From NCBI GenBank assembly GCA_041665405.1, contig JBAYIZ010000001.1:90618-154617 (forward strand): a stretch of DNA of 64,000 nucleotides, given 5' to 3'. The notes beneath the pieces are model-generated. The model was given only the letters and a program-made list of their open reading frames with translations. It was not told where the DNA came from and did not search any database. The first letter of the stretch is position 1. Every line of letters starts with the position of its first letter. Positions 1 to 64,000 of this stretch are shown here, piece by piece. A program made the translations under genes and the position numbers. The stretch comes from Candidatus Magasanikiibacteriota bacterium (GTDB taxonomy: Bacteria > Patescibacteriota > Patescibacteriia > Magasanikbacterales > GWA2-37-8).

Positions 1-300
1 AATATCAATTCAGTAAAATCGGATGCTAAAATTCAATTGATAAAATCTTCTTATGCCCAAATCGAGGATGTTTCACCCAATGAATTTACAGTAAAAAAAG
101 GTCAGCCGGTAAAATGGGTGATTGCCATGAACGAGCCGCCGACCGGTTGTATGCACAATATAGTAATTCGCGAAATTGGTGTTTCGCAACCAATGAATCA
201 ATCAGGTGATACTATTGTTGAATTCACTCCAACCGAAACAGGTGATTTGTGGGTAACTTGTAGTATGGGAATTCATCGCGCTACTATTCATGTTGTTTAA
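1..300 (+). CDS. Cupredoxin-like (blue-copper type) domain protein, 5'-truncated by the window edge. The reading frame is open from position 1, and the TTG at 37 in the ORF track is probably internal.
   Basis: Frame 1 is open from nt 1. The C-terminal region carries Cys/His/Met motifs (TGCMHNIV ... CSMGIH) typical of type-1 copper sites. It sits immediately upstream of copZ/copA. Confidence 0.5.
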   Translation, partial: NINSVKSDAKIQLIKSSYAQIEDVSPNEFTVKKGQPVKWVIAMNEPPTGCMHNIVIREIGVSQPMNQSGDTIVEFTPTETGDLWVTCSMGIHRATIHVV

Positions 301-305
301 ATAAT

Positions 306-512
306 ATGTATAAACTAAATTTTAAAATTACCAATTTAGATTGTGAGGCATGTATAAAATTGAGTACATCGGCATTGAAAACACTGTCTAGTGTGCAGAC
401 GGTCAAGATTGATCTTAAATCGGGATTGGCTGAAGTGGAATCAAATCAGGAGTTGAATTGGGAGGATGTCAAAAAAAGTTTGGCGGAAGTAAGTAAAAAT
501 GCGGAAAAGTAA
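306..512 (+). CDS. copZ: Heavy-metal-associated (HMA) domain copper chaperone, CopZ-like
   Basis: 68 aa with a CxxC metal-binding motif (DCEAC) in the HMA position, directly upstream of the copper ATPase gene. Confidence 0.7.
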   Translation: MYKLNFKITNLDCEACIKLSTSALKTLSSVQTVKIDLKSGLAEVESNQELNWEDVKKSLAEVSKNAEK

Positions 513-533
513 TTTCTGATATAATTTAAAAAT

Positions 534-3473
534 ATGAGCAAGAAAATACATCTCAAAATTTCTGGCATGCATTGCGAATCATGTGAAAAAATAATTTCAG
601 CTGAATTGGCTGGCGTGCCAGGAATAATTAGTTCACATATCGATGCCAAAGCCGGAAACGGGATTGTGGAAGTGGAAGATTCAGTGGTAGAGAGCGCGGT
701 CGTAGCGGCCATCAAAGTGGCTGGCTATGATTCGGAAATTTTACAGATAGAAAAACCAGAAATTGTAGAACCTCCAATAATTTTTGAAAAAAAGATTGTC
801 GATAGTCAGGCACCATTTAGAGTAAAATTGGAATCATCTACAGTGGCCGATGGCAAAATCAGCACCAATAATGGCGAACCAAATTTTACCGGAAAAATTA
901 CTCAAAATAAAAAAGGAGAGTTTGAAATTCCTCAGGGTCGTAATGATTTGGAAAAGATAGTGCAAAATCTATTTGATGCATCAAAGATGGGACAGTTGTT
1001 TGGAATGTTATCAGGAGATTCACATCAAACGAATTCTGCGCCAGCTGATCATTCGACGCACAATTTGCCAACTACCGCTTCGGTCGCCGTAAAAAGCAAA
1101 ACTGGCGATGAAAGTATAAATCTCAGTTTAGGTGGAATGCATTGTGCTTCGTGCTCTCTTTTGATTGAAAAAAGTTTGAAAAAAGTTCCGGGTGTAAAAC
1201 AAGCGCATGTAAATTTTGCAGCAGAAAAAGCCAGAATTATTTTTGATTCCAGTAAAGCGACTGTTGATAATTTTATCAAGGCGGTCAAAGACGCGGGCTA
1301 TAGTGCCGAGCTGTCTAGTAGTGATCCAGAAATCGATCGTCAGAAAAAAGCACAGGAAATAAAAGCTTTGAAAAAGAAATTTTGGTTTAGTTTTGTCTTT
1401 AGTGTACCGATGCTATATTTCATGATGTTCGATTTTGCCTCTTTTTGGCCAGGACGAGCAGTCATGCCTTACATCGGAATTATTTCATTGGTCTTAACTT
1501 TGCCGGTGCAATTTATTATCGGTGCCGGATTTTACAAAGGATTATGGAGTGGGTTGAAAATGAAAATGTTCAACATGGACAGTCTGATTGCTATCGGTAC
1601 CAGTACTGCCTTTTTTTATAGTGTCTGGCAATTTATTAATTATTGGATAATAAACAAATCAATCATTGGATTGAATGGCGATAAAATTCCAGAATTATAT
1701 TTTGAAACTGCCGCCTTTTTAATAACCTTTGTAATTTTAGGCAAATGGTTGGAAGCACGGGCTAAAGGCGGAACTTCGGAAGCAATAAAAAAATTAATGG
1801 GAATGCAACCAAAAACTGCCCGCGTGATTCGCAGTGGTGTGGAAAAAGATTTGTCGCTTGATGAAGTTGTGGTTGGTGATGTGGTAGTAGTCCGTCCAGG
1901 AGAAAAAATTCCGGTTGACGGAGAAGTAGTAAAAGGTAGTTCGAGTGTTGATGAAAGTATGTTGACGGGCGAAAGTATTCCAGTTGAAAAAAATGTTGGT
2001 GATAAAGTGGTAGGTGCAACTATAAATAAACATGGTAGTTTTGAATTTAAAGTGACCAAAGTTGGACAAGAAACCGCTCTGTCGCAAATTATTCGCTTGA
2101 TTGAAGATGCTCAAGGAAGTAAAGCGCCGATTCAAAATTTGGCGGATAATATTTCCGGTTGGTTTGTGCCTGCAGTTTTAATTATTGCGGCTTTAACATT
2201 TGTGATTTGGTTTTTCTTCTTAGGAGCCGGACTGACATTTAGTTTGATGGCCTTCACATCGGTTATCGTGATTGCCTGTCCATGTGCTCTAGGTTTGGCA
2301 ACACCAACGGCAATCATGGTAGGTACTGGTAAAGGGGCAGAATATGGCGTGTTAATAAAAGGTGGTGAACCACTTGAAGCCGCCTGCAAAGTAAAAGTAA
2401 TCGTTTTCGATAAAACCGGTACATTGACCAACGGTACACCAGAAGTGACCGACATTGTTCCGATGGGTCACTATGATGAAGATGAGGTGATGATAATGGC
2501 GGCGGGACTGGAGAAAACTTCCGAACATCCTTTGGCTGAAGCAATTATAAAATATACTCAAGAAGAATCAATTTTATTTGAGAGTGCGACAAATTTTAAA
2601 GCCATTCCTGGTCATGGAGTGGAAGGTACGATCAATGGTAAAAAATATTATTTTGGCAATCGAAAATTAATGACGGATGTGGTCAAAATTAGCATTGAAA
2701 ATGTAGAACGCAAAATGCGCAAACTCGAAGATGCAGGAAAGACTGCAATGATATTGGCCAATGAAACGGAAGTGATGGGGTTGATAGCCGTGGCGGATAC
2801 TATCAAAGAGAGTTCACTTGAAGCTGTACAACAACTTCAAAAACGTGGTTTACAAGTTTATATGATTACCGGCGACAACCGTCGTACTGCAGAAGCAATC
2901 GCCAAACAAGCGGGTATAAAAAATGTTTTGGCCGAAGTGTTGCCTCAAGATAAAGCCAATGAGATTAAAAAATTACAAACCAATTTAGCAACGACGACTG
3001 GCAAGTCGGAGTCCCGACTCATAGTCGGGATGGTGGGTGATGGTATCAATGATGCACCAGCTTTGGCTCAAGCTGACGTTGGCATTGCGATGGGGTCAGG
3101 GACTGATGTGGCGATGGAAACAGGTGGCATTGTAATTATCAAAAATGATTTGCGTGATGTACTCACCGCGATAGATTTGAGTAAAGAAACGATGGGCAAA
3201 GTAAAACAGAATATGTTTTTCGCTTTATTATATAATGTGATTGGTATTCCGATTGCGGCACGTATCTTTGTTTCATTTGGTTTGGTTCTCAAGCCAGAAT
3301 TAGCCGGACTGGCGATGGCTTTTAGTTCCATCTCAGTAGTTTCCAATTCGTTGTTACTCAAAAATTTTCGGCCAGGCAAAAGAAATTGGATTTCTATGAT
3401 GGCTCCGATAATTATGGTTATAATTTTTACTTTTATATTTTTGCAGTTTGGGCGATTGAGTGGAATGAAATAA
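534..3473 (+). CDS. copA: Copper-translocating P-type ATPase (P1B-type) with two N-terminal HMA domains
   Basis: [11 protein letters not shown] and [12 protein letters not shown] (two MxCxxC HMA motifs), CPC motif ([11 protein letters not shown]), DKTGT phosphorylation site (FDKTGTLT), and hinge [10 protein letters not shown]. 979 aa. Confidence 0.93.
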
Positions 3474-3542
3474 AATAGGTATTTGAGCGTTTCCAAGCCA
3501 CATTAGGCTTGTAATTATTTATCTATTATGATAATATAAGCA

Positions 3543-3570
3543 GGCCTAAATCAGGCCTGTTTTTGTTTAA
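3543..3570 (+). terminator. Intrinsic terminator after copA
   Basis: Hairpin CAGGCCT-AAATC-AGGCCTG followed by TTTTTG. Confidence 0.55.
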
Positions 3571-3583
3571 ATATTGAGATATT

Positions 3584-6376
3584 ATGTCATTTTTTACAAA
3601 ATTATTTGGCGATCCAAACGCCAAAGCAGTAAAAGAAATTTTGCCCATTGTTGAACAGGTGAATGCTTTTGAGGTAGAAATACAGAAGTTGTCTTTGGAA
3701 CAATTGAAAAATAAAACTACTGAATTCAAAGAACGTCTTGTCAAAGGTGAAACTCTAGAAGATCTATTACCAGAGGCTTTTGCGGTCGTTCGTGAAACTT
3801 CCAAGCGTGTCACCGGCATGCGTCATTTTGACGTTCAGCTTATCGGTGGTATTGCTTTGCATCGAGGCCAAATTTCTGAAATGCGCACGGGTGAAGGTAA
3901 AACTTTGGTAGCTACTTTGCCAATATATTTGAATGCACTCGCTGGACGAGGTGTTCATTTGGTAACGGTCAATGATTATTTGGCCAAACGTGATGCTGTT
4001 TGGATGAGTCAGATTTATGATGCTCTTGGTTTGAGTGTTGGTATTATTCAACAACAATTGGTTTCATATAAATACAATCCAAACAAGTTAAAAATTTTGG
4101 ATGTAAATGGTCAGGATGCGATGAGTGAAGGTGGTTCGATAGACAAAGAACGTGATGCCAAAGGAGCATACAAAGTAGAATATGAATATTTGGAAACTTG
4201 TTCTCGAAAAGAAGCCTATGCTTGTGATATCACATATGGGACCAACAATGAATTTGGTTTTGATTATTTGCGTGACAATATGGTGGGCAGTCTGGAAGAA
4301 ATGTCTCAGCGCCCATTTTATTTTGCTATCGTCGATGAAGTCGATTCTATTTTGATTGACGAAGCACGTACCCCATTAATTATTTCTGCCCCCGCAGAAG
4401 AAGCGGCCGAGATGTATTATAAGTTTGCGGAAATTGTGGCACGAATGGAATTGGACGTAGATTATAATGTTGATGAAAAAATGCGCGCTTCTACTTTGAC
4501 AGAAGCCGGTTTGAAAAAAGTAGAACAAGCGCTGAATGTAGAAAATATTTATGCCGAAGGCGGTATGACGATGGTGCACCACATCGAACAGGCTTTGCGT
4601 GCACGGGCATTGTTCAAACGAGACCGCGATTATGTAGTAGATAATGGAGAAGTTATCATCGTGGATGAATTTACCGGACGTAAAATGCCAGGCCGTCGTT
4701 ATAGCGAAGGTTTACATCAAGCTATCGAGGCACAAGAGCATGTAAAAATTCAGCGCGAAAGTCAAACTATGGCGACTATTACTTTCCAAAATTATTTCCG
4801 TTTGTATGAGAAGTTGGCTGGTATGACGGGTACGGCTGTTACGGAAGCGGAGGAATTTGCCAAGATTTATAAACTAGAAGTAGTGGTAATTCCAACCAAC
4901 AAAGATAATTTGCGTGTTGATCATCCAGATAGAATTTACAAAACTGAAGAAACAAAATATAAAGCCATCGCGCAAACTGTAAAGGAACTACAAAAAAAGG
5001 GACAGCCGGTTTTAATAGGTACTATTTCGGTAGAAAAAAATGAAGAATTGAGTTTGTACCTAGAACGCGAAGGCATCACACATGAAATTTTGAATGCGAA
5101 AAACCATGAGCGTGAAGGTGAAATTATCGCTCAAGCTGGACGAGCGGGAGCAGTAACTTTGGCTACCAATATGGCTGGTCGTGGTGTGGATATTATTTTA
5201 GGTGGCAATCCACCAGATAAGACAGAAGGTGACAAAGTACGTGCTGTGGGTGGATTATTTGTGATTGGTACCGAACGTCACGAAAGTCGTCGTATTGATA
5301 ATCAGTTGCGCGGTCGTGCGGCTCGTCAGGGTGACTCAGGTGAGACTCAGTTTTATCTATCTACTCAAGATGACTTGATGCGTATTTTTGCCGGTGATAG
5401 AATTCGCAGTGTGATGCAAACTTTGCGTGTGCCAGATGATATGCCGATTGAACAACGCTCGATTACCAAAATTATTGAATCTGCTCAGAAAAAAGTAGAA
5501 GGTTTTAATTTTGATTCTCGTAAACACTTGCTCGAATATGATGATGTGTTGAATCGTCATCGTGAAGTGGTGTATGGAAAACGTCGCCTAGTTTTGGAAT
5601 TGTTTGATAAACAAAAAAACAACGCTGTCACAGGAACTGTCATCCCCGTGAAAACGGGGATTCTTGAGGAAGAAAAGACCCTGCAATCTTTGATTTTGGA
5701 TATGATGGAAGCGGAAATAGAGCAGATTGTTTCGTTTCACACCAACACCGAAGACAAACACGAATGGAATATCAAAGAAATTGCTGAAGTGGTTGGTACT
5801 ATTTATCCAATAACTGAAGAAGAAAAAAATATCATATTAAATTTTGGCGAACACGGCGAACAAAAAATGCAAGCGGTGATTGAGCGCACCCATATTATTG
5901 AATATTTGACTCAATTAGCTAAAGAAAAATACCAGAAACTATTAGTAGCCAGAATTGACAATAAGGATTTACAGATTGAAATGGAAAAACAAATTTTATT
6001 ACGTTCAATGGACATGCTTTGGATTGATCATTTGGTAGCTGTAGATTATTTGCGCACCGGTATCGGTTTGCGCGGATATGGCCAACGTGATCCATTGGTT
6101 GAATACAAAAAAGAGACGTACCAGATGTTTAACGAGTTGCTTTCTGCCATGCAACATGAAGTGGTGTATGCGATTTTTAAAGTAAGTATCGGAATGGATA
6201 TGGCGCCAAGTGTAATGAAGAAAAATAATTTAATTTTCAAAGGTGCAGTACATGAGGGTGAAGTGGTGGATATAAATACCAAAGTTAAAAATGAACAGGG
6301 CGAAAAAATTGGCCGCAACGAACCATGCCCGTGTGGGAGTGGGAAGAAGTTTAAGAAGTGTCATATGAATGTTTAG
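3584..6376 (+). CDS. secA: Preprotein translocase ATPase SecA
   Basis: 930 aa. SecA N-terminus (MSFFTKLFGDPNAK...), DEAD-like motor motifs (DEVDSILIDEARTPLIIS), and the C-terminal Zn-binding CPCGSGKKFKKCH. Confidence 0.95.
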   Translation: MSFFTKLFGDPNAKAVKEILPIVEQVNAFEVEIQKLSLEQLKNKTTEFKERLVKGETLEDLLPEAFAVVRETSKRVTGMRHFDVQLIGGIALHRGQISEMRTGEGKTLVATLPIYLNALAGRGVHLVTVNDYLAKRDAVWMSQIYDALGLSVGIIQQQLVSYKYNPNKLKILDVNGQDAMSEGGSIDKERDAKGAYKVEYEYLETCSRKEAYACDITYGTNNEFGFDYLRDNMVGSLEEMSQRPFYFAIVDEVDSILIDEARTPLIISAPAEEAAEMYYKFAEIVARMELDVDYNVDEKMRASTLTEAGLKKVEQALNVENIYAEGGMTMVHHIEQALRARALFKRDRDYVVDNGEVIIVDEFTGRKMPGRRYSEGLHQAIEAQEHVKIQRESQTMATITFQNYFRLYEKLAGMTGTAVTEAEEFAKIYKLEVVVIPTNKDNLRVDHPDRIYKTEETKYKAIAQTVKELQKKGQPVLIGTISVEKNEELSLYLEREGITHEILNAKNHEREGEIIAQAGRAGAVTLATNMAGRGVDIILGGNPPDKTEGDKVRAVGGLFVIGTERHESRRIDNQLRGRAARQGDSGETQFYLSTQDDLMRIFAGDRIRSVMQTLRVPDDMPIEQRSITKIIESAQKKVEGFNFDSRKHLLEYDDVLNRHREVVYGKRRLVLELFDKQKNNAVTGTVIPVKTGILEEEKTLQSLILDMMEAEIEQIVSFHTNTEDKHEWNIKEIAEVVGTIYPITEEEKNIILNFGEHGEQKMQAVIERTHIIEYLTQLAKEKYQKLLVARIDNKDLQIEMEKQILLRSMDMLWIDHLVAVDYLRTGIGLRGYGQRDPLVEYKKETYQMFNELLSAMQHEVVYAIFKVSIGMDMAPSVMKKNNLIFKGAVHEGEVVDINTKVKNEQGEKIGRNEPCPCGSGKKFKKCHMNV
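5638..5663. repeat. GNRA-capped hairpin TCATCCCCGTG-AAAA-CGGGGAT embedded in-frame in secA. It belongs to a small repeat family also seen at 12574-12635, 42186-42205 and 46350-46374.
   Basis: Near-identical to the 12574-12597 copy over 24 of 26 nt, with a compensatory C-G to T-A change that preserves the stem. It encodes IPVKTGI within the SecA ORF. Confidence 0.45.
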
Positions 6377-6387
6377 ACAAAAAAGAG

Positions 6388-6412
6388 CCTTCAGTGGCTC
6401 TTTTTAAAAGCT
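6388..6412 (+). terminator. Intrinsic terminator after secA
   Basis: AAAAAGAGCC-TTCAGT-GGCTCTTTTT hairpin followed by a T-run. Confidence 0.6.
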
Positions 6413-6496
6413 TTTATCCACTTGCCAAAATATCGGAAAAGGGGTAGAATTTGGCTGTTTAATTCTGCTTATAAAATTATTAAATTTATCTAATTT

Positions 6497-8569
6497 ATGG
6501 CTAAGAATGCAAAACCGGTCGTCAGTTTGTCCCGTTCTCAGATAAAGTGGAGAGTATTGTGGATTGGTATATTATTGGTTGTTTGTGGGCTCATTGTGGC
6601 TCCAACTTATGCTAACAAAGGTGTTGATTGGGTAAACAACAAAGTTAATTTAGGTTTGCCACGTTTGCCAGACAAAGGCTTCAATTTAGGCCTAGATTTG
6701 CAAGGTGGCGCTCATTTGGTTTACCAAGCAGATACCACACAGGTGCCAGATGCCGATCGTGTTGACGCAGTTGAAGGTGTACGTGATGTTATCGAACGTC
6801 GTGTACGCGGTGGTCTAGGTGTTGCTGAACCATTGGTGCAAACTACCAAAGTCGGTGAGGATTTTCGTATCATCGTTGAATTGCCAGGTGTGACTGATGT
6901 AAATACTGCTATTAAAATGATCGGTGAAACTCCAGTTTTGGAATTCAAAGAAGAAAACAACGAACCTCCACGTACTTTAACTACGGAAGAAAAGAAACAA
7001 ATGGATGATTTCAACAAAGCGGCAGACAAAACAGCCAAACTTGCTTTGAAAGAAGTAGTGAGTGGTGTAGATTTTGCCACTGTGGTTTCCAAATATACTC
7101 AAGATGAAAAAAGTAAAAACAATGGTGGCGATTTAGGTTTTGTTACAGAAACACTTTATCCAGAAATTTTTACTTGGGCTAGTACCCATAAGGATGGTGA
7201 AGTAAGTAAAGAGTTGGTAAAAAGTTTTGAAGGCTTAAATATTTTAAAAAGAATTGGTGAACGTCAAGGTGAAAAACAAGTTGACGCGGCTCATATCTTG
7301 GTTTGTTATAAAGGTGCCGAGCGTTGTGATAACCCACTATATACTCAAGAAGAAGCCAAAACTAAAATTACTGAACTGAAAGCGAAAGCCAATGCTGAAA
7401 ACTTTTCTCAATTGGCCAAAGAATTTTCTACTGAACCAAATGCAAAAACAAGTGGTGGTGATTTAGGTAAATTTGGCAAAGGTCAAATGGTGCCTGAATT
7501 TGAAACGGCTGTTTGGGATGCACCAGTAGGTACTATTTCAGCTGTGGTAGAAACACAGTTTGGCTATCATATTATTTATAAGAAAGGCGAAGATTTTGCC
7601 AAAGAATATCAAGTGGCTCGTGTGTTTATTAAAACACAGCAAGAAGCTGATATTGTACCTCCAACAGATCAATGGAAAACCACCGGTTTGTCTGGTAAAC
7701 AGTTGAAACGAGCAGAAGTAACTCAGGATTCACAGACTGGTCAGACTCAGGTAAATTTGAATTTTGATGAAAATGGTACAAAACTATTTGCTGAAATAAC
7801 TGCAAGAAATGTTGGTAAACCGGTGGCTATTTATTTGGATGGTCAGCCAATTAGTATTCCAAAAGTAAATGAAGCAATCACAAGTGGTAGTGCAGTAATA
7901 TCTGGTGGATTTACTTTACTCGAAGCCAAACAACTTTCTCAAAGATTGAATTCTGGCGCATTGCCAGTGCCAGTTGAGTTGATTAGTCAACAAAAAGTAG
8001 ACGCTACTTTGGGTGTTGATTCATTGACCAAAAGTTTCCATGCTGGTTTGATTGGTTTGCTGGGCGTGATGTTATTCATGGTTATTTATTATCGTTTTCC
8101 AGGTTTGTTATCTGTATTTTCTTTGATAGTTTATGCATTACTAAGTTTGGCTACTTTCAAATTATTGGGAGTGACCATCACTTTGTCTGGTATCGCCGGT
8201 TTTATCTTGTCTATTGGTATGGCTGTGGACACCAACGTTTTGGTGTTTGAACGTCTAAAAGAAGAATTACGTTCTGGTAAAAATTTACATTCCGCTTCCG
8301 AGGAATCGTTCCGTCGCTCTTGGCCGTCTATTCGTGATGGTCATATTGCTACTTTGGTAAGTTGTGTATTCTTGGTCTGGTTTGGTACTGGTTTTGTGCA
8401 AGGTTTTGCTGTGACGTTGGCCATTGGTGTGTTGTTCAGTTTGTTCACCGCTATTGTGGCTACTCGCGCTGTCTCACGTCTGATTTTCAAATTCTTTAGC
8501 GAATATGGTAATTGGATGTTTTTGGGCCATGTTAAACCAGATTCTTCTTCTGAAATTATAAACAAATAA
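6497..8569 (+). CDS. secD: Protein-export membrane protein SecD carrying an inserted parvulin-type (PpiC) peptidyl-prolyl isomerase module in the periplasmic P1 head
   Basis: SecD motifs (GLDLQGGAHLVYQ..., VELPGVTDV..., and after aa ~400 TGLSGKQL...VAIYLDGQPISIPKV..., followed by 6 TM helices). Between aa ~155 and ~395 (nt ~6960-7680) there are parvulin signatures: GGDLGFV... and AAHILV...SGGDLGKFGKGQMVPEFE...TQFGYHIIYK. Confidence 0.85.
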   Translation: MAKNAKPVVSLSRSQIKWRVLWIGILLVVCGLIVAPTYANKGVDWVNNKVNLGLPRLPDKGFNLGLDLQGGAHLVYQADTTQVPDADRVDAVEGVRDVIERRVRGGLGVAEPLVQTTKVGEDFRIIVELPGVTDVNTAIKMIGETPVLEFKEENNEPPRTLTTEEKKQMDDFNKAADKTAKLALKEVVSGVDFATVVSKYTQDEKSKNNGGDLGFVTETLYPEIFTWASTHKDGEVSKELVKSFEGLNILKRIGERQGEKQVDAAHILVCYKGAERCDNPLYTQEEAKTKITELKAKANAENFSQLAKEFSTEPNAKTSGGDLGKFGKGQMVPEFETAVWDAPVGTISAVVETQFGYHIIYKKGEDFAKEYQVARVFIKTQQEADIVPPTDQWKTTGLSGKQLKRAEVTQDSQTGQTQVNLNFDENGTKLFAEITARNVGKPVAIYLDGQPISIPKVNEAITSGSAVISGGFTLLEAKQLSQRLNSGALPVPVELISQQKVDATLGVDSLTKSFHAGLIGLLGVMLFMVIYYRFPGLLSVFSLIVYALLSLATFKLLGVTITLSGIAGFILSIGMAVDTNVLVFERLKEELRSGKNLHSASEESFRRSWPSIRDGHIATLVSCVFLVWFGTGFVQGFAVTLAIGVLFSLFTAIVATRAVSRLIFKFFSEYGNWMFLGHVKPDSSSEIINK

Positions 8570-8571
8570 TT

Positions 8572-9489
8572 ATGACTATACCATTTATAAAATATTCTAA
8601 ATATCTATTAGCTGTGAGTGCAATCGTGACAGTCATCAGTTTGGCTTCATTATTCACTTGGGGTTTAAAACCTGGTATTGATTTTACTGGTGGTTCATTG
8701 CTTGAAATTAGTTTCAGTCAAACTCGTCCAGATAATCAAGTTATGGAACAGGCATTTGCTGATCTTGATCATAAAAATATCGTAATTCAAAAAACTGGAG
8801 AAAAAGGGATGATTATTCGAACAGCCTTTTTGCCAGAAAATGAGCATCAAACTGTTTTAAAAGGTTTGCGTACACAATTTGAAAAAGACGGAAACACATT
8901 GCGTGAAGATCAGTTTCAAACAATTGGCGCCGCCGTTAGTAAACAATTACGTCAGCGTTCTATCTGGGCAGTATTTTTGGTCATTGTAAGTATTATTGCT
9001 TTTGTGGCGTATGCATTCCGTACTGTATCATTCCCAGTAGCTAGTTGGAAATATGGTGTGACTGCTATTATTGCCGCTTCACATGATGTGTTGTTGGTAA
9101 TTGGTGTTTTTGCTTTCTTGGGACATTATAATAATGTAGAAGTAGATATTGGTTTTGTGGTGGCTTTATTGACCGTATTGGGTTATTCAGTACAGGATAC
9201 TATTGTAGTGTATGATCGTATCCGTGAAAATTTATTACGTCGTCGTAATGTTAGTTTTAGAGAAATGGTAGATATTGGTTTGAATGAAACTTTGATGCGC
9301 TCAATTAATACTACATTAATTACCATGATTCCTCTTTCTGCCTTGTACTTCTTTGGTGGAGCAACAATCAAGAATTTTGCTTTGGCTCTATTGATTGGTA
9401 TCGCTAGTGGTGCTTATTCTTCCATTTTTGTGGCCAGCCCGTTGTTGGCTTATGTAGATAAATGGCAGAGAAATAAAGCTACAAAATAA
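8572..9489 (+). CDS. secF: Protein-export membrane protein SecF
   Basis: 305 aa starting 3 nt after the secD stop. N-terminal TM helix, periplasmic domain, C-terminal TM bundle typical of SecF. Confidence 0.85.
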   Translation: MTIPFIKYSKYLLAVSAIVTVISLASLFTWGLKPGIDFTGGSLLEISFSQTRPDNQVMEQAFADLDHKNIVIQKTGEKGMIIRTAFLPENEHQTVLKGLRTQFEKDGNTLREDQFQTIGAAVSKQLRQRSIWAVFLVIVSIIAFVAYAFRTVSFPVASWKYGVTAIIAASHDVLLVIGVFAFLGHYNNVEVDIGFVVALLTVLGYSVQDTIVVYDRIRENLLRRRNVSFREMVDIGLNETLMRSINTTLITMIPLSALYFFGGATIKNFALALLIGIASGAYSSIFVASPLLAYVDKWQRNKATK

Positions 9490-9507
9490 TACTAAAGATT
9501 CAAAAAC

Positions 9508-9540
9508 TCTCTCGCTTAAATCGGGGGAGTTTTTTCTTTT
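9508..9540 (+). terminator. Intrinsic terminator after secF
   Basis: ACTCTC-TCGCTTAAATCGG-GGGAGT hairpin followed by TTTTTTC. Confidence 0.5.
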
Positions 9541-9599
9541 TATCATTTTATGCTATACTATCTAGTAGTATAGTTAGAATTAATTTAGAATTTTTTAAT

Positions 9600-9776
9600 A
9601 TGTCTGGTCACGGTCATAGCGAAAGTGGTATCCGCCATATGATTGCCTTTCTAGGCACATTGGTGACAGTGTTTGCCTTTTGGGGAGGTTATGTTTCGGG
9701 CGCCCAGGGTTGGTGGTGGACAGCTTTTGGTTTGATAATTGTTTACGGTGGAATATATAAAATTATCGACAATTAA
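9600..9776 (+). CDS. Small (58 aa) two-TM membrane protein, below the ORF-track length cutoff
   Basis: ATG at 9600 and stop at 9774-9776. Product MSGHGHSESGIRHMIAFLGTLVTVFAFWGGYVSGAQGWWWTAFGLIIVYGGIYKIIDN. Ends 3 nt before the 9780 ORF, suggesting operon coupling. Confidence 0.4.
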   Translation: MSGHGHSESGIRHMIAFLGTLVTVFAFWGGYVSGAQGWWWTAFGLIIVYGGIYKIIDN

Positions 9777-9779
9777 TCT

Positions 9780-11216
9780 ATGGAGCCGATTACTTTTTCA
9801 TCCACTTTTGGCTTTTCGATCAATTGGGAGTTTTGGTCTTGGATGTTTTCTCAGCCACCTGCCGATTTGATTGCATATTTGTTCGCCATTATTGGTTGGG
9901 TAATTTTGGTTTTGATTTGTGTTAGTTTGGGGTCACAACTGTTGGCGCTTTATCGAGCAAAAAAAGCGGATGGTCAGTGGGAGTGGGTGTTGTTGGCCGT
10001 CGATGTACCGCCATTATTTATTCAATCACCAAAAGCCGTAGAGCAGATTTTTGCTCATCTTAGTGGGGCAAAAGTTAGTATTCGTTTGTCAGAAAAATAC
10101 TGGATTGGTAAACGACAGAAAAATTTTAGTTTTGAAATAATTTCTATTGAAGGTTATATACAGTTTTTAATTCGTACTGAAATAGCTTATCGCGATCTAG
10201 TAGAGGCGGCGGTTTACGCTCAGTATCCAGAGGCAGAAATTACCGAGGTGGAGGATTATGTGGATATGATTCCAGGATCTTACCCAAGTGCAACCCACCA
10301 TATGTTTGGAGTAGAATTCCAATTAGCTGATGTTGATGCTTATCCTATTCGTACTTATCCAAACTTTGAATATAAAATTAGTAAAGACGAAGTTTTTAGC
10401 GATCCAATGGCAGCGATTTTGGAAAATTTTTCACGTATTGGGCATGGCGAACATTTTTGGTTACAGATCATTATTGAACCAGTCGGTAATGATTGGAAAA
10501 CAAAAGGTATCCAGTTGGTAAAGGATATTATTGCCGGTCATATTGGTCATCATGGAAATTTCTGGGGTGATGTAGTAGCTATGATTGGGAATATTCCGCT
10601 GGCTATTATGAAGGAATTTTTTAAATATTTGAATGCCTCAGAACATGAAGAAGAGGAAGTTCACAAGGAAATGCCTGGCAAATTGACCGATGTATCTCCA
10701 GGTGGAAAAAGCACCATCGAGGCGATTGAGGACAAGATTGCCAAATTAGGTTTCAAAACCAAGATTCGCGCTTTGTATGTGGCGAGAAATGAAGTTTTTA
10801 ATCCTACCCGTTGTGTAGATGGTTTTATTGGTTCACTTAACCAATTTCATATTCAAAGTCGCAATGCAATTATCCCGCGTTTTATTACGCATACTCATTT
10901 TCTTTTTTACAACCACATGAGAGAGATCTGGGTACAAAATAAATTTTTTAAAGCTTTTGCCAAGAGAAAAATAAAAGTGGGTGGTACTCCTTATATTTTA
11001 AATATCGAAGAGCTGGCAACACTGTGGCATTTCCCATTACCGTTTGTGAAGACTCCGCTTGTACAAAAGGCTGGTGCCAAACGTGGCGAACCACCAATGA
11101 ACTTGCCGATAGAAGTGGAATCTGGACCGCTAAGACCAAAGGTGAGGCCGACTGGACAGGTTGGGGAGACTGTAGAGGTTCCGGAGCAGGAACCAGAGGA
11201 ATTGTTATATGGATAG
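9780..11216 (+). CDS. ATPase-less paralog of the N-terminal (membrane plus middle) domain of the T4SS coupling-protein-like gene at 21153-23714
   Basis: Alignable blocks with the 853-aa protein: AQYPEAEIT/AQYPHAEIT, DPMAAILENFSRI/DPLVAILNPLSKM, FWLQIIIEPVGNDWKTKGIQLVKDI/ALIQFIVRPATSHWRKQGVHMIRDI, ATLWHFP/AGLWHMP. It stops exactly where the Walker-A ATPase begins in the paralog. Confidence 0.75.
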   Translation: MEPITFSSTFGFSINWEFWSWMFSQPPADLIAYLFAIIGWVILVLICVSLGSQLLALYRAKKADGQWEWVLLAVDVPPLFIQSPKAVEQIFAHLSGAKVSIRLSEKYWIGKRQKNFSFEIISIEGYIQFLIRTEIAYRDLVEAAVYAQYPEAEITEVEDYVDMIPGSYPSATHHMFGVEFQLADVDAYPIRTYPNFEYKISKDEVFSDPMAAILENFSRIGHGEHFWLQIIIEPVGNDWKTKGIQLVKDIIAGHIGHHGNFWGDVVAMIGNIPLAIMKEFFKYLNASEHEEEEVHKEMPGKLTDVSPGGKSTIEAIEDKIAKLGFKTKIRALYVARNEVFNPTRCVDGFIGSLNQFHIQSRNAIIPRFITHTHFLFYNHMREIWVQNKFFKAFAKRKIKVGGTPYILNIEELATLWHFPLPFVKTPLVQKAGAKRGEPPMNLPIEVESGPLRPKVRPTGQVGETVEVPEQEPEELLYG

Positions 11217-11234
11217 AGAGGTGGAAAACAAAAA

Positions 11235-11335
11235 ACACCACCTACATAATGACTTTTTCGCTTTTTTCACCCGCGAGGGTGAAAGGATGAGCCTCGGGCT
11301 CATAACCCGCTCAAAAGTAATTATGTAGGTGGTGT
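11235..11335. repeat. Copy 1 of a ~62-nt GC-rich structured element (core 11253-11315) nested inside a 16-bp inverted repeat (ACACCACCTACATAAT / ATTATGTAGGTGGTGT)
   Basis: Core CTTTTTCGCTTTTTT-CACCC-GCGA-GGGTG-AAAGG-ATGAGCC-TCG-GGCTCAT-AACCCGCTCAAA is shared with 21043-21104. Hairpin 1 shows compensatory substitutions (CACCC/GGGTG versus TTGCCC/GGGCAA) around a GCGA tetraloop. Confidence 0.6.
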
Positions 11336-11373
11336 TTTTTTGTTTGTGTTTAGCGAAAATAGTGGGTGTGACA

Positions 11374-11402
11374 TTGACAAAAGAGGTGATTTGTGTTATA
11401 CT
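11374..11402 (+). promoter_or_regulatory. Sigma70-type promoter (TTGACA, 17-nt spacer, extended -10 TGTTATACT) driving the high-GC small ORF
   Basis: TTGACAaaagaggtgatttgtgtTATACT, followed by a structured ~140-nt leader (three hairpins) before the ATG at 11547. Confidence 0.5.
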
Positions 11403-11479
11403 GATTTGTTATTTGAAAATTTAATCAAATTTGACCGGTATCTAATTGTGTTGAGTAATCTCAATAGAATTTGGTACCG

Positions 11480-11960
11480 GTTTCGAGTGTCTTTCCCGCC
11501 GCATACTTTGCGGCCCATCCGGCGCTCATTGCGCCAGAGGTACGAGATGAGCCTGTTTTTCTTCTTCGCTCTGATGTCGATCGTCGCCAACGCTTTGACC
11601 TTCAAGGGGAAGAAATTCTCCTGGTGGGGGTTCGCGTTTGTCTTCGTGGGAGGGGCGCTCGCGGCTGTCGCGTTTTCGGAGAGCCGGGAACTGCCGATCC
11701 TCGACCACTCGTGGCAGGTCGCCGCCAGCTGGGCAGGCCTGTCCGGACTGATCGGACCGGTCGTTCAGGTGGCGTGGTTCTCCACGAACCCGCCCAAGTG
11801 CTCCGAGTGCGGGCGCAGCTGTTCCACCCACGAGAAGGTGGCGCGCATCTAGGTTTTTTGGACTTTTTCCTCCCCGAGTAAAATCGGGGGCAGTGTCGCA
11901 GACGGTCGAGCTAGTTTATTTAGCTCCCATCTGTGCCTGAAAAAAGTCCGCAATCCCTGA
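11480..11960. other. Compositionally anomalous high-GC cassette 1
   Basis: Abrupt shift from AT-rich host sequence to GC-rich sequence with GC-ending codons. Bounded by a host-like promoter at 11374 and the terminator at 11993. Confidence 0.6.
11547..11852 (+). CDS. Small (101 aa) membrane protein encoded by a GC-rich foreign-looking gene
   Basis: ATG at 11547 with an AGAGG Shine-Dalgarno 10 nt upstream. Product MSLFFFFALMSIVANALTFKGKKFSWWGFAFVFVGGALAAVAFSE... has 2-3 TM helices and a CSECGRSC tail. Codon usage is GC3-rich, unlike its neighbours. Confidence 0.6.
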   Translation: MSLFFFFALMSIVANALTFKGKKFSWWGFAFVFVGGALAAVAFSESRELPILDHSWQVAASWAGLSGLIGPVVQVAWFSTNPPKCSECGRSCSTHEKVARI

Positions 11961-11992
11961 GTGTCTAAAATATTTAGATATTGAGGAAAACA

Positions 11993-12022
11993 AAAAATCA
12001 CCATTTAATTGGTGATTTTTTG
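11993..12022. terminator. Bidirectional intrinsic terminator
   Basis: AAAAAATCACCA-TTTAAT-TGGTGATTTTTT, lying between the + strand cassette and the - strand gene ending at 12034. Confidence 0.65.
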
Positions 12023-12033
12023 TTTGTGTTTTT

Positions 12034-12555
12034 TTATTTTGTTTCTTGAACAATAGTTTTTGGTGATAGATTTTTTATCATTTCATATCCGCCTACCAGA
12101 CAAGTTACAAAAAAGATATTACCTAATAATTCATTTCGGAAAAAGGGAAGTGCCATATAATAACTTTGAACTAAGCCAGATAAATCGTGTGTGTACATTG
12201 TTCCAAAAGCCCAGACAGCTGTGTTGGTCAAAAGAAAGAAAACTACACTACCAGCGAATGTACTCAATGCAACATTGGTGAATTTAATATTATTGCGAAT
12301 TGCGCGTCCGATTAATACCACTAACAAGAAACCGATATACACCGAAGCCATAATATAAATACTATAAAATCCAATAAAGATGTCGCTGATAAACATTGCA
12401 ACTATTGGTAACCATAATGATTCTTTTTTTGTTAAATACAGTCCACCAAATAAAGCGATGGCACCAATAGCGGTAAAATTTGCTGGGTGCGGTACAAAAC
12501 GAGTAGCGATGGCTAGGATGATGAGAAGATAAGTGAGGACATTTTTGTTTATCAT
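12034..12555 (-). CDS. Small polytopic membrane protein (5-6 TM) resembling an ECF-transporter S-component. It could be a corrinoid- or vitamin-specific substrate-capture subunit.
   Basis: 173 aa, wholly hydrophobic helices, size and topology typical of ECF S components. It lies downstream on the same strand as the DUF4430 / transcobalamin-like genes. The functional assignment is inference. Confidence 0.4.
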   Translation of the reverse strand: MINKNVLTYLLIILAIATRFVPHPANFTAIGAIALFGGLYLTKKESLWLPIVAMFISDIFIGFYSIYIMASVYIGFLLVVLIGRAIRNNIKFTNVALSTFAGSVVFFLLTNTAVWAFGTMYTHDLSGLVQSYYMALPFFRNELLGNIFFVTCLVGGYEMIKNLSPKTIVQETK

Positions 12556-12573
12556 AGGTTATTATTTTTTAGT

Positions 12574-12635
12574 GTCATTCCCGTGAAAACGGGAATCAAT
12601 ATTAAATGCTGGATTCCCGTTTTCACGGGAATGAC
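12574..12635. promoter_or_regulatory. Leader/operator with two GNRA-type hairpins (TTCCCGT-GAAA-ACGGGAA and TTCCCGT-TTTC-ACGGGAA) whose outer 24-nt arms are mutually complementary
   Basis: GTCATTCCCGTGAAAACGGGAATC ... GATTCCCGTTTTCACGGGAATGAC. It lies between the -10 box at 12645-12650 and the start codon at 12555, so it is transcribed as the 5' leader of the membrane-protein gene. Confidence 0.55.
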
Positions 12636-12644
12636 GTGAACTAT

Positions 12645-12673
12645 ATTATACCATATTGCGCAGTAGTCTCAAA
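12645..12673 (-). promoter_or_regulatory. Sigma70-type promoter (minus strand) for the 12034-12555 gene
   Basis: On the minus strand: TTGAGA, 17-nt spacer, extended -10 TGGTATAAT. Confidence 0.5.
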
Positions 12674-14544
12674 CCTAGGTAAACACCTACCGCTAGAGCA
12701 CTTCCACCAGTTATTGCCAAGATTCTTTTGGCATGTTTTTTGGTGGGAGTATCCAAAGGTAAATCATCAATAATTTTATTTTCATTTTTAGTAGTTTCAG
12801 CTGAGTTCAAAGTAAACGTGGATGTTGGTATAGTTGTTTTTGGCTTTTTGGTTTCTGTTCTATTAGTCGTAGTCACTGGTTTGTTAGTTTTTGTATTTGT
12901 TATTTTTATTCCAGCAACTTGATTATTTATAGAAGAAATATTTACAGTAGTAGTTGCGACTGTTAATGTTGAAGTGGTAGCTAGAGTAGTGGTAGTGGTT
13001 AGAGTTGTTGTGGCGACTGTTGTAGTGACTATTAATGTACTTGTCACGTTTAAAGTGGTAGAGACTACTGAAGGTAAATTTGCCGAACCGCCGCCTTGGT
13101 TTTGATTATTATTGCTTTTTAATTGTGGTTCCAAAATTACCGGCCAATTTTTTCTCAACAAAGCTGGCACAGCATGTTTAGTAGCAAACCAATCAACACC
13201 ATCACTACTCCAAGCAGAGTTGTAGTGATCAGTACCATCTAGATTGGTAAGAATATACCAAGGATTTTTTCCAGCCGAATTAAACCAGTCACTTTGTGTT
13301 TTTCCTAAAGCGTTTATTCCCATTACCACCCAGCTGGTAGTGAGGGCATCAGAAGTGTTATTACACCAAGTGACATCATAACACCAACCACCATCGGAGA
13401 GTTGTGCACTTTTTAAATATTGTTCCGCTTTGGTAAAAATATTTTCATCAATATTTACCCCTTTATTTTGAACATATTTCAAGGCGTTAATAGCCGCCCC
13501 AGTAATATCTGAACTGGCCGCTCCCCAAGAAATAAAGGCGCCACTAGTCTGGTTTTGGTTGGCTGTAATTCCGTTTATGGTTGCTAAGACAGCTGGAGAG
13601 TCATTGCTTTCGTCGATCGCTTTCAAGGCAATTAGTCCAAAGACGTCATCATTTATTCCATCTTCTCCATAAGCGCCACTAACAACACACGTGTCATTGA
13701 TTTTATTTTTTAGATCAATAATTTTGGTATCAGTTTTGGATATGCCAGAAGCCAGAAGAGCTAAAATGTGGCGGGGATAACCGGCACATAAATTATTGTC
13801 AGAGGCGGAGGTAATAGTAAAGTTATGTATGTAATCTTTTAGGCTGGTAGTGCTATTTTTAATCGTATCAGAAAATATTCCTTTACTACCAAATGTCATT
13901 GCCGCCCAATCAGAGATTCCACTATCCAAAATCATTCCATCAGCACTTTGTTTTGATTTTAAGAAATTGACTAATTTGTTTACGCTATCGTTTATCTGAC
14001 TGTCAGTAATTAAAATGTTTGAATTGCCTCCACCACCACTGTTATCTCCACCAGAGTTGTCGCCAGAGTCATCAGTAGAAGTAGCTGTGGTAATAGTTGA
14101 TGTGGTCAAAGAAAAATCGCTATAATCTGTATCGTTGAATTCACGCACTTGAAAAAAATATTCAGTATTTGGTGTTAAATCAAAAAAGGTGGTACTAGTA
14201 TTGATAGTGCTAAAACTGGATGTAATAGTGGAACTTACTTCATATGAGGTGGCATCGATTATGTCGTTCCAAAATAGAGTAATAGTAGATGTCGTTGCTG
14301 AGATAGTCGTGATGTTTGGAGTGGAGGTGGTCTTTAGGATATTTTCAGTTGTTGTAGAAAAATCTGCAGCAGGTGGTGTTGTAGTGGATACAAGATCCAA
14401 GATAGTGGTAGTCGTAGAAGCAACAATGTCGTCAGTTATTGGTGTATCAAGAATTTCCGCATTAGCGCTACTAATGTTTCCAACTAGTATTACTATTGAA
14501 AAAAAAGTTAAAATTACTATTATTTTAAAATTTAGAGTGTTCAT
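12646..14544 (-). CDS. Cell-surface protein with signal peptide, fibronectin-III-like domain, prenyltransferase/terpene-cyclase-like alpha/alpha-toroid domain (QW motifs), Thr-rich stalk and a C-terminal TM anchor
   Basis: N-terminal signal peptide (MNTLNFKIIVILTFFSIVILVGNISSANA). FN3-like segment (TEYFFQVREFN). QxxDGGW-type motifs (KSAQLSDGGWCY, KQSADGMILDSG, QTSGAFISWG). Long T/S-rich low-complexity tract. C-terminal hydrophobic helix plus KR tail. Confidence 0.75.
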   Translation of the reverse strand: MNTLNFKIIVILTFFSIVILVGNISSANAEILDTPITDDIVASTTTTILDLVSTTTPPAADFSTTTENILKTTSTPNITTISATTSTITLFWNDIIDATSYEVSSTITSSFSTINTSTTFFDLTPNTEYFFQVREFNDTDYSDFSLTTSTITTATSTDDSGDNSGGDNSGGGGNSNILITDSQINDSVNKLVNFLKSKQSADGMILDSGISDWAAMTFGSKGIFSDTIKNSTTSLKDYIHNFTITSASDNNLCAGYPRHILALLASGISKTDTKIIDLKNKINDTCVVSGAYGEDGINDDVFGLIALKAIDESNDSPAVLATINGITANQNQTSGAFISWGAASSDITGAAINALKYVQNKGVNIDENIFTKAEQYLKSAQLSDGGWCYDVTWCNNTSDALTTSWVVMGINALGKTQSDWFNSAGKNPWYILTNLDGTDHYNSAWSSDGVDWFATKHAVPALLRKNWPVILEPQLKSNNNQNQGGGSANLPSVVSTTLNVTSTLIVTTTVATTTLTTTTTLATTSTLTVATTTVNISSINNQVAGIKITNTKTNKPVTTTNRTETKKPKTTIPTSTFTLNSAETTKNENKIIDDLPLDTPTKKHAKRILAITGGSALAVGVYLGLRLLRNMV

Positions 14545-15124
14545 ATTTCCAAGTTATTAAATCATTATTTTTTAAAATATATGAGGAAATGCCGATTTTG
14601 GCCGGTTGGCCGTTGATATAATAAATCCAGTATTCGCCAGTTTGGTTATTATTTTTTTGACCGTCAATTTCTTCTAAGAAATATCCAACACCTTTGTATT
14701 CTTTAAAAATTGCACTAATTTTTTTATCGGTAATTAATTTTTGCATAGCGTTGTAGCCAGTTGAATTTTCAGGAAGGTTCAGGGTGTATAGTTTGTCGAT
14801 TATTTTGATTGTGACATTGAGTGGATACTTGATTTCTTCTTTGTTAATAGTTTCGACAGTTGTGGTTGATTTGATTTCGTTTTCGACATTTGTTTTTTCA
14901 ATTTTTTCATTATCAAGCGGTTGGTTGGATTCAGTTACCAGTGTTTGGGCTGGTTGATTATCTGAGATAATAGTATTGGTAGTCACATCCGTCCAAGTGA
15001 TATTTTGTGGCGTTGGTTTAGGTGTCTCTATATTCGGTTTATCTGGTAATAGTAGATAGGCGCCAGTGGACAAGAACAAGAATGTAAGAATAAAGAATAG
15101 GCGGACAAGGTGTTTGTTTTGCAT
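14525..15124 (-). CDS. Secreted DUF4430-like (transcobalamin beta-domain-like) protein
   Basis: Signal/TM N-terminus. C-terminal ~80 aa (GEYWIYYINGQPAKIGISSYILKNNDLITWKY) match the DUF4430 pattern G..W.Y.VNG...G...L.DGD.I.W.Y. Overlaps the downstream gene by 20 nt, indicating an operon. Confidence 0.55.
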   Translation of the reverse strand: MQNKHLVRLFFILTFLFLSTGAYLLLPDKPNIETPKPTPQNITWTDVTTNTIISDNQPAQTLVTESNQPLDNEKIEKTNVENEIKSTTTVETINKEEIKYPLNVTIKIIDKLYTLNLPENSTGYNAMQKLITDKKISAIFKEYKGVGYFLEEIDGQKNNNQTGEYWIYYINGQPAKIGISSYILKNNDLITWKYEHSKF

Positions 15125-15325
15125 AAATTATTTTGGAGTTAAAAAAAATCCTTCCCGAGACGAAAAGATTCTAAAAGAGAAGATTCCTGCTCGGGATGGC
15201 TGTTATTTGAAGACCGGACTTGTTCCCGATTGAATCGGGACTTTACCGTTGCGGCACAGTGGAGGAATTGACCTCACTTCCACAAATAACACGTAAATTG
15301 TCTTGTTAGTACACTATCAGCCTTA
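15125..15325 (-). promoter_or_regulatory. Structured ~200-nt 5' leader, candidate cobalamin-riboswitch-like element, upstream of the DUF4430 gene
   Basis: Minus-strand RNA contains GGAAGUGAGGUCAAUUCCUCCACUGUGCCGCAACGG..., resembling the cobalamin-riboswitch core (GGGAAG..GGUGAGAAUCC..CCACUGUG). Followed by a UCCCGA-UUCAA-UCGGGA hairpin and CCCGAG...CUCGGG plus a U8 run just before the start codon. Not all canonical stems or the B12 box were convincingly found. Confidence 0.35.
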
Positions 15326-16042
15326 TCAAACTTTGTCAAAACGAGTTGTGCACAGTCGAAAAATCGTGATAAAAAATTCGACAATATCTTTGTTGGATAA
15401 TTTGGATAGTCCCATTGCGCGATCCTTGAAAGTTACTGGTATTTCTTTAATTTGGAATTTATTTTTTTGTGTGCGATACAACATTTCTTCTTGAAATGCA
15501 TAACCATTACTTTTGACATTGTCCAAATTTATTTTTTCCAATACTTCGCGTCGGTAACAACGAAAACCGGCAGTAACGTCTTTGACTTTCAAACGTAAAA
15601 TTATTCGAGCAACCACCATCGCTCCCTGACTCATCAATTTTCTTTTAAAATTCCAACCAATAATTTTTCCACCATTTATTTTTCTCGAACCGATGGCTAG
15701 ATGAAAGCCGTTGGCACAAGTTTCGATTAAGCGCGGTATATCTTTTGGATCATGAGAAAAATCAGCATCCATTTCCAATATAAACTCGGCGCCTAGGGCT
15801 AAGGCTTTTTTGAATCCCGCTATATAGGCGCTACCAAGTCCTAATTTGTTGTAGCGTTTGATTAGGTAAAGATTGGGGTAGGATTTCTGAGCTTCAGCTA
15901 CTAGTTCAGCAGTTTTATCAGGAGAATTGTCATCCACAACTATAATCTGCAAATTGTTTATTGATTGAGCAAAAATATCATTGATAAGGTTTACAATATT
16001 GTCCCGTTCATTATAAGTGGGTATGACGACAATAGTCTTCAT
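15326..16042 (-). CDS. Family 2 glycosyltransferase, polyprenol-phosphate mannose/glucose synthase-like (Dpm1-type)
   Basis: VVIPTYNERDNI, VVDDNSPDKT, EMDADFSHDP motifs, 238 aa. Confidence 0.85.
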   Translation of the reverse strand: MKTIVVIPTYNERDNIVNLINDIFAQSINNLQIIVVDDNSPDKTAELVAEAQKSYPNLYLIKRYNKLGLGSAYIAGFKKALALGAEFILEMDADFSHDPKDIPRLIETCANGFHLAIGSRKINGGKIIGWNFKRKLMSQGAMVVARIILRLKVKDVTAGFRCYRREVLEKINLDNVKSNGYAFQEEMLYRTQKNKFQIKEIPVTFKDRAMGLSKLSNKDIVEFFITIFRLCTTRFDKV

Positions 16043-16043
16043 A

Positions 16044-16898
16044 TTATTTTTTTATATTATGTTTGGCGCAGAGTACGGTATTTTGTAATAGTAGCGCCAC
16101 AGTGATCGGTCCGACTCCACCAGGAGTAGGAGTGAAGTAACTAGATTTTGGTAAAACTTCTTCTCTGTTAGAATCACCGTACATTTTTCCATTTTCAAAA
16201 ACAATACCAGTATCAATAATGATTGCACCTGGTTTGACCATATCACCGCGTAACAAATCTTTTTTTCCAACTCCGGTTACAATGACATCCGCCATCAAAC
16301 ATTTTTCTTTGATATCGCGAGTGCGACTATTACAGGTGATAACACTGGCTCCTTCATTTGATAAAATAATTGCCAACGGTTTCCCAACTAGCGCACCCAT
16401 ACCGACGATGGTAATATTTTTTCCTGCAATTTCACAATTTATTTCTTTCAAAATAGTGATAACTGCATAAGGAGTAGGTGGAAAGATGTAGTTGGTCCGC
16501 ATGACCAATTTTCCGATATTGGTGTCAGTCAAGCAATCCACGTCTATGCTAGGGTCAACTGCATTTAGTACTTCAGACACATAAAGTTTTTCTGGCAAAG
16601 GAAGCTGAATTATCAAGCCAGACAACCTTTCCTTTTTTTGTATCTTTTTTATTTCTTCCACAAGTTTGTTTTTGTAAATAGTGGCTGGAAATGTTTTTAA
16701 TACAAAACCAATTCCAGCAGTTTCAGCGGCCTGTTGTTTTTTTTCAACGTAAGTCTGAGATGGCTTATCATTGCCAACCAAAATCACACCAAGTTTTGGT
16801 TTGATGTTTTTCTTTTTTAATTTTTTTACGTCCATTGCGACTGAAGTTCGTATTTTTGCGGCAATGGCTAGGCCGTCAATAAGTTGTCCCATAGTCAC
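16044..16898 (-). CDS. folD: Bifunctional methylenetetrahydrofolate dehydrogenase / methenyl-THF cyclohydrolase
   Basis: 284 aa. Rossmann GxGxxVG (VGMGALVGKPLA) and a C-terminal PGGVGPITVALL signature. Confidence 0.9.
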   Translation of the reverse strand: MTMGQLIDGLAIAAKIRTSVAMDVKKLKKKNIKPKLGVILVGNDKPSQTYVEKKQQAAETAGIGFVLKTFPATIYKNKLVEEIKKIQKKERLSGLIIQLPLPEKLYVSEVLNAVDPSIDVDCLTDTNIGKLVMRTNYIFPPTPYAVITILKEINCEIAGKNITIVGMGALVGKPLAIILSNEGASVITCNSRTRDIKEKCLMADVIVTGVGKKDLLRGDMVKPGAIIIDTGIVFENGKMYGDSNREEVLPKSSYFTPTPGGVGPITVALLLQNTVLCAKHNIKK

Positions 16899-17011
16899 CT
16901 AATTATGACCATATTTTAACATAACTTAATAAAAAAATCCAGTATTGATTGTTGGAAGTGAATGTTTTTAGTATAGATGCTCGGTCTTTTTTTCAAGAGC
17001 GAACAGGTTAT

Positions 17012-18379
17012 TTATTTCCAGTTGAGGCCGTATCTCAGAGGACAGGTGGCAACATATTTGGTTCCTTTTGATTTGTCGGTATCGTCGGGTTTAAAAACAA
17101 AATTATAGTTTCTCTTTTTGAGTTCCTTACAAAGTTGTTTGATTTTCTTTGCAAATATTTCTTGAGGAATCAGACTAAAATTTGTCATGGATGAATCACT
17201 ATGGATATACTGTGCCCAATCTTCTGTTCCATTTGCATATTTTTTATAATATTCACTACCCAACCGTATTACGAGATGATGTATTCGAATCTCATCTGGT
17301 TCAAGATCCAGTATCAGATTGATTGTTTTGTCTAGAGAGGTAATATCGGTTTTTGGTAAATCCATAATCCAACTGGTTCTAACGCGTAAGCCGATGTCCT
17401 TTGTTTTTTTAACGACTTCAATAATCCTCTGGACGTTGGTATTTTTATTTACTTCGAGCAACACTGCATCATCACCAGATTCAATTCCATAATGTATCCA
17501 ACAAAAACCGGCTCGGCGCATTGTTTTTAGCATCTCATCATCGAAACATGAAATTGATCCTAAACAGCCAAGTGCTACACTAATTTTTCTATTTATAATT
17601 TCATTCGAAATCCCTATCATTCTTTTTTTGTCCACAATCGCATTATCGTCCAAGAAAAGTATTTTTTTAGCTTTACAAGTGCGGACCAGGTATTCAATCT
17701 CATCGACTACTGCCTTTGGATTTTTGCCTTTCCACATTTTCCAAAATCCAACTACATGGCAAAAATTGCACCTTTGACTACAACCTCGGCTAGAAAGAAT
17801 AGTTCGGACATCAATATAATCGGAGAGATCAATTAAACTCCTATCAGCGATAGGCGAAATATTCAAATCAAATTTTTCTTCACACAAGGTGGTTGAATAA
17901 ATATTCTTGCCACTCCAAAAGGAAATACCATTAATTGTTTTTAGTTTGTTCTGATCCCAATCACCTAGTTCTAACAATTTTTTCAAGGATATTTCCATCT
18001 CATGAGAAATGAGTATATCCACTGGTGTCTTTGGGAAAAGTAGCAGTTGTTTTTTATAAGTGGCAGTTTTGCCGCCAATTATTATTTTTGAGCCATGCTT
18101 CTTCAATAGGGATGAGATTTTTATGATATTTTTTTGTGCGAGATCAGTATGTAAGGGGATATGATAGTCATAAAGAATGACTGCTATGTCAAAATCTTTA
18201 TTCGCCAGATAATTATTCAATTTTTTTAGGTCCATTTGCTTCGCGTCCATGTCTATGATATTTACATTATGGCCTAATGATTTCGTATAGGTCGCCACAT
18301 TTAAAATATCTATCGGTTCTATGATTATCGCATGAGAAGTAAATGGTTTATTTGGGGGATTTACAAAAAGAATGTTCAT
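17012..18379 (-). CDS. B12-binding-domain radical SAM protein (class B radical SAM)
   Basis: N-terminal B12-binding-like Rossmann half and a CxxxCxxC cluster (SSRGCSQRCNFCHV). 455 aa. Confidence 0.75.
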   Translation of the reverse strand: MNILFVNPPNKPFTSHAIIIEPIDILNVATYTKSLGHNVNIIDMDAKQMDLKKLNNYLANKDFDIAVILYDYHIPLHTDLAQKNIIKISSLLKKHGSKIIIGGKTATYKKQLLLFPKTPVDILISHEMEISLKKLLELGDWDQNKLKTINGISFWSGKNIYSTTLCEEKFDLNISPIADRSLIDLSDYIDVRTILSSRGCSQRCNFCHVVGFWKMWKGKNPKAVVDEIEYLVRTCKAKKILFLDDNAIVDKKRMIGISNEIINRKISVALGCLGSISCFDDEMLKTMRRAGFCWIHYGIESGDDAVLLEVNKNTNVQRIIEVVKKTKDIGLRVRTSWIMDLPKTDITSLDKTINLILDLEPDEIRIHHLVIRLGSEYYKKYANGTEDWAQYIHSDSSMTNFSLIPQEIFAKKIKQLCKELKKRNYNFVFKPDDTDKSKGTKYVATCPLRYGLNWK

Positions 18380-18516
18380 ATTTGAATAGTGATTTGACCG
18401 GTCGATGATTGCTTTGTATAAATTAATTCTTCTAATTGTTTTTTCCTGAAAAAAACCAAGAAACTACAATTATTACAATAATAAATACAATTATTAGTAT
18501 GGCAATCATAAATTTG

Positions 18517-18587
18517 TTCCGAGACTTGGATTCGAACCAAGATAAGCAACTTCAGAGGCTGCTGTCCTACCATTAGACGATCTCGGA
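18517..18587 (-). tRNA. tRNA-Gln (anticodon CTG)
   Basis: Minus-strand cloverleaf: acceptor TCCGAGA/TCTCGGA, D-arm GTCT-AATGGTA-GGAC, anticodon arm GCAGC-CTCTGAA-GTTGC, T-arm CTTGG-TTCGAAT-CCAAG, discriminator A. CCA is not encoded. Confidence 0.85.
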
Positions 18588-18624
18588 ATGACAAATGCAA
18601 TTAAACTATATTTTTGGCCTATTG

Positions 18625-19455
18625 TCAAGATGAAATAGGGTCGCCAGTAATCAGATTATCTAGTTTTTTCTGTTCTACAATTTTAATTTTTTTCCATTGC
18701 CACCCATGTTTTTTGAATATGTCAGAGGAGGCGATATGGTATTTGACGTCGTGTTTTATTAGATAAACTTTCGGATCATTTTTTGCTTTATATAAAATCT
18801 TGGAGTCAGTAAACAGTACCCTAGCTGGTCCATCAGTGCGTCTAGTTTTTTGGTTGAAATCATGCAGATTGTCCATGATGTCGTCATATTTAAAACGATA
18901 GTCCGCCCCATTTATCGCATTGCCATTATCATTGGTGACAAATTCCTTAGTACTATCATCAAAACCTATAATTACTAACACATGATAATAAGATCCACCA
19001 GCACGGAAGCGATGATTTTTGTTTATTATGTTCTTCATGTTGAGCATCGCGATAACGGGATGTCCAGCACTAAGCTCATTTTTTATTTCATCTACAGTTG
19101 GGTTTTCTTTTACCTCGGCTGTAATGTCCGTATAATTATTGATAAGTTTCGCAGTTTGAGCGGCAGTGGTGTCCGCGTTACTGCCAAAAATTTTGTCTTC
19201 AATTTTAAACAGCGGCATCATATCAGCCGCCGCAATTTTTTTTGTAGTAGATTCATAACCGAAATAGTAGCCTTTGACCATCACTATGCTGGCTTCTTCA
19301 CAGGCGTTGTTCCAGGGTTTGGTCCAACTGCCAGTAGGGATCTCCGAAGTATAAGGGACTTTCAAAATCACTGAGGATTCATTTTGAGCCAAAGCGATAT
19401 TGTTCGAAAACAATAAAGAAAAAAATAAAAATATCGCTAAATATTTTTTGGTCAT
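18625..19455 (-). CDS. Secreted C39-like (papain-fold) cysteine peptidase domain protein
   Basis: Signal peptide. Catalytic-type Cys in NACEEASIVMV and His in YYHVLVIIGFD, resembling the Peptidase_C39_2 / BtrH-like family. Confidence 0.55.
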   Translation of the reverse strand: MTKKYLAIFLFFSLLFSNNIALAQNESSVILKVPYTSEIPTGSWTKPWNNACEEASIVMVKGYYFGYESTTKKIAAADMMPLFKIEDKIFGSNADTTAAQTAKLINNYTDITAEVKENPTVDEIKNELSAGHPVIAMLNMKNIINKNHRFRAGGSYYHVLVIIGFDDSTKEFVTNDNGNAINGADYRFKYDDIMDNLHDFNQKTRRTDGPARVLFTDSKILYKAKNDPKVYLIKHDVKYHIASSDIFKKHGWQWKKIKIVEQKKLDNLITGDPISS

Positions 19456-19460
19456 ATTGT

Positions 19461-21005
19461 CTAAATCACTTCACCACCAAAATCTGCAGCCAAATTATTT
19501 AAATCTGTTTGATCACTGTTGCATATCTCTGGGGTTTTGACACTGCATGACACTCTTATTCTTTCGCCAATTATTTTTTCAATTTCATCCTCCAGACATT
19601 TTTTTGTTTTGCATTCTTCTATTTTGTCTTTGTGAATAGCAAAATCAAAAATAAGGCTTAGCCCAGTTTCATCCAAACTTGCCAAGGTACAACTTTTTAG
19701 TACAAAAGTTAATGAAGGTATTTTTTGTGACAAGCCTGATATAATTTCATTCCATTTGGTTTTCATTTCTTCCAGAGAAGTTTTTGGTGGTGAAATGTGG
19801 GTAAGATTTGTGATAGCACTCTTTATGGAAGTTATAATCGTGTTTGGTTTTGCGGTTTCAGTTTTTTTTTCTGTTTGTTTGGTATCACTTTTTATATCGG
19901 GAGTGTTTGTTTCAATATTATTATTGCAAAATTGAACTGTAAACAATTCTAATGGAAGTTGTGGTATTGGCGATTGTTTGATCTCACGTCTGCGTAGTGA
20001 GATTGAGTCAATCATTGCGATAATTTTTGGAGTTAAAAATTTAGCGGACAATTTTTTAATTTTCGCGAGGGTATCCTTGTCGGTGTTGATAGTGGAGGAA
20101 ATATCATAGCCAGTCTGAGCAATCATTGTTTGGCGCAAAATATCGATAAGATCCAAAGCGAATTGTTCTAGATTGTTGCCTTCGCTGGTAATTTTATTTA
20201 AATGTTCAATAGCAGATTTTGTGTCAGAATCGGCAATAAATTCTATAAACTTTAAAACAGAATTTAAATCAGAAGAGGGGAGGAAGGCAACAATATCTTC
20301 GTCCGTTATTTCCTTTAAATTTAATGTTAAAATTTGTCCGAGTAAACTCTCGGCGTCTCTCATACCGCCTTCACTTTTATCAATAATTTTTTCTAAAACT
20401 GTTTTATCAACTTTAATTTTTTCCTGTTTGCAAATACTTTCCAACTTTTTTAACATGCCTTCGCGGGAAATTTTTTTGAAAGCAAAACGCTGACAGCGAG
20501 AAATAATAGTAGCGGGTAATTTTTGGAGTTCGGTGGTGGCTAAAATAAATACCACGTGAGCAGGTGGCTCCTCGATAGTCTTGAGCAGGGCATTGAAGGC
20601 ACTGGTAGAAAGCATGTGCACCTCATCAATGATAAAAATTTTGTATTTGGATTGAGTTGGTTTGAACTGAGCGTTTTCAATAATATTTTCACGAACATTA
20701 TCAACGCCAGTGTGAGAAGCCGCATCAATTTCTATTACATCAATATTGCGTCCTTGAGCTATCTCAGTACAAGACGAGCATTCGTTGCATGATTCAAATT
20801 GACATTCCTTGCGATTTTTGCAATTTAGAGCTTTGGCCAAAAGACGGGCAATAGTAGTTTTGCCAACCCCGCGCGGACCAGTAAAAAGATAAGCATGAGC
20901 AATTTTGTTGCCAGCTATTTCATTGGTGATGGTTTTGACAATATGTTCCTGATCGTGAATATCAGCAAAAACCTGTGGGCGATATTTTCTATACAGTGTG
21001 GACAT
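19461..21005 (-). CDS. dnaX: DNA polymerase III subunit gamma/tau
   Basis: YRPQVFADI..., Walker A GPRGVGKTT, Zn-module CKNRKECQFESCNECSSC, DEVHML box. Confidence 0.93.
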   Translation of the reverse strand: MSTLYRKYRPQVFADIHDQEHIVKTITNEIAGNKIAHAYLFTGPRGVGKTTIARLLAKALNCKNRKECQFESCNECSSCTEIAQGRNIDVIEIDAASHTGVDNVRENIIENAQFKPTQSKYKIFIIDEVHMLSTSAFNALLKTIEEPPAHVVFILATTELQKLPATIISRCQRFAFKKISREGMLKKLESICKQEKIKVDKTVLEKIIDKSEGGMRDAESLLGQILTLNLKEITDEDIVAFLPSSDLNSVLKFIEFIADSDTKSAIEHLNKITSEGNNLEQFALDLIDILRQTMIAQTGYDISSTINTDKDTLAKIKKLSAKFLTPKIIAMIDSISLRRREIKQSPIPQLPLELFTVQFCNNNIETNTPDIKSDTKQTEKKTETAKPNTIITSIKSAITNLTHISPPKTSLEEMKTKWNEIISGLSQKIPSLTFVLKSCTLASLDETGLSLIFDFAIHKDKIEECKTKKCLEDEIEKIIGERIRVSCSVKTPEICNSDQTDLNNLAADFGGEVI

Positions 21006-21042
21006 ATATTATTATTACATTTATGGCAGTCTGTCGGATTGT

Positions 21043-21104
21043 CTTTTTGCTTTTTTTGCCCGCGAGGGCAAAAGGATGAGCCTCGGGCTCATAACCCGCT
21101 CAAA
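21043..21104. repeat. Copy 2 of the ~62-nt GC-rich structured element
   Basis: CTTTTTGCTTTTTTT-GCCC-GCGA-GGGC-AAAAGG-ATGAGCC-TCG-GGCTCAT-AACCCGCTCAAAG. Lies ~50 nt beyond the stop of the 21153-23714 gene and upstream of the dnaX start. Confidence 0.6.
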
Positions 21105-21152
21105 GAAAACCCGCCAGCCTGTGACGTACTGTGGCATATTTTCAGCTATATT

Positions 21153-23714
21153 CTACAGTGTTGCCTCACTTAAATCAATATGCGCTGGCATCGGCGTTCC
21201 TAGGGCAGATCGCTCCATTATTTCCGCTTCTACTATCTCACGTGGGCGACCATATTTGAGACGAGAAAGTTCTTTGATTGCTTCAGCTAGTTCTTTGTTG
21301 CCAGGTTTAGGAGGATAGGTAGTCATACTAAATGGTTTGGCGGCGGTGTTGTTGATAAGCAATTTGCAATAGGCGGTATATTGTTCGACATTGACCAAAT
21401 CATAAGCAGAAAAAACTGGAGCAAATTCTTTTTGTAAAATATCAGCATCTTCTACACCAATACGGAAGGACACGATAGTACCCGCGTTACCAAGCACCGC
21501 ATCACGCACTGTGGATTTGCCTTTGTTATCTTCCAACTGTTTCATGTATTGGTGAGCAATAATCAGTTCCAAACGATATTTACGAGCCTCAGAAAGAATC
21601 GTGGCGATAGAATCGGTAATAAAGTTTTGAAACTCATCAATGTATAAATAAAAATCATGGCGTTCTTCTTCTGGAATAGCGGCTCGTTCCAGAGCGGCCA
21701 TCTGTAACTTTGACACGATAATCATACCCAATAAATTGGAGTTGATCTCACCGGTCAAACCTTTGGCCAAATTTACAATTAAAATTTTCTTTTGATCCAT
21801 CACTTCACGGAAACTAAAACCGGAATGACTTTGGCCGATAATATTTCGCACCATGGCATTTTCAGTAAAGCGGCCTACTTTGGAAATCAAATAGCCCAAC
21901 ATTTCTGATTTGTGGAAGTCCGAAGTCTTGGCCATTTCTTTATCCCAGAAAGCCATAACTACCGGATCCTTTAATTTCTTTTTCCATTTGGCGACATACG
22001 TATCGTCGGTAAACATACGAGGCACTTCGGCAATGGTACCAGGATTTTCTAAGTCGGACATCAAGGTCAACATCACGTTGCGCATCTGATGCTCAAACAT
22101 CGGGCCGATCATCGAAGGATCAGTTACCATTTTGTAAAAAATGGAAATCATTTCTTGAGTAGCAAAATCTTTTTGACTTTCGGTTTTTACTTCCAACATA
22201 TTCAGACCAATCGGACGATCAGTGTCGGAAGGATTAAAATAAATAACATCATCAGCACGTTCTTTGGGCACGTGTTGCAAAACATATTCTGCAAAATCAC
22301 CATGCGGATCGACAATACAAACACCTTCGCCGTTTTGCACATCTTGAATAGCCAAATTTTGGATAAAAACAGATTTTCCACCACCGGATTTACCGACAGT
22401 ATATAGATGGCGGCGACGATCGCTACGGGTCATGCGCACGATGGTTTCTTCGCCGCGATAGACAGCTCGGCCCAAAATAATACCTTCTTTTGGCATATTG
22501 ACTGGTGGTGGAGCTTTGCGTGCACCAAGCCAGTTGATGTGAGGTGTTTCAGTATTTGGAATAGGCATGTGCCATAAGCCAGCAAACTCTTCGGTGTTGA
22601 CCACCATATAGTGTTTGGTATCCATCGAACGATAAATCGAATCACGAATCAATTTGTTTTGTTTGCGCGGTACGGCCGCTCCAAATGAGTTTCCGTAACG
22701 ATAAATGTTGTATTGGCTAAAAGAATTCACCATATTTTCCAGGTTGAGTTGAGCTGTTTGTTTGTTGTCGGCAGAACTGATCAAACGCACAGTAATTTCT
22801 AGCCCACCATGTGAAATTTTTTCTTCCATACTCTTTACCATCTCTTCTTCCATCTGAGTGAGGTGATAATCTTGAGTGTGGCTTTGTTTGGCTGGGTCTT
22901 TACTTTTTGGAAATAATGTTTTTTTCCATTTAACCAAAGAACGCATAAAGGCTCCGCGTCTGGCGACATATTCGAATTTTTGTCCTTCACGAATATCGCG
23001 AATCATATGGACACCCTGTTTGCGCCAATGAGAAGTGGCTGGTCTAACAATAAATTGGATTAGGGCGCCATCATTTTGAGACATTTTACTAAGTGGATTT
23101 AAAATAGCTACTAACGGATCACTATCCATTTTTTTGAATGTTTTTAGAGGAAACGCCGACCTGCTCTTCAAATTCAAATAGGCGCCAACTATATGGCTGG
23201 TTGGTTTGAAAATATTATAATCATTTTCTGGAGTAATCTCTGCGTGCGGATATTGAGCATGGATCTGTTGTTCGACAAATTCCTTCCAACGGTCGGGGAC
23301 AGCGACATAAAAAGAAATAGTGCCGTCTTTCACTACTATTTCAAAAGCGATATGATCATTGCGTCCGTATAGCCACTTGGTAAATCCTTTTTCGCCTTTT
23401 AAGCCAGCGATAGAGGAAAACATAGTTTCCGCCGTGGCGATATATTCGCGCGTTTGGTTTATATTTTGTTCTTGGTTTCCCTGATTTTGTGCACCTTCAT
23501 TCTTTTTTTCTTTTGGAACACGGACCAGGATGATAACCTTGTGAAAGGCCTTGCTTTCCAATCCTCTAGCATGCAAAATAGCACGTAATAAAAACAAAAG
23601 TCCGAACAGAATGATTAGCGCTAAAATAAAAAGCATGATAGCCAGAAAAATCGGATTGGCAATCCCATCGGAAATCATTTGAATTATATAATTTAAAAAG
23701 CTAACGGAATCCAT
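21153..23714 (-). CDS. Type IV secretion coupling-protein-like ATPase (TraD/TraG/VirD4 family) with an N-terminal membrane domain
   Basis: N-terminal TM helices. Walker A VGKSGGGKS, CIVDPHGDF, Walker B/arginine region FYLYIDEFQNF ... ARKYRLELIIAHQ. 853 aa. Confidence 0.65.
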   Translation of the reverse strand: MDSVSFLNYIIQMISDGIANPIFLAIMLFILALIILFGLLFLLRAILHARGLESKAFHKVIILVRVPKEKKNEGAQNQGNQEQNINQTREYIATAETMFSSIAGLKGEKGFTKWLYGRNDHIAFEIVVKDGTISFYVAVPDRWKEFVEQQIHAQYPHAEITPENDYNIFKPTSHIVGAYLNLKSRSAFPLKTFKKMDSDPLVAILNPLSKMSQNDGALIQFIVRPATSHWRKQGVHMIRDIREGQKFEYVARRGAFMRSLVKWKKTLFPKSKDPAKQSHTQDYHLTQMEEEMVKSMEEKISHGGLEITVRLISSADNKQTAQLNLENMVNSFSQYNIYRYGNSFGAAVPRKQNKLIRDSIYRSMDTKHYMVVNTEEFAGLWHMPIPNTETPHINWLGARKAPPPVNMPKEGIILGRAVYRGEETIVRMTRSDRRRHLYTVGKSGGGKSVFIQNLAIQDVQNGEGVCIVDPHGDFAEYVLQHVPKERADDVIYFNPSDTDRPIGLNMLEVKTESQKDFATQEMISIFYKMVTDPSMIGPMFEHQMRNVMLTLMSDLENPGTIAEVPRMFTDDTYVAKWKKKLKDPVVMAFWDKEMAKTSDFHKSEMLGYLISKVGRFTENAMVRNIIGQSHSGFSFREVMDQKKILIVNLAKGLTGEINSNLLGMIIVSKLQMAALERAAIPEEERHDFYLYIDEFQNFITDSIATILSEARKYRLELIIAHQYMKQLEDNKGKSTVRDAVLGNAGTIVSFRIGVEDADILQKEFAPVFSAYDLVNVEQYTAYCKLLINNTAAKPFSMTTYPPKPGNKELAEAIKELSRLKYGRPREIVEAEIMERSALGTPMPAHIDLSEATL

Positions 23715-23722
23715 TTTATAAA

Positions 23723-24241
23723 TTATAAAATTTTATTTATATCTTTCCCTTGTTGTTTTTTATGTAGACCAACGATCAAGTCGGTTTTTATTTTGGCTTC
23801 TTGTTCTAGGAAGAATTTATTTATCCCTGGCAAAATCCTTAACCACTCGATAATTAAATAAAATATTTTTTTTACTTTGACGTGAGTAGATCGAAGTAGC
23901 TCTCTAATTTTGGCAGTGGTTTCTTCTCCTTTGATTTTGAATTCTTGTTTTGCGATGGGGGAGAGTTTGGCGAATTCATCACCTAGCCCACTTTCCAATA
24001 TCTGTTCAATCTTAACGGACATCTCATCTTGAACTTGAGGAATAGGCCGAACTACTTTTTTGGCTTTGGCTGGGACAAGTTTATGGGCAAATTTTTCCAA
24101 AGTAGATTTCTTCTCAAGTGTTTTTTCAGTCGTTGTCTTTTCATGTTCTTTACCAACATTAGTCTCTGGAGTGGTACGTCCCGATTCCGAAACGGCCTGC
24201 TCAGCAGGGTCTTTTAGATTGTCTAGGTTTTTATCTATCAT
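23723..24241 (-). CDS. Hypothetical protein, upstream in an operon with the coupling-protein-like gene
   Basis: 172-aa ORF ending 9 nt before the next gene. Charged, coiled-coil-like N-terminus. Confidence 0.5.
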   Translation of the reverse strand: MIDKNLDNLKDPAEQAVSESGRTTPETNVGKEHEKTTTEKTLEKKSTLEKFAHKLVPAKAKKVVRPIPQVQDEMSVKIEQILESGLGDEFAKLSPIAKQEFKIKGEETTAKIRELLRSTHVKVKKIFYLIIEWLRILPGINKFFLEQEAKIKTDLIVGLHKKQQGKDINKIL

Positions 24242-24350
24242 AATGGTAACTATTATAGCACTAATTTATCCAAAATAAAAGTCAATTTGATTTACTTGTG
24301 GATGGATGGTATTTTGAGCGATTTTGAATTTTGTGGTATAATAGATTCAT

Positions 24351-25283
24351 ATGAAAATAAAAAATATCTTTGAGGTAGAAAACCAAGGGCGATTATGGGT
24401 CAATGTGACTCATCAAGGAGAAAAAGAATTGCATGAGATTCAAAAGCGGTTTGGTTTTGACGAGTCTGATGTCAAAGAAAGTTTGCCACCATTTCAGAGA
24501 CCAAAAATAGTGAAAAGAGAACACTATTATTTTATGGTCTTGCATTTTCCTGTGTTTGATCGCGAGACATTTAGGTTGGGCTTTACAGAAGTAGATTTCT
24601 TTTTGAGTCAAAATGTTTTAGTTACGGTTCACGACAACAAGTTGCCGGCAATCGAGGCGATGTTCAATGAGTGTAAAAAGAATCAATCCAATCTTACCGA
24701 ATATTTCTCAGGTACGGCTGTTCATGTTTTGTTTGAATTGTTGAGCCGGTTGTTTGACGGCACATTTCCGATTTTATTGCATGTCAACGATGATATCAAT
24801 TTGGTGGATAGGAAATTATTTACCAAGACGTCTGGTAGGCATATAACAGAGGAAATTTTGCGTCTTAAAACTAATATTGTGACCTTCCGTCGTACTATGC
24901 AAGGGCATCGTACAGTATTGGAGAGGCTGTTGTCATATGCCGGACGTGAGCTAGATTTGGGTTCATACCAATCGTACATAAACTCCTTACGTGAGTTTAC
25001 CAATGAGATTTGGCATATACTGGAAAGCCAAAAAGAGAGTATCAACGCTCTTCACGAAACTAATGAGTCTCTGTTGACTTTGCGTACCAACAACGTGATG
25101 AGAGTGCTCACTATTATTTCGGTAACTACTTTTCCACTTACCCTATTGGCCACTATTTTTGCTATTCCTACATTAGGTAATCCAATTACCAATTTGATAG
25201 GTGGCTTTTGGGTGGTTTTAATTTTAATGTTATTCGGAGCGGTGGGGATGTTTACAATTTTCAAAAAGAAGGATTGGGTTTAA
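24351..25283 (+). CDS. CorA-family divalent cation transporter-like protein in which the GMN loop is replaced
   Basis: C-terminal two-TM pattern TIISVTTFPLTLLATIF...IFKKKDWV resembles the CorA TM1-loop-TM2 and the KKW/KDW tail. The loop reads AIPTLGNP instead of YGMN. Confidence 0.6.
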   Translation: MKIKNIFEVENQGRLWVNVTHQGEKELHEIQKRFGFDESDVKESLPPFQRPKIVKREHYYFMVLHFPVFDRETFRLGFTEVDFFLSQNVLVTVHDNKLPAIEAMFNECKKNQSNLTEYFSGTAVHVLFELLSRLFDGTFPILLHVNDDINLVDRKLFTKTSGRHITEEILRLKTNIVTFRRTMQGHRTVLERLLSYAGRELDLGSYQSYINSLREFTNEIWHILESQKESINALHETNESLLTLRTNNVMRVLTIISVTTFPLTLLATIFAIPTLGNPITNLIGGFWVVLILMLFGAVGMFTIFKKKDWV

Positions 25284-25399
25284 TTAATAATTTGGTTTAA
25301 AATAAAATTAAAATGACTTTTTATTGACAAGGAGTCATTTTTGTGTTATTGTTATCAGTTGTTCTTTAAAAATCAAAAGACCAACGGTGTGTTATTTTG

Positions 25400-26640
25400 T
25401 GCTTATTTGAGCCCAGAATAGCACACCGTTTCGTAAATCGGTGCGGCCGCCCTAAATCGCTTGGCCAGTTGGTTGAGTTGATAAAAGGGCAAACATGTCA
25501 GGAGTAAATCATGAGGAAGATTTTGTTCGTCCTGGTGGTCGCGGTTCTGGGTGCTTGCTCGCAGGAGCCCTGTACCAGCTCGGAAGAGTGGTGCACCGGT
25601 GTCGATACGTCGTCCGATTCGGACGTGTCGTCCGACGCGCAGACCGACTCGGGCATCAAGAAGCAGGAGTGCCTCGTGGCGACCGACTGCGATGACGGCA
25701 ACGCGTGCACTTTCGACTACTGCGACGGCGGCAACCCATGCACCTTCGAATATTGCAACCCCCGCGTCTGTCGGCACATTGCCATCGAGGGGGCGATTTG
25801 TGACGACGTCATCGCCGACGCCGACACCACCGCCGACGTCATCGCCGACACCGCCGCCGACACCGCCGACGTCGGCCCGGCACTCGAATGTGCCAAGGCC
25901 ATCGACTGCGACGACAAGAATCCGTGCACATTCAGTTTCTGCGACGCTGGCGTCTGCACACACATGGCCACCACGGACACGTGCGACGACGGCGATGTTT
26001 GCACGGTGAATGATGTTTGCTCGGCTGGGAAGTGCGTCTCTGGCGCTCCGGTCGTATGCGACGACAAGAATCCGTGCACCACCGACTCGTGCGACGCGGC
26101 CAAGGGTTGCGTGTACGCGGCTCCGGTCGTATGCGACGACGACAACGCTTGCACGACCGACGGTTGTGCGGCTGGCGCCTGCACCCACGTCGCCGTCGAC
26201 TGTAACGACGACAAGGTCTGCACCGCCGACTCGTGCGACCCGGCCAAGGGTTGTGCTCACAAGAACCTTGACAGTATCTGCAACGACGGTGACGCCTGCA
26301 CGATCGATAAGTGCGTCAACGACAAGTGCGTATGGTGGCCAAACCCTTGTGACGACGACAACGTCTGCACCGACGATTCGTGCGACGCGGTCAAGGGTTG
26401 CCAGAACAAGTCAACGATGGCGCCATGCGACGACGGAGACGTCTGCACGACGGGCGACACCTGCGGCAGTGACATGTATCAGCAGTGTGACGGAACTCCC
26501 ATCCTCTGCGATGGAGAACAGGCCAACGAGGAGAACTGCCACCCCGAGTTTGGCTGCTTCTAAGCCAACAACCTCCACACCAACCGAGGTAAGACAGTCG
26601 CAAGATCGTCCCAACTCGTTTTCATCATAAAAATTGTGGT
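25400..26640. other. Compositionally anomalous high-GC cassette 2
   Basis: GC-rich block with GC3-biased codons between an AT-rich region containing a promoter-like sequence/CorA terminator and the terminators at 26590-26697. Confidence 0.65.
25511..26563 (+). CDS. Cysteine-rich tandem-repeat lipoprotein (about ten ~26-aa repeats, C-D-D-x-N-x-C-T-x-D-x-C-x(3-5)-G-C), a paralog of the protein at 54712-56352
   Basis: AGGAG Shine-Dalgarno. Lipoprotein signal MRKILFVLVVAVLGAC (lipobox LGAC). Repeats CDDGNACTFDYCDGGNPCTFEYC, CDDKNPCTFSFCDAGVC, CDDGDVCTVNDVCSAGKC, and so on. Confidence 0.75.
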   Translation: MRKILFVLVVAVLGACSQEPCTSSEEWCTGVDTSSDSDVSSDAQTDSGIKKQECLVATDCDDGNACTFDYCDGGNPCTFEYCNPRVCRHIAIEGAICDDVIADADTTADVIADTAADTADVGPALECAKAIDCDDKNPCTFSFCDAGVCTHMATTDTCDDGDVCTVNDVCSAGKCVSGAPVVCDDKNPCTTDSCDAAKGCVYAAPVVCDDDNACTTDGCAAGACTHVAVDCNDDKVCTADSCDPAKGCAHKNLDSICNDGDACTIDKCVNDKCVWWPNPCDDDNVCTDDSCDAVKGCQNKSTMAPCDDGDVCTTGDTCGSDMYQQCDGTPILCDGEQANEENCHPEFGCF

Positions 26641-26660
26641 GAGAACGAGGACGATCTTGT
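26590..26660 (+). terminator. Long imperfect hairpin after the Cys-rich gene
   Basis: CAAGATCGTCC ... GGACGATCTTG with an inner CTCGTTTTC ... GAGAACGAG pairing. Confidence 0.45.
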
Positions 26661-26665
26661 CTAAA

Positions 26666-26697
26666 TAAAAAATTCCGATTTATGTCGGAATTTTTTT
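26666..26697. terminator. Bidirectional terminator shared with cysS
   Basis: AAAAAATTCCGA-TTTATGT-CGGAATTTTTTT. Confidence 0.6.
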
Positions 26698-26702
26698 GTT
26701 TT

Positions 26703-28112
26703 TTATATATTACTTACTTTCGTTCCATCTTTATTATCCTTAACTTTATATCCCAATTTTTCCAATTGTCGACGCAACTCATCGCTCTTGCCCCAGTCTT
26801 TCTTGTGGCGCGCTTGGTCGCGTTCGGCTATTAGAATAGAAATTTCTTCTGGCAACGGCTCTTCCTTTTTTTCAAGCGCTTCTTTTATTTGCAAACCAAA
26901 AATTTTATCAAACTCGAATAAAGTTTCATGAGTAATTTTTTCACTCTTTACCGCTTCCCAAATAAGACCAAGTGCGGAAGGAATATTGAGGTCGTCACTA
27001 ATAAATTCATTAAACTTATTTATTATTTCCTTTTCTTCTTTTTGTTGTAGGGATTCCTCCACTTTGCTTCGCTTCGGTCGGAATGACACTGCAGAAAGTT
27101 TTTTTGCGGCGTTATATAAGTGTGTCAAACCAGCTTGAGCACCACGCAGAGCTTCCCAAGAAAAAGTGAGTTGTTTGCGGTAATGAGTCTGCAACAATAA
27201 ATATCGATAGGCGAGTGGACTGATTTCCTTTTCACGTAATGTTTGTAGAGTAACAAAATTATCTCCAGATTTGGCCATTTTATCACTACCCATCAATAGA
27301 AATTCACCATGCATCCAAAAATTGGCCAATGGTTCACCGTTGGCCGCTTCGCTCTGAGCGATTTCATTGGTGTGATGTACTGGTATGTGGTCTACTCCGC
27401 CACAGTGGATATCGAAAGGTTGCCCCAAATATTTTGTAGCCATCGCGCTACATTCAATATGCCAACCAGGAAAGCCGACACCCCACGGACTTTTCCACTC
27501 CATTTGTCGTTTTTGGAGTTTGGGAGAAAATTTCCATAATGCGAAATCAGTAGTATTTTTTTTGTCGCCTACATCTACTCGTACGCCAGCACGTAATTCC
27601 TGGTTTTGTAAATTGGCCAATTTGCCGTAGTCTTTTAATTTGCTAGTATCAAAATATATACCATCAGAGGTAGCATATGTGAAATCATTTTTTTCAAGTT
27701 TTTTTATTAATTTTATTTGTTCCTTGATATGATCGGTAGCACGACACCACAAAGTTGGTTCTAAAACATTGAGCTGTTCCAAATCCAAACGAAATGCATG
27801 AGTATAAAATTCAGCCAATTCCCAAGCAGTTTTTCCTTCACGTGCCGACCCTTTTTCCATTTTGTCTTCACCGGCATCGGCGTCATCAGTCAAATGACCA
27901 ACGTCTGTAATATTCATTACATGTTTTACTTTATAATCATTATATTGCAAAACTCGTTTCAAAATATCCTCAAATACATAAGTGCGCAAATTTCCAATGT
28001 GAGCATAATTGTAAACAGTAGGACCACAAGTATATAGCCCCACCCTCATTTTTTTAATAGATTTAAATTCGTCTAGTCGTCTCGTAAGGGTATTGTACAA
28101 ATAAATAGGCAT
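26703..28112 (-). CDS. cysS: Cysteine--tRNA ligase
   Basis: HIGN (HIGH-type) motif, KMAKSGDNF (KMSKS-type), Zn-binding Cys/His. 469 aa. Confidence 0.93.
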
Positions 28113-28255
28113 AAAAATAATATTTTATTCAATTAAGATAATAAATTTTTAACATTGAACAAGTGAGGATATAGTCTATATTTTATCCTATTTATCCACA
28201 GTTTTCAATAGGCGTATATCAGTAATTGCTTTTTTTTGCTATAATTATTATATAA

Positions 28256-29401
28256 ATGCTAAAAATTATGTCATTCTTCAAACCTAAATCTTATCTGGGG
28301 ATAGATTTGGGTGCTGGTGGTGTTAAAATTGTTGAGCTAAAACTAGAAAAGAAAAGACCAATGTTGTATACATATGGCCTGACTTCACAGATGCAAGATG
28401 TACACCGCTTGTTTGATGTGTCTGCGAACACCAATGTTTCGTTGTTGCCAGAGGATCAAAAAAAGAAAAGTGCAGAATCGCGAATTGATCCAGAACAGGT
28501 CAAAAAATACGCAAATTTAGTTAAGGCTGTTTGTGTTGGGGCTAGAACTACTGCCACATCTGCGACTGTTAGTTTGCCAGTATCCGTAGTTTTTCACGCT
28601 GTCATAAATTTACCATTATTGAAAAAAGAAGAACTAGACAGAGTGCTACGTGCAGAAGTAAAAAAACTTTTGCCTCGTCCGATTGACGAAATGGTACTGG
28701 ATTATCAGATGATAAAAAATGCCCCTGGATCCAAAACTCAGAGGGTATTGGTAAACGCTGTTCCAAAAGAATTAGTAATTTTTTATACACAAGTTTTCAA
28801 ATTAGCGGGTATTGAATTGGAATCTCTGGAGCCAGAGTCTATCGCTATTGAGCGATCATTGGTGGGACGTGATCAGAGCGTTTCGATGATTATAGATATC
28901 GGAGCAGAACGAACCAATTTCTACATTATTGATCAAGGTTATGCTATTACTCATCACAGTACTGAAATTGGTGGTGGTAGAATAAACAAAATTCTTTCCC
29001 ATACACTTGGTGTCAAAGATGATTTGGTCGAACAATTAAAATATGATTATTTTGGTAGTTTGTTGAAAAAAAATAATCACAGCCAAATGACCAAAGATAA
29101 GTTTTATGGATTATTTTCTACAATCATTGATCCGATAGTAAAGGAGATTGAATATAGTTTCGATATATATTTAAAACAAACAGGCAATGAGAACAAACGA
29201 CCAGAAAAAGTGATATTAACTGGCGGTGGCAGTTCTTTACCATATCTAGCTGAATTCATTTCAGAAAAGTTTAACATCAAATGTTATGTGGGAGACCCGT
29301 GGGGTCGGGTGGTTTATCAGGAAGGCTTGAAGCCGGCGCTGGCAAAGATTGGTCCACGTATGTCGGTGGCGGTTGGGCTGGCATTGCGAAAATTAGTGTG
29401 A
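28256..29401 (+). CDS. pilM: Type IV pilus assembly ATPase-fold protein PilM
   Basis: Actin-like fold N-terminus (LGIDLGAGGVKIVEL), 381 aa, upstream of pilin and prepilin peptidase genes. Confidence 0.7.
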   Translation: MLKIMSFFKPKSYLGIDLGAGGVKIVELKLEKKRPMLYTYGLTSQMQDVHRLFDVSANTNVSLLPEDQKKKSAESRIDPEQVKKYANLVKAVCVGARTTATSATVSLPVSVVFHAVINLPLLKKEELDRVLRAEVKKLLPRPIDEMVLDYQMIKNAPGSKTQRVLVNAVPKELVIFYTQVFKLAGIELESLEPESIAIERSLVGRDQSVSMIIDIGAERTNFYIIDQGYAITHHSTEIGGGRINKILSHTLGVKDDLVEQLKYDYFGSLLKKNNHSQMTKDKFYGLFSTIIDPIVKEIEYSFDIYLKQTGNENKRPEKVILTGGGSSLPYLAEFISEKFNIKCYVGDPWGRVVYQEGLKPALAKIGPRMSVAVGLALRKLV

Positions 29402-29436
29402 TACAATAAATACAAGTTAAATAACTGTTTTCTAAT

Positions 29437-29814
29437 ATGGCAGAAAAAATTCATGTGTTACTGGTAGAGGACGATGTTTTCCTCGCTGGCATTTATCAGA
29501 AAAAGTTTGAAATGGAGGGGTACAAGGTAACACTAGCCGACAATGGTGAAAAGGCCTTGGTTGAAGTTAAAAAGAAAAAACCAGATATTGTAATGCTGGA
29601 TATTTTATTACCAAAGCTTGATGGTTTTGCAGTATTGTCCAAAATGAAGGCCGGTCCAGACACCCAAAATATCCCGGTAATTTTATTGACCAATCTAGGT
29701 CAAAAAGATGATGTGGAAAAAGGGTTGCAAATGGGAGCGGCAGATTATTTGATAAAAGCTCATTTCAAACCATCGGAAGTTGTGGACAAGATTAAAAAGG
29801 TATTACACCTTTGA
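29437..29814 (+). CDS. Single-domain response regulator (CheY-like receiver)
   Basis: VLLVEDD..., phospho-acceptor Asp in IVMLDILLP, and conserved T/K (LLTNLG, ADYLIKAH). Confidence 0.85.
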   Translation: MAEKIHVLLVEDDVFLAGIYQKKFEMEGYKVTLADNGEKALVEVKKKKPDIVMLDILLPKLDGFAVLSKMKAGPDTQNIPVILLTNLGQKDDVEKGLQMGAADYLIKAHFKPSEVVDKIKKVLHL

Positions 29815-29888
29815 TTGTTCTGTGCTATAATTATATTAATATAAAGATTTGTTATGAAAACAATTCTATATGAAAAGGGGGTGAATTT

Positions 29889-30308
29889 ATGAATAAGAAA
29901 GGTTTTACATTGATTGAATTGCTTATCGTGATTGCTATCATCGGTTTGTTATCTACTCTAGCAGTAGTAGCGTTAGGTTCCGCTCGTGTTAAAGCGCGCG
30001 ACTCAAAACGTCTAGCCGATTTGAAACAATTACAAACAGCTCTTGAATTATACTACACTGATCAGAATGCATATCCAGTTGGCGCCGCTGTCACTTTAGG
30101 TGATGACACCCACGCTTGTTTGAATTCTGCTGGTTTTGCAGCTGCTGGTTGTGCTTCCCCATACATGGGTCAAGTTCCAGTAGATCCTCAATCTGGTACC
30201 TATACGTATAATGCTGCTTCTAGTAGTTATACTATCGATGCCACTTTGGAAGGTACAGTTAGTGGTCTTAACGGTGCTATACAATTGAGCCCGGCTGGTA
30301 TCAAATAA
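29889..30308 (+). CDS. Type IV pilin / pseudopilin with prepilin N-methylation motif
   Basis: [21 protein letters not shown] (class III signal peptide G|FTLIE). Confidence 0.88.
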
Positions 30309-30387
30309 CTCGTTTTTTTAAACTAGCCCTCCTAGATTTTAGGAGGGTTTTGTTTTTTATATGATTGTGATATAATCTAGTATATAT

Positions 30388-31194
30388 ATGTTAGATTTAG
30401 GAAGTTATATCGTCCTGGTGGGCGGAATAGTTTATTTTTTTGTTTTTGTGCTAGGTTTGATTCTGGGCAGTTTTTTGAATTCCTGGATGTGGCGGGTGCG
30501 TGATAATATCAGGATTTTGTCCAATAGTCGTAGTATGTGTCCCAACTGCCATTATCAACTGCGTTGGTATGAAAATATTCCATTGATTAGCTGGTTGGTG
30601 TTGCGGGCTCACTGTAGTAATTGCAAAAAACCAATTCATTGGTCGTATTTTGTGGTGGAATTGGCGACTGGTTTTTTGATGATGTATGTAGTCGGACAAC
30701 ATGTAAAGTTGGTACATTTTAGTGAATGGGTGCTGTTAAGAGATGTTTGTTTTTTAACTTTTCTGATAATCATCTTCATGTATGATTTGCGCTACAAAAT
30801 TATTTTGTCTCGCGTAATATGGGCCGGTACAATTATTGGTTTTTTAATTAATATTTTAATTTTGAATTTTTCTGCTTCCTCATTGCTGTTAGGTATGTTA
30901 ATTGGTGGAGGGTTTTTTCTAATTCAATATATTGTTTCTAGTGGTAGATGGATCGGTGGCGGAGATATCCGAATGGGGGTAATGATGGGTGCGTGGTTGG
31001 GATGGCAGAATACTATTTTGGCATTATTTGTTGCCTATATTTTGGGAGCGATAGTTGGGATTGGTTTGATGTTGATAAAAAAAGCTGACGGTAAAACAGA
31101 GCTCCCATTTGGTATGTTTTTGGCAGTAGCGACTTTTATAACTTTATATTACGGTGATAGTTTGATTGGTTGGTATTTACAGTTTTTGAGATAG
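30388..31194 (+). CDS. pilD: Prepilin peptidase (A24 family) with an N-terminal zinc-finger
   Basis: CPNC...CSNC tetracysteine and polytopic membrane segments with conserved Asp residues (GGGDIRMG). Confidence 0.85.
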   Translation: MLDLGSYIVLVGGIVYFFVFVLGLILGSFLNSWMWRVRDNIRILSNSRSMCPNCHYQLRWYENIPLISWLVLRAHCSNCKKPIHWSYFVVELATGFLMMYVVGQHVKLVHFSEWVLLRDVCFLTFLIIIFMYDLRYKIILSRVIWAGTIIGFLINILILNFSASSLLLGMLIGGGFFLIQYIVSSGRWIGGGDIRMGVMMGAWLGWQNTILALFVAYILGAIVGIGLMLIKKADGKTELPFGMFLAVATFITLYYGDSLIGWYLQFLR

Positions 31195-31202
31195 GGTTTT
31201 GA

Positions 31203-33245
<2,043 letters not shown>

Positions 33246-33283
33246 TTTAAAATAGTATCATTAACTTATTAATGTAAAATCGT

Positions 33284-33682
33284 ATGGTGGATTTCCCAAA
33301 ATTTTTATCTGACTCTGTACCTGGAATAGGGGATGCTAGAGCGAAAAGAGATTTAAAATTAGAACATAACGCCGGATTAGATGCAGATAAAACAGCTCTT
33401 GATGCAGAAATTACATCTAGATTTGATATTAAGGGGTGGGAAGGTATGGACATAAAAGAGAAGAGAGAAAATTTACAAAATCTGTTTAATGATGTAAAGA
33501 AACATGTAGAAGGAATAACTCACGAAAAGTTTAGCCATGATGATTGGTATCCAGATATTTCAAAAATGGACGAAGAAAACCTGCGTCTTACTTTTGAAAA
33601 TTTGAAATCGAGAGTTAAACATGCTGGCGATAGTCACTCAATGACGGTTAAAAAGGCTCGTATTGATGATTTAAAAGTTTAA
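33284..33682 (+). CDS. Hypothetical protein
   Basis: 132-aa ORF with its own terminator at 33697-33732. Confidence 0.5.
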   Translation: MVDFPKFLSDSVPGIGDARAKRDLKLEHNAGLDADKTALDAEITSRFDIKGWEGMDIKEKRENLQNLFNDVKKHVEGITHEKFSHDDWYPDISKMDEENLRLTFENLKSRVKHAGDSHSMTVKKARIDDLKV

Positions 33683-33696
33683 ACTTTATAGTTTAA

Positions 33697-33732
33697 TCAA
33701 AAAAACATCTCGACAAAATCGGGATGTTTTTT
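33697..33732 (+). terminator. Intrinsic terminator
   Basis: CATCTCG-ACAAAAT-CGGGATG followed by TTTTTTTG. Confidence 0.6.
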
Positions 33733-33798
33733 TGCTGAAGTATATGGATGTTATCAATATTTTGTAAAATATATAAAATATGATATAATATCGCCACT

Positions 33799-36747
33799 AT
33801 GAATATTCGTTGGTTTGAAGATCTGACAATTAAAGACATTCCCTCTGTTGGTGGCAAAAACGCCTCATTGGGAGAGATGTATTCCAAATTGACCAAAAAG
33901 GGGATGAAAGTTCCCAATGGTTTTGCGTTGACCTCAAAGGCCTATTGGAGTTTTATTAAAGAAAATAAGTTGGATAAAAAAATTAAAGAAATTTTAAAAA
34001 ATCTGGATGTTAAAAATGTACGGGCATTATCCGCGGCTGGTGGAAAAGTGCGTAAACTTATTTTGGATGCGAAATTTCCAAAAGACATTGAGAAAGATAT
34101 TTCAAAGGCCTATAAAGATTTAACCAAAAAATCCAAGAAAAATGTTTTGGATGTGGCGGTGCGTTCATCTGCCACAGCTGAAGATTTACCAGATGCAAGT
34201 TTTGCTGGACAGCAAGAAACATATTTAAATGTGCGTGGTGAAAAAGAATTATTGTTGGCTTGCAAAAAATGTGTGGCCTCATTGTTTACCGATCGCGCGA
34301 TTTCATATCGTGAAGCCAAAGGGTTTGATCACCTCGCTGTTGCATTGTCTGTCGGTGTTCAAGAAATGGTGCGTAGTGATTTGGGTGCATCGGGCGTAAT
34401 GTTTACTTTGGACACTGAATCTGGTTTCAAAGGTGTGGTTTTGGTTAATGCTTCATATGGTCTAGGTGAATATGTGGTAAAGGGCCGAGTAACACCGGAT
34501 CAATTTTATGTTTTCAAAGATGGAGTAAAAAATGGTTTTAAATCTATTATTTCTCATCGTTTGGGTAGCAAAGAAGTGAAATTAATTTATGGAAAAATCG
34601 GCACCAAACAAGAAAAAGTAAAAATTGTTGACCAAAAACAATATTGCCTGACCGATGATGAAGTGATTCAGCTTGCCAAATGGGGTGTGGAGATTGAAGA
34701 GCATTATGGTCATGCGATGGATATCGAATGGGCCAAAGACGGTGTGACTGGCAAATTGTATATTGTGCAGGCCCGCGGAGAGACCGTGAAATCACAAGAA
34801 AAACAAACCTATATTGAGACCTATGTTTTGCAGAAAAAGGGTGATGTATTGGTAGAGGGTGCAAGTGTCGGACAAAAAATCGGACAAGGTAGAGCGCACA
34901 TTATCAATTCACCAAAACAGATGAAAGAGTTCAAGGCTGGTGAAGTATTGGTGACTAGAATTACTGATCCAGATTGGGAGCCGATTATGAGATTAGCTAG
35001 TGCTATTGTCACCGAACAGGGTGGCAAAACTTCGCACGCCGCGATTGTGTCGCGTGAGTTGGGAGTTCCTTGTATTGTTGGCGCCAACAAAGCCAGACAA
35101 ATTATCAAAAACGGTCAAGAAATTACCGTGTCATGTGCGGAAGGTGAAGTGGGTTTTGTATACAAAGGCCATTTACCATTTAGTGTAGAGCGCGCGGAAT
35201 TGAAAAATTTGCCGGTGACCAAAACCAAAATCATGATCAATGCGGGTAATCCAGATAGTGCGTTTGCGTTGTCGGCGATTCCAAATGATGGAGTTGGTCT
35301 AGCTCGTGAAGAATTTATTTTTACAAATTTTATCAAAATTCATCCGTTGGCTTTGGTACATTTCAAAGATTTGCAAGATAAAAAAGCTAAGGCACGAATC
35401 GAAGAATTAACAGTAGGGTATAAAGACAAATCACAATATTGTGTGGACAAACTAGCCGAAGGTATCGCTTTCTTGGCCAGTGCTTTTCATCCTCATGATG
35501 TGATTGTGCGTTTGTCTGATTTTAAAACCAATGAATATGCCACATTGATTGGTGGAAAAGAATTTGAACCGCACGAAGAAAATCCGATGATGGGTTGGCG
35601 TGGTGCGTCTCGTTATTATGATCCCAAATATAAACCTGGTTTCAAACTAGAATGTGCGGCCTTGAAAAAAGTGCGCGAGGTTTGGGGATTAAAAAATATT
35701 ATTGTGATGGTGCCATTTTGTCGCACTGTAGAAGAAGGCAAAAAAGTTTTGGATACGATGAAAGAATTTGGATTGGAACGCGGTAAAGACGGATTGCAAG
35801 TATATGTAATGTGCGAGATTCCATCCAATGTAATTTTGGCCAAAGAATTTGCACAGATTTTTGATGGATTTAGTATTGGCAGTAACGATCTCACTCAATT
35901 GACTTTGGGTGTGGACAGAGATTCGTCTTTGGTGTCGCATGTGTATGATGAAAATAACATGGCGGTCAAAACCTTGATCCGTCAAGTGATTCAAGTGGCA
36001 CATCAATACAAACGCAAAGTCGGAATTTGCGGACAAGCGCCAAGTGATTATCCAGAGTTTGCAGAATTTTTGGTGCAGGAGGGGATAGATAGTATTTCTC
36101 TCAATCCAGATACAGCTTTGAAAACTCGTACACGTATTGCAGCTATGGAAAAGAAAGTGGGTAACAGTAAAGGCAAGGCGTTCAAAGTTGCTTTGGCGGC
36201 GAAGTCGTTGCTCGTGTTGGGTGTAGTTGGTTTGACCTCAATTTTGGGAGGATATGGTTGTCAGACGGTGAATAATCAGACGGTGGCAGACAATCTCAAA
36301 GTTTCTATGCAACAACAGGTTTTGGAAATCAAAGCACAGTTGCGACAAGAAATTGTAAATGAGTTGGCCAAACAATTACCAACTGAATCCATTTATACTG
36401 ATGATAGTTTTGTAAAAATAAAATTAAAATATCCGAATGTTTGGCAGACCAATCGCTGGGAGGACGGAGTGAAATTTATGAATGCGGATGAATCGCAATA
36501 TCTGATGGTGTTTGTACAAAAGATGGGGCATCCAGTACCTGAGGAAAAAATTTCGACTACTACCTGGAATGGATATCCGGCGAAACGATTGCAAGATGGT
36601 AGCCAAAAGGATGGCACACCGTATGAAGTGCTAGAAGTTTATCCATTGGGATATAAAAAAACTAGTGAGATAATCGAGTTGCGTGGTGATCCTGCGACAT
36701 TTGAAAACAGTTTAAAAAATATTTTAGAGTTTTCGGTGCCAAAATAA
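33799..36747 (+). CDS. ppsA: Phosphoenolpyruvate synthase (pyruvate, water dikinase) with a ~200-aa C-terminal extension containing a TM helix
   Basis: PEP-utilizing enzyme mobile domain GGKTSHAAIVSRELGVPCIVG, N-terminal ATP-grasp, C-terminal TIM barrel. Then LVLGVVGLTSILGGYGC plus an extra domain. Confidence 0.85.
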   Translation: MNIRWFEDLTIKDIPSVGGKNASLGEMYSKLTKKGMKVPNGFALTSKAYWSFIKENKLDKKIKEILKNLDVKNVRALSAAGGKVRKLILDAKFPKDIEKDISKAYKDLTKKSKKNVLDVAVRSSATAEDLPDASFAGQQETYLNVRGEKELLLACKKCVASLFTDRAISYREAKGFDHLAVALSVGVQEMVRSDLGASGVMFTLDTESGFKGVVLVNASYGLGEYVVKGRVTPDQFYVFKDGVKNGFKSIISHRLGSKEVKLIYGKIGTKQEKVKIVDQKQYCLTDDEVIQLAKWGVEIEEHYGHAMDIEWAKDGVTGKLYIVQARGETVKSQEKQTYIETYVLQKKGDVLVEGASVGQKIGQGRAHIINSPKQMKEFKAGEVLVTRITDPDWEPIMRLASAIVTEQGGKTSHAAIVSRELGVPCIVGANKARQIIKNGQEITVSCAEGEVGFVYKGHLPFSVERAELKNLPVTKTKIMINAGNPDSAFALSAIPNDGVGLAREEFIFTNFIKIHPLALVHFKDLQDKKAKARIEELTVGYKDKSQYCVDKLAEGIAFLASAFHPHDVIVRLSDFKTNEYATLIGGKEFEPHEENPMMGWRGASRYYDPKYKPGFKLECAALKKVREVWGLKNIIVMVPFCRTVEEGKKVLDTMKEFGLERGKDGLQVYVMCEIPSNVILAKEFAQIFDGFSIGSNDLTQLTLGVDRDSSLVSHVYDENNMAVKTLIRQVIQVAHQYKRKVGICGQAPSDYPEFAEFLVQEGIDSISLNPDTALKTRTRIAAMEKKVGNSKGKAFKVALAAKSLLVLGVVGLTSILGGYGCQTVNNQTVADNLKVSMQQQVLEIKAQLRQEIVNELAKQLPTESIYTDDSFVKIKLKYPNVWQTNRWEDGVKFMNADESQYLMVFVQKMGHPVPEEKISTTTWNGYPAKRLQDGSQKDGTPYEVLEVYPLGYKKTSEIIELRGDPATFENSLKNILEFSVPK

Positions 36748-36757
36748 TAATATAAGG

Positions 36758-36800
36758 ATAAAAAAGGCACGGCCAAAAGTAACTTTTGGCTGTGCCTTTT
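36758..36800. terminator. Bidirectional terminator between ppsA and the helicase gene
   Basis: AAAAAGGCACGGCCAAAAG-TAA-CTTTTGGCTGTGCCTTTTTT. Confidence 0.7.
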
Positions 36801-36805
36801 TTGAT

Positions 36806-38620
36806 TTATATAATACATAATTTAACGTTTCCCATCACGTGTAATTCAGACATTGCGCGAGTGAGGGCTACGTATAGTAAATCATGTTGCACTTTTTTGA
36901 ATTCTTCTGTTACCCCAGATGGCAATCCGTCCACATCAAACGAGCGTTCATTTATCCCGACCAAACAAACTGTTTCAAACTCCACACCCTGTGCTTCCTG
37001 CATACTTAGACAGCGCACGTTTTTATTATCTTTAAATATTTTTTTGAATTCATCCAGATATTCTTTTTCTTTAGCCAGTATGCCGATGGTACCATTATCC
37101 ATGGTGTTTAGAATTTGTTTTATCTGTCCAATTTCTTGTTCCTTTGTTTCGAAAACATATTCCATCACTGGTTGGCCATCTTTTATTTCTACTGGGATAG
37201 AAACCGTGTATCCCAAACCGCGAATATAATTTAAAATTTGTTTGGTGTTGCGATAAACTTTTTGCAGAGATACCAAGCGTTCGTTTTCAATGTTTTCCCC
37301 GATGTCACTCCAAGCCGTTATCGTACCTAGTTGGGTTTGTTGGGCGAGGTCACCAACATATACCACAGATTCCAGGCGATGGTTTTGGCAATTTTTTAGT
37401 AATGCTAGTTGTTCTGGTAAATAATTTTGGAATTCATCTACAATCGTCAAATTATATTGCACTGGAAAAGCTTTGTTTTTCTTGCGGTAGGTGCCTTTGG
37501 CAGATTGTTCGTAATAATCACTTTTGATAGTAAATTGTCCAAAAGTTTTGAGGTAACATTTTAATAGAATAGTAAGATCAAAACGATCTAGTACTAGTTC
37601 GTTTTTTTGTTTAGCAAAAAGTTCAAATTGTGACTTATCAAAATTTGAATAAACTTTTTGAAGTAGTCCCCAAATATTTTTGTTATAATTTAATTCTGTT
37701 GGTAATTGTCTCAAGGTAGTGAGCTTTTTATATTCATACAAATTTCTTTCTTTCTCATTTGATCCATAACGAGTGGTCACTCTATAATTTTCTCCCAAAT
37801 TTAATATCGTAAACGCCCACTCTGCGAAGGTGATAATATTCACTCCACGTATTCCAAGCTCTGGTAATAGATGCGAGAAGTATTCTCTGGTACCGGCATC
37901 TTGAACCAACACCAAAATTGCATCAGTAGGGAATAGTTCGGTAGTTTCTGGGGATTGCATTAGATAGGCGACACGATGCAATGCCATCGTTGTTTTGCCT
38001 GAACCGGCTGGACCGGAAATTAAAAACGGACCGCGATAGGAGGTGCGCACTATTTGGTCTTGGGCTTTTTCCATTTGTTCGACTACTTCTGGCAATACAA
38101 AGCCAGCTTTTTGGCGGGTAAAATGTTCTTGATAAATTAATTCTCTTGGGTGTTCTGTGCTCTCGGTGGAAAGAAAAATTAATTTTCCATCCACAATCAT
38201 GTATTGGTCTTTGCTGAGCAATTTTCCAGATTGTGTTTTACCATCTGGTCGGGTGTAAGAGGCTGGTCCAGGATCTTCAAAACGTAACATCGCCGCTGGT
38301 GTAATCCATGAATATATTTTTTCATTGCTAAACGAAAATTTGGCGAAATACATTATCTTATTCTCGCCATTTATTTCAAATTCACAGCGGGTGAAATATG
38401 GTGAAGGATAAAGCTGTTTCAAATTTTCTACCTGTTCTTGATTGTGAGCAGCGAGTTTTTGTTGTGCTATAGCATCGCCAGGTAACATGTTGATGGCCGA
38501 CTTTTTCATCACCGATCCTTTTGCTTCGCGATGAATAATATCATCGGTAATTTTTTTGCGAATATCGCCAATGTGTTCTCGCGATTGTTCAAGTAGTATT
38601 TTCTTTTGTTCTTCATTCAT
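36806..38620 (-). CDS. UvrD-family DNA helicase, HelD (helicase IV)-like
   Basis: Walker A GPAGSGKTT, DEFQNY (DExx box), C-terminal LYVALTRA. N-terminal accessory domain as in HelD. Confidence 0.7.
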   Translation of the reverse strand: MNEEQKKILLEQSREHIGDIRKKITDDIIHREAKGSVMKKSAINMLPGDAIAQQKLAAHNQEQVENLKQLYPSPYFTRCEFEINGENKIMYFAKFSFSNEKIYSWITPAAMLRFEDPGPASYTRPDGKTQSGKLLSKDQYMIVDGKLIFLSTESTEHPRELIYQEHFTRQKAGFVLPEVVEQMEKAQDQIVRTSYRGPFLISGPAGSGKTTMALHRVAYLMQSPETTELFPTDAILVLVQDAGTREYFSHLLPELGIRGVNIITFAEWAFTILNLGENYRVTTRYGSNEKERNLYEYKKLTTLRQLPTELNYNKNIWGLLQKVYSNFDKSQFELFAKQKNELVLDRFDLTILLKCYLKTFGQFTIKSDYYEQSAKGTYRKKNKAFPVQYNLTIVDEFQNYLPEQLALLKNCQNHRLESVVYVGDLAQQTQLGTITAWSDIGENIENERLVSLQKVYRNTKQILNYIRGLGYTVSIPVEIKDGQPVMEYVFETKEQEIGQIKQILNTMDNGTIGILAKEKEYLDEFKKIFKDNKNVRCLSMQEAQGVEFETVCLVGINERSFDVDGLPSGVTEEFKKVQHDLLYVALTRAMSELHVMGNVKLCII

Positions 38621-38646
38621 AATATTTTTAAATATATAAAAATTAA

Positions 38647-38672
38647 AAAAATCCCGATTTTTCGGGATTTGG
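38647..38672 (-). terminator. Intrinsic terminator (minus strand) downstream of the 39018-39554 gene
   Basis: Minus strand: AAATCCCGA-AAAAT-CGGGATTTTTTT. Confidence 0.55.
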
Positions 38673-39017
38673 TCTAATCTGGGCGATTGTAATAATTCAG
38701 TCTAGTATGTTGTGATATATAATCTTTCATACTTTATAAAATGATTATAAATCATGTTTTGGTATTTGTCAAGAAAAACAAAAACCGCCCTTGCCTAAAT
38801 TCGGAAAATTCATTCTGAACTTGGGCAAGTTGGGCGGTCGATGTGTCTGACCATTTCCTCCTTGTCGGCTCGGGTGAGCCATATGTACATCCTTGCGGAC
38901 GGAACGACGGTCAGCGTCGCTCTACCCCACCGTATTTCGGAGGATGGGGTGTTTGATATTAGCCTTTCGCTTCCACGGCGTCAGCAAGCTTTTGTTCAAG
39001 CGTGCGAAATCGGGCCT

Positions 39018-39554
39018 CTACTTCTTGCCGCGGAAGCGTTGGAGCACCTTCTTGTTGATGCTGTATTTCGAGGGCACGGTGCCCTCGAGGCAGGCTCTCG
39101 CGACCGCTTCGCTCGGGAAGAGCCGCACCCACGTACGGCGTTGCACCTGCAGCTTTTCGAGGATCACTCGTTTGCCGTTGGTGAAGCCGTCCATTCCGAA
39201 GAGGCTCTCATCCGTGAGAGTGATCTCGCGACGGACCTGCTCCGTGCCGATGTCCTCGTCGAAGTAGAGCTTGCCGAAGTCCATCAAGTCGCCGGCGTCG
39301 CGGAACTGATCGACCATGGTGGGCTCGAGCCCCGGAACGAGCGACATCATGAAGCTCTGCAACCGCTCGGCTTCGAAGATTCCCTCCTTGGGAGCGACGA
39401 CGAAGCTCATCGTCTGGCTCCAGTAGCCGTCCCTGTGGGGGATGTAGTTGATGTCGCAGCAGTTCACCACGACGATGGACGTGTTCCCCTCGAGAGCTTC
39501 GCGAACCTGCGAGAGTTTGTTCATCTTTTGATCTCCCTTCGAAGTCTTATCCAT
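39018..39554 (-). CDS. Hypothetical protein (178 aa), GC-rich foreign-looking gene
   Basis: The minus-strand product has a natural composition (MDKTSKGDQKMNKLSQVREALEG...). The overlapping plus-strand ORF is A/L/R/E-rich, typical of an antisense artefact. A promoter lies at 39678-39707. Confidence 0.6.
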   Translation of the reverse strand: MDKTSKGDQKMNKLSQVREALEGNTSIVVVNCCDINYIPHRDGYWSQTMSFVVAPKEGIFEAERLQSFMMSLVPGLEPTMVDQFRDAGDLMDFGKLYFDEDIGTEQVRREITLTDESLFGMDGFTNGKRVILEKLQVQRRTWVRLFPSEAVARACLEGTVPSKYSINKKVLQRFRGKK

Positions 39555-39677
39555 GCGTTCGGGTACGCTTGGATGTGGTGATTTGGTTCAAAGAACTCAA
39601 AACAGTATTTCGCCCGATCTGCTTCGACGACTTAGGGCGTTACAAAGATAACGAACTAAATCGTCAAAACAACTTGT

Positions 39678-39707
39678 AATGTTACCATAAAAATGAGCTT
39701 TCGTCAA
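39678..39707 (-). promoter_or_regulatory. Sigma70-type promoter (minus strand) for the 39018-39554 gene
   Basis: Minus strand TTGACGaaagctcatttttatggTAACAT. Same architecture as the promoters at 11374, 25324 and 52075. Confidence 0.45.
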
Positions 39708-39765
39708 CCCCCTTGCCCTAAAGTAAAAGCACACTATCGTAATAGTGTGCTCTATCTAAAAAATT

Positions 39766-39788
39766 TGGCGGGTCGGACGGGACTCGAA
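39766..39788 (-). repeat. Duplicate of the tRNA-Asp 3' end (23 nt, TGGCGGGTCGGACGGGACTCGAA), a candidate att/recombination scar
   Basis: Identical over 23 nt to 40925-40947. The adjacent downstream hairpin (AAAAGCACAC...GTGTGCTCT at 39722-39752) parallels the terminator next to the intact tRNA (AAAAGCAC...GTGCTCT at 40878-40908). Confidence 0.7.
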
Positions 39789-40086
39789 ACCTTCCTCCAC
39801 ACCTTATAGATTAGCAAAAAAATATGTATTTTGCTAAGACTACACATTATTCATTATCGTTGTTAGTCATTGTTAGTATCAATTAGTAAACTTTCGTCAC
39901 CTTTTTGGGCAACCGGTGGGCAACACTTCTGGAGGAGGTGACGAGGTTTATTAAAAACAGATATAAAAAAACCGCCAACCACTCTGTCCTATATACAATA
40001 TTATAATTATATACAAAACAGTTCGGTGGTCGGCGGTCTCTTTCAAGCCCGCCAACTCCTTACTGCGTCCTTTCGGGCTAGCTGGA

Positions 40087-40728
40087 CTAGCGGGGCCTGC
40101 GGGGGATCTCGACGCCGAGGAGGTGCTCGAGGAGGGTGATGTCGAGAATGGTCATCCCCAGCGGTCCGAATGGCATGTCGATGGACGGACGACGGTCATC
40201 GACGGGCGCGTCGTTGATGGGCAGACCGGCCGCCATCATCTGCTTGAGGAGCATGATGCCGTCGAGGACATGCATCACAACTTCTCGCGAGTTGATGAGA
40301 TTGGCCACCTTCTCCAGGCCTTCGGCCATGCTGTGGATCTCCTTGCTGAATGCGCCGTCTTCGCGGACGATCTGGCCACGAGGGGTGGGGTAGGAGCCAT
40401 CCTTGCATACCGCGAAGCGGAACGCCGGCATGAAGTCCGCGAAGAATTCGTACGCGGACACCTTCTCGAACACCTTCTCGATCGTCTGGCAAACGCCAGC
40501 TTCTTCGATCTGCGCGAGGATGTCCAGCATCTCCTGCTCTTCGATCTTGCCGTCGTTAGCCACTGCTTGCAGCGTGGCCTTGGCGTTCTCGATGAAGAGG
40601 AGTGTACCTTCCAAGGGGACGCCTTCCAGGTGGATCTCGCCATAGGCGATACCCAGCTCATTGAGCAACTTCTGCTTTTTCCCGACGATGAACATGGCTG
40701 TCTCCAGAGCAGAACATCCACGCATCAC
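40087..40728 (-). CDS. Hypothetical protein (213 aa), GC-rich foreign-looking gene
   Basis: The minus-strand product is plausible (MMRGCSALETAMFIVGKKQKLLNELGIAYGEIHLEG...). The plus-strand overlapping ORFs are Arg/His-rich artefacts. Confidence 0.6.
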   Translation of the reverse strand: MMRGCSALETAMFIVGKKQKLLNELGIAYGEIHLEGVPLEGTLLFIENAKATLQAVANDGKIEEQEMLDILAQIEEAGVCQTIEKVFEKVSAYEFFADFMPAFRFAVCKDGSYPTPRGQIVREDGAFSKEIHSMAEGLEKVANLINSREVVMHVLDGIMLLKQMMAAGLPINDAPVDDRRPSIDMPFGPLGMTILDITLLEHLLGVEIPRRPR

Positions 40729-40924
40729 GCGTGCCCTCTTCGATGTTACTCCGTTGAATGGAAGGTTGTGAGGGGGGAGAAAAATCCTTTTTTAGACTCT
40801 TTTCCCCGCTCATAACTCTGATTTAAAAGAACAATATAATACATTCTCACAAAAAGAGGTAAAAGTCAAGTATATAAACAAAAAAGCACTTTCTTTCGAA
40901 TGGTGCTCTTTATGCGAAACTCCC

Positions 40925-41001
40925 TGGCGGGTCGGACGGGACTCGAACCCGCAACTTCTGCCGTGACAGGGCAGTGCTCTAACCAGTTGAACTACCGACC
41001 C
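40925..41001 (-). tRNA. tRNA-Asp (anticodon GTC), CCA encoded
   Basis: Minus strand GGGTCGG-TA-GTTC-AACTGGTTA-GAGC-A-CTGCC-CTGTCAC-GGCAG-AAGTT-GCGGG-TTCGAGT-CCCGT-CCGACCC-G-CCA. A terminator hairpin lies at 40878-40908. Confidence 0.9.
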
Positions 41002-41004
41002 AAT

Positions 41005-41071
41005 AACCCAAGTCAGTAATCCTACCGTGACAGGCTCGCCTAGGCGAGTCTAGCCAGTTGAACTACCGACC
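41005..41071 (-). pseudogene. Degenerate partial copy of tRNA-Asp (5' acceptor, D-arm and anticodon loop retained; anticodon stem and 3' half lost)
   Basis: GGGTCGGTAGTTCAACTGGCTAGAC...CCTGTCACGG... matches the 5' half of the adjacent tRNA-Asp. It does not fold into a full cloverleaf. Confidence 0.6.
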
Positions 41072-41172
41072 CAAATTTTACTTGTTTCATTATAATAAAG
41101 AAAAGCGGTTTAGTCAATAGGTCTAAAAACAAAAAACCTGTCATGCTTGGACAGGTTTCCTGTTTAAACTGT

Positions 41173-41508
41173 TTATTGGTTTGCTGGAATAGTAGTGGTT
41201 GGAGCGGGGATATTCTGTTCCAAGACGGGAATATTTTGTCCAACGGGTCCTGTACAGTTCGCAGTACCGTTTTGAAAGTTCTTGAAATTTCTTTCACCGC
41301 CTCTTTGTCCACGTCCGCGCATCATCTGATTAAAGCCAGCTTTCTGATTGTTGAATCCGTATTGCTCACCACGATGATATCCTGCGAATCTTCCAGATGC
41401 CATACCAGCACAAAATACTAACACTAATACCACTGCACCAATTAACCAATATAACCAGTTTTTTGGATTGTGGCACCACTGACAAAATTTATTTCCTGTA
41501 TTTTCCAT
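41173..41508 (-). CDS. Small membrane protein with a Gly/Arg/Asn/Gln-rich tail
   Basis: 111 aa, one TM helix (WLYWLIGAVVLVLVFCAGMA), low-complexity C-terminus. Confidence 0.45.
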   Translation of the reverse strand: MENTGNKFCQWCHNPKNWLYWLIGAVVLVLVFCAGMASGRFAGYHRGEQYGFNNQKAGFNQMMRGRGQRGGERNFKNFQNGTANCTGPVGQNIPVLEQNIPAPTTTIPANQ

Positions 41509-41589
41509 AGAGTATATTATGTAAATGAAAGTTCGAGTGATCGACTTCTATATATAATACAGACGAGGGTATATATTTATTTCAAATAA

Positions 41590-41685
41590 CAAAAAAGGTC
41601 CTAGGAGTGTTCAGGCTAAGCAATAAGCAAAGGAGGGGGTGCTTACACTTAACCGAACACTCTCAGGACCTTTTTATTTTTGATG
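41590..41685 (-). terminator. Long-stem terminator downstream of rplT (minus strand)
   Basis: GGTCCTGAGAGTGTTC ... GAACACTCCTAGGACC followed by a T-run on the minus strand. Confidence 0.55.
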
Positions 41686-41748
41686 TTCTAATTATATCAA
41701 CCAGTTTCAACCGTGTCAAACATTCTGGTTGTGGATAAGATTGTCCAA

Positions 41749-42096
41749 TTATTTTTTTACTGCTTCTACCAATTTTGCAAATACAGCTGGGTAGTTCAAA
41801 GCCAATTCGGACAACACTTTGCGATCCAATTCGATGTTGGCTTTTTTTAGCAAGTTGATAAACTTACTATAAGACAAATCGTATTTGCGTACAGCGGCGT
41901 TCAAGCGGATGGACCACAAAGCGCGGGCAGTACGTTTCTTTTTGCGACGATCAACAAATGCATGTTGGCCGGCTTTCATTTTGGCTACTTTGGCAACTTT
42001 GATTTTGGATTTGCGACCCCAGCGGAAACCTTTGGTGTGCTTCAAAATCCCAGCTCTGCGTTTGCGGTGCAATAGACCGCCTTTAATTCTGGTCAT
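41749..42096 (-). CDS. rplT: 50S ribosomal protein L20
   Basis: MTRIKGGLLHRKRR...; infC-rpmI-rplT operon order. Confidence 0.93.
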   Translation of the reverse strand: MTRIKGGLLHRKRRAGILKHTKGFRWGRKSKIKVAKVAKMKAGQHAFVDRRKKKRTARALWSIRLNAAVRKYDLSYSKFINLLKKANIELDRKVLSELALNYPAVFAKLVEAVKK

Positions 42097-42106
42097 AGTT
42101 TAAAAA

Positions 42107-42301
42107 TTAGTTAGGTAATGTAATTTGAATAACGCGATTTACTGTCGGACTCAAGACAGTATCGGATTTCTTATTACGTCCTACCTTGCCGTTTTCACGG
42201 GAATTAAAATGATTTTGTCCGGCTGTGCGTTTGATAACTTTTCCATTTTTGGTCACACGAAATCTTTTCGATGTACCTTTGTGTGTCTTTAACTTTGGCA
42301 T
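42107..42301 (-). CDS. rpmI: 50S ribosomal protein L35
   Basis: MPKLKTHKGTSKRFRVTKNGK... Confidence 0.9.
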   Translation of the reverse strand: MPKLKTHKGTSKRFRVTKNGKVIKRTAGQNHFNSRENGKVGRNKKSDTVLSPTVNRVIQITLPN

Positions 42302-42311
42302 ACATTATGAA

Positions 42312-42857
42312 TTAATTTTTTACAATAATAACAGTAATTTTGTTTCCTTGTCTTTCTGTCGGCTGTTCAAATCTGGTATTTATTTCAGCATTTATTTCGG
42401 CAAGGAATTTTTTCAAACTTTCAAAGGCCAATCCAGCCTGTTGATTTTCGCGACCGCGTAAAACTATTTCTATTTTTACTTTGTCGCCTTCATTTAAAAA
42501 CTTGATTGTTTGTGTTTTGCGAATATCGATATCGTGTTTGCCGATGCGCAGTGACATGCGTACTACTTTGGTATCTATAACATGTTGGTGAGCTTTGCGG
42601 ATGCGCTGTTCTTTTTCTTGTTGATAACGGAACTGTCCATAGTCCATGATCTTGGCAATCGGTGGTTCAGCCTTTGGGTTGATTACCACCAAATCCAATT
42701 CTTGTTCTCTAGCCATGCGAATAGCATCGGCGGTGTTGAGTACACCCAGTGATGCGCCATCTGTGCCTAGAGTAAAGACTTGTGGATAAGAAATACTTTC
42801 ATTGAATGAAAAGTTTTTCTTTGGTTCTTCTTTTTTTCGTTTGTGCGATATACGCAT
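42312..42857 (-). CDS. infC: Translation initiation factor IF-3
   Basis: IF3 N- and C-domain motifs (LDLVVINPKAEPPIAKIMDYGQFRYQQEK). The true start may be a non-ATG codon further downstream, as is usual for infC. Confidence 0.88.
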   Translation of the reverse strand: MRISHKRKKEEPKKNFSFNESISYPQVFTLGTDGASLGVLNTADAIRMAREQELDLVVINPKAEPPIAKIMDYGQFRYQQEKEQRIRKAHQHVIDTKVVRMSLRIGKHDIDIRKTQTIKFLNEGDKVKIEIVLRGRENQQAGLAFESLKKFLAEINAEINTRFEQPTERQGNKITVIIVKN

Positions 42858-42890
42858 AAGCTAATAAATTTGTCTGATAAAACAGACAAT

Positions 42891-43294
42891 GTGGAGGTGG
42901 CGAGAGTTGAACTCGCGTCCAGATAATTTTGAATATACCTTCTACATGCTTAGTCCACTTAGGATTTAACTATAGAGATAATAGGTGAACGAAACTCTCT
43001 ATGAGCGAGCCAGATTTACTTTCGGAATAAAGCATCTGACAATACCTTAAACCTACATCTCGTAAGTGACACCGTGTTGCGCTACGAAATCTCACGCAGG
43101 CGATGGGAAGCAACTATTAAGCTGCTACCGGAGCAAAATTGCAACAACCTTCGCCGATGAAGGCGTTGGTGAAAGCAATTTTAGCTTTTGAAAATAAGTT
43201 TGCACTTATAATTTGTTTTAGGGATTTATGAGGGCTAAAACATCCTCAGCATGCGAGTGTACGCAGAAACTTCTGTCAAAAGCACGGCACCCCC
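42891..43294 (-). ncRNA. ssrA: tmRNA (SsrA), ~400 nt
   Basis: 5' end GGGGGUGCCGUGC..., 3' tRNA-like end GGACGCGAGUUCAACUCUCGCCACCUCCA (T-arm plus acceptor). Internal tag reading frame ending ...NFAPVAA-stop. Lies 3 nt after the smpB stop. Confidence 0.8.
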
Positions 43295-43296
43295 GT

Positions 43297-43779
43297 TTAG
43301 TTTGTAAATTTTAAAACTTGACGCAACTCTCGTTGTGTATCGCGTTTCTTCAAGGCTTCACGTTTGTCGTATTGTTTTTTGCCTTTAGCTAGTGCGATTT
43401 CCATCTTTACAAAACGTTGTTTAGTATACACTGAAAGAGGGACGATTGTCAAGCCTTTTTCTTCCAATTTCCCTTGCAAATAGCGGATTTCTTTTTTTCG
43501 GAGTAATAATCGGCGGCTGTGGGTAGGGTCGTAGTCTGGAATATCGCCAGCTTGCTTATATTTAGTAATATGGGCATTGGTGAGGTAAGCGTCGCCATTG
43601 TGGAAGGTGATATAGGCACCCTTTAGTGATAAATGGCCGTCTTTGACTGATTTGACTTCTTGACCAGTGAGCACTAAGCCTGCCTGGAATTTTTCCAAGA
43701 TCTCAAAATCGAATAGGGCCTTGCGGTTATCAGCTAAAGTCATATGGGTGATGGTATCATAATTTAGCGGAGAATTCAA
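43297..43779 (-). CDS. smpB: SsrA-binding protein SmpB
   Basis: 160 aa, FEILEKFQAGLVLTGQEVKS ... C-terminal basic tail. Confidence 0.9.
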   Translation of the reverse strand: MNSPLNYDTITHMTLADNRKALFDFEILEKFQAGLVLTGQEVKSVKDGHLSLKGAYITFHNGDAYLTNAHITKYKQAGDIPDYDPTHSRRLLLRKKEIRYLQGKLEEKGLTIVPLSVYTKQRFVKMEIALAKGKKQYDKREALKKRDTQRELRQVLKFTN

Positions 43780-43844
43780 GTTTTTAGCCTAGCTGAGAAA
43801 ACATTTGTAAAAAGTTTCGTTTTGTGCTATGATTTGTTCATATT

Positions 43845-44639
43845 ATGTCTATAAAATCACTTTCTTTACACCCCAAATTTGCTGGCTTTTTGGATGTGGT
43901 GGTCGGCCTCCTACTTTTGCTTGTTTTGAAGCAGGTGACACTGTGGTGGCTGTTGGCCATTTTTTTGGTTTTACGTATCGTTTTTTGGATGGTTTTGATC
44001 CGTTTAGTGTATTATCCTGAAAATATAAAACGCTTTTGGCATCTTTTGACTTTGACAGTCTTTCATTTGGGGGCTGTTTTATTATTGTTGTTTATCGAAT
44101 GGGCGCCGTCTTGGTATTTGGTTGGACTGATTTATCTGTTATTTCCTCTGATTAGTTTTTGGTTATTACCATCCAAGAGTGAGGGGCCGCTTTCGTTTAT
44201 GATGAAGCCATATCGTCGCTGGCGATTTTGGATGAGTACGTTTGGTGTGTTTGGTTTGTGGTGTGGAATTTTTGCTTCTGTATTTTTACAAGTTTTGAAT
44301 ATTAGCTATTGGATTTTATTAGTTATTGGCTCAGTCGTCACCGCCGCCGTTTCGATGTGGTGGTGGAAAGAATATAATATTGAAAAAAATTCTCGGTATT
44401 GGTGGTGGACTGTATGCGTTGGTATTTTTATGTTAGAAATTGCCTGGGCTTTGTTTCGTTGGCCACTGGGATATTTTGCCAGTGCGATGATTTTGGTTTG
44501 GTTTTGGTATGATATTTGGTTGTTGGCTCGGTTTCATTTGTTGCCGGCGGGCATTCACTGGCCCAAACAAATTTTCTTTTTTATTGTTAATGGTGTTTTG
44601 TTGTTATCTTTTTTAATTTTAATCGTAAAATGGAAATAA
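43845..44639 (+). CDS. Polytopic Trp-rich membrane protein, function unknown
   Basis: 264 aa, 7-8 hydrophobic helices. Confidence 0.5.
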   Translation: MSIKSLSLHPKFAGFLDVVVGLLLLLVLKQVTLWWLLAIFLVLRIVFWMVLIRLVYYPENIKRFWHLLTLTVFHLGAVLLLLFIEWAPSWYLVGLIYLLFPLISFWLLPSKSEGPLSFMMKPYRRWRFWMSTFGVFGLWCGIFASVFLQVLNISYWILLVIGSVVTAAVSMWWWKEYNIEKNSRYWWWTVCVGIFMLEIAWALFRWPLGYFASAMILVWFWYDIWLLARFHLLPAGIHWPKQIFFFIVNGVLLLSFLILIVKWK

Positions 44640-44642
44640 ACT

Positions 44643-45710
44643 ATGTCAATTGTCCCTCCTCATTTGCCAGCTCCAGTTTGTAATCTAGAAGATCATCGAA
44701 AATGGCAACGCATAAAAGTATTATTTGTGGCTGTTGTTTTTGGTTTGTTTGCAGGAGCGACTGGAGCATCGATGTGGCTTGGTTGGGTGTGGCCAGGATT
44801 TGGTGGTGGTGATAATTGGATTTTGTCTAGCGGTGTTAGCAATACTTCACGTGATTTATTGGATGCTCGAGCGCGAGTTGAGCTAGAGGATAGGGTTGGT
44901 GCAGTATATCGTGATTTATCAGGCGCGACCGGATTGACTTATTTGAGTCCAGACAAAAAAATCGGTGAAGCGATTTTTGTTTCTTCGGACGGTTGGTTGG
45001 CCTTGTATTATCCAACCTATAGTGGAGATTATAAAAATTGGCGCGTGTTGTTGAATAGCGGACGTTCATATACAGTCCAAAAAGTTTTGAAAGATAATAA
45101 CTCGAATTTGGTATATTTAAAAATTGTTTCAGATCAAGTCGGTGCACAATTTAAAGTGGTAAATTTTGGAGCGGAAACAAAACAATTGCAGGATGTGTAT
45201 GTGTTTAGCCATAATACTTGGCACCATACTTGGGTCACCAATAAAATTGTAAAATCATTTTCTCTGCCACATTTGGATTCGGCGCCGAGTACCGAAGTTG
45301 AGTTAAACGAAAGTTTTTCCGCCGGTGATTTGGTAGTAGATATACAGGGGAAAATTTTGGGAGTGGTTAGCAACGGGCAATATTTTTTGCCTAGTCAGTA
45401 TATTTCCAATATATTACCAAGTGTTTTGAGTACACAGAAAATTGTTTATCGCACTCTAGGTACGTATGGATGGTTTTCTTCTGAGCAGCCAATTATTATA
45501 AAAAACGAACTCACTGCCGGTTATGCGGTTTCGCGAGTGTTTTTGAACACCTCGAAATTAAAAGCAGGGGATATTATTTTTGAAGTAAATGGACAAATAG
45601 CTGAGAGCGAAAATTTGTGGTATAATATAATTAGTAATCAAAATCTAAAATTAAAAGTTTTGCGTAAGGGCAAAATTGTTGAATTTACGCAAGACGTTTT
45701 AAAGAATTAA
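44643..45710 (+). CDS. Membrane-anchored protein with a possible degenerate trypsin-like/PDZ-type domain
   Basis: N-terminal TM. The segment SAGDLVVDIQGKILGVVSNGQ loosely resembles GDSGGP...G.L.GI. Weak assignment. Confidence 0.4.
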   Translation: MSIVPPHLPAPVCNLEDHRKWQRIKVLFVAVVFGLFAGATGASMWLGWVWPGFGGGDNWILSSGVSNTSRDLLDARARVELEDRVGAVYRDLSGATGLTYLSPDKKIGEAIFVSSDGWLALYYPTYSGDYKNWRVLLNSGRSYTVQKVLKDNNSNLVYLKIVSDQVGAQFKVVNFGAETKQLQDVYVFSHNTWHHTWVTNKIVKSFSLPHLDSAPSTEVELNESFSAGDLVVDIQGKILGVVSNGQYFLPSQYISNILPSVLSTQKIVYRTLGTYGWFSSEQPIIIKNELTAGYAVSRVFLNTSKLKAGDIIFEVNGQIAESENLWYNIISNQNLKLKVLRKGKIVEFTQDVLKN

Positions 45711-45733
45711 AAAAATAATTTTAATTTTTATTT

Positions 45734-46339
45734 ATGTTTGCAATGCTATTTCGTCACGCCAAACTTATTTTGGTTTGGGGTGTATTGGTCGCCATATTAT
45801 CAGCGGCGGTAAGTTTGTTATTTCCGTGGCAGTATAGTGCACAAAGTCAGGTGCTCATTATATCTCGTGATCGCAGTGGAGTAGATCCATATACTCAGTC
45901 CAAAGCGGCTGAACGTATCGGAGAAAATTTGGCACAAGTAATGCAGACAGATGATTTCAAAAATAAAGTGCTGGCTTCACCAACAGCGTCATTTGATAAA
46001 ACTCGCTGGACAAGTTTGACCGACAGAAAACAAAAAAAACAATGGCAGAAAGATGTGGCCGGACAGATGGTGTATGGTACCAGTCTGATGAACATCACAG
46101 TCTATAGTACCAAAGAAGATGTCTTACCATTGGCGACTACTATTACCGAAACTCTCACCACTGCTGGTTGGGAATATGTCGGTGGTGATGTAGCTATCAA
46201 AACTGTGAACCAACCTATAGTATCTGCTTGGATCACTAGACCAAATATTTTATTCAATGGATTACTCGGCTTTTTGGCTGGAGTGGTTTTGTCTTGTGTT
46301 TGGGTGATAAAGTATAGACGTCATTTGTTTGGATTTTAA
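45734..46339 (+). CDS. Polysaccharide chain-length determinant-like protein (Wzz/CpsC family)
   Basis: 201 aa with N- and C-terminal TM helices and an N-terminal YSAQSQVLI-type Wzz motif. Confidence 0.45.
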   Translation: MFAMLFRHAKLILVWGVLVAILSAAVSLLFPWQYSAQSQVLIISRDRSGVDPYTQSKAAERIGENLAQVMQTDDFKNKVLASPTASFDKTRWTSLTDRKQKKQWQKDVAGQMVYGTSLMNITVYSTKEDVLPLATTITETLTTAGWEYVGGDVAIKTVNQPIVSAWITRPNILFNGLLGFLAGVVLSCVWVIKYRRHLFGF

Positions 46340-46349
46340 TTTTTAAAAT

Positions 46350-46374
46350 TGTCATCCTCGCGAATGCGGGGATC
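46350..46374. repeat. GC-rich hairpin TCATCCTCGC-GAAT-GCGGGGAT of the same TCATYCC...GGRAT hairpin family
   Basis: GTCATCCTCGCGAATGCGGGGATC, immediately upstream of a TATATAAT -10-like box for the 46401 operon. Confidence 0.35.
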
Positions 46375-46400
46375 TATATAATAATTTATAAATAAAATAT

Positions 46401-46715
46401 ATGCCAGAACAAAATCCATTAGAAGATTTAATTTTACAGGCTTTAAAACCAAAAGGTTTTGATAAACTCAGTCAAACAGATCAAACTGTATATTTGGCTC
46501 AATTTGTCGCTGAGGCAGATAGACGACTAAGTATCGGTTTGGTGCCATTGTTGTCCGAAGATGGTATGAAGGAGCATTTGTCTATGACCCAAAACAATGC
46601 CACCCCACAACAATGGTCTGATTTTTGGAATAAAAATATTGAAGATTTTCCTGCAGTTATAAGTAAAATTTTAGCAGACTATATAAAAGAAATCAGCGCC
46701 GCATTTAACATGTGA
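46401..46715 (+). CDS. Hypothetical protein (104 aa)
   Basis: First gene of a tightly spaced three-gene operon ending in the giant ORF. Confidence 0.5.
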   Translation: MPEQNPLEDLILQALKPKGFDKLSQTDQTVYLAQFVAEADRRLSIGLVPLLSEDGMKEHLSMTQNNATPQQWSDFWNKNIEDFPAVISKILADYIKEISAAFNM

Positions 46716-46719
46716 TTTT

Positions 46720-46914
46720 ATGTCGGACGAGAATTTATTAAATTATAACACTGGTACCGCTGGTTTAGGTATTATTTTTGCTACTCAGAAATTTTTGCAA
46801 CGTATGGACGCATTGACTAAGGAAGAAAATGTTTTGAGAAATGAACTATTAGAAATGTTGGATAATGCTAAAAAGAAAAAAATCAATAAAGTAATTAAGA
46901 ATTTCAAATCATAA
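46720..46914 (+). CDS. Hypothetical small protein (64 aa)
   Basis: 4-nt intergenic gaps on both sides. Confidence 0.45.
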   Translation: MSDENLLNYNTGTAGLGIIFATQKFLQRMDALTKEENVLRNELLEMLDNAKKKKINKVIKNFKS

Positions 46915-46918
46915 TTTT

Positions 46919-49900
46919 ATGAAAAAATCCGAATCTTCCTTAAATGCTCCAGAGCGTGTTAGTAAATTTGACGCAGATAAATTTGCAGTAAATGATGAAA
47001 TAATTTATCGTGATCCGTCCGCTGGTTGGGTACGTGGTAAGTTGGCCAGAAAGCCTGAAGTGACTCCAGATAAGGCTATCAAAATTACCTTAACTGGTAG
47101 AGTGGAACACGTTGTACATATACCGCCAAAATTGGTTGAATTTTCGTCAACTACTGGTCGGGTGAGACGGGTGAAATATGATGGTAAGGAATATGGCGTG
47201 GGCGATGTTCACATCGGACCAAACGGAGAAATTTGGTATGATCTGACAGATCCTGCTACTCCGACTCGTGTAGTATTGAGAAAAATAGATCAAGAGGTGA
47301 TTCGTAATTTGAGTGAAATTTCAAAAATTGAAACCAAGCTAACAACTGCGGGTACTGGTGATATTGCACGCTTGGTTACTGAAGTAAAAAAAGTTCAAGG
47401 CGAGAAGCGCACAGAATTAATGAAACAAATAAATGATTTGGAATTAAAAATCAAGGAAATGCATCACCAAATATCTGATTTAGGTGAATTGTCTGAATTG
47501 GAAGCTGGACAGATGGTGACTGTGTCTGCAGAAATTAAAAAAATAAAATCTGCGATAGATGCGGCGATAAGAAAATTGGATACCGAAATTAGTGAAATCA
47601 TTGCCAAGGAGGAAAAAAGTGGGGAAGTTAAAGAAAGAAAAGAAAATGCCGAGACATTTCAAACTATGATTGATAGAGAGTTTGCTGGTATTGATAGAAC
47701 TGCAAAAATAAAATTTGACAGTGAACATGCTAAATGGGTAAAAAAATCTGAAGCATTTGAACGTTGGGATAGCGAAAGAAAGGTGTTGACGGAAGCGTTG
47801 AAGGCTGCCAAAAATGATAATGCTTTGAAAGCCGTAGCACAAAGAGCTATCGATGATTTTGACCGTGATCCACGAAATATACCGCGTCCTGTAAAACCAC
47901 CACCAGAAAAGACATTTGAAAAACCAAGTGGTAATCCAATAAAACAAGAAGAAATTACTATACAAATATTTAATGATTTGACAGCTGCTAGGTTGGCTTT
48001 TGATACTGCCAATGCAGTTGTTCCACCAGCCACTCCACCAGTTTTTAGATTTGCAGATTTTTTGGATTCAGTTGATGCAAAAAGAAAAGCAAACGCTGCA
48101 AAGGAGGGTCTTACGGATTATCTGCACCCTGGTCGAGTTCTGTCACAGTTGAGTCCTCGTGCTATTGAAACAATAAAAATAATAAAGGAGATGATTGAAG
48201 AATGGAAAAATCTACAAGAAACCGAAGCTTTCAATTTCAAAAAAGAAAAAGCCGAATTGGAAGCAGACGTAGAAAGATTGGTCTTCAAACTACAAACACA
48301 AACAGGTGTTTCAAGATTAGAGACAAGACTTGAGGCTATCCGAACTAATATTACAGCATTAAAATCGTCTACTGCGGGTGTGGACAAAGTTATGATTGAT
48401 TATTGGCGTGAGTTAGGTAACTTAGAAAAAGATATATTGAGTGCTGAACTAAAGACAAAAGCCAGTACAACAGAAAGAGAAGTGAAATTTGTCGATTTAC
48501 CCCGCGGTATAATGAAGGAAATGATGTTGGCCAAGCCAGCTGAGTTCAAAGAGGTTGTAAAACAATCCTATGACGCAGTTATCAGTGAAGGCAAATCTAC
48601 TAGTGATCTTGAACTAGCGATGGCCAAATGGTTGGATGGAATAGATGTGGATGCGACGACACCACCACTACGAGGCAGGATGGCCCAATATGGTATCAAA
48701 GATTGGGAAGGTTTTAGAAAACAATTCAAAAATAAATTATCCAAGGATTTTTCACTGTTGATGATGGCCAATACTGATAGTCAGTTGCGCAATTTGTTGA
48801 CTCAAAAAATTGCTGATATAAAAAATAATCCGGCTCGTTGGAAATTCTATACAAAAGATTTTTGGAGGGAAATAAGACAAGAACACTGGGACACTTCGAC
48901 CTTTGTTAATATGAAAGCCTCGATGGCTGCGCGTATGGGAATAAATATAGCTGTGTTGGGTACTATCGGCGGCGGTCTTAGCCTTGCGTTAAAATTGGTA
49001 CCTATTCCAGGGGTGGTGAAAGCAGGTATAGTTGGTAGTGCTGTTGGTTTTGCCAAGGCAGGAATACAAAGAATAATGGGCAAAGACACAAACTATTATT
49101 CGAAAGAACAAGAAAGAGCAAAAAAAGTTGCTGATGAAAAGAAAAAACAATTTATTACCGATGAACTAATGAGTAAAATGTTTACCACAGATGTTTTAAA
49201 TCCAGGAATAAAACCAGAACAGGTTGATATGATGGCTGACATGTTTACTATATCCATGCGTAAAGTGACTGGTAAAAAAGAAGGTCAAGAATTAGCTGTG
49301 ACTGATGGCACTGAAACTATCACTCTAAAGGGTGATACTGTGTGTATGTTCCATGAGATGTTGAAAAATGCGGCAGAGGCGGAGGGAGTAGATGTTGAAG
49401 ACAAAAAAATTCGATTGGAATTTGCCAAAGCATTATATGCGTTACACAATAATGATGCAATAAAAGTACAAGAACAAGATCCTATAGAAGTACGCGCATG
49501 GCAAAAAATAATAGATATATATTCTGGAAAAAGTTCGGTTGCTTCGCGTGGTGGACAATCCCCAGATATGTTGCGCAGACAAGGACTAGGAGCGCAAGCA
49601 GATGAATTGGAGAAAAAACAAAAAATGGATTTTGGTACTCAAGCTATGATAACTGCCGGCATGGGTGGTTCTGTTGCAGCGGTGATGGTTTATAATAGTG
49701 ATATTGGTCGTGGTGTTTTGGGAGCTACCATTTTTGGTTTGGCTGGAGAGAAAGCCGGTTTGAAATCAGAGCGCAATTCAGCAGATAGAGATAGTATCCA
49801 GCATGTTGAGTCAAATTTGTTTCAAATAAATACACATATAAATGATGCTTTGACAGGAGGTTCACACACGGTCTCTGATGGTCATACAAAAATGACCAAA

Positions 49901-51958
49901 GAGTATTATGATTTATTTTCGGTACTTTTGGCAGGTCGTTCGTTGAATGAATTGACTTTGACCAACATTCCAGCGGACGATTTAAAATATTATCAGAAAC
50001 ACGCGAAAGACGTGGCGGGAATGTTACAAAGAAATACAAAATATCGCAGTATCGTTGAAGGAACAATCCGCGAAATTTCACGTTCTGGTTTGTTGGAAAA
50101 AGCTGGCTTTATGGCTTGCTTGGCAAATATCCAAAATACTACTACTCACATGGGTAAAGCGGCAGAGAATAGTATGGGTACAAAATTTGGTAGCGCCGCT
50201 CGAAGACATATTAGAGCTGTTATATATGCTGGAATTGGTTTAGGAACATTTTTGCTTGTTGGTCAAGGTATTGAGGCAGCAAAACACCATTTATCCACTG
50301 AGACATCAGCATCTGGAACTGGTCGCCCTGAAGGTTCAGCTATCGTCGGAGGTGCTAGAGTTGTGGCTGGAGGAATTCCATCGGATCACGTACCTATGGC
50401 TCATTATGCGGATGTTCATCCATCTGCCCCAAAAGATGTTTTTGAAGCGTCCCGTCCAGATGTAGTACCAACCGCCGAAGTTCCAGAATCATTCAATGTT
50501 CGTCCTGCCGGTTTAGTTGAAGCTCCGACAAAAGTTTCTGGTGGTGTGTCAGATTGGGAACATCAGATGAAAGCGAAACTTGGTATCACAGAACATTATA
50601 ATAAAAACGGATCACTAAAATTTGTTGAGCATTCATTGCGTTTCCATCCTGATAAACCAAATGTGGTGGATGGTATTAATACAAAAGAAATAATTCCAGG
50701 CGCGAAAATTACTTTGACCCATTCTGATGGTACAGATGTAAAAGATGTTCACGGTAAAGTGGTGGAATTTAAATTTTCAAAAGGTGACAGTGTGTCACGT
50801 GCTATGGATCATTTGCGAAGTAGCGCCAAAGGTTTGTTGAAAGCAGGCGAGATACCAACAGTCAGAGTGTCTGGCAATGTCCAAGTTGGTGATGATAATG
50901 GTCACTCCATGATCGAAAAGCATGTGGGAGGAAAAACTCATATTGAACAAGGTGATCGCATTCCTAAAGGTGGTAAATTTACAAAAGAGGGAGCGGGTGA
51001 TTTATTTGAACCGATTACTGGTGAGCCGACTGGTTTTAATAAAACTGGTGCCGGTCATCTTTTTGATGATATTCCTAGTCACTCAGCCGGTTTCAATAAA
51101 AGTGGTGCAGGTGAACTCTTTGATGATATTCCTAGTCCGCGTAGTGGGGTGGCTGAAGTGCAACCTTTTGTTGCCGAAAGCTCAGGTTCTTCAATCAAAT
51201 GGTCCACTGGTGGCGCGATAGAAAATAAGGCTGGTCTTGAGGCGATGCTTCATGGTACACAACCAGGCGGAGCTGTCGAAGCTGGCGCGCCACAAGTTGC
51301 AAAAGTTGGTGGGGTGGTTGAAGCTGCTGGTGCAGGTGGTGTCAAAGGTGGAACTCCAGAAGTAGCGGTACAATCTGTCGGGAATAAAATTGAGACAGTC
51401 GCCTCTATAGAAAGCGCAGTAGAAATTCCTGCTGAAATTCCTGAGGAGTTGAGACCACAATATTTGGAATGGGCGGATGTCAAAGAAAATTTTGTTAGTT
51501 CATTTAGCAAGGATCTAAATATTGATATAAAAGACAATAGTGGAATTTTGTCGAAGTTGATGAATCAATTGGATGCTGGTATTAAGGCAAATCCAAATTG
51601 GTTGAAGGATGCTGATGTCCGACAAATTTTGGATAATCCTAATTTGACTACCGGAGATAAATTGAGTAATTTGATGGTGGTGATGGGTGAAAAAAATCTA
51701 TTAATACCACCACTTTCTCCAGAAGAGCAATTGATTTTTAGTGATGTTTCCAAAATTGAACCCGATGATAATACTTTTGAAAGGTTTAATATGAAAGATG
51801 CTAAGGGAAATGAGTATATAGCAGGGGTGGTAAAAGGGGAAGGTTCCCATGTGGCAGTTTATCAAGATGTTGCCACCGGAAAAACCTTTATTCAGACCGA
51901 TCCAAATATATCGTTTACTCGCAAATGGTTTGGGAACCTATTTAAGGATGTCAAGTAG
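46919..51958 (+). CDS. Giant (1679 aa) protein with an N-terminal coiled-coil region, a central cluster of Gly-rich TM helices and a C-terminal region with short GAG(D/H/E)LF(E/D)(P/D)I repeats
   Basis: Single uninterrupted ORF. TM-like segments (GINIAVLGTIGGGLSLALKLVPIPGVVKAGIVGSAVGFA and others). Three ~20-aa repeats at ~50990-51130. Terminator at 51981-52006. Confidence 0.7.
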   Translation: MKKSESSLNAPERVSKFDADKFAVNDEIIYRDPSAGWVRGKLARKPEVTPDKAIKITLTGRVEHVVHIPPKLVEFSSTTGRVRRVKYDGKEYGVGDVHIGPNGEIWYDLTDPATPTRVVLRKIDQEVIRNLSEISKIETKLTTAGTGDIARLVTEVKKVQGEKRTELMKQINDLELKIKEMHHQISDLGELSELEAGQMVTVSAEIKKIKSAIDAAIRKLDTEISEIIAKEEKSGEVKERKENAETFQTMIDREFAGIDRTAKIKFDSEHAKWVKKSEAFERWDSERKVLTEALKAAKNDNALKAVAQRAIDDFDRDPRNIPRPVKPPPEKTFEKPSGNPIKQEEITIQIFNDLTAARLAFDTANAVVPPATPPVFRFADFLDSVDAKRKANAAKEGLTDYLHPGRVLSQLSPRAIETIKIIKEMIEEWKNLQETEAFNFKKEKAELEADVERLVFKLQTQTGVSRLETRLEAIRTNITALKSSTAGVDKVMIDYWRELGNLEKDILSAELKTKASTTEREVKFVDLPRGIMKEMMLAKPAEFKEVVKQSYDAVISEGKSTSDLELAMAKWLDGIDVDATTPPLRGRMAQYGIKDWEGFRKQFKNKLSKDFSLLMMANTDSQLRNLLTQKIADIKNNPARWKFYTKDFWREIRQEHWDTSTFVNMKASMAARMGINIAVLGTIGGGLSLALKLVPIPGVVKAGIVGSAVGFAKAGIQRIMGKDTNYYSKEQERAKKVADEKKKQFITDELMSKMFTTDVLNPGIKPEQVDMMADMFTISMRKVTGKKEGQELAVTDGTETITLKGDTVCMFHEMLKNAAEAEGVDVEDKKIRLEFAKALYALHNNDAIKVQEQDPIEVRAWQKIIDIYSGKSSVASRGGQSPDMLRRQGLGAQADELEKKQKMDFGTQAMITAGMGGSVAAVMVYNSDIGRGVLGATIFGLAGEKAGLKSERNSADRDSIQHVESNLFQINTHINDALTGGSHTVSDGHTKMTKEYYDLFSVLLAGRSLNELTLTNIPADDLKYYQKHAKDVAGMLQRNTKYRSIVEGTIREISRSGLLEKAGFMACLANIQNTTTHMGKAAENSMGTKFGSAARRHIRAVIYAGIGLGTFLLVGQGIEAAKHHLSTETSASGTGRPEGSAIVGGARVVAGGIPSDHVPMAHYADVHPSAPKDVFEASRPDVVPTAEVPESFNVRPAGLVEAPTKVSGGVSDWEHQMKAKLGITEHYNKNGSLKFVEHSLRFHPDKPNVVDGINTKEIIPGAKITLTHSDGTDVKDVHGKVVEFKFSKGDSVSRAMDHLRSSAKGLLKAGEIPTVRVSGNVQVGDDNGHSMIEKHVGGKTHIEQGDRIPKGGKFTKEGAGDLFEPITGEPTGFNKTGAGHLFDDIPSHSAGFNKSGAGELFDDIPSPRSGVAEVQPFVAESSGSSIKWSTGGAIENKAGLEAMLHGTQPGGAVEAGAPQVAKVGGVVEAAGAGGVKGGTPEVAVQSVGNKIETVASIESAVEIPAEIPEELRPQYLEWADVKENFVSSFSKDLNIDIKDNSGILSKLMNQLDAGIKANPNWLKDADVRQILDNPNLTTGDKLSNLMVVMGEKNLLIPPLSPEEQLIFSDVSKIEPDDNTFERFNMKDAKGNEYIAGVVKGEGSHVAVYQDVATGKTFIQTDPNISFTRKWFGNLFKDVK

Positions 51959-51980
51959 TGATAGTAAAATAATAAGCCTT

Positions 51981-52006
51981 AAAGCCCTGAAATTCAGGGC
52001 TTTTTT
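51981..52006 (+). terminator. Intrinsic terminator after the giant ORF
   Basis: AAAGCCCTGA-AAT-TCAGGGCTTTTTT. Confidence 0.7.
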
Positions 52007-52074
52007 AATTTGTATAGATTGGCTAAAATAAAGCAAAATATGTCCAAAAACTACCTTTTATTCGTAATGGGGTA

Positions 52075-52103
52075 TTGACAAGGTTCCTATATTATGCTAT
52101 ACT
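52075..52103 (+). promoter_or_regulatory. Strong sigma70-type promoter (TTGACA, 17-nt spacer, TGCTATACT)
   Basis: TTGACAaggttcctatattatgcTATACT in the AT-rich spacer ahead of high-GC cassette 4. Confidence 0.5.
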
Positions 52104-52109
52104 TATCCG

Positions 52110-52243
52110 TTATGCTGATGAATAGGTAAAGACTGTCAGCAAGCATCTATTTATAGATCTGAGAGAGGTCTAGAGATAGATAGGTCAAGATACTATATAT
52201 TATCATTATATATTGCCGACTCTCTCACCATGGAGAGTTTTTT
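52110..52243 (+). ncRNA. Candidate ~135-nt small RNA or leader bounded by the promoter at 52075 and an intrinsic terminator (ACTCTC-TCACCATG-GAGAGT followed by T7)
   Basis: No credible ORF. Promoter-to-terminator unit entirely within noncoding DNA. Confidence 0.3.
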
Positions 52244-52348
52244 TACATCATTGTCAGCCAGAGTTTAGTGAATGAGAATTTCTTTAAACTCGGACTGATA
52301 AAGTCCATTAAGTTCTTTACAATATATACGCAACTACTAAAAAATCAT

Positions 52349-52395
52349 CTGTGTGGGAGTAAGTCTGTGATAGTCATAGCTTTACTCCCACACAG
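52349..52395. repeat. 14-bp perfect inverted repeat CTGTGTGGGAGTAA / TTACTCCCACACAG with a 19-nt spacer, exactly at the AT-to-GC transition of cassette 4
   Basis: The motif CTGTGTGGGAGT recurs at 54569-54580, again upstream of a cassette gene. Confidence 0.6.
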
Positions 52396-52537
52396 GTGGA
52401 GGTGAGTGACTTCGGTTGCTCTTCTCCCTGGGTTAGGGAGAAACGTCGGAAGATCGTCGAAACGTTCGTCAACGTCCGAAAGTCTCAACAAGTCGGTAAC
52501 CAACCACGACTGTGAGAGACACCTCAAGGAGTCCCAG

Positions 52538-53320
52538 ATGAAGTGCCCGAACTGCTCCCATGAGATCGCTGTCAATCCCACCCCGAACAACTGCCCGGAG
52601 TGCGGGTACCTGCTGCTGACCGCTCCGATCGCGATGCGGCCGCCGCGTCTGGTCGGTTCCTTCGATTGCGTCCAGCAGGAAGAGGAGCCGCGCCAGCAGC
52701 CTCGTCCCGCCCAGCGCCAGCCGGAAGTCGCCGCGCCCAAGAAGTCGTTCCCGTGGCTGCTCACGCTCATCGCGATTTTCGCGGTGGTGGGAGCGGCCGC
52801 CTCGGTCGGCCACTGGATCCACTGGGGAGAGGTCGGAACGACCGTCGGCGACATGGCGAGCAGCGCCAAGACCCACGAGAACCAGACCGTCACCCGCGTC
52901 AACAGCGCGATCGTCGGTTCGGTTGGTTACGTGGTCGCCCAGGCGCGCGTCAACGCATCCGCCATTCGTGGCGATGTGGCTGGTGTTCTCGCGCAAGAGA
53001 ACGTCAACGCATCCGCCATTCGCGGCGACGTGGCTGGCGCTCGAAGTGACGTGGCCGCGGTGAAGGCTCAGATCATGGCCAATGACTCGGTGATCCGCCG
53101 GGACATCATCAACCAGGGTCAGAGCACTCGCCGGGCCATCTGGCGCATCCGCTCCGAGCAAGTCCGCCCCAACGCGGTCGACAACAACACGGCCACCAAG
53201 GCCGACGTCGACCAGGCCAAGCGCGATTTGCAGGACTGGATGACGGCCAACCGGATGAAGGTCGTCGTGGCCCCTTCGGCCGCCCCGACTCCGACTCCGA
53301 CGGCCGCTCCGGCCCGCTAG
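52538..53320 (+). CDS. Zinc-ribbon (CPNC...CPEC) single-pass membrane protein with an external Ala/Val-rich domain containing a tandem 11-aa repeat (NASAIRGDVAG, twice) and a PT-rich tail
   Basis: AAGGAG Shine-Dalgarno 7 nt upstream of the ATG at 52538. MKCPNCSHEIAVNPTPNNCPECGYLL, TM helix WLLTLIAIFAVVGAAASVGHW. Architecture is reminiscent of zinc-finger anti-sigma-factor-like proteins (inference). Confidence 0.6.
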   Translation: MKCPNCSHEIAVNPTPNNCPECGYLLLTAPIAMRPPRLVGSFDCVQQEEEPRQQPRPAQRQPEVAAPKKSFPWLLTLIAIFAVVGAAASVGHWIHWGEVGTTVGDMASSAKTHENQTVTRVNSAIVGSVGYVVAQARVNASAIRGDVAGVLAQENVNASAIRGDVAGARSDVAAVKAQIMANDSVIRRDIINQGQSTRRAIWRIRSEQVRPNAVDNNTATKADVDQAKRDLQDWMTANRMKVVVAPSAAPTPTPTAAPAR

Positions 53321-53701
53321 CCTCCCCGGCTAGCAGTAGTTGCGTAGGGGACCAGGTGCGACTTTCGCCCTGGTCCCCGCCAACTTCTCCTCTGTCTTTA
53401 GAGGAGACACTATTATCTGACGACGCTGATTATTGAGCGTCGAAAGGTTAGTGGCAAGACAAAAATCCCAAACAGGGTGCCCGAGCAATCGGGCCACTGG
53501 TTTAGATAATAAGAGATTGTTATCTGAAACGGTGGTATAAAAACCATCTCGTTCCTTTCAATATTATCCCAGCAAAATTTCCCATCGCGAAGAAAGAGTA
53601 TTGTAATAATATTTTTTCTTAGCGATGGGAGAATGTCCTCCCCACGTGAGCCGGAACCGCTCCGGTAAATATGGTTGGGGACCACCCACAAGGAGAGGCA
53701 G

Positions 53702-54298
53702 ATGCTTCGCAGTTTCCTCGTGGCGACCATCGTCGCCATCACCGCGTTCGCGGTCGGGGCCAAGCCGTGCTTGGCGCAAGAGCAGGATACCGTCGTCACC
53801 CCCCAGCCGAACCAGACCGTCGAGGTCACGGTTTTGCCTGGTGGTGATGTGACGGTGGTCACCCCTCCCACCATCACGAAGCCGTCGTTGATTCACGCAG
53901 AACTCGGCCTCAAGGCCGGCTACATCGCGGGCAACGCGCCCTCGATGGTGGTCATGCCGAACGTCGGCTTGACCCTGCGTCTCTCGAACGACTGGTTCCT
54001 TCGCGCCTCGGCCGCTGGTGGCCTCGCTCGGCATGGTTCCGTGACCGACTTCAACGTCGGCCTCGGGGTGTGGGTTTCCGATTACTTCCGCCTGACGCTT
54101 TCGGGTGGGCAGATTGTCCAACGGACACCTGCCTTCGCCTGGAACCAGGGCGCGCTGGTCGGATCTCTTTCCGCCGATTACTTCCTCGGCCCCCACGCGT
54201 TCGTCGGGGTGGAAGGTTTCGGTGGTCCGAGCTGGGACCAACTCGATCAGCTCAGTAGCTCCCTCGGGGGCAAGCTGAACATCGGCTGGCGTTTCTGA
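53702..54298 (+). CDS. Outer-membrane beta-barrel-like protein (OmpA-like / OmpW-size, ~8 strands) with signal peptide and a C-terminal aromatic signature
   Basis: Signal MLRSFLVATIVAITAFAVGAKPCLA. Alternating hydrophobic beta-strand pattern. C-terminus ...GGKLNIGWRF ends in Phe, the classic OMP sorting signal. Confidence 0.55.
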   Translation: MLRSFLVATIVAITAFAVGAKPCLAQEQDTVVTPQPNQTVEVTVLPGGDVTVVTPPTITKPSLIHAELGLKAGYIAGNAPSMVVMPNVGLTLRLSNDWFLRASAAGGLARHGSVTDFNVGLGVWVSDYFRLTLSGGQIVQRTPAFAWNQGALVGSLSADYFLGPHAFVGVEGFGGPSWDQLDQLSSSLGGKLNIGWRF

Positions 54299-54505
54299 TC
54301 TACGGATCAGGCACCATGCTCCTTCTCGCGTCATGTTTATGATGATGCGAAGAGTGAGCGGTGAGCCAGCATTCCTGACACCGGGGGGAGCTATGATAGC
54401 ACCTTGTGTCAGGCTCCCTTCTTAGTGAATATATTATGTGTTCATTGAGAAGGGAAGTTACTGATAGCTATTTGACAATTTAAAGACTAGTTAAAAAATA
54501 ATAAA

Positions 54506-54559
54506 CCTGCGCGGGGAATTTAGCATATATCCAAATATATTCTGAATTCCCCGCGCAGG
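54506..54559. promoter_or_regulatory. 15-bp perfect inverted repeat CCTGCGCGGGGAATT / AATTCCCCGCGCAGG with a 24-nt AT-rich spacer, ~150 nt upstream of the Cys-rich gene
   Basis: Seen directly. Could be a terminator for the OMP-like gene or an operator. Confidence 0.5.
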
Positions 54560-54711
54560 CAGCCTTCGCGCTGTGTGGGAGTTTCGGTCCTAGACCGAAG
54601 CGACTCCCGCACTACGCGGGGGAGTGTGCTGTGAGAGGTACGAGACAGTCTCCGACGGTTGGCAACTTCGCTGACCTGAGGAAAAGGGTTTCTTTTGGAG
54701 GATACGTCCAG

Positions 54712-56352
54712 ATGGCTACCAAGCTCATCAAGCTGGCCGCGAGCTGCGCGGCGGTGTTCTGTTTCTTCACCCTTTCGGTCGGTTGCGAAAGCGCTCCGAC
54801 CATCCCGGCCGACATCGATGGCGGTTCGGTCGACACCGGCACCATCGACAACGACGCCGATGCGGGCACGACTGACGCCAACCCGTGCGACGACGGCAAC
54901 GCCTGCACGACCGACAAGTACGTCGCCGACACGTGCATCTACATCGCCATCGTCGCGCCCTGCGACGACGGCAACGCCTGCACGACTGGCGAGATGTGCA
55001 ACTTCGTCGGCATCTGCGGCGGCGCCACGCCCACGCAGTGCGACGACAACAGCGCCTGCACCACTGATACCTGCGACTCGACCAAGGGTTGTGTCTTCGC
55101 GGCCAACGCGGCCTGCGACGACGGTGACCTTTGCACCACCGACACCTGCGACCCGACCAAGGGCTGCGTCTTCGCGGCGAATACCTGCGACGACGGCAAC
55201 GCCTGCACCACCGACCTCTGCACCACCGGGGGCAACTGCTCCCACCTGCCGACGTCGGCTGCTTGCGACGACGGCAACGTGTGCACCTCGGGCGACACCT
55301 GCGTGACCGGCACCTGCGCCGGAACCGCCGTCACCTGCGACGACGGCAACGTGTGCACCGACGACGCCTGCGTTCCAAACGTGGGCTGCATGCATGGCAT
55401 CAACGTGATGCCCTGCGACGACGGCAGCGCGTGCACCTCGGGCGACACCTGTTTCGGTGGCGCTTGCGCCGGAACGGCGGTCTCGTGCGACGACAACAAC
55501 CCGTGCACGAACGACCTGTGCGACGGGGCCGTGGGGTGCGACTTCGCCCCCGCGACCTGCGACGACGGCGATCCGTGCACCATCGACACCTGCGACGCGG
55601 CAACCGGCTGCGCCTTCGCCGACAAGGTCTGCGACGACGGAAAAGTCTGGACCTGGGACAACTGTGACGCCTCTGGGTGGTACACCGGAACGGCCGGCGC
55701 GTGCTATTTCGACAACAAGTCGGGCGCCTGCCAGAAGGACTCGGACTGCACGGACAGCAATCCGTGTACGTTCGACGTGTGCAACCCGTTCACCGGGACC
55801 TGCAACGCGCCGTTGCAGGTCAGCTGCAACGACGGCAATCCCTGCACCTTGGATTATTGCCTCCCCGCACCCGGCTGCGTCAACGACGCGAAGGTGTGCA
55901 ACGACGGCAACGCCAAGACAGCGGACTCCTGCAGCGCAGCCACGGGAGTCTGTGTCTTCACGCCCATTTCGCAACCGCCCGTCAACCCGCCCGACACCGT
56001 CAAGATCGAAGTCCAGTGCGGAGCGTTTTCCGGGGAAGTTCATCCCATGTACGGGCTGACGGCTGATGGCAAGGGGTTCGATCCCTTCGGCCTGACGACC
56101 GGCACCGCGCCGTATGTGAACAACCTGCTCAAGGCGCAACTGTGCGTCTGGGGTTCGGAGATCGCGGTGCGTGACCTGTCCACGCCGTACCAGCTGTGGT
56201 TCGGTTGCGACAGCCCCACGAAGCTGGACGTCTGCGTCGTCAAGGTGAACGGTTTGCTCGTGCCCAACAAGTACGTGCATCACCTCAACGCCTGCATGGG
56301 CGGCGGCCAGGGCAACATCCAGCTTACCCCGGAGGACTTCGGCTGCAAGTAG
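54712..56352 (+). CDS. Cysteine-rich tandem-repeat secreted (lipo)protein (~14 CDDGNxCTxDxC...GC repeats) with a distinct ~130-aa C-terminal domain. A larger paralog of the protein at 25511-26563.
   Basis: GGAGG Shine-Dalgarno. Signal MATKLIKLAASCAAVFCFFTLSVGC. Repeats CDDGNACTTDKYVADTC, CDDGNACTTGEMC, CDDNSACTTDTCDSTKGC, CDDGDLCTTDTCDPTKGC, and so on. C-terminal domain carries conserved Cys pairs. Confidence 0.75.
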   Translation: MATKLIKLAASCAAVFCFFTLSVGCESAPTIPADIDGGSVDTGTIDNDADAGTTDANPCDDGNACTTDKYVADTCIYIAIVAPCDDGNACTTGEMCNFVGICGGATPTQCDDNSACTTDTCDSTKGCVFAANAACDDGDLCTTDTCDPTKGCVFAANTCDDGNACTTDLCTTGGNCSHLPTSAACDDGNVCTSGDTCVTGTCAGTAVTCDDGNVCTDDACVPNVGCMHGINVMPCDDGSACTSGDTCFGGACAGTAVSCDDNNPCTNDLCDGAVGCDFAPATCDDGDPCTIDTCDAATGCAFADKVCDDGKVWTWDNCDASGWYTGTAGACYFDNKSGACQKDSDCTDSNPCTFDVCNPFTGTCNAPLQVSCNDGNPCTLDYCLPAPGCVNDAKVCNDGNAKTADSCSAATGVCVFTPISQPPVNPPDTVKIEVQCGAFSGEVHPMYGLTADGKGFDPFGLTTGTAPYVNNLLKAQLCVWGSEIAVRDLSTPYQLWFGCDSPTKLDVCVVKVNGLLVPNKYVHHLNACMGGGQGNIQLTPEDFGCK

Positions 56353-56659
56353 CCGTCTAGTCGCTCGGGAATTTATCCGATTTATATTAATCGGCGGGGA
56401 TACCAGCTTGACAACTGGGATTCCTCGAGAGGCCATTGTGGCCAAACCTGACCCATTTCGGGTCGCCGTATTTCGCGACGAGAGATCGTAGCGGAGTCGG
56501 TCAGCCGGGGCACTCAAAGGAGTGCCCCACCGTCTTGAATTCATAATCTCGGTTGTGAGTTGAAGATGGAAATACTATTATCTCCATTACAAAAACACCG
56601 CCCTTCTCTCGGGTGGTTTTTTGTTTGTCTTTTTAGTGAATTTTTGATACAATATTTAT

Positions 56660-58108
56660 ATGTTTAAAAGAAATAATCAAGACAATCCGCCAAATTTATT
56701 ATTTCCGCGTCTATCTCCCTGGGAGCAAGAATTTACCATGGGTGCTGCGGCGATTTTATTATTTTGGTCGCTGTTGTTGCTTTTGCCATTGCAGATGTTT
56801 TTGAGTTTTGGTGTGGCCATACTGGCGATATTTTTGGTGATTGCCTTTATTTTTAAACTAGAATTACTTTTTTATATTCTTACCACCGTCTCTTTTTTCA
56901 CCGGTTGGGAGATTTCTTTTTCGAAATATGAATGGGCGAGAAATGTGGTTTATCTTTCTTCGGTGAATGCGCCGCTAGGGGATTTTATCGGGGTAATGTT
57001 GCTCGGTTTGTCTCTGTTGGCGATTATTTTTGGGCGTTTACATCCGGTTTGGAAAGATAAAAAGATTTTAATTAAACTATCTGGTTTGTATTTATTATTC
57101 TTGTTGTGGTCGTTAGTCTGCGCTTTATTTGCGTATGATCACAATTGGTCTGCCAGCATGAAATACTTGGCACGTAACATGACTTTTGTGTATGTGGTGT
57201 TTGTGGTAATGCCGGTGATTTTGATAGACAAATTAGAAACGGTAAAAAACATTTTGAAAATTTGGTTTGGAGTGGGACTATTAGCGGCACTGTTCGGTCT
57301 GTCTTCCTTGTATTTTTTCGCTCAGACTGGTTGGCCACGGGTGACACCGTACGGCATCGCTGGTTTTGCTCCGCTAGGTTATAACCATAATTTGATTGCT
57401 GAAGTTTTGGTAGTGGTACTACCAGCGGGATTGTATTTATTTTTGAAAGCCAAAACTGATAAATTGAAACAAAGATATTTTTGGGGGATGATTTTGACTT
57501 TACTCGCGGCACTTCTAACATTGTCTCGTGCGGCATGGGTTACTATTTTTGCTCAGTTGGCAGTATTGGGTGTTGTTTATTTTGAAGAGATAAAATTAAG
57601 ATTTAAGAAAATTTCTAATTTTAATTTTTTGATATCGCTGTTGGTGGCGGCGGTGTTTGCATATATGGTGTTCTTTTTGACCACTCCGATTGTCCAAAGT
57701 TCTACCAGCTCACGTTTTGCGATGACGGAAATTTCATTTTTCTATGCCAATCGTTCACCAGTGTTTGGTTATGGACCAGGGATGTTTGTCCAGTTGCTTA
57801 GTTCAGTCCAAGATTGGACACAGGAATATGGTTCAGCATTAGATTCTCATGGGATTGTACAAAAAATAATTGTCGAAGATGGTTATGTTGGTTTGATTTT
57901 AATCTTGATATTTTTGACATATTTGTTTAAAACATTGTGGACGGCGTATAAGGTGAGTGATGACAAGGAATTGTATATGATATTGTTTATGTCGGTAGTT
58001 GGAGCGGTGATTTTCCAATTTTTTAATACTTCTTATTTTACCAGTGTGATGTGGCTACCGATTGGATTGGCTTTGAGCGCGGCTACTTTTTTGAAAAAAG
58101 ATTTGTAA
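56660..58108 (+). CDS. O-antigen ligase / polymerase-like (Wzy/WaaL family) polytopic membrane protein
   Basis: 482 aa, ~10-12 TM helices, and a Wzy_C-type motif (LLTLSRAAWVTIFAQLAVLGV). Confidence 0.6.
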   Translation: MFKRNNQDNPPNLLFPRLSPWEQEFTMGAAAILLFWSLLLLLPLQMFLSFGVAILAIFLVIAFIFKLELLFYILTTVSFFTGWEISFSKYEWARNVVYLSSVNAPLGDFIGVMLLGLSLLAIIFGRLHPVWKDKKILIKLSGLYLLFLLWSLVCALFAYDHNWSASMKYLARNMTFVYVVFVVMPVILIDKLETVKNILKIWFGVGLLAALFGLSSLYFFAQTGWPRVTPYGIAGFAPLGYNHNLIAEVLVVVLPAGLYLFLKAKTDKLKQRYFWGMILTLLAALLTLSRAAWVTIFAQLAVLGVVYFEEIKLRFKKISNFNFLISLLVAAVFAYMVFFLTTPIVQSSTSSRFAMTEISFFYANRSPVFGYGPGMFVQLLSSVQDWTQEYGSALDSHGIVQKIIVEDGYVGLILILIFLTYLFKTLWTAYKVSDDKELYMILFMSVVGAVIFQFFNTSYFTSVMWLPIGLALSAATFLKKDL

Positions 58109-58111
58109 TTT

Positions 58112-59179
58112 ATGAAACACATTGTACAGATCATTCCGGCACTAGGATATGGGGGAGCCGAACGAATGGTAGTGGATTTGATAAACAATAGTGATAGTGC
58201 AAAATATCGTTTTTCGGTAATTGTTTTTTTTGATAATACACCACTGAAAGCTCTGGTTGAAAAAAAGGCAGAAGTGATTTTGATAGAAAAAAAATCCAAA
58301 TTTGATCTGGGTTTTTTAAAACGTTTAGAAAAAAAATTGATCGAATTGAAACCAGACGTTGTACACGGACATTTATTTGCTGGTGATTTTTGGGGACGAT
58401 TGGCGGCTCACAAAGTGGGTGTGCCATTTTTGAGTACTGAACATAATCTCAACTATGAGGATGGGCGGTTGAAAAATTTTATTAAAAAATATTTGTCCAA
58501 AGACCACGATTATTATGTAGCCTGTTCCGAAGCTGTCTCGAAATATATGCGTGTGGTTTATGATAACCGGAATAAAATCACGGTAATTTATAATGGCATT
58601 GATTTGAATCGGTTTGCCAATATACCGCCTTCTACATGGCAAGAACCGTTGCAATTTTTGATGATGGGACGTTTAGTGGAACAGAAGGGTCATTTTTTTG
58701 CTTTGGCCGCACTGAACAAATTGAAAAATCTTTCTTGGCACTTGACTATAGTGGGAGCGGGGATTGAAAAAAATAGTTTGATGGAATTCGTTAAAATAAA
58801 TAATTTTGCCGACAGGGTCACATTTGTAGAGCCAGTGGCACAAGTAGAAAAATATTATAGCCAAGCCGATGTTTTGCTGATACCGTCTATTTGGGAAGGA
58901 TTGGGAGTGGTGGCGATGGAAGCTATGGCCAGTGGACGATTGGTATTGGCTTCTAGTGTAGATGGTTTGAAAGAAATAATAGAGGGCAAAGAAACTGGTA
59001 TATTGGTCGAACCAAAAAATATTTCAGATTGGGTAGAAAAAATTAAATATATTTTTGAACATCAGGATGAAAGTAAACAGTTGGCAAAAAACGCACAAAA
59101 ATACGCCAAAGATAATTTTAGCGTAGAGTTGATGGTAAAAAAATACGATGAAGTCTATTCTTTGGTAGCTAATAAATAA
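58112..59179 (+). CDS. Family 1 (GT4) glycosyltransferase
   Basis: GT-B fold. EGLGVVAMEAMASGRLVLAS (E-x7-E motif). Confidence 0.85.
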   Translation: MKHIVQIIPALGYGGAERMVVDLINNSDSAKYRFSVIVFFDNTPLKALVEKKAEVILIEKKSKFDLGFLKRLEKKLIELKPDVVHGHLFAGDFWGRLAAHKVGVPFLSTEHNLNYEDGRLKNFIKKYLSKDHDYYVACSEAVSKYMRVVYDNRNKITVIYNGIDLNRFANIPPSTWQEPLQFLMMGRLVEQKGHFFALAALNKLKNLSWHLTIVGAGIEKNSLMEFVKINNFADRVTFVEPVAQVEKYYSQADVLLIPSIWEGLGVVAMEAMASGRLVLASSVDGLKEIIEGKETGILVEPKNISDWVEKIKYIFEHQDESKQLAKNAQKYAKDNFSVELMVKKYDEVYSLVANK

Positions 59180-60066
59180 CAATCCAAAATTTCCATTTGT
59201 TTTTCTTTTTTTCTAAATTGTTTGTTGAGATGGGGAGTAAGGTTGTCAATATAATCGTCTTGCAGAACAGTGATAGGTACAATTTTGATTTTGCCAAAAC
59301 CAGCTTTATTAAATTCTGTTACATAATCATTTGGCCTCCAACGGTTTGGTGAACCAAGAAACTTGGTCAGTTGATAAAAAATATTTGAGTAGCGATAGAT
59401 ATTTTGTGGGTCCACATCTTTTATCCACCTAGAGTGGGTCATCATGTCGATTTGTATCACTACTTTGGTACCAGATTTACTGATTTGTCCGATTTCTTTG
59501 ATTACTTGTGCTGGGTCGACAAAATGTTCAAAGGCGGCTTGACTGACAATCAGGTCTATTTTTTTATCCAAAAAATGTTGCAAAGAAAATTTTTTGTCTG
59601 CTATGTATTGAATTTTTCCAGTTTGGTTGTTTTTAAATAATCCGATTTCTTTTTCCAGGTAGTTTTTTTGTTTTTCATCTGTGGCGATAGTATTAATAAA
59701 TTTATCATAAAGTTCACTCGAGGCTTGGTCAATCAATTTAAATTTATCTAAGGCAAAATATCGGTTAGCACCACGCGCTAAAAAATTCAAACCCACGCCC
59801 AAATCAGCACCTGGACCAAGCTCTAGGATATTTAGATTGGTGATGTCGTTGTTTTGGCAATATTTTTTTAGTTGTTCGAGCCAATCGTTGACCACTTTGA
59901 TATCATAATCTATCACTTTTTCCAAATCCAAAGTGGAAAATGTACGTGGTGTTAGGTAGCCTTTTACTTCGTGGCGAATTTTATTTAAAACTAAAATTCC
60001 TGTTCCAGCGCAATGATAATAGCAATGAGTTAGCCAATTTTTTTTAGAAATTTTTGTGTAGTCCAT
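59155..60066 (-). CDS. Class I SAM-dependent methyltransferase
   Basis: Motif I ILELGPGADLG, acidic post-I residue (ALDKF). 303 aa. Confidence 0.75.
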   Translation of the reverse strand: MDYTKISKKNWLTHCYYHCAGTGILVLNKIRHEVKGYLTPRTFSTLDLEKVIDYDIKVVNDWLEQLKKYCQNNDITNLNILELGPGADLGVGLNFLARGANRYFALDKFKLIDQASSELYDKFINTIATDEKQKNYLEKEIGLFKNNQTGKIQYIADKKFSLQHFLDKKIDLIVSQAAFEHFVDPAQVIKEIGQISKSGTKVVIQIDMMTHSRWIKDVDPQNIYRYSNIFYQLTKFLGSPNRWRPNDYVTEFNKAGFGKIKIVPITVLQDDYIDNLTPHLNKQFRKKEKQMEILDCYLLATKE

Positions 60067-60136
60067 ATTTATAAATAATAAGTTGATTATACCACAGATT
60101 TAAGGTAAAATATATACATCATATATAACTGTTTTT

Positions 60137-61129
60137 ATGTCTGTAAAAATGCCGGTGGATTGTGTGGTGGCTCTGACCTATCGTTGCAATTCACGTTGTA
60201 CCATGTGTGATATATGGAAGATAAAAGATTCTCCCGAATTGATGTTGTCCGATTTGGAAAAATTGCCGGATAGTTTGCGAGATGTAAACTTGTCTGGTGG
60301 TGAACCATTTTTGCGCACAGATTTACCAGAGATTGTGGCGACGATAAAAAAGACCTGTCCCAAGGCTCGCATTGTGATTTCTTCCAACGGTTTTCTTACT
60401 TCGACTATAGACAAGATAATGACCAAGATTTTGAAAATCGCTCCTGATGTTGGGGTAGCGTTTTCTATTGATGGTATTGGCGAGATGCACAATGAGATGC
60501 GTGGCATCCCAGGTGGGTTTGATCGTGTGATGGATACCATCAAACTGCTCAAAGGTATGGGCGTGACCAATCTGCGCTTGGCGTTTACCATTACCGAACA
60601 AAATGTAAATCATTTTACAAAAGTTTACGATTTGGCGCAGGAACTTGGTGTTCAGTTCACTCATAGTTTTGCTCAGAGTAGTGAATTTTATTTTGGTGGA
60701 AAACAAAATGTGAATAGTCCGCGACGCGATTTACTTGAGACAGCTTATCAATATATTATCAACCAAGAATTAAAAAGTTGGAATATCAAACGCTGGGCAC
60801 GCGCCTATTTTGCCAACGGGATGTTTCAATTTATTACCAGCAAAAATCCGGTTTTAGACAATGCACCAGGGCGCGAGTTTTTCTTTTTAGATCCTAGTGG
60901 TGATATTTATCCATCTGTCGTACACAATGTGATCTTGGGTAATATCCATACAATTAGTAATTTTACGGATTTTTGGAAAAGTTTATCAGTAGAGGAACAA
61001 AGAAAAAAAGTAGACGAACTGAAAGTGCCCGTCTGGATGATTTGTACCGCGCGTACGGCTATCATGCATCATCCGTTGGCGGTTGGATTTTGGATTTTAA
61101 AAAATAAGTTTTTTGGTTATAAAGTTTAA
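60137..61129 (+). CDS. Radical SAM domain protein
   Basis: CNSRCTMCDIW (CxxxCxxC), NLSGGEPFL (SAM-binding GGEP). Confidence 0.8.
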   Translation: MSVKMPVDCVVALTYRCNSRCTMCDIWKIKDSPELMLSDLEKLPDSLRDVNLSGGEPFLRTDLPEIVATIKKTCPKARIVISSNGFLTSTIDKIMTKILKIAPDVGVAFSIDGIGEMHNEMRGIPGGFDRVMDTIKLLKGMGVTNLRLAFTITEQNVNHFTKVYDLAQELGVQFTHSFAQSSEFYFGGKQNVNSPRRDLLETAYQYIINQELKSWNIKRWARAYFANGMFQFITSKNPVLDNAPGREFFFLDPSGDIYPSVVHNVILGNIHTISNFTDFWKSLSVEEQRKKVDELKVPVWMICTARTAIMHHPLAVGFWILKNKFFGYKV

Positions 61130-61134
61130 CTGTT

Positions 61135-62331
61135 ATGAAAATATTACTTGTAAACAAATTCTGGTATCCACGAGGTGGAACAGAGAAGATGGCGTTGTTG
61201 ACAAAGGAGCTTTTGGAAAAGGCCGGCCATCAAGTTGAAGTGTTTGGGATGAATCACCCAGAAAATTTATTTTTTAATAAATATTTCACCGATTTTGTTG
61301 ATTATAAAAATTTGGGTTTTTTTTCAAAAATAAAGTTTGGCGCACGCGTGATTTATAATGCTCAGGCGAAGCGCAATCTGTCCAAATTATTGTCCGATTG
61401 GAAACCAGACGTAGTTCATTTTCACAATGTCTATCACCAGCTTTCATGTTCGGTGGTTGAGGCCGTGGCGGAGAAAAAAATAAAATCGGTAATGACCCTA
61501 CATGATTATAAATTCATCAGCCCAAATTACAGTTTGTATCATCATGGTAAAATTTTTCAAGAGGGTGTGGGTGGAAAATATTACCGCTGTCTTTTGAATA
61601 ATTGTATGGAAAACATTTCAGATAGTTTGCTGGCTACGCTCGAGGCCTATTTTGTGGATGGCAAAGGATACAAAGAGATGATTGGTAAATATCTCAGTCC
61701 AAGTAATTTTTTACGTGATAAATTTATCAAGGCGGGTTTTAAGGCCGAATCGATTTTACATCTACCCAATGCACTCGCGGATAGCGAATTTAATTTTTCA
61801 AAAGGGGATAATGGTTATGTGGCGTACGTGGGGCGTCTGTCTAGTGAAAAAGGCGCGCGCTTTTTGTTATCTGCCGCTCAACAGTTGCCTAAAATTAATT
61901 TTAAAATAGTAGGTGACGGTCCAGAGAGAAAAGAATTAGAAAAAATCAAAACAGATAAAAAATTGACCAACGTCGAATTTGTCGGACAAAAAAATGGTAT
62001 AGAATTTGAAAAATTAATAGCAGGTGCACGATTATTGGTAGCACCATCGGTCTGGTATGAAAATGCGCCACTAAGTATTTTGGAAGCCAAAGCGCATGGT
62101 AAAATCGTAATCGCCAGTGATATTGGGGGAATTGCTGAAATGTTACCAAAAGAATTATTGGTCAATCCAGCCGACGAAAATGCGCTAGCAAAAAAAATAA
62201 AAGAGTGGTTTGATAAAAATGAAGATGAGCGCCAAGCGATGGGCGATAAATTATTTGCTCAGGCGCAATCAGAAAACAGTTCAGAAGTTTATCTAAAAAA
62301 TTTATTAAAAGTTTATTCTGCGAATGAATAA
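61135..62331 (+). CDS. Family 1 (GT4) glycosyltransferase
   Basis: GT-B fold. ENAPLSILEAKAHGKIVIAS motif. Confidence 0.85.
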   Translation: MKILLVNKFWYPRGGTEKMALLTKELLEKAGHQVEVFGMNHPENLFFNKYFTDFVDYKNLGFFSKIKFGARVIYNAQAKRNLSKLLSDWKPDVVHFHNVYHQLSCSVVEAVAEKKIKSVMTLHDYKFISPNYSLYHHGKIFQEGVGGKYYRCLLNNCMENISDSLLATLEAYFVDGKGYKEMIGKYLSPSNFLRDKFIKAGFKAESILHLPNALADSEFNFSKGDNGYVAYVGRLSSEKGARFLLSAAQQLPKINFKIVGDGPERKELEKIKTDKKLTNVEFVGQKNGIEFEKLIAGARLLVAPSVWYENAPLSILEAKAHGKIVIASDIGGIAEMLPKELLVNPADENALAKKIKEWFDKNEDERQAMGDKLFAQAQSENSSEVYLKNLLKVYSANE

Positions 62332-64000
62332 AAATTTTTACAGGACAATCGTCGCCATTTTCTTTGGGCTATTCGTGTCCGTGTTTTGTTATTTCAATTT
62401 TTTTGCCAAGTCAGCACCTATTTTAGCCAATTACTATTTACGTTGGGATATACCTTCCAGTGAATTGGAAAATTTGGCCAAATGGGATCTGATAATTATC
62501 GACATGGAAAACCAGGTTTCCAATCCGGATAAAATAAGAAGAATTAGACAGCTGAATCCGAATATAAAAATTTTGGCTTATGTCACTTCTCAAGAAATAA
62601 AGAGTGGTACCATGGGAACGATGCGCACCAAATTAAAAAATGGTATTAGTGATAGTTGGTATTTGCGTCGCAGTAATGGTGATAAAATGTCATATTGGCC
62701 AGGCACGACCATGTTGAATCCTACCAATCTCTGTCCGCTTAGCGGTGGTCAGAGATGGAATGATTATCTAGCCAGTTTTATGACCAACGAAGTTTTGTCC
62801 ACCGGTCTGTGGGACGGAATTTTTTATGATAATGCTTGGGGTGATCTCACTTGGTTTTCTGGCAGTGATGTGGATTTGAATTTTGATGGACAACCAGATA
62901 GTGATATCAATAAAAATTGGAATACTGGCATGACGAGAATTTTTAATCTCACTCGCGATTTGTCCGGTGCCAAATATGTGATCGTAGGCAATGCTATGAC
63001 TCGTGAATATGCCAACGATCTCAATGGTATGATGTATGAAAATTTTCAGAATCATGTTTGGCGTGATGTGATGTATGCCATTCGCACGGAGATGAACGGC
63101 AATTTGAAACCCCGCATTATCATTATTAATGGTAATACCAACAACACCGGCAACAAACAAGATTACCAAACTATGCGCTATGGATTGGGGAGTGCGTTGG
63201 TTGGTGGTGCCTATTATTCTTTTGATTATGGTGACCAAAATCACGAACAAACTTGGTGGTATGATGAATATGATGTGGAGTTGGGTAATCCAACAGGTGA
63301 AGCGCGTACTAACAGCGGTGGCACTCAAGTTAAAGAAGATGTCTGGCGCCGAGATTTTGAAAATGGAATTGCACTGGTAAATTCTACTGGTAATACTCAA
63401 ACGGTGAATTTGGGAGAAGATTATGAAAAAATAATTGGCAAACAGGATCCGTCCACCAATGATGGTTCGATAGTCGATAAGGTATCGCTCAATGCACGTG
63501 ATGGTTTGGTGTTGAGAAAAGTAACTCAAAATTTATTTGATGTTCCTTTCAAAAATGGTAACTTAGTAACATTTTATAATATTAGAGGACAGAGAGCACG
63601 AAACGGTTTCTTTGCATTCGTTTCGGATGTCGCTGGTGGCGCGCGCGTGTTTGTAGGAGATTTGAACGGTGACGGTAATAATGAAAAAATAGTTGGAAAT
63701 AGTGGCCGAGTACAAATTTTTAATTCTACCAATCAAAATTGGTTTGATAGTTATCCATTTGGCGGAAGTAATACTAGAGAAATACGTTTTAGTGTTGGTG
63801 AAAGTGCCAACGGTGAAATAAAAATTTTGGTTACACCGACAGTCGGCAATCGTGGTGAATTGTACAATTATCACGGTGGCATGATTAAAGAAGATTTTTA
63901 TCCGTTTGGTACAAAATATAATGCTGGTTTTTATGGGGCATTGGGAAATTTTAGTGGTGGTTTTGATTTGGAAGCGGTGATTGGCTCTGGCGGTGGTAGA
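62324..64000 (+). CDS. Putative glycoside-hydrolase-like (GH114/GHL-type TIM-barrel) protein with C-terminal FG-GAP-like beta-propeller repeats. 3'-truncated by the window edge and absent from the ORF track because no stop is reached.
   Basis: ATG at 62324 overlapping the previous stop. Open frame to nt 64000 (>555 aa). N-terminal TM. DGIFYDNAWGD, and VGDLNGDGNNE / GSGGG-type FG-GAP signatures. The GH assignment is tentative. Confidence 0.7.
   Translation, partial: MNKNFYRTIVAIFFGLFVSVFCYFNFFAKSAPILANYYLRWDIPSSELENLAKWDLIIIDMENQVSNPDKIRRIRQLNPNIKILAYVTSQEIKSGTMGTMRTKLKNGISDSWYLRRSNGDKMSYWPGTTMLNPTNLCPLSGGQRWNDYLASFMTNEVLSTGLWDGIFYDNAWGDLTWFSGSDVDLNFDGQPDSDINKNWNTGMTRIFNLTRDLSGAKYVIVGNAMTREYANDLNGMMYENFQNHVWRDVMYAIRTEMNGNLKPRIIIINGNTNNTGNKQDYQTMRYGLGSALVGGAYYSFDYGDQNHEQTWWYDEYDVELGNPTGEARTNSGGTQVKEDVWRRDFENGIALVNSTGNTQTVNLGEDYEKIIGKQDPSTNDGSIVDKVSLNARDGLVLRKVTQNLFDVPFKNGNLVTFYNIRGQRARNGFFAFVSDVAGGARVFVGDLNGDGNNEKIVGNSGRVQIFNSTNQNWFDSYPFGGSNTREIRFSVGESANGEIKILVTPTVGNRGELYNYHGGMIKEDFYPFGTKYNAGFYGALGNFSGGFDLEAVIGSGGGR

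What the first reader, a model, noticed from the sequence alone, without database searches (positions are those of the whole stretch)
6960..7680. SecD with parvulin-type PPIase domain(s) inserted into its periplasmic head
Canonical SecD sequence is interrupted by ~240 aa containing unmistakable PpiC/parvulin signatures (AAHILV..., SGGDLGKFGKGQMVPEFE..., TQFGYHIIYK) plus a second, partial parvulin-like segment. This fuses a foldase (PrsA/SurA-like activity) directly to the translocon accessory subunit, placing prolyl-isomerase activity at the exit of the Sec channel. It is a striking domain fusion for a minimal envelope.
Basis: seen in the sequence. Interest (0 to 1): 0.6.

Follow-up and report, generated by a model that had tools for sequence, protein, structure and literature searches.

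The report
SecD with built-in parvulin foldase domains
The SecD subunit of this candidate-phyla-radiation bacterium's protein-export machine carries two prolyl-isomerase (parvulin) domains spliced into its outward-facing arm, an unremarked design common in this group that ties a folding helper to the export motor.

Summary
ORF 6497..8569 (+) encodes a 690-aa SecD, flanked by secA and secF. About 235 residues (aa 154-389, nt 6956-7663) replace a connector that is 12 residues or shorter in minimal SecDs. This connector joins the P1-base strand to the P1-head, so the insert lies before the head, not inside it.

The insert holds two parvulin domains, both well above Pfam cut-offs.
- D2 (aa 260-366) is canonical. 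Its active-site residues H266, E/D313, M331, F335 and H358 are conserved across relatives.
- D1 (aa 160-256) is not simply "partial". It lacks an N-terminal beta1 strand and both histidines (N248, R375).

Single-domain relatives show why. Their parvulin is circularly permuted, with the His-bearing beta1 strand following beta4. The window protein is therefore read as a permuted, degenerate outer domain with a canonical, probably active domain nested inside.

The design occurs in thousands of sequences. Every named source is Patescibacteria, and all are annotated only as "SecD" or "SecF". I found no paper describing it.

Most likely function (inferred): a foldase/holdase tethered to the translocon, a covalent version of the PpiD-SecD partnership or of PrsA. 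I rate it a new variant of a known kind, of moderate-to-good interest.

The parts
3584..6376 (+). secA (930 aa), immediately upstream in the same orientation
   Evidence: Pfam finds SecA_DEAD (E 4.5e-124) and the other SecA domains. A SecA homologue lies upstream on the same strand in 56 of 80 related loci, a count limited by the 3-kb flank.
6497..8569 (+). secD ORF, 690 aa, carrying the insertion
   Evidence: ORF list. TIGR01129 scores 367.8 against a cut-off of 244.4. phmmer against T. thermophilus SecDF 3aqp gives E 2.6e-73. An identical protein, P0001, is on record from a Candidatus Magasanikbacteria MAG.
6548..6610 (+). TM1 of SecD (aa ~18-38), which places everything up to aa ~505 outside the cytoplasm
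   Evidence: Hydrophobic stretch WRVLWIGILLVVCGLIVAPTY. The AF2 model has helix 13-34. Topology follows solved SecDF structures (PMC5974789).
6674..6955 (+). N-terminal part of the P1-base subdomain (aa 60-153), ending with the strand PVLEFKEE
   Evidence: Pfam Sec_GG at aa 59-81 and SecD_1st at aa 93-154. It aligns to TtSecDF residues 32-117.
6956..7663 (+). The insertion as a whole (aa 154-389, ~235 aa) between P1-base and P1-head
   Evidence: TtSecDF has 25 residues here where the query has 227. Minimal SecDs (P0174, P0201, P0236 and others) have 12 or fewer residues between the LEFK strand and the TGLSGK strand. The AF2 model of aa 146-402 has pLDDT 92.2 and pTM 0.69.
6974..7264 (+). D1: outer parvulin-like domain core (aa 160-256). 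It runs from a long alpha1 helix to beta4 (GLNILKRI). It has no N-terminal beta1, and N248 sits at the beta4 histidine position.
   Evidence: PF00639 scores 51.9 bits over profile positions 10-95 only. D203 is kept in 132 of 145 sequences. Position 248 is N in 113 of 145 and never H in 149 two-domain forms. The shorter 581-598 aa relatives retain D1.
7274..7594 (+). D2: inner, canonical parvulin PPIase domain (aa 260-366) with a full active-site set: H266, E313, M331, F335, H358
   Evidence: PF00639 scores 80.8 bits over profile positions 1-95. Conservation: H266 154/161, E/D313 161/178, M331 141/178, F335 171/178, H358 174/175. Foldseek gives TM 0.75-0.84 (normalised by target length) to Pin1 and PrsA PPIase domains. 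The cysteine pair C270/C277 co-varies perfectly, 125 C/C and never a lone Cys.
7595..7639 (+). Return strand (aa 367-381, KEYQVARVFIKTQQE), read as the displaced beta1 of the permuted D1, with R375 at the histidine position
   Evidence: It is kept directly after D1 in relatives that have lost D2. Single-domain relatives have a His-bearing A/S-H-I-L strand at the same place after beta4. Seven two-domain relatives still have His here. AF2 predicts one continuous strand over aa 356-379.
7664..7981 (+). P1-head subdomain (aa 390-495)
   Evidence: Pfam SecDF_P1_head, E 5.3e-29, aa 395-491. It aligns to TtSecDF from residue 143.
7994..8491 (+). TM2-TM6 of SecD (aa 500-665), including D578, the counterpart of the essential TM4 Asp (TtSecDF D340)
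   Evidence: Pfam SecD_SecF_C. In the alignment, query F584 pairs with Tt F346, so D578 pairs with D340. D578 is invariant in 73 relatives.
8572..9489 (+). secF (305 aa), starting 3 nt after the secD stop codon
   Evidence: TIGR00966 scores 273.7 against a cut-off of 160. It lies downstream on the same strand in 78 of 80 related loci.

Best explanation
This is a functional secD gene of a Patescibacteria (Candidatus Magasanikbacteria) genome. Its extracytoplasmic P1 domain carries a ~235-residue foldase module in the short connector between the P1-base and the mobile P1-head.

The module is a nested pair of parvulin domains.
- The outer domain, D1 (aa 160-256 plus the return strand 370-379), descends from a circularly permuted parvulin. 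That permuted form is the single-domain version of this insertion in other Patescibacteria. In this lineage D1 has lost both catalytic histidines, and it probably only binds substrate or acts as a scaffold.
- The inner domain, D2 (aa 260-366), has the canonical strand order and a conserved active site. It is probably an active peptidyl-prolyl isomerase.

In SecDF the P1-head captures the unfolded chain emerging from SecYEG and swings on the P1-base. A module mounted at that junction should therefore meet every exported chain as it is pulled out. It would hold the chain and isomerise its prolyl bonds. That is the job done in trans by membrane-anchored PpiD (which contacts SecD) in E. coli and by lipoprotein PrsA in Firmicutes.

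Shown here: gene integrity, domain identities, insertion point, permuted order in relatives, residue conservation and distribution. Inferred: strand pairing of D1, catalytic activity of D2, and action on translocating substrates.
For: Domain identities.

Insertion point.

Fold: the insert model has pLDDT 92.2. Its best PDB matches are SurA's parvulin region (E 6e-10 over 212-234 columns) and the Pin1, Ess1 and PrsA PPIase domains (TM 0.75-0.84, normalised by target length).

Active site: the D2 residues are under clear conservation, while D1 never has the beta4 histidine.

Circular permutation:
- In single-domain relatives the order is GDLG, then the G-x-H beta4 motif, then the S/A-H-I-L beta1 motif. 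This holds in 109 of 120 sequences.
- Moving that C-terminal strand to the N-terminus extends the Pfam match from profile positions 11-96 to 1-96. It raises the score from 88.3 to 93.4 bits for PF00639 and from 101.6 to 108.8 bits for PF13616.

Nesting:
- Relatives that lost D2 keep D1 followed directly by the return strand.
- A relic His remains in the return strand of 7 relatives.

It is a real, selected architecture:
- All 120 best homologues carry it.
- 253 GTDB species genomes matched, and the best 80 all align over the full 257-aa insert-plus-flank query.
- 75 of the 150 best 50%-identity cluster representatives have a parvulin between base and head.
- secA-secD-secF synteny is conserved.
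- The SecD proton-pathway Asp is conserved.

Functional context from the literature:
- The P1-head cavity cross-links to precursor and swings on the P1-base (PMC5974789).
Against: - No enzymatic or genetic data exist for any member.
- The full-length model has pTM 0.44, so the position of the module relative to the head cavity, SecF P4 or SecYEG is unknown.
- In the best-studied relatives (SurA, PpiD) PPIase activity is dispensable or absent (PMC9643414 notes that the importance of PpiD's parvulin domain is questioned). Conserved catalytic residues therefore do not prove that isomerisation is the selected function.
- D2 has been lost and replaced by a Ser/Thr-rich linker in several close relatives of 581-598 aa, and some SecDF relatives lack any Rotamase domain (P0416, P0420). 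D2 is thus not indispensable.
- The same de-permutation test applied to the window's own degenerate D1 was inconclusive. PF00639 did not change, and PF13616 rose only from 33.7 to 36.1 bits.
- I could not examine whole genomes for stand-alone PrsA or PpiD.
Confidence: 0.7

Rival explanations
1. The module is a chaperone only. It is a substrate-binding (holdase or hand-off) device like the parvulin domains of PpiD and SurA P1. Prolyl isomerisation would be irrelevant, and the conserved D2 residues would serve peptide binding rather than catalysis.
For: - D1 is strongly conserved (D203, W227, N248, R375) despite having no histidines. This argues for a non-catalytic selected role for at least half of the module.
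- D1, not D2, is the part retained when one domain is lost within this clade.
- SurA's parvulin region is the best multi-domain structural match.
- The functional importance of PpiD's parvulin domain has been questioned (PMC9643414).
Against: - D2 keeps the full catalytic set (H266, E/D313, M331, F335, H358) in 143 of 149 two-domain forms.
- The single-domain permuted forms keep both histidines in 109 of 120 sequences. That is hard to explain if catalysis were not under selection.
- D2's beta4 motif TQFGYHII matches, from my memory, that of the active E. coli Par10.
Confidence: 0.2
2. The module is mechanical, regulatory or a docking device. It sits on the base-head hinge and would mainly tune or gate the proton-driven swing of the P1-head. 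Alternatively it would dock SecDF to another envelope component (SecYEG, YidC, cell wall or S-layer) rather than acting on exported substrates.
For: - The insertion lies exactly at the connector about which the head moves (PMC5974789).
- The same junction hosts unrelated 100-190 aa inserts with no parvulin match in other SecD clusters (P0226, P0227, P0253, P0260, P0266). The site therefore tolerates, and may exploit, bulky additions.
- AF2 predicts two long continuous strands (246-269 and 356-379), which suggests a rigid arm.
Against: - A purely mechanical role does not explain conservation of a complete parvulin active site.
- It also does not explain why parvulins specifically dominate this site across Patescibacteria (75 of the 150 best representatives).
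Confidence: 0.08
3. The fusion is an artefact. It would be a chimeric metagenomic assembly, or two genes wrongly merged (a prsA-like gene within or next to secD).
For: The window comes from a metagenome-assembled genome. It also contains a compositionally foreign 4-kb island elsewhere.
Against: - It is a single uninterrupted ORF with uniform GC, about 0.39 across 6-8 kb.
- The same architecture occurs in at least 80 independent species-level genomes and in thousands of proteins from independent assemblies, with 51-89% identity across the junctions.
- The SecD halves on either side of the insert align in register to solved SecDF structures.
Confidence: 0.01

Closest known systems
Canonical SecD/SecDF (Thermus thermophilus 3AQP/5YHF, Deinococcus radiodurans 5XAP, E. 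coli SecD)
   Same: - TM1, P1-base, P1-head and TM2-6 all align in register (phmmer E 2.6e-73 to 3aqp).
- The essential TM4 Asp is present as D578.
- secF is adjacent.
   Different: About 235 residues holding two parvulin domains replace the short base-to-head connector. That connector is 25 aa in T. thermophilus and 12 aa or fewer in minimal SecDs. No solved SecD/SecDF matched by sequence in the PDB search (3aqp/5yhf, 5xan/5xap, 5xam, 5mg3, 3aqo) has such a domain.
PpiD-YfgM at the E. coli/Vibrio Sec translocon
   Same: It is a parvulin-domain protein held at the outer face of the cytoplasmic membrane next to the Sec channel. [quoted passage not shown] The PpiD-YfgM structure 8zht is a Foldseek hit of the insert.
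   Different: - PpiD is a separate protein with its own TM anchor. It has chaperone domains flanking one catalytically doubtful parvulin, and it partners with YfgM.
- Here the parvulins are covalently inside SecD. There are no SurA_N/PpiD-type chaperone domains. One parvulin keeps a full active site.
PrsA foldase lipoprotein of Firmicutes
   Same: It is an extracytoplasmic, membrane-tethered parvulin acting on Sec-exported proteins in a cell without an outer membrane. PrsA parvulin domains are among the closest sequence and structure matches to D2 (6vj6 at E 1.3e-15; 2jzv at TM 0.84, normalised by target length).
   Different: - PrsA is a lipoprotein dimer whose parvulin is inserted into an N/C chaperone domain.
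- NCBIfam PrsA models match only the parvulin part and fall far below their cut-offs (85.4 against 343).
- The anchor here is SecD itself.
SurA (two parvulin domains: P1 inactive, P2 active)
   Same: Two parvulin domains in series, one degenerate and one catalytically competent. It is the best multi-domain sequence and structure match to the insert (1m5y: phmmer E 3.7e-15 over query aa 165-360; Foldseek E 6e-10 over 212-234 columns).
   Different: - SurA is soluble and periplasmic, serves outer-membrane protein biogenesis, and has N- and C-terminal chaperone segments.
- Its parvulins have the canonical strand order.
- Here the outer domain is read as circularly permuted with the inner one nested in its beta4-to-beta1 loop.
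Single-domain SecD-parvulin proteins of other Patescibacteria (e.g. P0131, P0310 Veblenbacteria, P0358 Kerfeldbacteria, P0359 Nomurabacteria)
   Same: The insertion site is the same, the SecD framework is the same, and the strand after the parvulin core leads into the head in the same way.
   Different: Those proteins have one circularly permuted parvulin that keeps both histidines. The window's lineage has two domains, and the permuted one is degenerate.

Membership tests
SecD (protein translocase subunit SecD, TIGR01129 / Pfam SecD_1st + SecDF_P1_head + SecD_SecF_C) | Score above the curated family cut-off | tested here: met
   TIGR01129 scores 367.8 bits against a cut-off of 244.4. All three SecD Pfam domains are above their gathering scores.
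SecD (protein translocase subunit SecD, TIGR01129 / Pfam SecD_1st + SecDF_P1_head + SecD_SecF_C) | Topology: TM1, a large extracytoplasmic P1 (base plus head), then five C-terminal TM helices of the RND type | tested here: met
   The AF2 model has helices 13-34 and 507-664 with a beta-rich P1 between them. The protein aligns to TtSecDF and DrSecDF over base, head and TM2-6. Foldseek's top hits are SecDF structures.
SecD (protein translocase subunit SecD, TIGR01129 / Pfam SecD_1st + SecDF_P1_head + SecD_SecF_C) | Conserved TM4 aspartate of the proton pathway (TtSecDF D340) | tested here: met
   D578 aligns with Tt D340 and is invariant in 73 relatives.
SecD (protein translocase subunit SecD, TIGR01129 / Pfam SecD_1st + SecDF_P1_head + SecD_SecF_C) | Partner SecF encoded adjacent to, or fused with, SecD | tested here: met
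   secF at 8572..9489 scores 273.7 on TIGR00966 against a cut-off of 160. It is adjacent in 78 of 80 related loci.
SecD (protein translocase subunit SecD, TIGR01129 / Pfam SecD_1st + SecDF_P1_head + SecD_SecF_C) | PMF-dependent stimulation of protein export | not testable with these tools
   This needs biochemistry or genetics.
Parvulin-type PPIase (Pfam PF00639 Rotamase), domain D2 (aa 260-366) | Full-length match to the family profile above the cut-off, and the parvulin fold | tested here: met
   PF00639 scores 80.8 bits over profile positions 1-95 of 97. Foldseek gives rmsd 2.0-2.7 A over ~113 columns to Pin1 and Ess1, and TM 0.84 (normalised by target length) to S. aureus PrsA PPIase.
Parvulin-type PPIase (Pfam PF00639 Rotamase), domain D2 (aa 260-366) | Active-site residues: the two histidines (Pin1 H59/H157), an acidic or Cys residue (Pin1 C113, Asp in Par14/PrsA/SurA), and the hydrophobic proline pocket (Pin1 M130/F134) | tested here: met
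   The residues are H266, H358, E313 (E or D in 161 of 178), M331 and F335, all conserved across relatives. The mapping onto Pin1 numbering was done by hand from the Pin1 sequence recalled from memory. The local motifs are unambiguous.
Parvulin-type PPIase (Pfam PF00639 Rotamase), domain D2 (aa 260-366) | Measurable cis-trans isomerase activity | not testable with these tools
   This needs an enzyme assay.
Parvulin-type PPIase (Pfam PF00639 Rotamase), domain D1 (aa 160-256 plus return strand) | Match to the family profile above the cut-off | tested here: met
   PF00639 scores 51.9 bits, E 1.6e-13, but over profile positions 10-95 only, so beta1 is absent at the N-terminus.
Parvulin-type PPIase (Pfam PF00639 Rotamase), domain D1 (aa 160-256 plus return strand) | The two active-site histidines | tested here: not met
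   The beta4 position is N248 and is never His in 149 two-domain forms. The return-strand position is R375, which is His in only 7 of 149. The acidic residue D203 is retained. D1 is therefore a parvulin-fold domain but probably not an enzyme.
Parvulin-type PPIase (Pfam PF00639 Rotamase), domain D1 (aa 160-256 plus return strand) | Canonical strand order beta1-alpha1-3-beta2-alpha4-beta3-beta4 | tested here: not met
   - The order inferred for D1 is alpha1...beta4, then D2, then beta1.
- Single-domain relatives show beta4 before the His-bearing beta1.
- The de-permutation test restores the full profile match.
- For the window's own D1 the same test was inconclusive.
PrsA / SurA / PpiD chaperone-PPIase family | N- and C-terminal chaperone domain (SurA_N / PrsA NC domain) flanking the parvulin | tested here: not met
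   No SurA_N-type Pfam domain was found. The NCBIfam PrsA, SurA and PpiD-type models match only the parvulin stretch and fall far below their cut-offs: 85.4 against 343, 65.8 against 394, and 54.8 against 493.
PrsA / SurA / PpiD chaperone-PPIase family | An anchor or localisation signal of its own: a lipobox (PrsA), an N-terminal TM (PpiD), or soluble periplasmic (SurA) | tested here: not met
   The parvulins lie inside the SecD P1 loop, between TM1 and TM2 of SecD. This protein may work like PrsA or PpiD, but it is not a member of that family.

The most novel reading that the evidence does not exclude
A parvulin built into the SecD base-head hinge is an ancestral, near-universal feature of the Patescibacteria Sec machinery, replacing free PrsA/PpiD-type foldases.
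- The domain is a circularly permuted parvulin, a topology I could not find described for this fold.
- In the Magasanikbacteria lineage, a tandem duplication of the permuted unit regenerated a canonical-order active domain in the middle (beta1 of unit A plus the core of unit B). The flanking halves were left to form a degenerate substrate-binding domain.
- Because the module rides on the proton-driven hinge, prolyl isomerisation and substrate hand-off would be mechanically coupled to each power stroke of SecDF.
Probability: 0.3. Interest if true: 0.7.

Novelty: new variant of a known kind. Interest (0 to 1): 0.58.

Why it matters
**Evidence for a SecDF-foldase partnership.** How exported proteins pass from the Sec channel to folding factors is still unsettled. 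In E. coli, the contact between PpiD and SecD rests on cross-linking. A natural covalent fusion of parvulin domains into SecD, conserved across a huge bacterial radiation, is 'Rosetta-stone' evidence that SecDF and parvulin foldases work as one unit. It also gives a single polypeptide in which that coupling can be studied structurally and biochemically.

**A possible envelope solution for ultra-small bacteria.** It hints at how bacteria with minimal genomes and no outer membrane economise on envelope proteostasis.

**A case study in domain evolution.** The fold is a circularly permuted parvulin. An apparent duplication then recreates the canonical order.

**An annotation gap.** Every named database record I saw calls these proteins only 'SecD' or 'SecF'.

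Tried and rejected

2. Model coordinates are not exposed. The pairing of D1 beta4 with the return strand, and the placement of the module relative to the head cavity, could not be measured. They rest on DSSP strings and comparative sequence evidence.

3. The de-permutation test on the window's own D1 was inconclusive. PF00639 did not change, and PF13616 rose from 33.7 to 36.1 bits with coverage extended from 31-111 to 15-111. The same test on the non-degenerate relative P0131 was positive.

4. I searched the 64-kb window for a second, stand-alone parvulin using HMMs built from D1 and D2. None was found. This says nothing about the rest of the genome.

5. Cluster look-ups for taxonomy returned organism names for only 1 of 20 representatives. 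Taxon names came mainly from the homologue searches and the GTDB genome scan.

6. Nine literature searches found no paper on a SecD-parvulin fusion or on a permuted parvulin. The terms covered SecD with parvulin, rotamase, PPIase and PpiC, with CPR/Patescibacteria, and parvulin with circular permutation or permuted. The library omits most subscription journals, so this is absence of evidence only.

7. I considered a Pin1-like phosphate-binding loop in D2, prompted by the long beta1-alpha1 loop and the best structural hits being Pin1 and Ess1. I rejected it because the basic residues K272 and R276 are not conserved in the family consensus.

8. An assembly or annotation artefact is rejected (see the rival explanations).
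Full report
**1. What is in the sequence**

The finding's coordinates (6960-7680) fall inside a single intact ORF, 6497..8569 on the + strand, 690 aa. It is preceded by secA (3584..6376) and followed 3 nt later by secF (8572..9489).

Pfam gives this layout:
- Sec_GG, aa 59-81
- SecD_1st (N-terminal part of the P1-base), aa 93-154
- Rotamase PF00639 in two stretches, E 4.8e-36
- SecDF_P1_head, aa 395-491
- SecD_SecF_C, aa 493-655

NCBIfam's secD model TIGR01129 scores 367.8 against a cut-off of 244.4. The two parvulin stretches were scanned separately, and both exceed the 21.7-bit cut-off by a wide margin:
- The aa 145-261 segment scores 51.9 bits, E 1.6e-13.
- The aa 258-393 segment scores 80.8 bits, E 1.5e-22.

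GC content across the gene is uniform at about 0.39.

**2. Where the insertion sits**

phmmer against PDB sequences aligns query aa 61-152 with T. thermophilus SecDF residues 32-117. It aligns query aa 380-659 with residues 143-421. So 227 query residues stand where Thermus has 25.

Minimal SecD relatives (P0174, P0201, P0236, P0200, P0251) go from the strand '...ETP-LEFK' to the strand 'TGL(S/T)GK-LK-A' in 12 residues or fewer. The window protein has aa 154-389 between them.

The insert is therefore in the connector between the P1-base and the P1-head. It is just before the head subdomain, not inside it. The P1-head moves relative to the P1-base between the solved super-F, F and I forms of SecDF, and its cavity cross-links to precursor proteins (PMC5974789).

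The rest of SecD looks functional. D578 aligns with the essential TM4 Asp340 of TtSecDF and is invariant in 73 relatives.

**3. Anatomy of the insert**

An AlphaFold2 model of the full protein has mean pLDDT 80.5 but pTM 0.44. The individual domains are confident, with 10-residue block means of 80-94 across aa 161-380. Their mutual arrangement is not. A model of aa 146-402 alone has pLDDT 92.2 and pTM 0.69.

Foldseek against the PDB returns:
- SurA's parvulin region, E 6e-10 over 212-234 columns
- Pin1 and Ess1 PPIase domains, rmsd 2.0-2.7 A over ~113 columns, TM 0.72-0.78 for the single-domain chains (normalised by target length)
- S. aureus PrsA PPIase, TM 0.84 (normalised by target length)

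*D2 (aa 260-366)* matches the whole Pfam profile (positions 1-95). It has the parvulin active-site set: H266 (AAHILV), E313 at the Cys/Asp position (FSTEPNA), M331 and F335 (MVPEF), and H358 (TQFGYHII). Conservation in 178 D2-type domains from relatives:
- H266: 154 of 161 non-gap
- E or D at 313: 161 of 178
- F335: 171 of 178
- H358: 174 of 175

The mapping onto Pin1 numbering was done by hand from the Pin1 sequence as I remember it. The motifs themselves are unambiguous.

*D1 (aa 160-256)* matches only profile positions 10-95, so it has no N-terminal beta1 strand. It keeps the acidic residue (D203, 132 of 145) and strongly conserved F193, Y200, W227 and G246. It has N248 where the beta4 histidine should be.

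**4. The 'partial' domain is a circularly permuted parvulin**

Several lines of evidence support this reading.

(a) *Forms that lost D2.* Within the same clade there are shorter proteins of 581-598 aa. The alignment shows that they have lost D2, which is replaced by a short Ser/Thr-rich linker. They keep D1 followed directly by 'EYQVARVFIKT' and the head.

(b) *Single-domain forms.* More distant SecDs have one parvulin at the same site (P0131, P0136, P0139, P0140, P0151, P0154, P0156, P0170 and others). In these, Pfam again matches profile positions 10-96 right after the base strand. The sequence after beta4 ('TQFGYHIIKK') continues through a short loop into 'ISASHILFKT', 'VHSQHILFAK' or 'VKASHILIKT'. 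That is the classical His-bearing beta1 motif, now located C-terminal to beta4.

(c) *Frequency.* Among 120 homologues of P0131, 109 show the order GDLG, then beta4-His, then beta1-His.

(d) *De-permutation test.* Moving that C-terminal strand of P0131 to the N-terminus in silico gives:

| Model | Profile coverage | Score (bits) |
|---|---|---|
| PF00639 | 11-96 to 1-96 | 88.3 to 93.4 |
| PF13616 | 30-115 to 14-115 | 101.6 to 108.8 |

(e) *Two-domain forms.* In 149 such sequences:
- The D2 histidine pair is intact in 143.
- The D1 beta4 position is never His (N in 107).
- The return-strand position (R375 here) is Arg in about 114 and still His in 7 ('LAHIYVK', 'VSHIFIP').

(f) *Predicted strands.* AF2 predicts two long uninterrupted strands, aa 246-269 and aa 356-379. 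This is what is expected if D1 beta4 runs straight into D2 beta1, and D2 beta4 runs straight into the return strand.

My reading is that D1 is a permuted parvulin (alpha1 through beta4, plus beta1 supplied by aa 370-379). D2, in canonical order, is nested in its beta4-to-beta1 loop.

The D2 core resembles the single-domain core much more than the D1 core does. This is from inspection of the sequences. A tandem duplication of the permuted unit would therefore explain the arrangement simply. Beta1 of the first unit plus the core of the second form the active canonical domain, and the leftover halves form D1.

The pairing and the duplication scenario are inferences. The de-permutation test on the window's own degenerate D1 was inconclusive.

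**5. Distribution**

The exact protein is on record from a Candidatus Magasanikbacteria MAG. All 120 best homologues (63-100% identity) carry both SecD and Rotamase Pfam domains.

A scan of one genome per GTDB species found 253 genomes encoding a relative. The best 80 all align over the full 257-aa insert-plus-flank query at 51-82% identity. They are titled Magasanikbacteria, Magasanikiibacteriota, Patescibacteria or Paceibacter. A block of TPA assemblies is titled 'uncultured Gammaproteobacteria', which looks like a placeholder label.

In an exhaustive search of 1.84 billion cluster representatives, 75 of the 150 best SecD clusters have a parvulin between base and head. The architectures are:
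- one permuted domain (~530-625 aa)
- two domains (~655-705 aa)
- larger inserts (~775-940 aa)
- SecD-SecF fusions (~1015-1120 aa)

Named examples of the single-domain form come from Veblenbacteria, Kerfeldbacteria and Nomurabacteria. The SecDF-fused form comes from Peregrinibacteria, Gracilibacteria and Peribacterales. A two-domain form comes from Komeilibacteria.

Every taxon name I saw is Patescibacteria/CPR. I did not establish that the fusion is absent elsewhere. All source names are plain 'SecD', 'SecF' or 'SecD/SecF fusion protein'.

Synteny secA-secD-secF is conserved. secF is present in 78 of 80 loci. secA is present in 56 of 80, limited by the flank length.

**6. How it most likely works**

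*Established background:*
- SecDF is a PMF-driven factor whose P1-head binds the emerging unfolded chain and swings on the P1-base (PMC5974789).
- In Firmicutes the lipoprotein PrsA plays the post-translocational foldase role. This last point is from my own knowledge.

*Inference:* Placing a substrate-binding parvulin (D1) and a catalytically intact parvulin (D2) on the base-head connector puts them beside the head cavity. They would be in the path of every exported chain. The module would then act as a translocon-tethered holdase/foldase, a covalent version of the PpiD-SecD or PrsA arrangement.

I put this at about 0.7. The main alternative is that only chaperone binding matters and catalysis does not (about 0.2). 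That view is supported by D1 being the retained part when one domain is lost, and by the dispensability of PPIase activity in SurA and PpiD. A mainly mechanical or docking role for the hinge insert is possible but does not explain the conserved active site (about 0.08). An artefact is excluded for practical purposes.

**7. Comparison with known systems, and novelty**

The protein is a bona fide SecD, and all testable defining features are met. D2 is a bona fide parvulin domain by sequence, fold and active-site residues. D1 has the parvulin fold but fails the histidine and strand-order criteria.

The protein is not a member of the PrsA/SurA/PpiD family. It has no N/C chaperone domain and no anchor of its own, and it scores far below those family cut-offs. 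It probably works like them.

Nine full-text searches found no paper describing a SecD-parvulin fusion or a circularly permuted parvulin. The library lacks most subscription journals. The domain combination is also visible in precomputed Pfam annotations. So the architecture is 'in the databases' but apparently unremarked.

I classify it as a new variant of a known kind. The parts and a plausible function are familiar. The covalent arrangement, the insertion site, the permuted topology and the breadth across named Patescibacteria lineages are the news.

**8. Limits**

- There is no functional data.
- The inter-domain geometry is unknown.
- There was no whole-genome check for free PrsA or PpiD.
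- Taxonomic breadth was judged from the minority of records that carry names.

Noticed in passing
window 52300-56500: A compositional island with GC 0.56-0.68 in most 250-nt windows, against ~0.38 for the rest of the window. Long spurious ORFs lie on both strands. The real gene appears to be 54631..56352 (+), 573 aa. It has an N-terminal signal/lipobox-like sequence (LSVGC) and many Cys-rich 'CDDGNxCTxDxC' repeats (Pfam Dicty_CTDC, E 1.1e-49, 9 stretches). This may be horizontally acquired DNA or an assembly chimera. The origin is not resolved.
   Followed up: partly
window 9780-11216 (+): A 478-aa ORF directly downstream of secF has no significant Pfam family. It is conserved on the same strand downstream of secD-secF in 66 of 80 related Patescibacteria loci. 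It is a possible additional partner of the Sec operon.
   Followed up: partly
window 7304-7327 (SecD aa 270-277): Two cysteines in the beta1-alpha1 loop of D2 (HILVC270YKGAERC277) co-vary perfectly across relatives: 125 sequences have C/C and none has a lone Cys. This suggests a disulfide or metal staple in an extracytoplasmic loop.
   Followed up: partly
relatives P0016, P0018, P0029, P0039 (581-598 aa), aligned to window 7274-7594: Close relatives in the same clade have replaced the catalytically intact D2 with a short Ser/Thr/Ala-rich linker, while keeping the degenerate D1 and the return strand. The 'inactive' domain is the constant part.
   Followed up: yes
SecD cluster representatives P0226, P0227, P0245, P0253, P0260, P0266, P0152, P0167: Other SecDs carry 100-190 aa inserts at the same base-head junction. 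My parvulin HMMs gave no match for any of them. Pfam, run only on P0227, found no domain in its insert. The junction appears to be a general hotspot for domain insertion.
   Followed up: no
loci L003, L006, L009, L013, L014 and others: Many TPA metagenome assemblies that encode clearly Magasanikbacteria-type SecD (up to 78% identity over the insert) carry the record title 'uncultured Gammaproteobacteria bacterium'. This is probably a placeholder or a mislabel in the source records.
   Followed up: no
window 42889-43294 (-), 40928-41001 (-), 18517-18587 (-): A tmRNA gene (Rfam RF00023, 122.6 bits) and two tRNA genes.
   Followed up: no
window 46919-51958 (+) and 21153-23714 (-): A 1679-aa ORF has no Pfam match at E 0.001 or better. 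An 853-aa ORF has TrwB/VirD4-type coupling-protein domains (TrwB_AAD_bind, T4SS-DNA_transf).
   Followed up: no

Follow-up and report, generated by a model that had tools for sequence, protein, structure and literature searches.

What can a protein do that corresponds only to the motor-less half of a coupling-protein-like ATPase, and does it act together with the complete protein encoded in the same stretch of DNA? We addressed this question in 64,000 nucleotides of a Candidatus Magasanikiibacteriota genome (the window), where a short gene, ORF A, accompanies a full-length gene, ORF B. The question reaches beyond this genome, as Patescibacteria carry thousands of coupling-protein-like ATPase genes that are distant from T4SS loci and have no assigned role (PMC12102498).

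ORF A and its full-length paralog

The two genes and their parts are laid out as follows.

9780..11216, + strand: ORF A, standalone DUF8128 protein without an ATPase (ATG start, 478 aa)
9858..9971, + strand: membrane anchor of A, a single long helix (aa 27-64, AlphaFold2) that aligns with the TM helix of B
9984..11024, + strand: globular alpha/beta DUF8128 domain of A (aa 69-415, AlphaFold2 pLDDT mostly 80-90)
10992..11117, + strand: best-conserved linear motif of A (aa 405-446, YILNIEELATLWHFPLPFVKTPLVQKAGAKRGEPPMNLPIEV), common to A and B
21153..23714, - strand: ORF B, TM helix, DUF8128 domain and T4CP-like P-loop ATPase (853 aa)
22482..23648, - strand: segment of B homologous to A (aa 23-411, from BLASTP and hhalign)
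21429..22466, - strand: ATPase domain of B (aa 417-762, from Pfam and Foldseek)
22371-22394, - strand: Walker A motif of B, GKSGGGKS (residues 441-448, from motif location)

The initial annotation had aligned A with the N-terminal half of B, and formal comparison confirms this. BLASTP matched A86-445 to B94-410 (121 bits, E=2e-33, 24% identity), and hhalign, run on one profile built from 66 A-type and another from 43 B-type sequences, aligned A30-446 with B23-411 over 364 columns (probability 99.8%, E=1.6e-27). The stop codon of A was also rightly placed at a domain boundary, the Pfam matches to the ATPase of B beginning at residue 417, ahead of the Walker A motif. No Walker A motif was found in A by motif search, and A does not have the P-loop NTPase that characterizes a type IV coupling protein. 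When the ATPase half of B was compared by tblastn with the region 3′ of A (11100-12700), no remnant was detected (best E=22), and over the whole 64-kb window B itself was the sole match. The earlier opinion that A is not the product of a frameshift therefore stands after this search downstream of 11216, and its companion, that A is no obvious pseudogene, agrees with the thousands of intact homologs that match A in length.

Indeed, A has more than 3,500 homologs, the best 120 of which span 428-502 aa and carry PF26449 (DUF8128) in 119 cases. A Candidatus Magasanikbacteria MAG contains an annotated protein identical to A, and the assignment of A to this family rests on the precomputed annotation of that identical protein and of 118 of the 119 next homologs. 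B-type proteins are likewise annotated PF26449. At 50% identity and E<=1e-3 the A-type family comprises 1,781 clusters; the best 150 are all 272-691 aa long, and in most of them the domain match stops near query residue 445. Moreover, an alignment of 66 A-type sequences contains 75 invariant columns. A belongs, as an intact member under purifying selection, to the large family of standalone DUF8128 proteins (Pfam PF26449). PADLOC gave no match for A, and our literature search found no paper that mentions DUF8128.

The separation of the two types is not recent. A and B are about 25% identical, as against 34-47% between A and the A-types of distant genomes, which indicates that the split is old and that the A-type is a family by itself. 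Judged from these comparisons, A is an ancient paralog of the N-terminal half of B and did not arise by a recent local truncation. In the same genomes, A proteins are 57-80% identical and B proteins 74-91%, A diverging about twice as fast.

A and B share the same domain, membrane topology and linker motif. In A, the long helix is directly followed by YRAKK, which by the positive-inside rule suggests that the remainder of the protein is cytoplasmic. Conservation of A peaks in the proline-rich motif at aa 405-446 (invariant columns N408, E411, A413, W416-P419, P421, V423, K424, P426, K434, E437, P439, L442 and P443); in the profile-profile alignment this motif matches B 367-411, the linker of B into its ATPase domain, although A has no ATPase. 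The acidic tail of A, which runs to 11213, is variable, and AlphaFold2 confidence is low over residues 426-466.

Predicted fold and relation to known secretion systems

We then asked which known module the shared domain resembles. In a Foldseek search of the PDB with the A model, every one of the top 7 matches was TrwK/VirB4 of R388, with E between 1.7e-4 and 3.7e-4 and TMq of 0.30-0.36; the match is moderate (E~2e-4, TM 0.30-0.36, model pLDDT 73). By sequence methods DUF8128 was linked neither to VirB4, nor to TrsD, nor to any PDB chain: the PDB sequence search with the A profile returned nothing, and the Pfam family CagE_TrbE_VirB matched neither A nor B. The resemblance thus lies in predicted structure, where the globular domain of A appears to adopt a fold like that of the N-terminal domain of VirB4 (TrwK). 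The region common to A and B had previously been read as the membrane plus middle domain of a TraD/VirD4-like protein; this reading has to be replaced by DUF8128 with a predicted VirB4/TrwK N-domain-like fold. The Pfam domain of unknown function DUF8128 would in this way be linked to a known structural module.

The ATPase of B points in another direction. Its Pfam matches are TrwB_AAD_bind (E=8.5e-12), T4SS-DNA_transf (E=2.6e-9), TraG-D_C and DUF87, and a Walker-B-like YLYIDEF occurs at aa 689-695. TrwB_AAD_bind scored 45 bits against a cut-off of 20.5, whereas the NCBIfam whole-protein T4CP models reached 46 bits against 366. With Foldseek, the ATPase part matched TrwB (E=1.4e-8, 20% identity, TMt 0.55), and the only match of B in the PDB sequence search was the P-loop stretch of TrwB. 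The NCBIfam VirB4/TraC models matched the P-loop of B only, far under their cut-off (E 4e-4 to 7e-4). For the entire B model, however, the top Foldseek matches were full-length TrwK/VirB4 (E=1.5e-11, about 850-960 columns), with an RMSD above 20 A and a model pTM of 0.44. We propose from these models that B combines the two-domain layout of VirB4, an N-domain followed by an ATPase, with an ATPase nearest to the coupling proteins TrwB/VirD4. This would give the orphan machine a concrete and testable architecture, in which a VirB4-like N-domain is joined to a T4CP-like motor.

B and A differ from each of the systems that they resemble. In canonical T4CPs the N-terminus is short, with two TM helices, and these proteins are not known to contain the DUF8128 domain. 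Like TrwB, VirD4 and TraD, B has an ATPase half that matches the T4CP families and the TrwB structure; unlike them, it carries DUF8128 and scores below the NCBIfam T4CP cut-offs, and A lacks the T4CP-defining parts altogether. With VirB4/TrwK, the likeness is structural, the N-domain being the best match of A and the full-length protein that of B, whereas sequence similarity is not detectable, A has no ATPase and carries its own fused TM helix, and VirB3/6/8 genes are absent near A. The entire B architecture, a DUF8128-like domain plus ATPase, is also seen in viral proteins: phrog_5156 matched B86-836 at E=5e-93, and the N-terminal part of the same profile matched A at E=6e-15, while Bacillus phage G gp156 matched B93-818 at E=2e-45. 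No close relative of B was found in viral contigs, and PADLOC returned for B only generic HerA/mad8 ATPase matches.

Candidate partners and the role of ORF A

A small ORF lies before each of the two genes.

9600..9776, + strand: 58-aa ORF, two predicted TM helices, MSGHGHSESGIRHMIAFLGTLVTVFAFWGGYVSGAQGWWWTAFGLIIVYGGIYKIIDN; stop codon 3 nt ahead of the ATG of A
23723..24241, - strand: 172-aa ORF, charged, one hydrophobic helix; directly upstream of B with an 8-nt gap

Orthologs of the 58-aa ORF are 52-60 aa long, end 3-8 nt before the DUF8128 start and share the motif RH.I.F...GY.SG..GWWWT..G...Y...Y. Among the related loci (L-numbers below), they occur in L002, L019, L020, L021, L118-L121 and L116, where A is 47% identical; in L117, A is present without the small ORF. 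The small ORF and A are apparently translationally coupled, and the former is probably a partner of the latter. Its size, its two hydrophobic helices and its place abutting a VirB4-N-domain-like gene would be compatible with VirB3; it had no match in Pfam (VirB3 included), PHROG or PADLOC. The predicted VirB4-like N-domain also exists as a large, conserved motor-less family, with a probable small membrane partner of its own. The 172-aa ORF, which has a 164-aa counterpart at the same position in L019 and no family match, is a possible partner of B.

In Magasanikbacteria, 7-12 kb separate the unit formed by the small ORF and A from B, and the convergent gene order is conserved: after A come, further along, C39 peptidase, dnaX, B and the ORF of about 170 aa. 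This arrangement was seen directly in the window, L019 and L021, and L020, which stops inside dnaX, has a consistent order. In addition, L002 (A-type) and L008 (B-type) lie on one 222-kb contig, and the A-type and B-type match lists have 13 apparent source assemblies in common. It is only within Magasanikbacteria that this conserved neighbourhood supports a partner role. The unit has its own promoter-like region and terminator and therefore forms no operon with B. The other neighbours in the window, as in its relatives, are dnaX, C39 peptidase, CorA, cysS and secDF. No relaxase or other T4SS gene was found near A or B in the window or in relatives; in the loci examined, A has no virB4, virB3, virB6 or pilin gene in its vicinity, and for virB4 this holds in all of about ten loci.

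How could a protein without a motor contribute to such a machine? VirB4 dimerises by means of its approximately 400-aa N-domain, which is located at the membrane and also binds VirB3; this provides a precedent both for pairing through N-domains alone and for the VirB3 role (PMC9259494). For ATPase-less proteins similar to the VirB4 N-domain, a precedent is TrsD, which is abundant and essential in Patescibacteria (PMC12102498). We propose, at a probability of roughly 0.45, that A is a motor-less scaffold paired with B by way of N-domain contacts, and that the small ORF is VirB3-like. According to this scheme, A would serve the B machine as a scaffold or adaptor at the cytoplasmic face of the membrane. 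It would occupy an "outside" position beside the B hexamer, as the outer VirB4 subunit does, and the small two-helix protein would act as a VirB3-like membrane tether. The motif WHFPLP...PPxNLP, in B the lead-in to the ATPase domain, would in A dock in trans. A bolder extension, which we regard as doubtful, is that A, the 58-aa protein and B make up a minimal VirB3/VirB4-like inner-membrane complex exapted for non-conjugative transport and possibly coupled to Sec; its task might be, for example, to move nucleic acids or proteins at the interface between epibiont and host. Patescibacteria have about two "T4CP" genes per genome, mostly distant from virB4 (PMC12102498), and if this extension were true, the minimal complex would explain these orphan genes.

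The neighbourhood of A also admits a role that is independent of B, in which A and its small membrane partner would be an accessory of Sec export, forming a cytoplasmic platform beside SecDF. The genes secD(PPIase)-secF lie directly upstream of the small ORF-A unit in the window, L002, L020, L021, L116 and L118-L121, and directly upstream of A in L117; in several of these loci, secA lies still further upstream by a few genes. Distant A-types of 37-47% identity keep the secA/secDF neighbours, and no B was found within 10 kb of A in L116 and L117, so that the deepest linkage of A is to Sec and not to B. However, the two units are parted in the window by a terminator 3′ of secF (9502-9534) and by a distinct promoter-like site of the extended -10 type, and in L019, A follows mur/PBP genes without secDF. 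Furthermore, where genomes are small and rearrange slowly, conserved gene order can simply reflect history, and the fold gives no hint of Sec, paralogy and fold pointing instead to T4SS-type ATPases. We consider the Sec role unlikely.

Another protein that A recalls is TrsD (pGO1/pSK41, Patescibacteria), which is likewise a standalone, motor-free protein resembling the N-terminal part of a T4SS ATPase. In Patescibacteria no T4SS component is more abundant than the TrsD-like proteins, one of which is essential in S. epibionticum (PMC12102498). A could accordingly be imagined as a TrsD equivalent that serves a canonical Patescibacteria VirB4 system encoded elsewhere, and not B, as its VirB4 N-domain-like fold would allow. 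Yet published TrsD homologs mostly adjoin virB4 (PMC12102498), and none of the T4SS genes listed above lies near A. TrsD has 227 aa and immediately precedes virB4 (trsE) in a T4SS operon, whereas A has 478 aa, and its nearest detectable relative is the N-domain of a T4CP-like protein, B, and not VirB4. In hhalign, the A profile gave a probability of 0.2% with pSK41 TrsD and no match with pSK41 TrsE, comparisons of low power with single sequences as targets. A function of this kind is, in our estimation, quite unlikely.

We also considered that A might be a decoy or negative regulator, which would titrate the membrane partners of B or cap B oligomers, leaving the ATPase inactive. The match of A and B in domain, topology and linker motif and the faster evolution of A are compatible with this role. 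On the other hand, a dedicated, conserved small ORF fits a structural subunit more readily than it fits a titrator, and so large and old a family would be unusual for a simple decoy, which makes such a function improbable. Finally, that A is a decaying remnant or recent truncation of a duplicated B, as the superficial sight of a full-length and a half-length gene in one window may suggest, is refuted by the thousands of intact homologs of equal length, the 75 invariant columns in 66 sequences, the negative remnant search, the size of the family and the A-B identity of only about 25%. The scaffold role beside B is the reading that we prefer.

A dispersed structured repeat 3′ of ORF A

The initial annotation had further proposed a conserved structured element after A. 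The element is real and folded; its conservation is that of a repeat family and not of this locus. Two copies occur in the window.

11225..11345, + strand: element copy 1, arms 11225-11257 and 11313-11345 (33-bp outer stem), A-run before and T7 after
11244-11324, + strand: core of copy 1, an 81-nt three-way junction (extent of the model match, 98.6 bits); 61-nt repeat core at 11255-11315
21033..21113, + strand: element copy 2, between the B stop and the dnaX start (98.6 bits)

Copy 1 has a folding energy of -60.3 kcal/mol (z=-9.0 versus shuffles) and copy 2 a z of -2.7. The 61-nt core of copy 1 recurs at 21044-21104 with 92% identity and two compensatory changes. On the evidence of strong covariation, the 81-nt three-way junction is a real structured element. 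We found 94 element stretches in Magasanikbacteria MAGs, two of which have 17-19 listed copies each; there are about 15-20 copies per genome, only in a Magasanikbacteria clade. The copies sit at gene 3′ ends in either orientation (gene contexts +E+ 29, +E- 21, -E- 16 and -E+ 2, E being the element), and the genes that they follow include ychF, prfB, tsaC and pnp.

The element is a REP-like dispersed palindromic repeat. As in REP/BIME, it is multi-copy, intergenic, hairpin-forming, often terminator-like and lineage-restricted, and lies at gene 3′ ends in both orientations. Unlike these, it conserves an 81-nt three-way junction within a long variable stem instead of a simple palindrome of about 35 nt, and in the two cases of paired copies inspected no RAYT/Y1 transposase lay between them, only the housekeeping genes tsaC-like and pnp. 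It belongs to no Rfam family: within the window there was no match at the gathering score, and at E<=10 only spurious microRNA and leader matches from the long hairpin. No copy was found in viral contigs, and the literature search returned no REP-like or structured element for these bacteria.

Could the element nevertheless be a cis-regulatory RNA specific to DUF8128 genes? Both window copies adjoin the paralogs, an event with a chance of about 1e-3 on a rough estimate (two random copies, about 55 gene-end sites), and a relative (L008/L074) likewise has a copy beside B. However, among about 100 copies, found across about a dozen MAGs, L008/L074 is the one locus beyond the window, an orthologous one, at which the element adjoins a DUF8128 gene. 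No copy follows A in eight relatives, B and dnaX are contiguous (9-12 nt) in L019 and L021, and copy 2 is antisense to B while the L008 copy is sense. A gene-specific regulatory RNA is accordingly highly improbable, and we hold to a dispersed repeat.

Copy 1 itself looks like a bidirectional terminator. A 33-bp stem and T7 follow the stop codon of A, and the 55-nt structured loop is non-canonical for an intrinsic terminator. The three closest of the eight relatives (80-85% identity) have plain short terminators after A, and the element appears to have displaced the ordinary terminator here. A T-run was counted in at least 39 of 91 copies, a crude figure because automatic stem extension lets A/T runs pair together; an outer-stem estimate based on RNAfold was over-extended and was discarded. 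Copy 2, which is antisense to both B and dnaX, has an imperfect outer stem and no T-run after it. Compared with the orthologous locus L008, its core has the opposite orientation, and the arms, with 23/28 versus 22/28 matches, fit a loop flip and an inversion of the whole hairpin about equally. In the two inner helices, G-U and A-C counts balance out (11 versus 10), and mismatches gather in an internal loop of the outer stem, so that no strand of action is callable. The element could be a structured RNA or ssDNA module of a new class, one that colonises terminators. Being uncatalogued and backed by covariation, this three-way-junction repeat could aid the study of termination or genome dynamics in uncultured bacteria.

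Two proteins sharing a DUF8128 domain

The window comes from a genome of Candidatus Magasanikbacteria (Patescibacteria/CPR) and has a low GC content (~38%). We considered the following genes in it:

9600-9776, + strand, small ORF of 58 aa with two hydrophobic helices, its stop 3 nt before the ATG of A
9780-11216, + strand, ORF A, 478 aa, standalone DUF8128 protein
21153-23714, - strand, ORF B, 853 aa, membrane helix, DUF8128 domain and P-loop ATPase

A hypothetical protein of a Candidatus Magasanikbacteria MAG is 100% identical to A. The initial annotation had aligned A with the N-terminal part of B, and both methods that we used agree with it: BLASTP matched A86-445 to B94-410 (24% identity, 121 bits, E=2e-33), and hhalign comparison of a profile of 66 standalone (A-type) sequences with one of 43 ATPase-bearing (B-type) sequences gave a probability of 99.8% (E=1.6e-27) over 364 columns, which begin at the membrane helix (A30/B23) and end at A446/B411. 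Since the ATPase matches of B start at residue 417, with the Walker A (GKSGGGKS) at residues 441-448, A stops exactly at the domain boundary, as had been proposed.

A word-indexed search returned 3,572 homologs of A. The top 120 measure 428-502 aa, with 53-85% identity to A, and 119 of them carry a precomputed match to Pfam PF26449, which is DUF8128, the family name found on the A ortholog at L002 (L-numbers designate loci of related genomes). Searched exhaustively, 1.84 billion cluster representatives yielded 1,781 A-related clusters at E<=1e-3, of which 535 reach E<=1e-30. Among the best 150 there are short forms only (272-691 aa), the match mostly stopping near A residue 445. The 66 A-type sequences share 75 invariant columns, most crowded in the motif LATLWHFPLPFVKTP...K..EPP..LP. 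A is thus no local accident and belongs to a catalogued but uncharacterised family. B-type proteins, which combine DUF8128 with TrwB_AAD_bind, DUF87, T4SS-DNA_transf and TraG-D_C, are a separate, tightly conserved family (72-91% identity with B among the best 120 of 1,705 matches). As A and B are ~25% identical, whereas distant A-types retain 34-47% identity with A, the A/B split is old. Both phrog_5156 (E=5e-93) and gp156 from Bacillus phage G (E=2e-45) show the complete B architecture, which is therefore not confined to Patescibacteria.

Gene neighbourhood and pairing

The window, L019 and L021 have a common gene order, in which the small ORF and A come first and, after 7-10 kb of variable genes, C39 peptidase-dnaX-B on the other strand. 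L020, which breaks off within dnaX, is consistent with this order. In the window and in L019, B is followed by an ORF of ~170 aa. In the L002 MAG, B (L008) lies on the same 222-kb contig as the A-type gene and, among the matches listed, 13 longest-contig sizes are common to the A-type and B-type lists. The pairing of a full-length with a motor-less protein, raised by the initial annotation, is thus conserved in this clade. No B was found within 10 kb of the A-type gene in the two distant loci.

In all Magasanikbacteria loci examined, the A-type gene is directly preceded by an ortholog of the small ORF (52-60 aa, with the motif RH.I.F...GY.SG..GWWWT...Y). The small ORF is also present in this position in a relative with 47% A identity and absent before the A-type gene of one with 37%. 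A terminator-like hairpin after secF, and then a separate promoter-like site, precede it. A and B are surrounded by housekeeping genes, among which there is no relaxase, virB3/6/8 or pilin gene. SecD (6497-8569) contains an inserted PPIC-type peptidyl-prolyl isomerase domain, a fusion kept in all related loci examined. The slot right after A is hypervariable (window 11340-12030; L002 11440-12930; L019 11678-14179). It holds a 101-aa membrane ORF in the window (11547-11852, ~60% GC), for which there is a separate strong promoter-like site (11374-11402), different GC-rich ORFs in L002, and a diversity-generating retroelement (bAvd and reverse transcriptase) in L019.

Predicted folds and possible role of A

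The AlphaFold2 model of A, built on the A alignment (pLDDT 73, pTM 0.67), has a single long N-terminal helix (residues 27-64), an alpha/beta domain predicted with confidence (69-415), and a low-confidence region into which both the conserved motif and the tail fall. Foldseek matched it to seven PDB chains (E 1.7e-4 to 3.7e-4), all TrwK/VirB4 of the R388 type IV secretion system, and the following matches were a hundredfold weaker. The model of B (pLDDT 67, pTM 0.44) best matched full-length TrwK/VirB4 (E=1.5e-11) and next, with its ATPase half, the coupling protein of R388, TrwB (E=1.4e-8, 20% identity, TMt 0.55). None of the sequence methods used linked the A/B domain to VirB4. These matches of models of moderate quality point to a VirB4-N-domain-like shared domain and a coupling-protein-like motor in B. 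The initial observation is confirmed and its interpretation partly supported, the TraD/VirD4 reading of the shared domain giving way. B fits among the T4CP homologs, 5,713 in 2,918 genomes and mostly far from virB4, for which exaptation for another function was proposed as possible (PMC12102498).

The VirB4 N-domain is wrapped by VirB3, a two-TM protein (PMC9259494), and by this precedent A could take an outside-like position beside a ring of B, anchored there by its own helix together with the small two-helix protein. No part of A is better conserved than the linker motif, although A lacks a domain to be linked, and this favours binding in trans. ATPase-less, VirB4-N-domain-like subunits have a precedent in the literature, TrsD, which is commoner in Patescibacteria than any other T4SS component and of which S. 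epibionticum has one essential homolog (PMC12102498). The VirB4-N-domain-like reading of A is new and its putative small partner newly noticed; the conserved pairing with B adds to these.

Other roles were weighed. A Sec-linked function is unlikely, though the deeper synteny favours it: secD and secF lie directly upstream in 9/10 related loci, including both distant ones. Somewhat less probable still, A would be a TrsD-like subunit of the canonical system. That A acts as a decoy seems improbable. A pseudogene, which the initial annotation had not found the obvious reading, is excluded by the thousands of homologs, the invariant columns and the lack of any ATPase remnant, frameshifted or otherwise, in the DNA after A (tblastn with the ATPase half of B, best E=22).

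The structured element and other features

A structured three-way-junction element occurs twice in the window:

11225-11345, copy 1, after the A stop
21033-21113, copy 2, near the 3' end of B

Copy 1 is a 33-bp stem, with an A-run before and T7 after, around a core of two small hairpins (-60 kcal/mol, z=-9). The 61-nt core recurs at 21044-21104 with 92% identity and two compensatory pairs. In a covariance model alignment of 93 copies, 95.5% of cells are paired and 27/31 pairs have changes on both sides. The alignment has a covariation score of 0.477, compared with 0.116 in shuffles (0/500 reach 0.477) and no more than 0.082 in slid controls. It had itself been fitted to the model; the outer stem and first hairpin already covary in an ungapped MAFFT alignment of 16 copies predating any model, and the second hairpin covaries in the model-fitted alignment only. 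The consensus is yTTTTCGC-TTTTTT-[5 nt]-GCGA-[5 nt]-AAAGG-ATGAGCC-loop-GGCTCAT-AACCCGC-TCAAA within a long variable stem, the GCGA loop (85/93) and AACCC (90/93) being near-invariant. With no Rfam match, it is an uncatalogued structured repeat. Divergent copies with altered second hairpins (45-74 bits) occur at L010 3438-3519 and L083 1298-1377 (+) and 1407-1487 (-), the latter two back to back, inverted and ~30 nt apart.

A metagenome scan found 15 element loci, and a genome scan with a looser pattern 94 stretches, all in Magasanikbacteria MAGs, some labelled Gammaproteobacteria; none was in viral contigs. Two MAGs have 17-19 copies each among the matches listed. Copies lie at gene 3' ends, 29 of them co-directional in sense and 16 in antisense orientation, 21 between convergent and 2 between divergent genes. 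Orientation flips between orthologous sites: the core is inverted between copy 2 and L008, where flanks and arms are homologous, and likewise in L003/L007 versus L017, between a conserved gene and ychF. The element, initially described as conserved after A, is real but is absent there in eight relatives, the three closest of which have plain short terminators. Elsewhere, it adjoins a DUF8128 gene at a B-ortholog locus only, and B and dnaX are contiguous in L019 and L021. This makes the element a REP-like dispersed repeat, which apparently took the place of the A terminator in this lineage, and not a regulator of A and B; that the two window copies flank two paralogs is an unexplained coincidence. 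Several MAGs titled 'uncultured Gammaproteobacteria' (L025, L026, L032, L039 and others) contain the element, and two also have Magasanikbacteria-type DUF8128 contigs (the 121,039-bp CAZHYJ01 contig; CAZXEV01); for at least these two the labels look wrong.

A second dispersed palindromic repeat, TGTCATYCCCGTGAAAACGGGRAT, lies at 5638-5661, 12573-12597 / 12612-12635 and 46350-46373, with one perfect 24-nt inverted pair after the DUF6580 gene. GGTGnTTTTTTGTTTGTnTTT stands at 11331-11353, 12011-12033 and 56612-56634, each time behind a terminator-like hairpin. A 1,679-aa ORF (46919-51958, +) is without Pfam match. Two ORFs of Cys-rich CDDGNxCTxDxC repeats (25511-26563 and 54631-56352, both +; Pfam Dicty_CTDC, E=1e-34 and 1e-50) lie within GC islands of 55-62% (25.4-26.6 kb and 52-56.5 kb; genome 38%). 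Their products are possibly secreted or adhesin-like proteins, and horizontal transfer may have brought in the islands. The tmRNA (42889-43294, -) has an unusually long predicted tag, ANLFSKAKIAFTNAFIGEGCCNFAPVAA.

Follow-up and report, generated by a model that had tools for sequence, protein, structure and literature searches.

A dispersed three-way-junction hairpin element at gene 3′ ends in Candidatus Magasanikbacteria

Two near-identical, GC-rich motifs of about 62 nt lie on the + strand of the 64-kb stretch of Candidatus Magasanikbacteria DNA analysed here (the window), at 11253-11315 and 21043-21104. Both adjoin a gene encoding a DUF8128-domain protein, and a preliminary description had connected them with coupling proteins. 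Genomes of CPR/Patescibacteria are tiny and tightly packed, and to our knowledge almost nothing is known about how transcripts end or are processed in these bacteria. In this study, we compared the window with genome and metagenome contigs. The motifs turned out to belong to an abundant (>110 copies), strongly covarying element at gene ends, absent from Rfam and from the literature searched, and the gene-association reading had been misled by the element's neighbourhood in the window.

Two copies in the window

Both structured copies were found where they had been reported (Table 1). Over about 62 nt they differ by C/T in the sequence YGC and by two fully compensated pairs in hairpin 1 (UCACCC-GCGA-GGGUGA in copy 1 vs UUGCCC-GCGA-GGGCAA in copy 2), which bears out the compensatory changes around the GCGA loop noted before. 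The 31-nt 3′ part GGATGAGCCTCGGGCTCATAACCCGCTCAAA is identical in the two copies (11285-11315 and 21074-21104; 0 matches expected from 100 shuffles). The predicted fold of both is the same three-way junction, with -26.0 and -26.3 kcal/mol, respectively (z about -3). Searched with a covariance model of the family, the 64 kb of the window contained no further copy, the next match reaching only 17 bits.

Copy 1 is nested in an inverted repeat with an A-run at its 5′ side and a T-run at its 3′ side. A 16-bp terminal inverted repeat had been described here; the repeat is present, and its arms are really about 29 nt long. The whole hairpin of 124 nt has a predicted folding energy of -60.3 kcal/mol (z -11.4), and its flanking runs give it the layout of a bidirectional terminator. 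The outer part of this hairpin (T1) has a paralogous duplicate in the plain terminator T2, GGAAAACAAAAAA and TTTTTTGTTTGTGTTT being common to T2 and 11223-11351, and T2 serves as an unoccupied comparator for copy 1 within the same genome. In copy 2, three non-standard P1 pairs were flagged in the covariance model alignment.

Table 1. Coordinates of the two copies, their neighbouring genes and plain terminators in the window
Feature	Position	Strand	Remarks
DUF8128 protein, 478 aa	9780..11216	+	copy 1 at the 3′ end of the gene; context, not functional partner
Copy 1, P1 5′ arm	11230..11258	+	A-run, locus-specific CACCACC, then inner arm TACATAATGAC-UUUUU; pairs with 11313-11341
Copy 1, conserved three-way-junction core	11259..11312	+	covariance model 100.8 bits, fold, family covariation
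Copy 1 core, CGC, then P2	11263-11272 with 11277-11286		loop GCGA 11273-11276
Copy 1 core, P3	11287-11293 with 11297-11303		loop UCG
Copy 1 core, J3/1 AACCC	11304-11308		followed by GC 11309-11310, paired to GC 11260-11261, then UC
Copy 1, P1 3′ arm	11313..11341	+	AAAAG-TAATTATGTA-GGTGGTG, then T-run
Plain terminator T2	11985..12035	+	AAAAAATCACCA-TTTAA-TTGGTGATTTTTT; terminator scan
dnaX (DNA polymerase III gamma/tau)	19461..21005	-	downstream neighbour of copy 2
Copy 2, P1 5′ arm	21027..21047	+	CAGTCTGTCGGATTGTCTTTT; imperfect pairing to 3′ arm, 16/20
Copy 2, conserved core	21048..21101	+	covariance model 93.4 bits; antisense to both neighbour genes
Copy 2 core, UGC, then P2			UUUUUUGCCC with GGGCAAAAGG; loop GCGA 21062-21065
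Copy 2 core, P3	21076-21082 with 21086-21092		then AACCC-GC-UC
Copy 2, P1 3′ arm	21102..21121	+	AAAGAAAACCCGCCAGCCTG; no T-run after
VirD4-like protein, 853 aa	21153..23714	-	DUF8128 + TrwB_AAD_bind + T4SS-DNA_transf + TraG-D_C; context for copy 2
Plain bidirectional terminator	36760..36805	+	AAAAAAGGCACGGCCAAAAG-TAA-CTTTTGGCTGTGCCTTTTTT; related MAG (L020) has the element at the orthologous site

Copy 1 starts 14 nt past the stop codon of the DUF8128 gene and is sense to it, while copy 2 lies between the stop codon of the VirD4-like gene and the start of dnaX. The opposite orientations relative to the adjacent gene had been recognised before; copy 2 is antisense to dnaX as well. The window stems from a Candidatus Magasanikbacteria MAG, and the 478-aa protein is identical (100%) to WCV83_00505. 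This protein lacks an ATPase domain and aligns with the VirD4-like protein over the N-terminal half of the latter only (24% identity, E 2e-33), so that the description of the two as paralogs has to be qualified. The VirD4-like gene is chromosomal and conserved and lies amid housekeeping genes, with CorA and CysS on one side and dnaX on the other. For those window genes that were examined, Pfam gave no relaxase. The direct repeats were also considered as att sites of a 9.8-kb island. This was rejected, since core genes such as dnaX, tRNA-Gln and a radical-SAM gene lie in the interval, which shows synteny to another MAG.

Family size, architecture and covariation

The window motifs belong to a dispersed family of hairpins of about 90-130 nt in Candidatus Magasanikbacteria (CPR/Patescibacteria). 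A first scan of genome contigs with an exact-P3 pattern gave 14 sites, six in the Magasanikiibacteriota MAG JBAYGI01, one in a Kiruna Magasanikbacteria MAG and the other seven in two MAGs labelled 'uncultured Gammaproteobacteria'. This label appears to be wrong, because the loci are syntenic with those of Magasanikbacteria and encode 85-96% identical proteins. A second scan of metagenome contigs, for which P2 and P3 were left free in the pattern, returned at least 112 stretches. After about 14 chance matches were discarded, there were at least 111 unique copies with at least 77 unique cores. A covariance-model search, as recommended in the preliminary description, yielded at least 114 matches in 100 sources among the contigs listed, diverged and expanded variants included. 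More than 110 distinct copies are thus present in genomes and metagenomes of Candidatus Magasanikbacteria, at least 11 of them in one MAG. The viral contigs of IMG/VR contained chance pattern matches only and zero covariance-model matches. One Logan contig (L002) ends inside a copy of the element, as is expected if the repeat breaks assemblies.

Rfam 15 recognised a tmRNA and two tRNAs only in the whole window. Permissive scans (E up to 10) of the copy 1 region and of an expanded variant gave chance hairpins of the miRNA type far below threshold, and no family reached the Rfam gathering threshold, hammerhead, twister, twister-sister, pistol and hatchet included. The element thus matches no Rfam family at either setting, in line with the preliminary description, and no description of it was found in the literature searched.

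Read 5′ to 3′, a copy is composed of the P1 5′ arm, (U)CGC, P2, P3, AACCC, GC, UC and the P1 3′ arm. The conserved core is a three-way junction of about 54-62 nt atop the long, locus-specific stem P1. P2 is a 10-bp helix (U5-6 and 5 bp, the loop GCGA, 5 bp and AAAGG) with two invariant U.G pairs at its base, and P3 has 6-8 bp with the loop CUCG, UUCG, CUUG, UGCG or UCG (UNCG/CUUG-type). Invariant junction sequences are CGC-U6, AAAGG and AACCCGCUC, with the strands CGC-U, AACCC and UC/UC, and about 25 nucleotides of junction and helices are invariant across many species. P1 has a median length of 26 bp and is about 90% Watson-Crick paired out to 25-30 bp. Its inner 9-13 bp are common within subfamilies (TAYAACCACC/GGTAATTRTA, ATAATTATC/GATAATTAT and GATAATTT/AAATATC), while the outer arms are unique to each locus, even within one MAG (JBAYGI01 copies listed). 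A recurrent irregularity 7-10 bp from the junction holds 50 of the 82 A.C/C.A mismatches of P1 and otherwise A.A, G.A or U.U; it is mostly C.A on the + reading and would be G.U on the - reading.

Pairing is strongly maintained in this structure. In a model-fitted alignment, 94.8% of the pairing cells were paired vs 72.7% in shuffles, with both-side changes in 26 of 29 pairs (682 cells). The covariation score was 0.537 vs 0.142 and was reached by none of 500 shuffles, and in slid controls pairing was at 49% or less. RNAalifold applied to a plain MAFFT alignment independently recovered the P1/P2/P3 architecture, including the two invariant U.G pairs. In the variants L023, L026 and L116, UUUUUU/AAAGGA is replaced by the covarying UUUCCU/AGGGAA (subfamily signature GCUUUCCU...AGGGAA), which supports the lower part of P2. 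Orthologous pairs also show compensation, namely three P2 pairs between the window and L010 and three P1 pairs between L014 and L056. Three further, five-way expanded variants (L068, L082, L092) have two extra hairpins inserted between P3 and AACCC. Selection on structure, proposed earlier from the two window copies, now rests on covariation in >110 copies, which establishes a structured element under selection for pairing.

The core is probably read as RNA of the + strand, as suggested by its GNRA (GCGA) and UNCG/CUUG-type (UUCG/CUCG/CUUG/UGCG) loops and the two U.G pairs, which exist only on the + reading, and by the sense bias within operons given below. At variable helix positions G.U is not in excess over A.C (26 vs 32 in P1 outside positions 7-10) and the fold of the reverse strand equals that of the + strand in stability, so that much of the pairing constraint looks alike on both strands. 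Assigning a strand from the G.U vs A.C counts of P1 was uninformative outside the irregular zone. Several other ideas about the core were dropped: a pseudoknot between the 5′ UCGC and the loop GCGA could form if wobble pairs are allowed, yet it shows no real covariation, a small ORF starting at an AUG within P3 is contradicted by the covariation of P3, ARAGORN finds no tRNA that would point to a tRNA-like origin, and a promoter within the core or split into -35 and -10 around P1 was discarded on inspection.

Placement and turnover at gene ends

For scoring of the flanking genes, copies were oriented with GCGA read 5′ to 3′. The contexts among the copies listed were (+,+) in 31, (+,-) in 29, (-,-) in 11 and (-,+) in 5 cases, so that a gene 3′ end adjoins 71 of 76 copies and divergent contexts are rare. 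After collapsing orthologs among the copies listed, 21 tandem groups were sense, 5 antisense and 4 mixed, in addition to 19 convergent and 4 divergent groups; the sense bias of 21 vs 5 has a binomial p of about 0.002. A replication-strand bias, as expected for IS200/IS605-like ssDNA transposition, was considered as well. The strand of the element is the G-rich one at 56 of 83 loci, but the bias vanishes in convergent (16 vs 11) and antisense contexts (4 vs 6) and is therefore inseparable from gene direction.

Among the copies listed, 26 of 29 in convergent contexts have a T-run, 24 an A-run and 22 both, while a T-run follows only 11 of the 31 tandem sense copies. The layout of an intrinsic terminator, a stem and then a U-tract, is therefore given in copy 1 and in the 26 convergent copies, and is missing in copy 2 and in 20 of the 31 tandem copies.

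The genes next to the element are unrelated to each other. The 152 flanking genes of the copies listed group into 100 clusters, none of which has more than 4 members. Upstream genes sampled include those for a methyltransferase, RnpA, an aminoacyl-tRNA-synthetase-like protein, ClpP, a Mur ligase, pyruvate kinase, a nucleotidyl transferase, RuvA, an F420-ligase-like protein and RF2. Copies thus reside at the 3′ ends of unrelated housekeeping genes without gene association. This bears directly on the earlier proposal that the motif is a DNA site of the oriT/nic type, or else a dedicated small RNA, tied to TraD/VirD4-like coupling-protein paralogs. In its favour, both window copies adjoin DUF8128-domain genes and the copy between the VirD4-like gene and dnaX also occurs in JBAYGI01. 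However, when it was checked whether every occurrence is adjacent to a TraD-like gene, VirD4/DUF8128 neighbours were found only for the window's own genes and the ortholog L010 among the copies listed, as opposed to about 100 unrelated neighbour gene families elsewhere. In relatives, four DUF8128 loci (75-85% identical) and five VirD4-like loci (79-91%) lack the element. The conserved, chromosomal position of the VirD4-like gene amid housekeeping genes and the result for the IMG/VR viral contigs also speak against the proposal. The element occurs dispersed within hairpins that resemble terminators and follows no particular gene, which is the outcome that the preliminary description itself had named as refuting its reading. 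There is no functional link of the element to the adjacent coupling-protein genes, and we give the contradicted proposal practically no credence.

Comparison of orthologous sites revealed frequent changes. The core was absent in 36 of 136 syntenic comparisons and flipped in 14 of 43 orthologous pairs, a few of the latter being artefacts of adjacent copies. JBAYGI01 is syntenic with 14.5-28 kb of the window (VirD4-like protein 91% and dnaX product 80% identical), and its site between the VirD4-like gene and dnaX carries the element with homologous arms, a flipped core that is sense there and three compensated P2 pairs (L010/L063); P1 of L010, the ortholog of copy 2, is perfect over 22 bp. Five other relatives with 79-91% identical VirD4-like proteins have no copy at this site, where the spacer is 3-26 nt long in three of them (L140, L141, L143) and contains other palindromes in the remaining two. 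At the DUF8128 site, L129, L130 and L132 (80-85% identical) have the plain terminator AAAA-CCTCC-loop-GGAGG-TTTT and no element, and L133 (75% identical) has a 21-nt relic, AACCTGCTCGAAAGTAATTAT, with a 19/21 match to the 3′ end of the element. The plain bidirectional terminator at 36760-36805 is an empty orthologous site within the window; L020 carries the element there on an orthologous outer stem.

In general, an empty site between convergent genes holds a plain terminator, and one between tandem genes consists of a short spacer that lacks a hairpin. For example, the spacer of L012 reads stop-ATT-ATG where L096 and L059 have about 120 nt, the indel comprising the whole of P1 and the core. 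Because such tandem empty sites are without any hairpin, insertion into existing terminator loops cannot explain every P1. In other genomes, the same intergenic sites are occupied by other palindromic repeats. No consistent target-site duplication was seen by inspection of occupied vs empty sites, the genome pairs being too distant to fix exact boundaries. As a test of whole-hairpin transposition, the outer arms of non-orthologous copies were compared and gave an apparent excess of 88 pairs with at least 12/16 matches vs about 19 expected, by a shuffle control that ignores the positional composition of terminators. The best such pair (L023/L091) has different cores. Gain, loss and inversion of the element at orthologous sites are evident, which gives substance to the MITE-like look ascribed to copy 1 before. 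With one third of orthologous pairs flipped and many sites empty, individual copies are not strongly retained by the host.

The high turnover, the many copies with A/T tracts located where terminators sit, and the dispersed 62-nt identities, which are compatible with gene conversion, would also suit a simpler explanation. According to this, the hairpins are ordinary terminators or intergenic hairpins, and the apex is a functionless, neutral duplication that hitch-hikes with them and is homogenised by gene conversion. Yet the abundant compensatory changes in P2 and P3 in >100 copies from several species show selection for pairing, the junction sequences stay invariant while the P1 arms of orthologs are no longer recognisably similar, and 20 of 31 tandem copies have no U-tract. 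We therefore regard a neutral apex as very improbable.

Possible action of the element and relation to known systems

Taking placement, covariation and turnover together, the element would best be understood as a mobile-like, RNA-structured hairpin cap that acts at transcript 3′ ends, a reading which we hold to be probable, if only by a little. In this case the element would be read as RNA in sense orientation to the upstream gene, P2 and P3 folding first and P1 then zipping up. Followed by a U-tract, the hairpin would function as a (bidirectional) intrinsic terminator, and within operons it could form a stable intercistronic hairpin that serves as a barrier to 3′ exonucleases or as an RNase III site. 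The invariant junction may be the recognition surface for a putative partner, serving either this role in cis or the element's own copying. The element would spread and turn over as a non-autonomous mobile repeat, in some cases capping a terminator hairpin that was there before, and flipping of the core might occur by recombination between the long inverted arms of P1.

Several of these observations can also be explained at the DNA level, by a non-autonomous transposon of the MITE, REP or PATE type whose effects on transcripts are by-products. Here, P2, P3 and the irregular P1 of folded ssDNA would be recognised in trans, e.g. by an HUH/Y1 transposase or a RAYT-like protein. The changes in presence and orientation at orthologous sites and the other palindromic repeats at the same sites in other genomes agree with this. 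So do a pairing constraint that is nearly strand-symmetric, with almost all changes from Watson-Crick to Watson-Crick, the subfamily-shared inner arms, which resemble terminal inverted repeats, and the fixed position of the P1 irregularity, which recalls the extrahelical or mismatched bases of structure-specific recognition. However, in this element the apex and not the ends is conserved, the outer arms differ from copy to copy within one genome, and inspection gave no consistent target-site duplication, nor did a transposase or other copying mechanism turn up among the genes looked at. Moreover, GNRA and UNCG/CUUG tetraloops are RNA stability motifs, and orientation follows gene direction (21 vs 5), convergent and antisense copies being free of replication-strand bias. 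A transposon acting purely as DNA is therefore rather unlikely in our view.

Another possibility is that each copy encodes a small RNA that acts in trans, or a self-cleaving ribozyme, in which P1 would be a processing stem (e.g. for RNase III) that releases a three-way-junction RNA of about 85 nt from 3′ UTRs and operon spacers of numerous genes. The near-perfect P1 duplex of 20-30 bp would be suited to this, and the about 25 nucleotides invariant across many species together with covarying helices, the expanded variants with extra J3/1 hairpins, as in functional RNAs, and the sense-biased orientation point in the same direction. Against it stand the Rfam searches, which gave no ribozyme or other RNA family even at E up to 10, and the possible pseudoknot, which showed no real covariation. 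Furthermore, an essential RNA would not usually vary in copy number and occupancy among close relatives as this element does, and antisense copies persist. We consider such a multicopy RNA gene distinctly unlikely.

A more far-reaching reading, put forward here only tentatively, is that the junction might be the active part of a new kind of self-propagating structured RNA, either a new small ribozyme or a protein-recruiting fold, that inserts itself together with a long stem at gene ends and on terminator hairpins of CPR bacteria. If true, such an RNA module would be mobile, would combine a conserved apex with a stem that varies and would differ from REPs, MITEs and every Rfam family, and it would supply termination or processing signals to the very compact CPR genomes. 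More generally, a core acting as RNA would be a candidate for a new class, a protein-binding fold or ribozyme with a role in termination or mRNA stability, while a core acting as DNA would point to an unrecognised structure-specific mobilisation system.

In its workings the element is most similar to REP/REPIN sequences, to the hairpin MITEs Correia, ERIC and RUP, and to bidirectional terminators, and it departs from each of them in a defining feature. REP/BIME and REPIN sequences of Enterobacteria and Pseudomonas, associated with RAYT transposases, are multicopy extragenic hairpins at gene 3′ ends or between convergent genes. They are co-transcribed, act as terminators or mRNA stabilisers and vary in occupancy among strains. 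The Magasanikbacteria element is likewise multicopy, extragenic, hairpin-forming, located at gene 3′ ends and variably occupied. In REP/REPIN, however, the palindromic arm is conserved genome-wide, whereas here the arms are locus-specific and the 62-nt three-way-junction apex is conserved. The Correia elements of Neisseria, ERIC/IRU and the pneumococcal RUP are intergenic, non-coding MITEs of about 100-150 nt with insertion polymorphism, which form long hairpins in transcripts and affect RNase III processing and mRNA stability. Intergenic location, a long hairpin and insertion polymorphism at orthologous sites are shared by the Magasanikbacteria element. In place of their conserved terminal inverted repeats, it has an inner arm of 9-13 bp common within subfamilies only, and a defined target duplication (such as TA), as in these MITEs, is not evident. 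The likeness to bidirectional intrinsic terminators consists in the A-tract/stem/T-tract order of copy 1 and 22 of 29 convergent copies and in the plain terminators at empty sites, but intrinsic terminators have a loop of 3-8 nt where the element has a branched insert of 54-62 nt, and most of the operon-internal copies are without a U-tract. The element is set apart by a branched apex that is conserved although its stem varies, by its confinement to CPR bacteria and by the magnitude of its covariation signal, and it could prove to be a new RNA class.

Two further systems were compared. Integron attC sites are located just after ORFs, are recognised by their fold more than by their sequence, have stem irregularities at fixed positions and may have branched, variable tips. 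In attC the base of the stem is conserved (R''/L''...L'/R', GTTRRRY) and the tip is variable, while the reverse applies to the Magasanikbacteria element. Furthermore, attC sites belong to gene cassettes, whereas the element has syntenic housekeeping genes on its flanks and a stem base that differs from locus to locus, which places it outside the attC sites. The HMP-PP riboswitch (thiS motif) is an example of a conserved functional RNA fold nested in a terminator hairpin, found in 5′ leaders of one gene class. Since the Magasanikbacteria element occurs at 3′ ends of unrelated genes instead, a riboswitch role is unlikely.

GC-rich islands and their edges

The GC-rich islands of the window (see table) reach a GC content of 50-67% compared with about 37% for the genome, and their coding content consists of ORFan proteins. 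A Pfam search revealed cysteine-rich Dicty_CTDC repeats in one island protein and gave no match for the remaining ones. To the first island belongs a strong sigma-70-like promoter (TTGACA-17-TATACT). Comparable islands were detected 3′ of the DUF8128 gene in three related loci (L129, L132 and L133). The syntenic MAG locus L063 is devoid of the window's island at 25.4-26.6 kb. Altogether, the GC-rich islands look like inserted gene cassettes.

The first island is flanked by direct repeats originating from a duplicated terminator; the loop of one duplicate holds the three-way-junction element, and the second is a plain terminator. GGAAAACAAAAAA is present twice in these repeats, and a 39-nt repeat shows 79% identity. 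Furthermore, a hairpin module (CGCAAGATCGTCCCAACTCGTTTTCATCATAA...ACGAGGACGATCTTG) with 87-89% identity is located at the 3′ end of GC-rich islands and is common to different loci and genomes; it may represent the islands' own end or a recombination site.

Features in the window and in loci of related genomes (L-numbers)
Feature	Location	Position
GC-rich islands	window	11340-11930; 25400-26660; 39000-41000; 52000-56500
Promoter of first island	window	11374-11402
Direct repeats around first island	window	11223-11351; 11985-12031
Hairpin module at island ends	window	26596-26662
	L132	5047-5110
	L133	5132-5192
Second terminator apex	L063	9530-9665
Other palindromic/tandem intergenic repeats	L065	2086-2335
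	L028	3017-3244
	L069	10780-10923
	also L046, L057	
	L125	7304-7605
	L142	4600-4800
Expanded element variants	L068	1080-1240
	L082	52-200
	L092	1251-1406
Relic of element 3′ end	L133	4425-4460
Plain terminator with P3-like stem	L054	6977-7071
SecD-SecF-58-aa ORF-DUF8128 genes	window	6497-11216
tmRNA gene	window	42891-43294

Small elements and variants of the three-way-junction element

A second terminator apex, unrelated to the three-way-junction element, was found in L063 at a position corresponding to a GC-rich island in the window. Here, a long stem of an A-run and a T-run (AAAAATACAGGTGGCACATTC...GAATGTGCCACCTGTATTTTT) is capped by a different core of about 95 nt with its own GCGA hairpin (ATAACGGC-GCGA-GCCGTTAT), of which only one copy occurs among the compared loci. 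Other palindromic or tandem repeats, listed in the table for seven loci, fill intergenic sites that hold the three-way-junction element in related genomes. Such spacers resemble hotspots at which several small elements settle.

The element itself also varies. In the three expanded variants, about 73 additional nucleotides are inserted between P3 and AACCC, forming a GCTAC...GTAGC hairpin whose tip is AT-rich and a second, short-stemmed hairpin closed by a GAAA-type loop, by which the three-way junction becomes a five-way junction. In L133, whose DUF8128 protein is 75% identical to that of the window, only a relic of the 3′ end (AACCTGCTCGAAAGTAATTAT) is present immediately 3′ of the DUF8128 stop codon, the remainder of the element being deleted. 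The stem of a plain terminator in L054 (ATCCCGAC/GTCGGGAT) is identical to a rare P3 variant occurring in L036, L071 and L095. The match could be fortuitous, or it could point to an exchange between P3-like hairpins and those of the host.

Gene neighbourhoods and taxonomic labels

The order of the genes for SecD (a PPIase fusion), SecF, a 58-aa ORF and DUF8128 is kept across the relatives L129-L133, and a convergent DUF6580 gene faces this run. DUF8128 additionally makes up the N-terminal half of the VirD4-like protein, which is itself conserved. This suggests that the DUF8128 protein is a paralog of the coupling-type ATPase that corresponds to its membrane/N-domain and stands alone.

Two MAGs among the compared genomes, CAYZHG01 and CAZXEV01 (L006, L008, L009, L012-L015 and L130), are titled 'uncultured Gammaproteobacteria'. 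They are syntenic with the Magasanikbacteria loci and their proteins are 85-96% identical; judged by sequence, the label appears to be wrong.

For the tmRNA of the window, an unusually long tag peptide (ANLFSKAKIAFTNAFIGEGCCNFAPVAA) was predicted, and the orthologs of both genes flanking this tmRNA have a copy of the element between them in L046.
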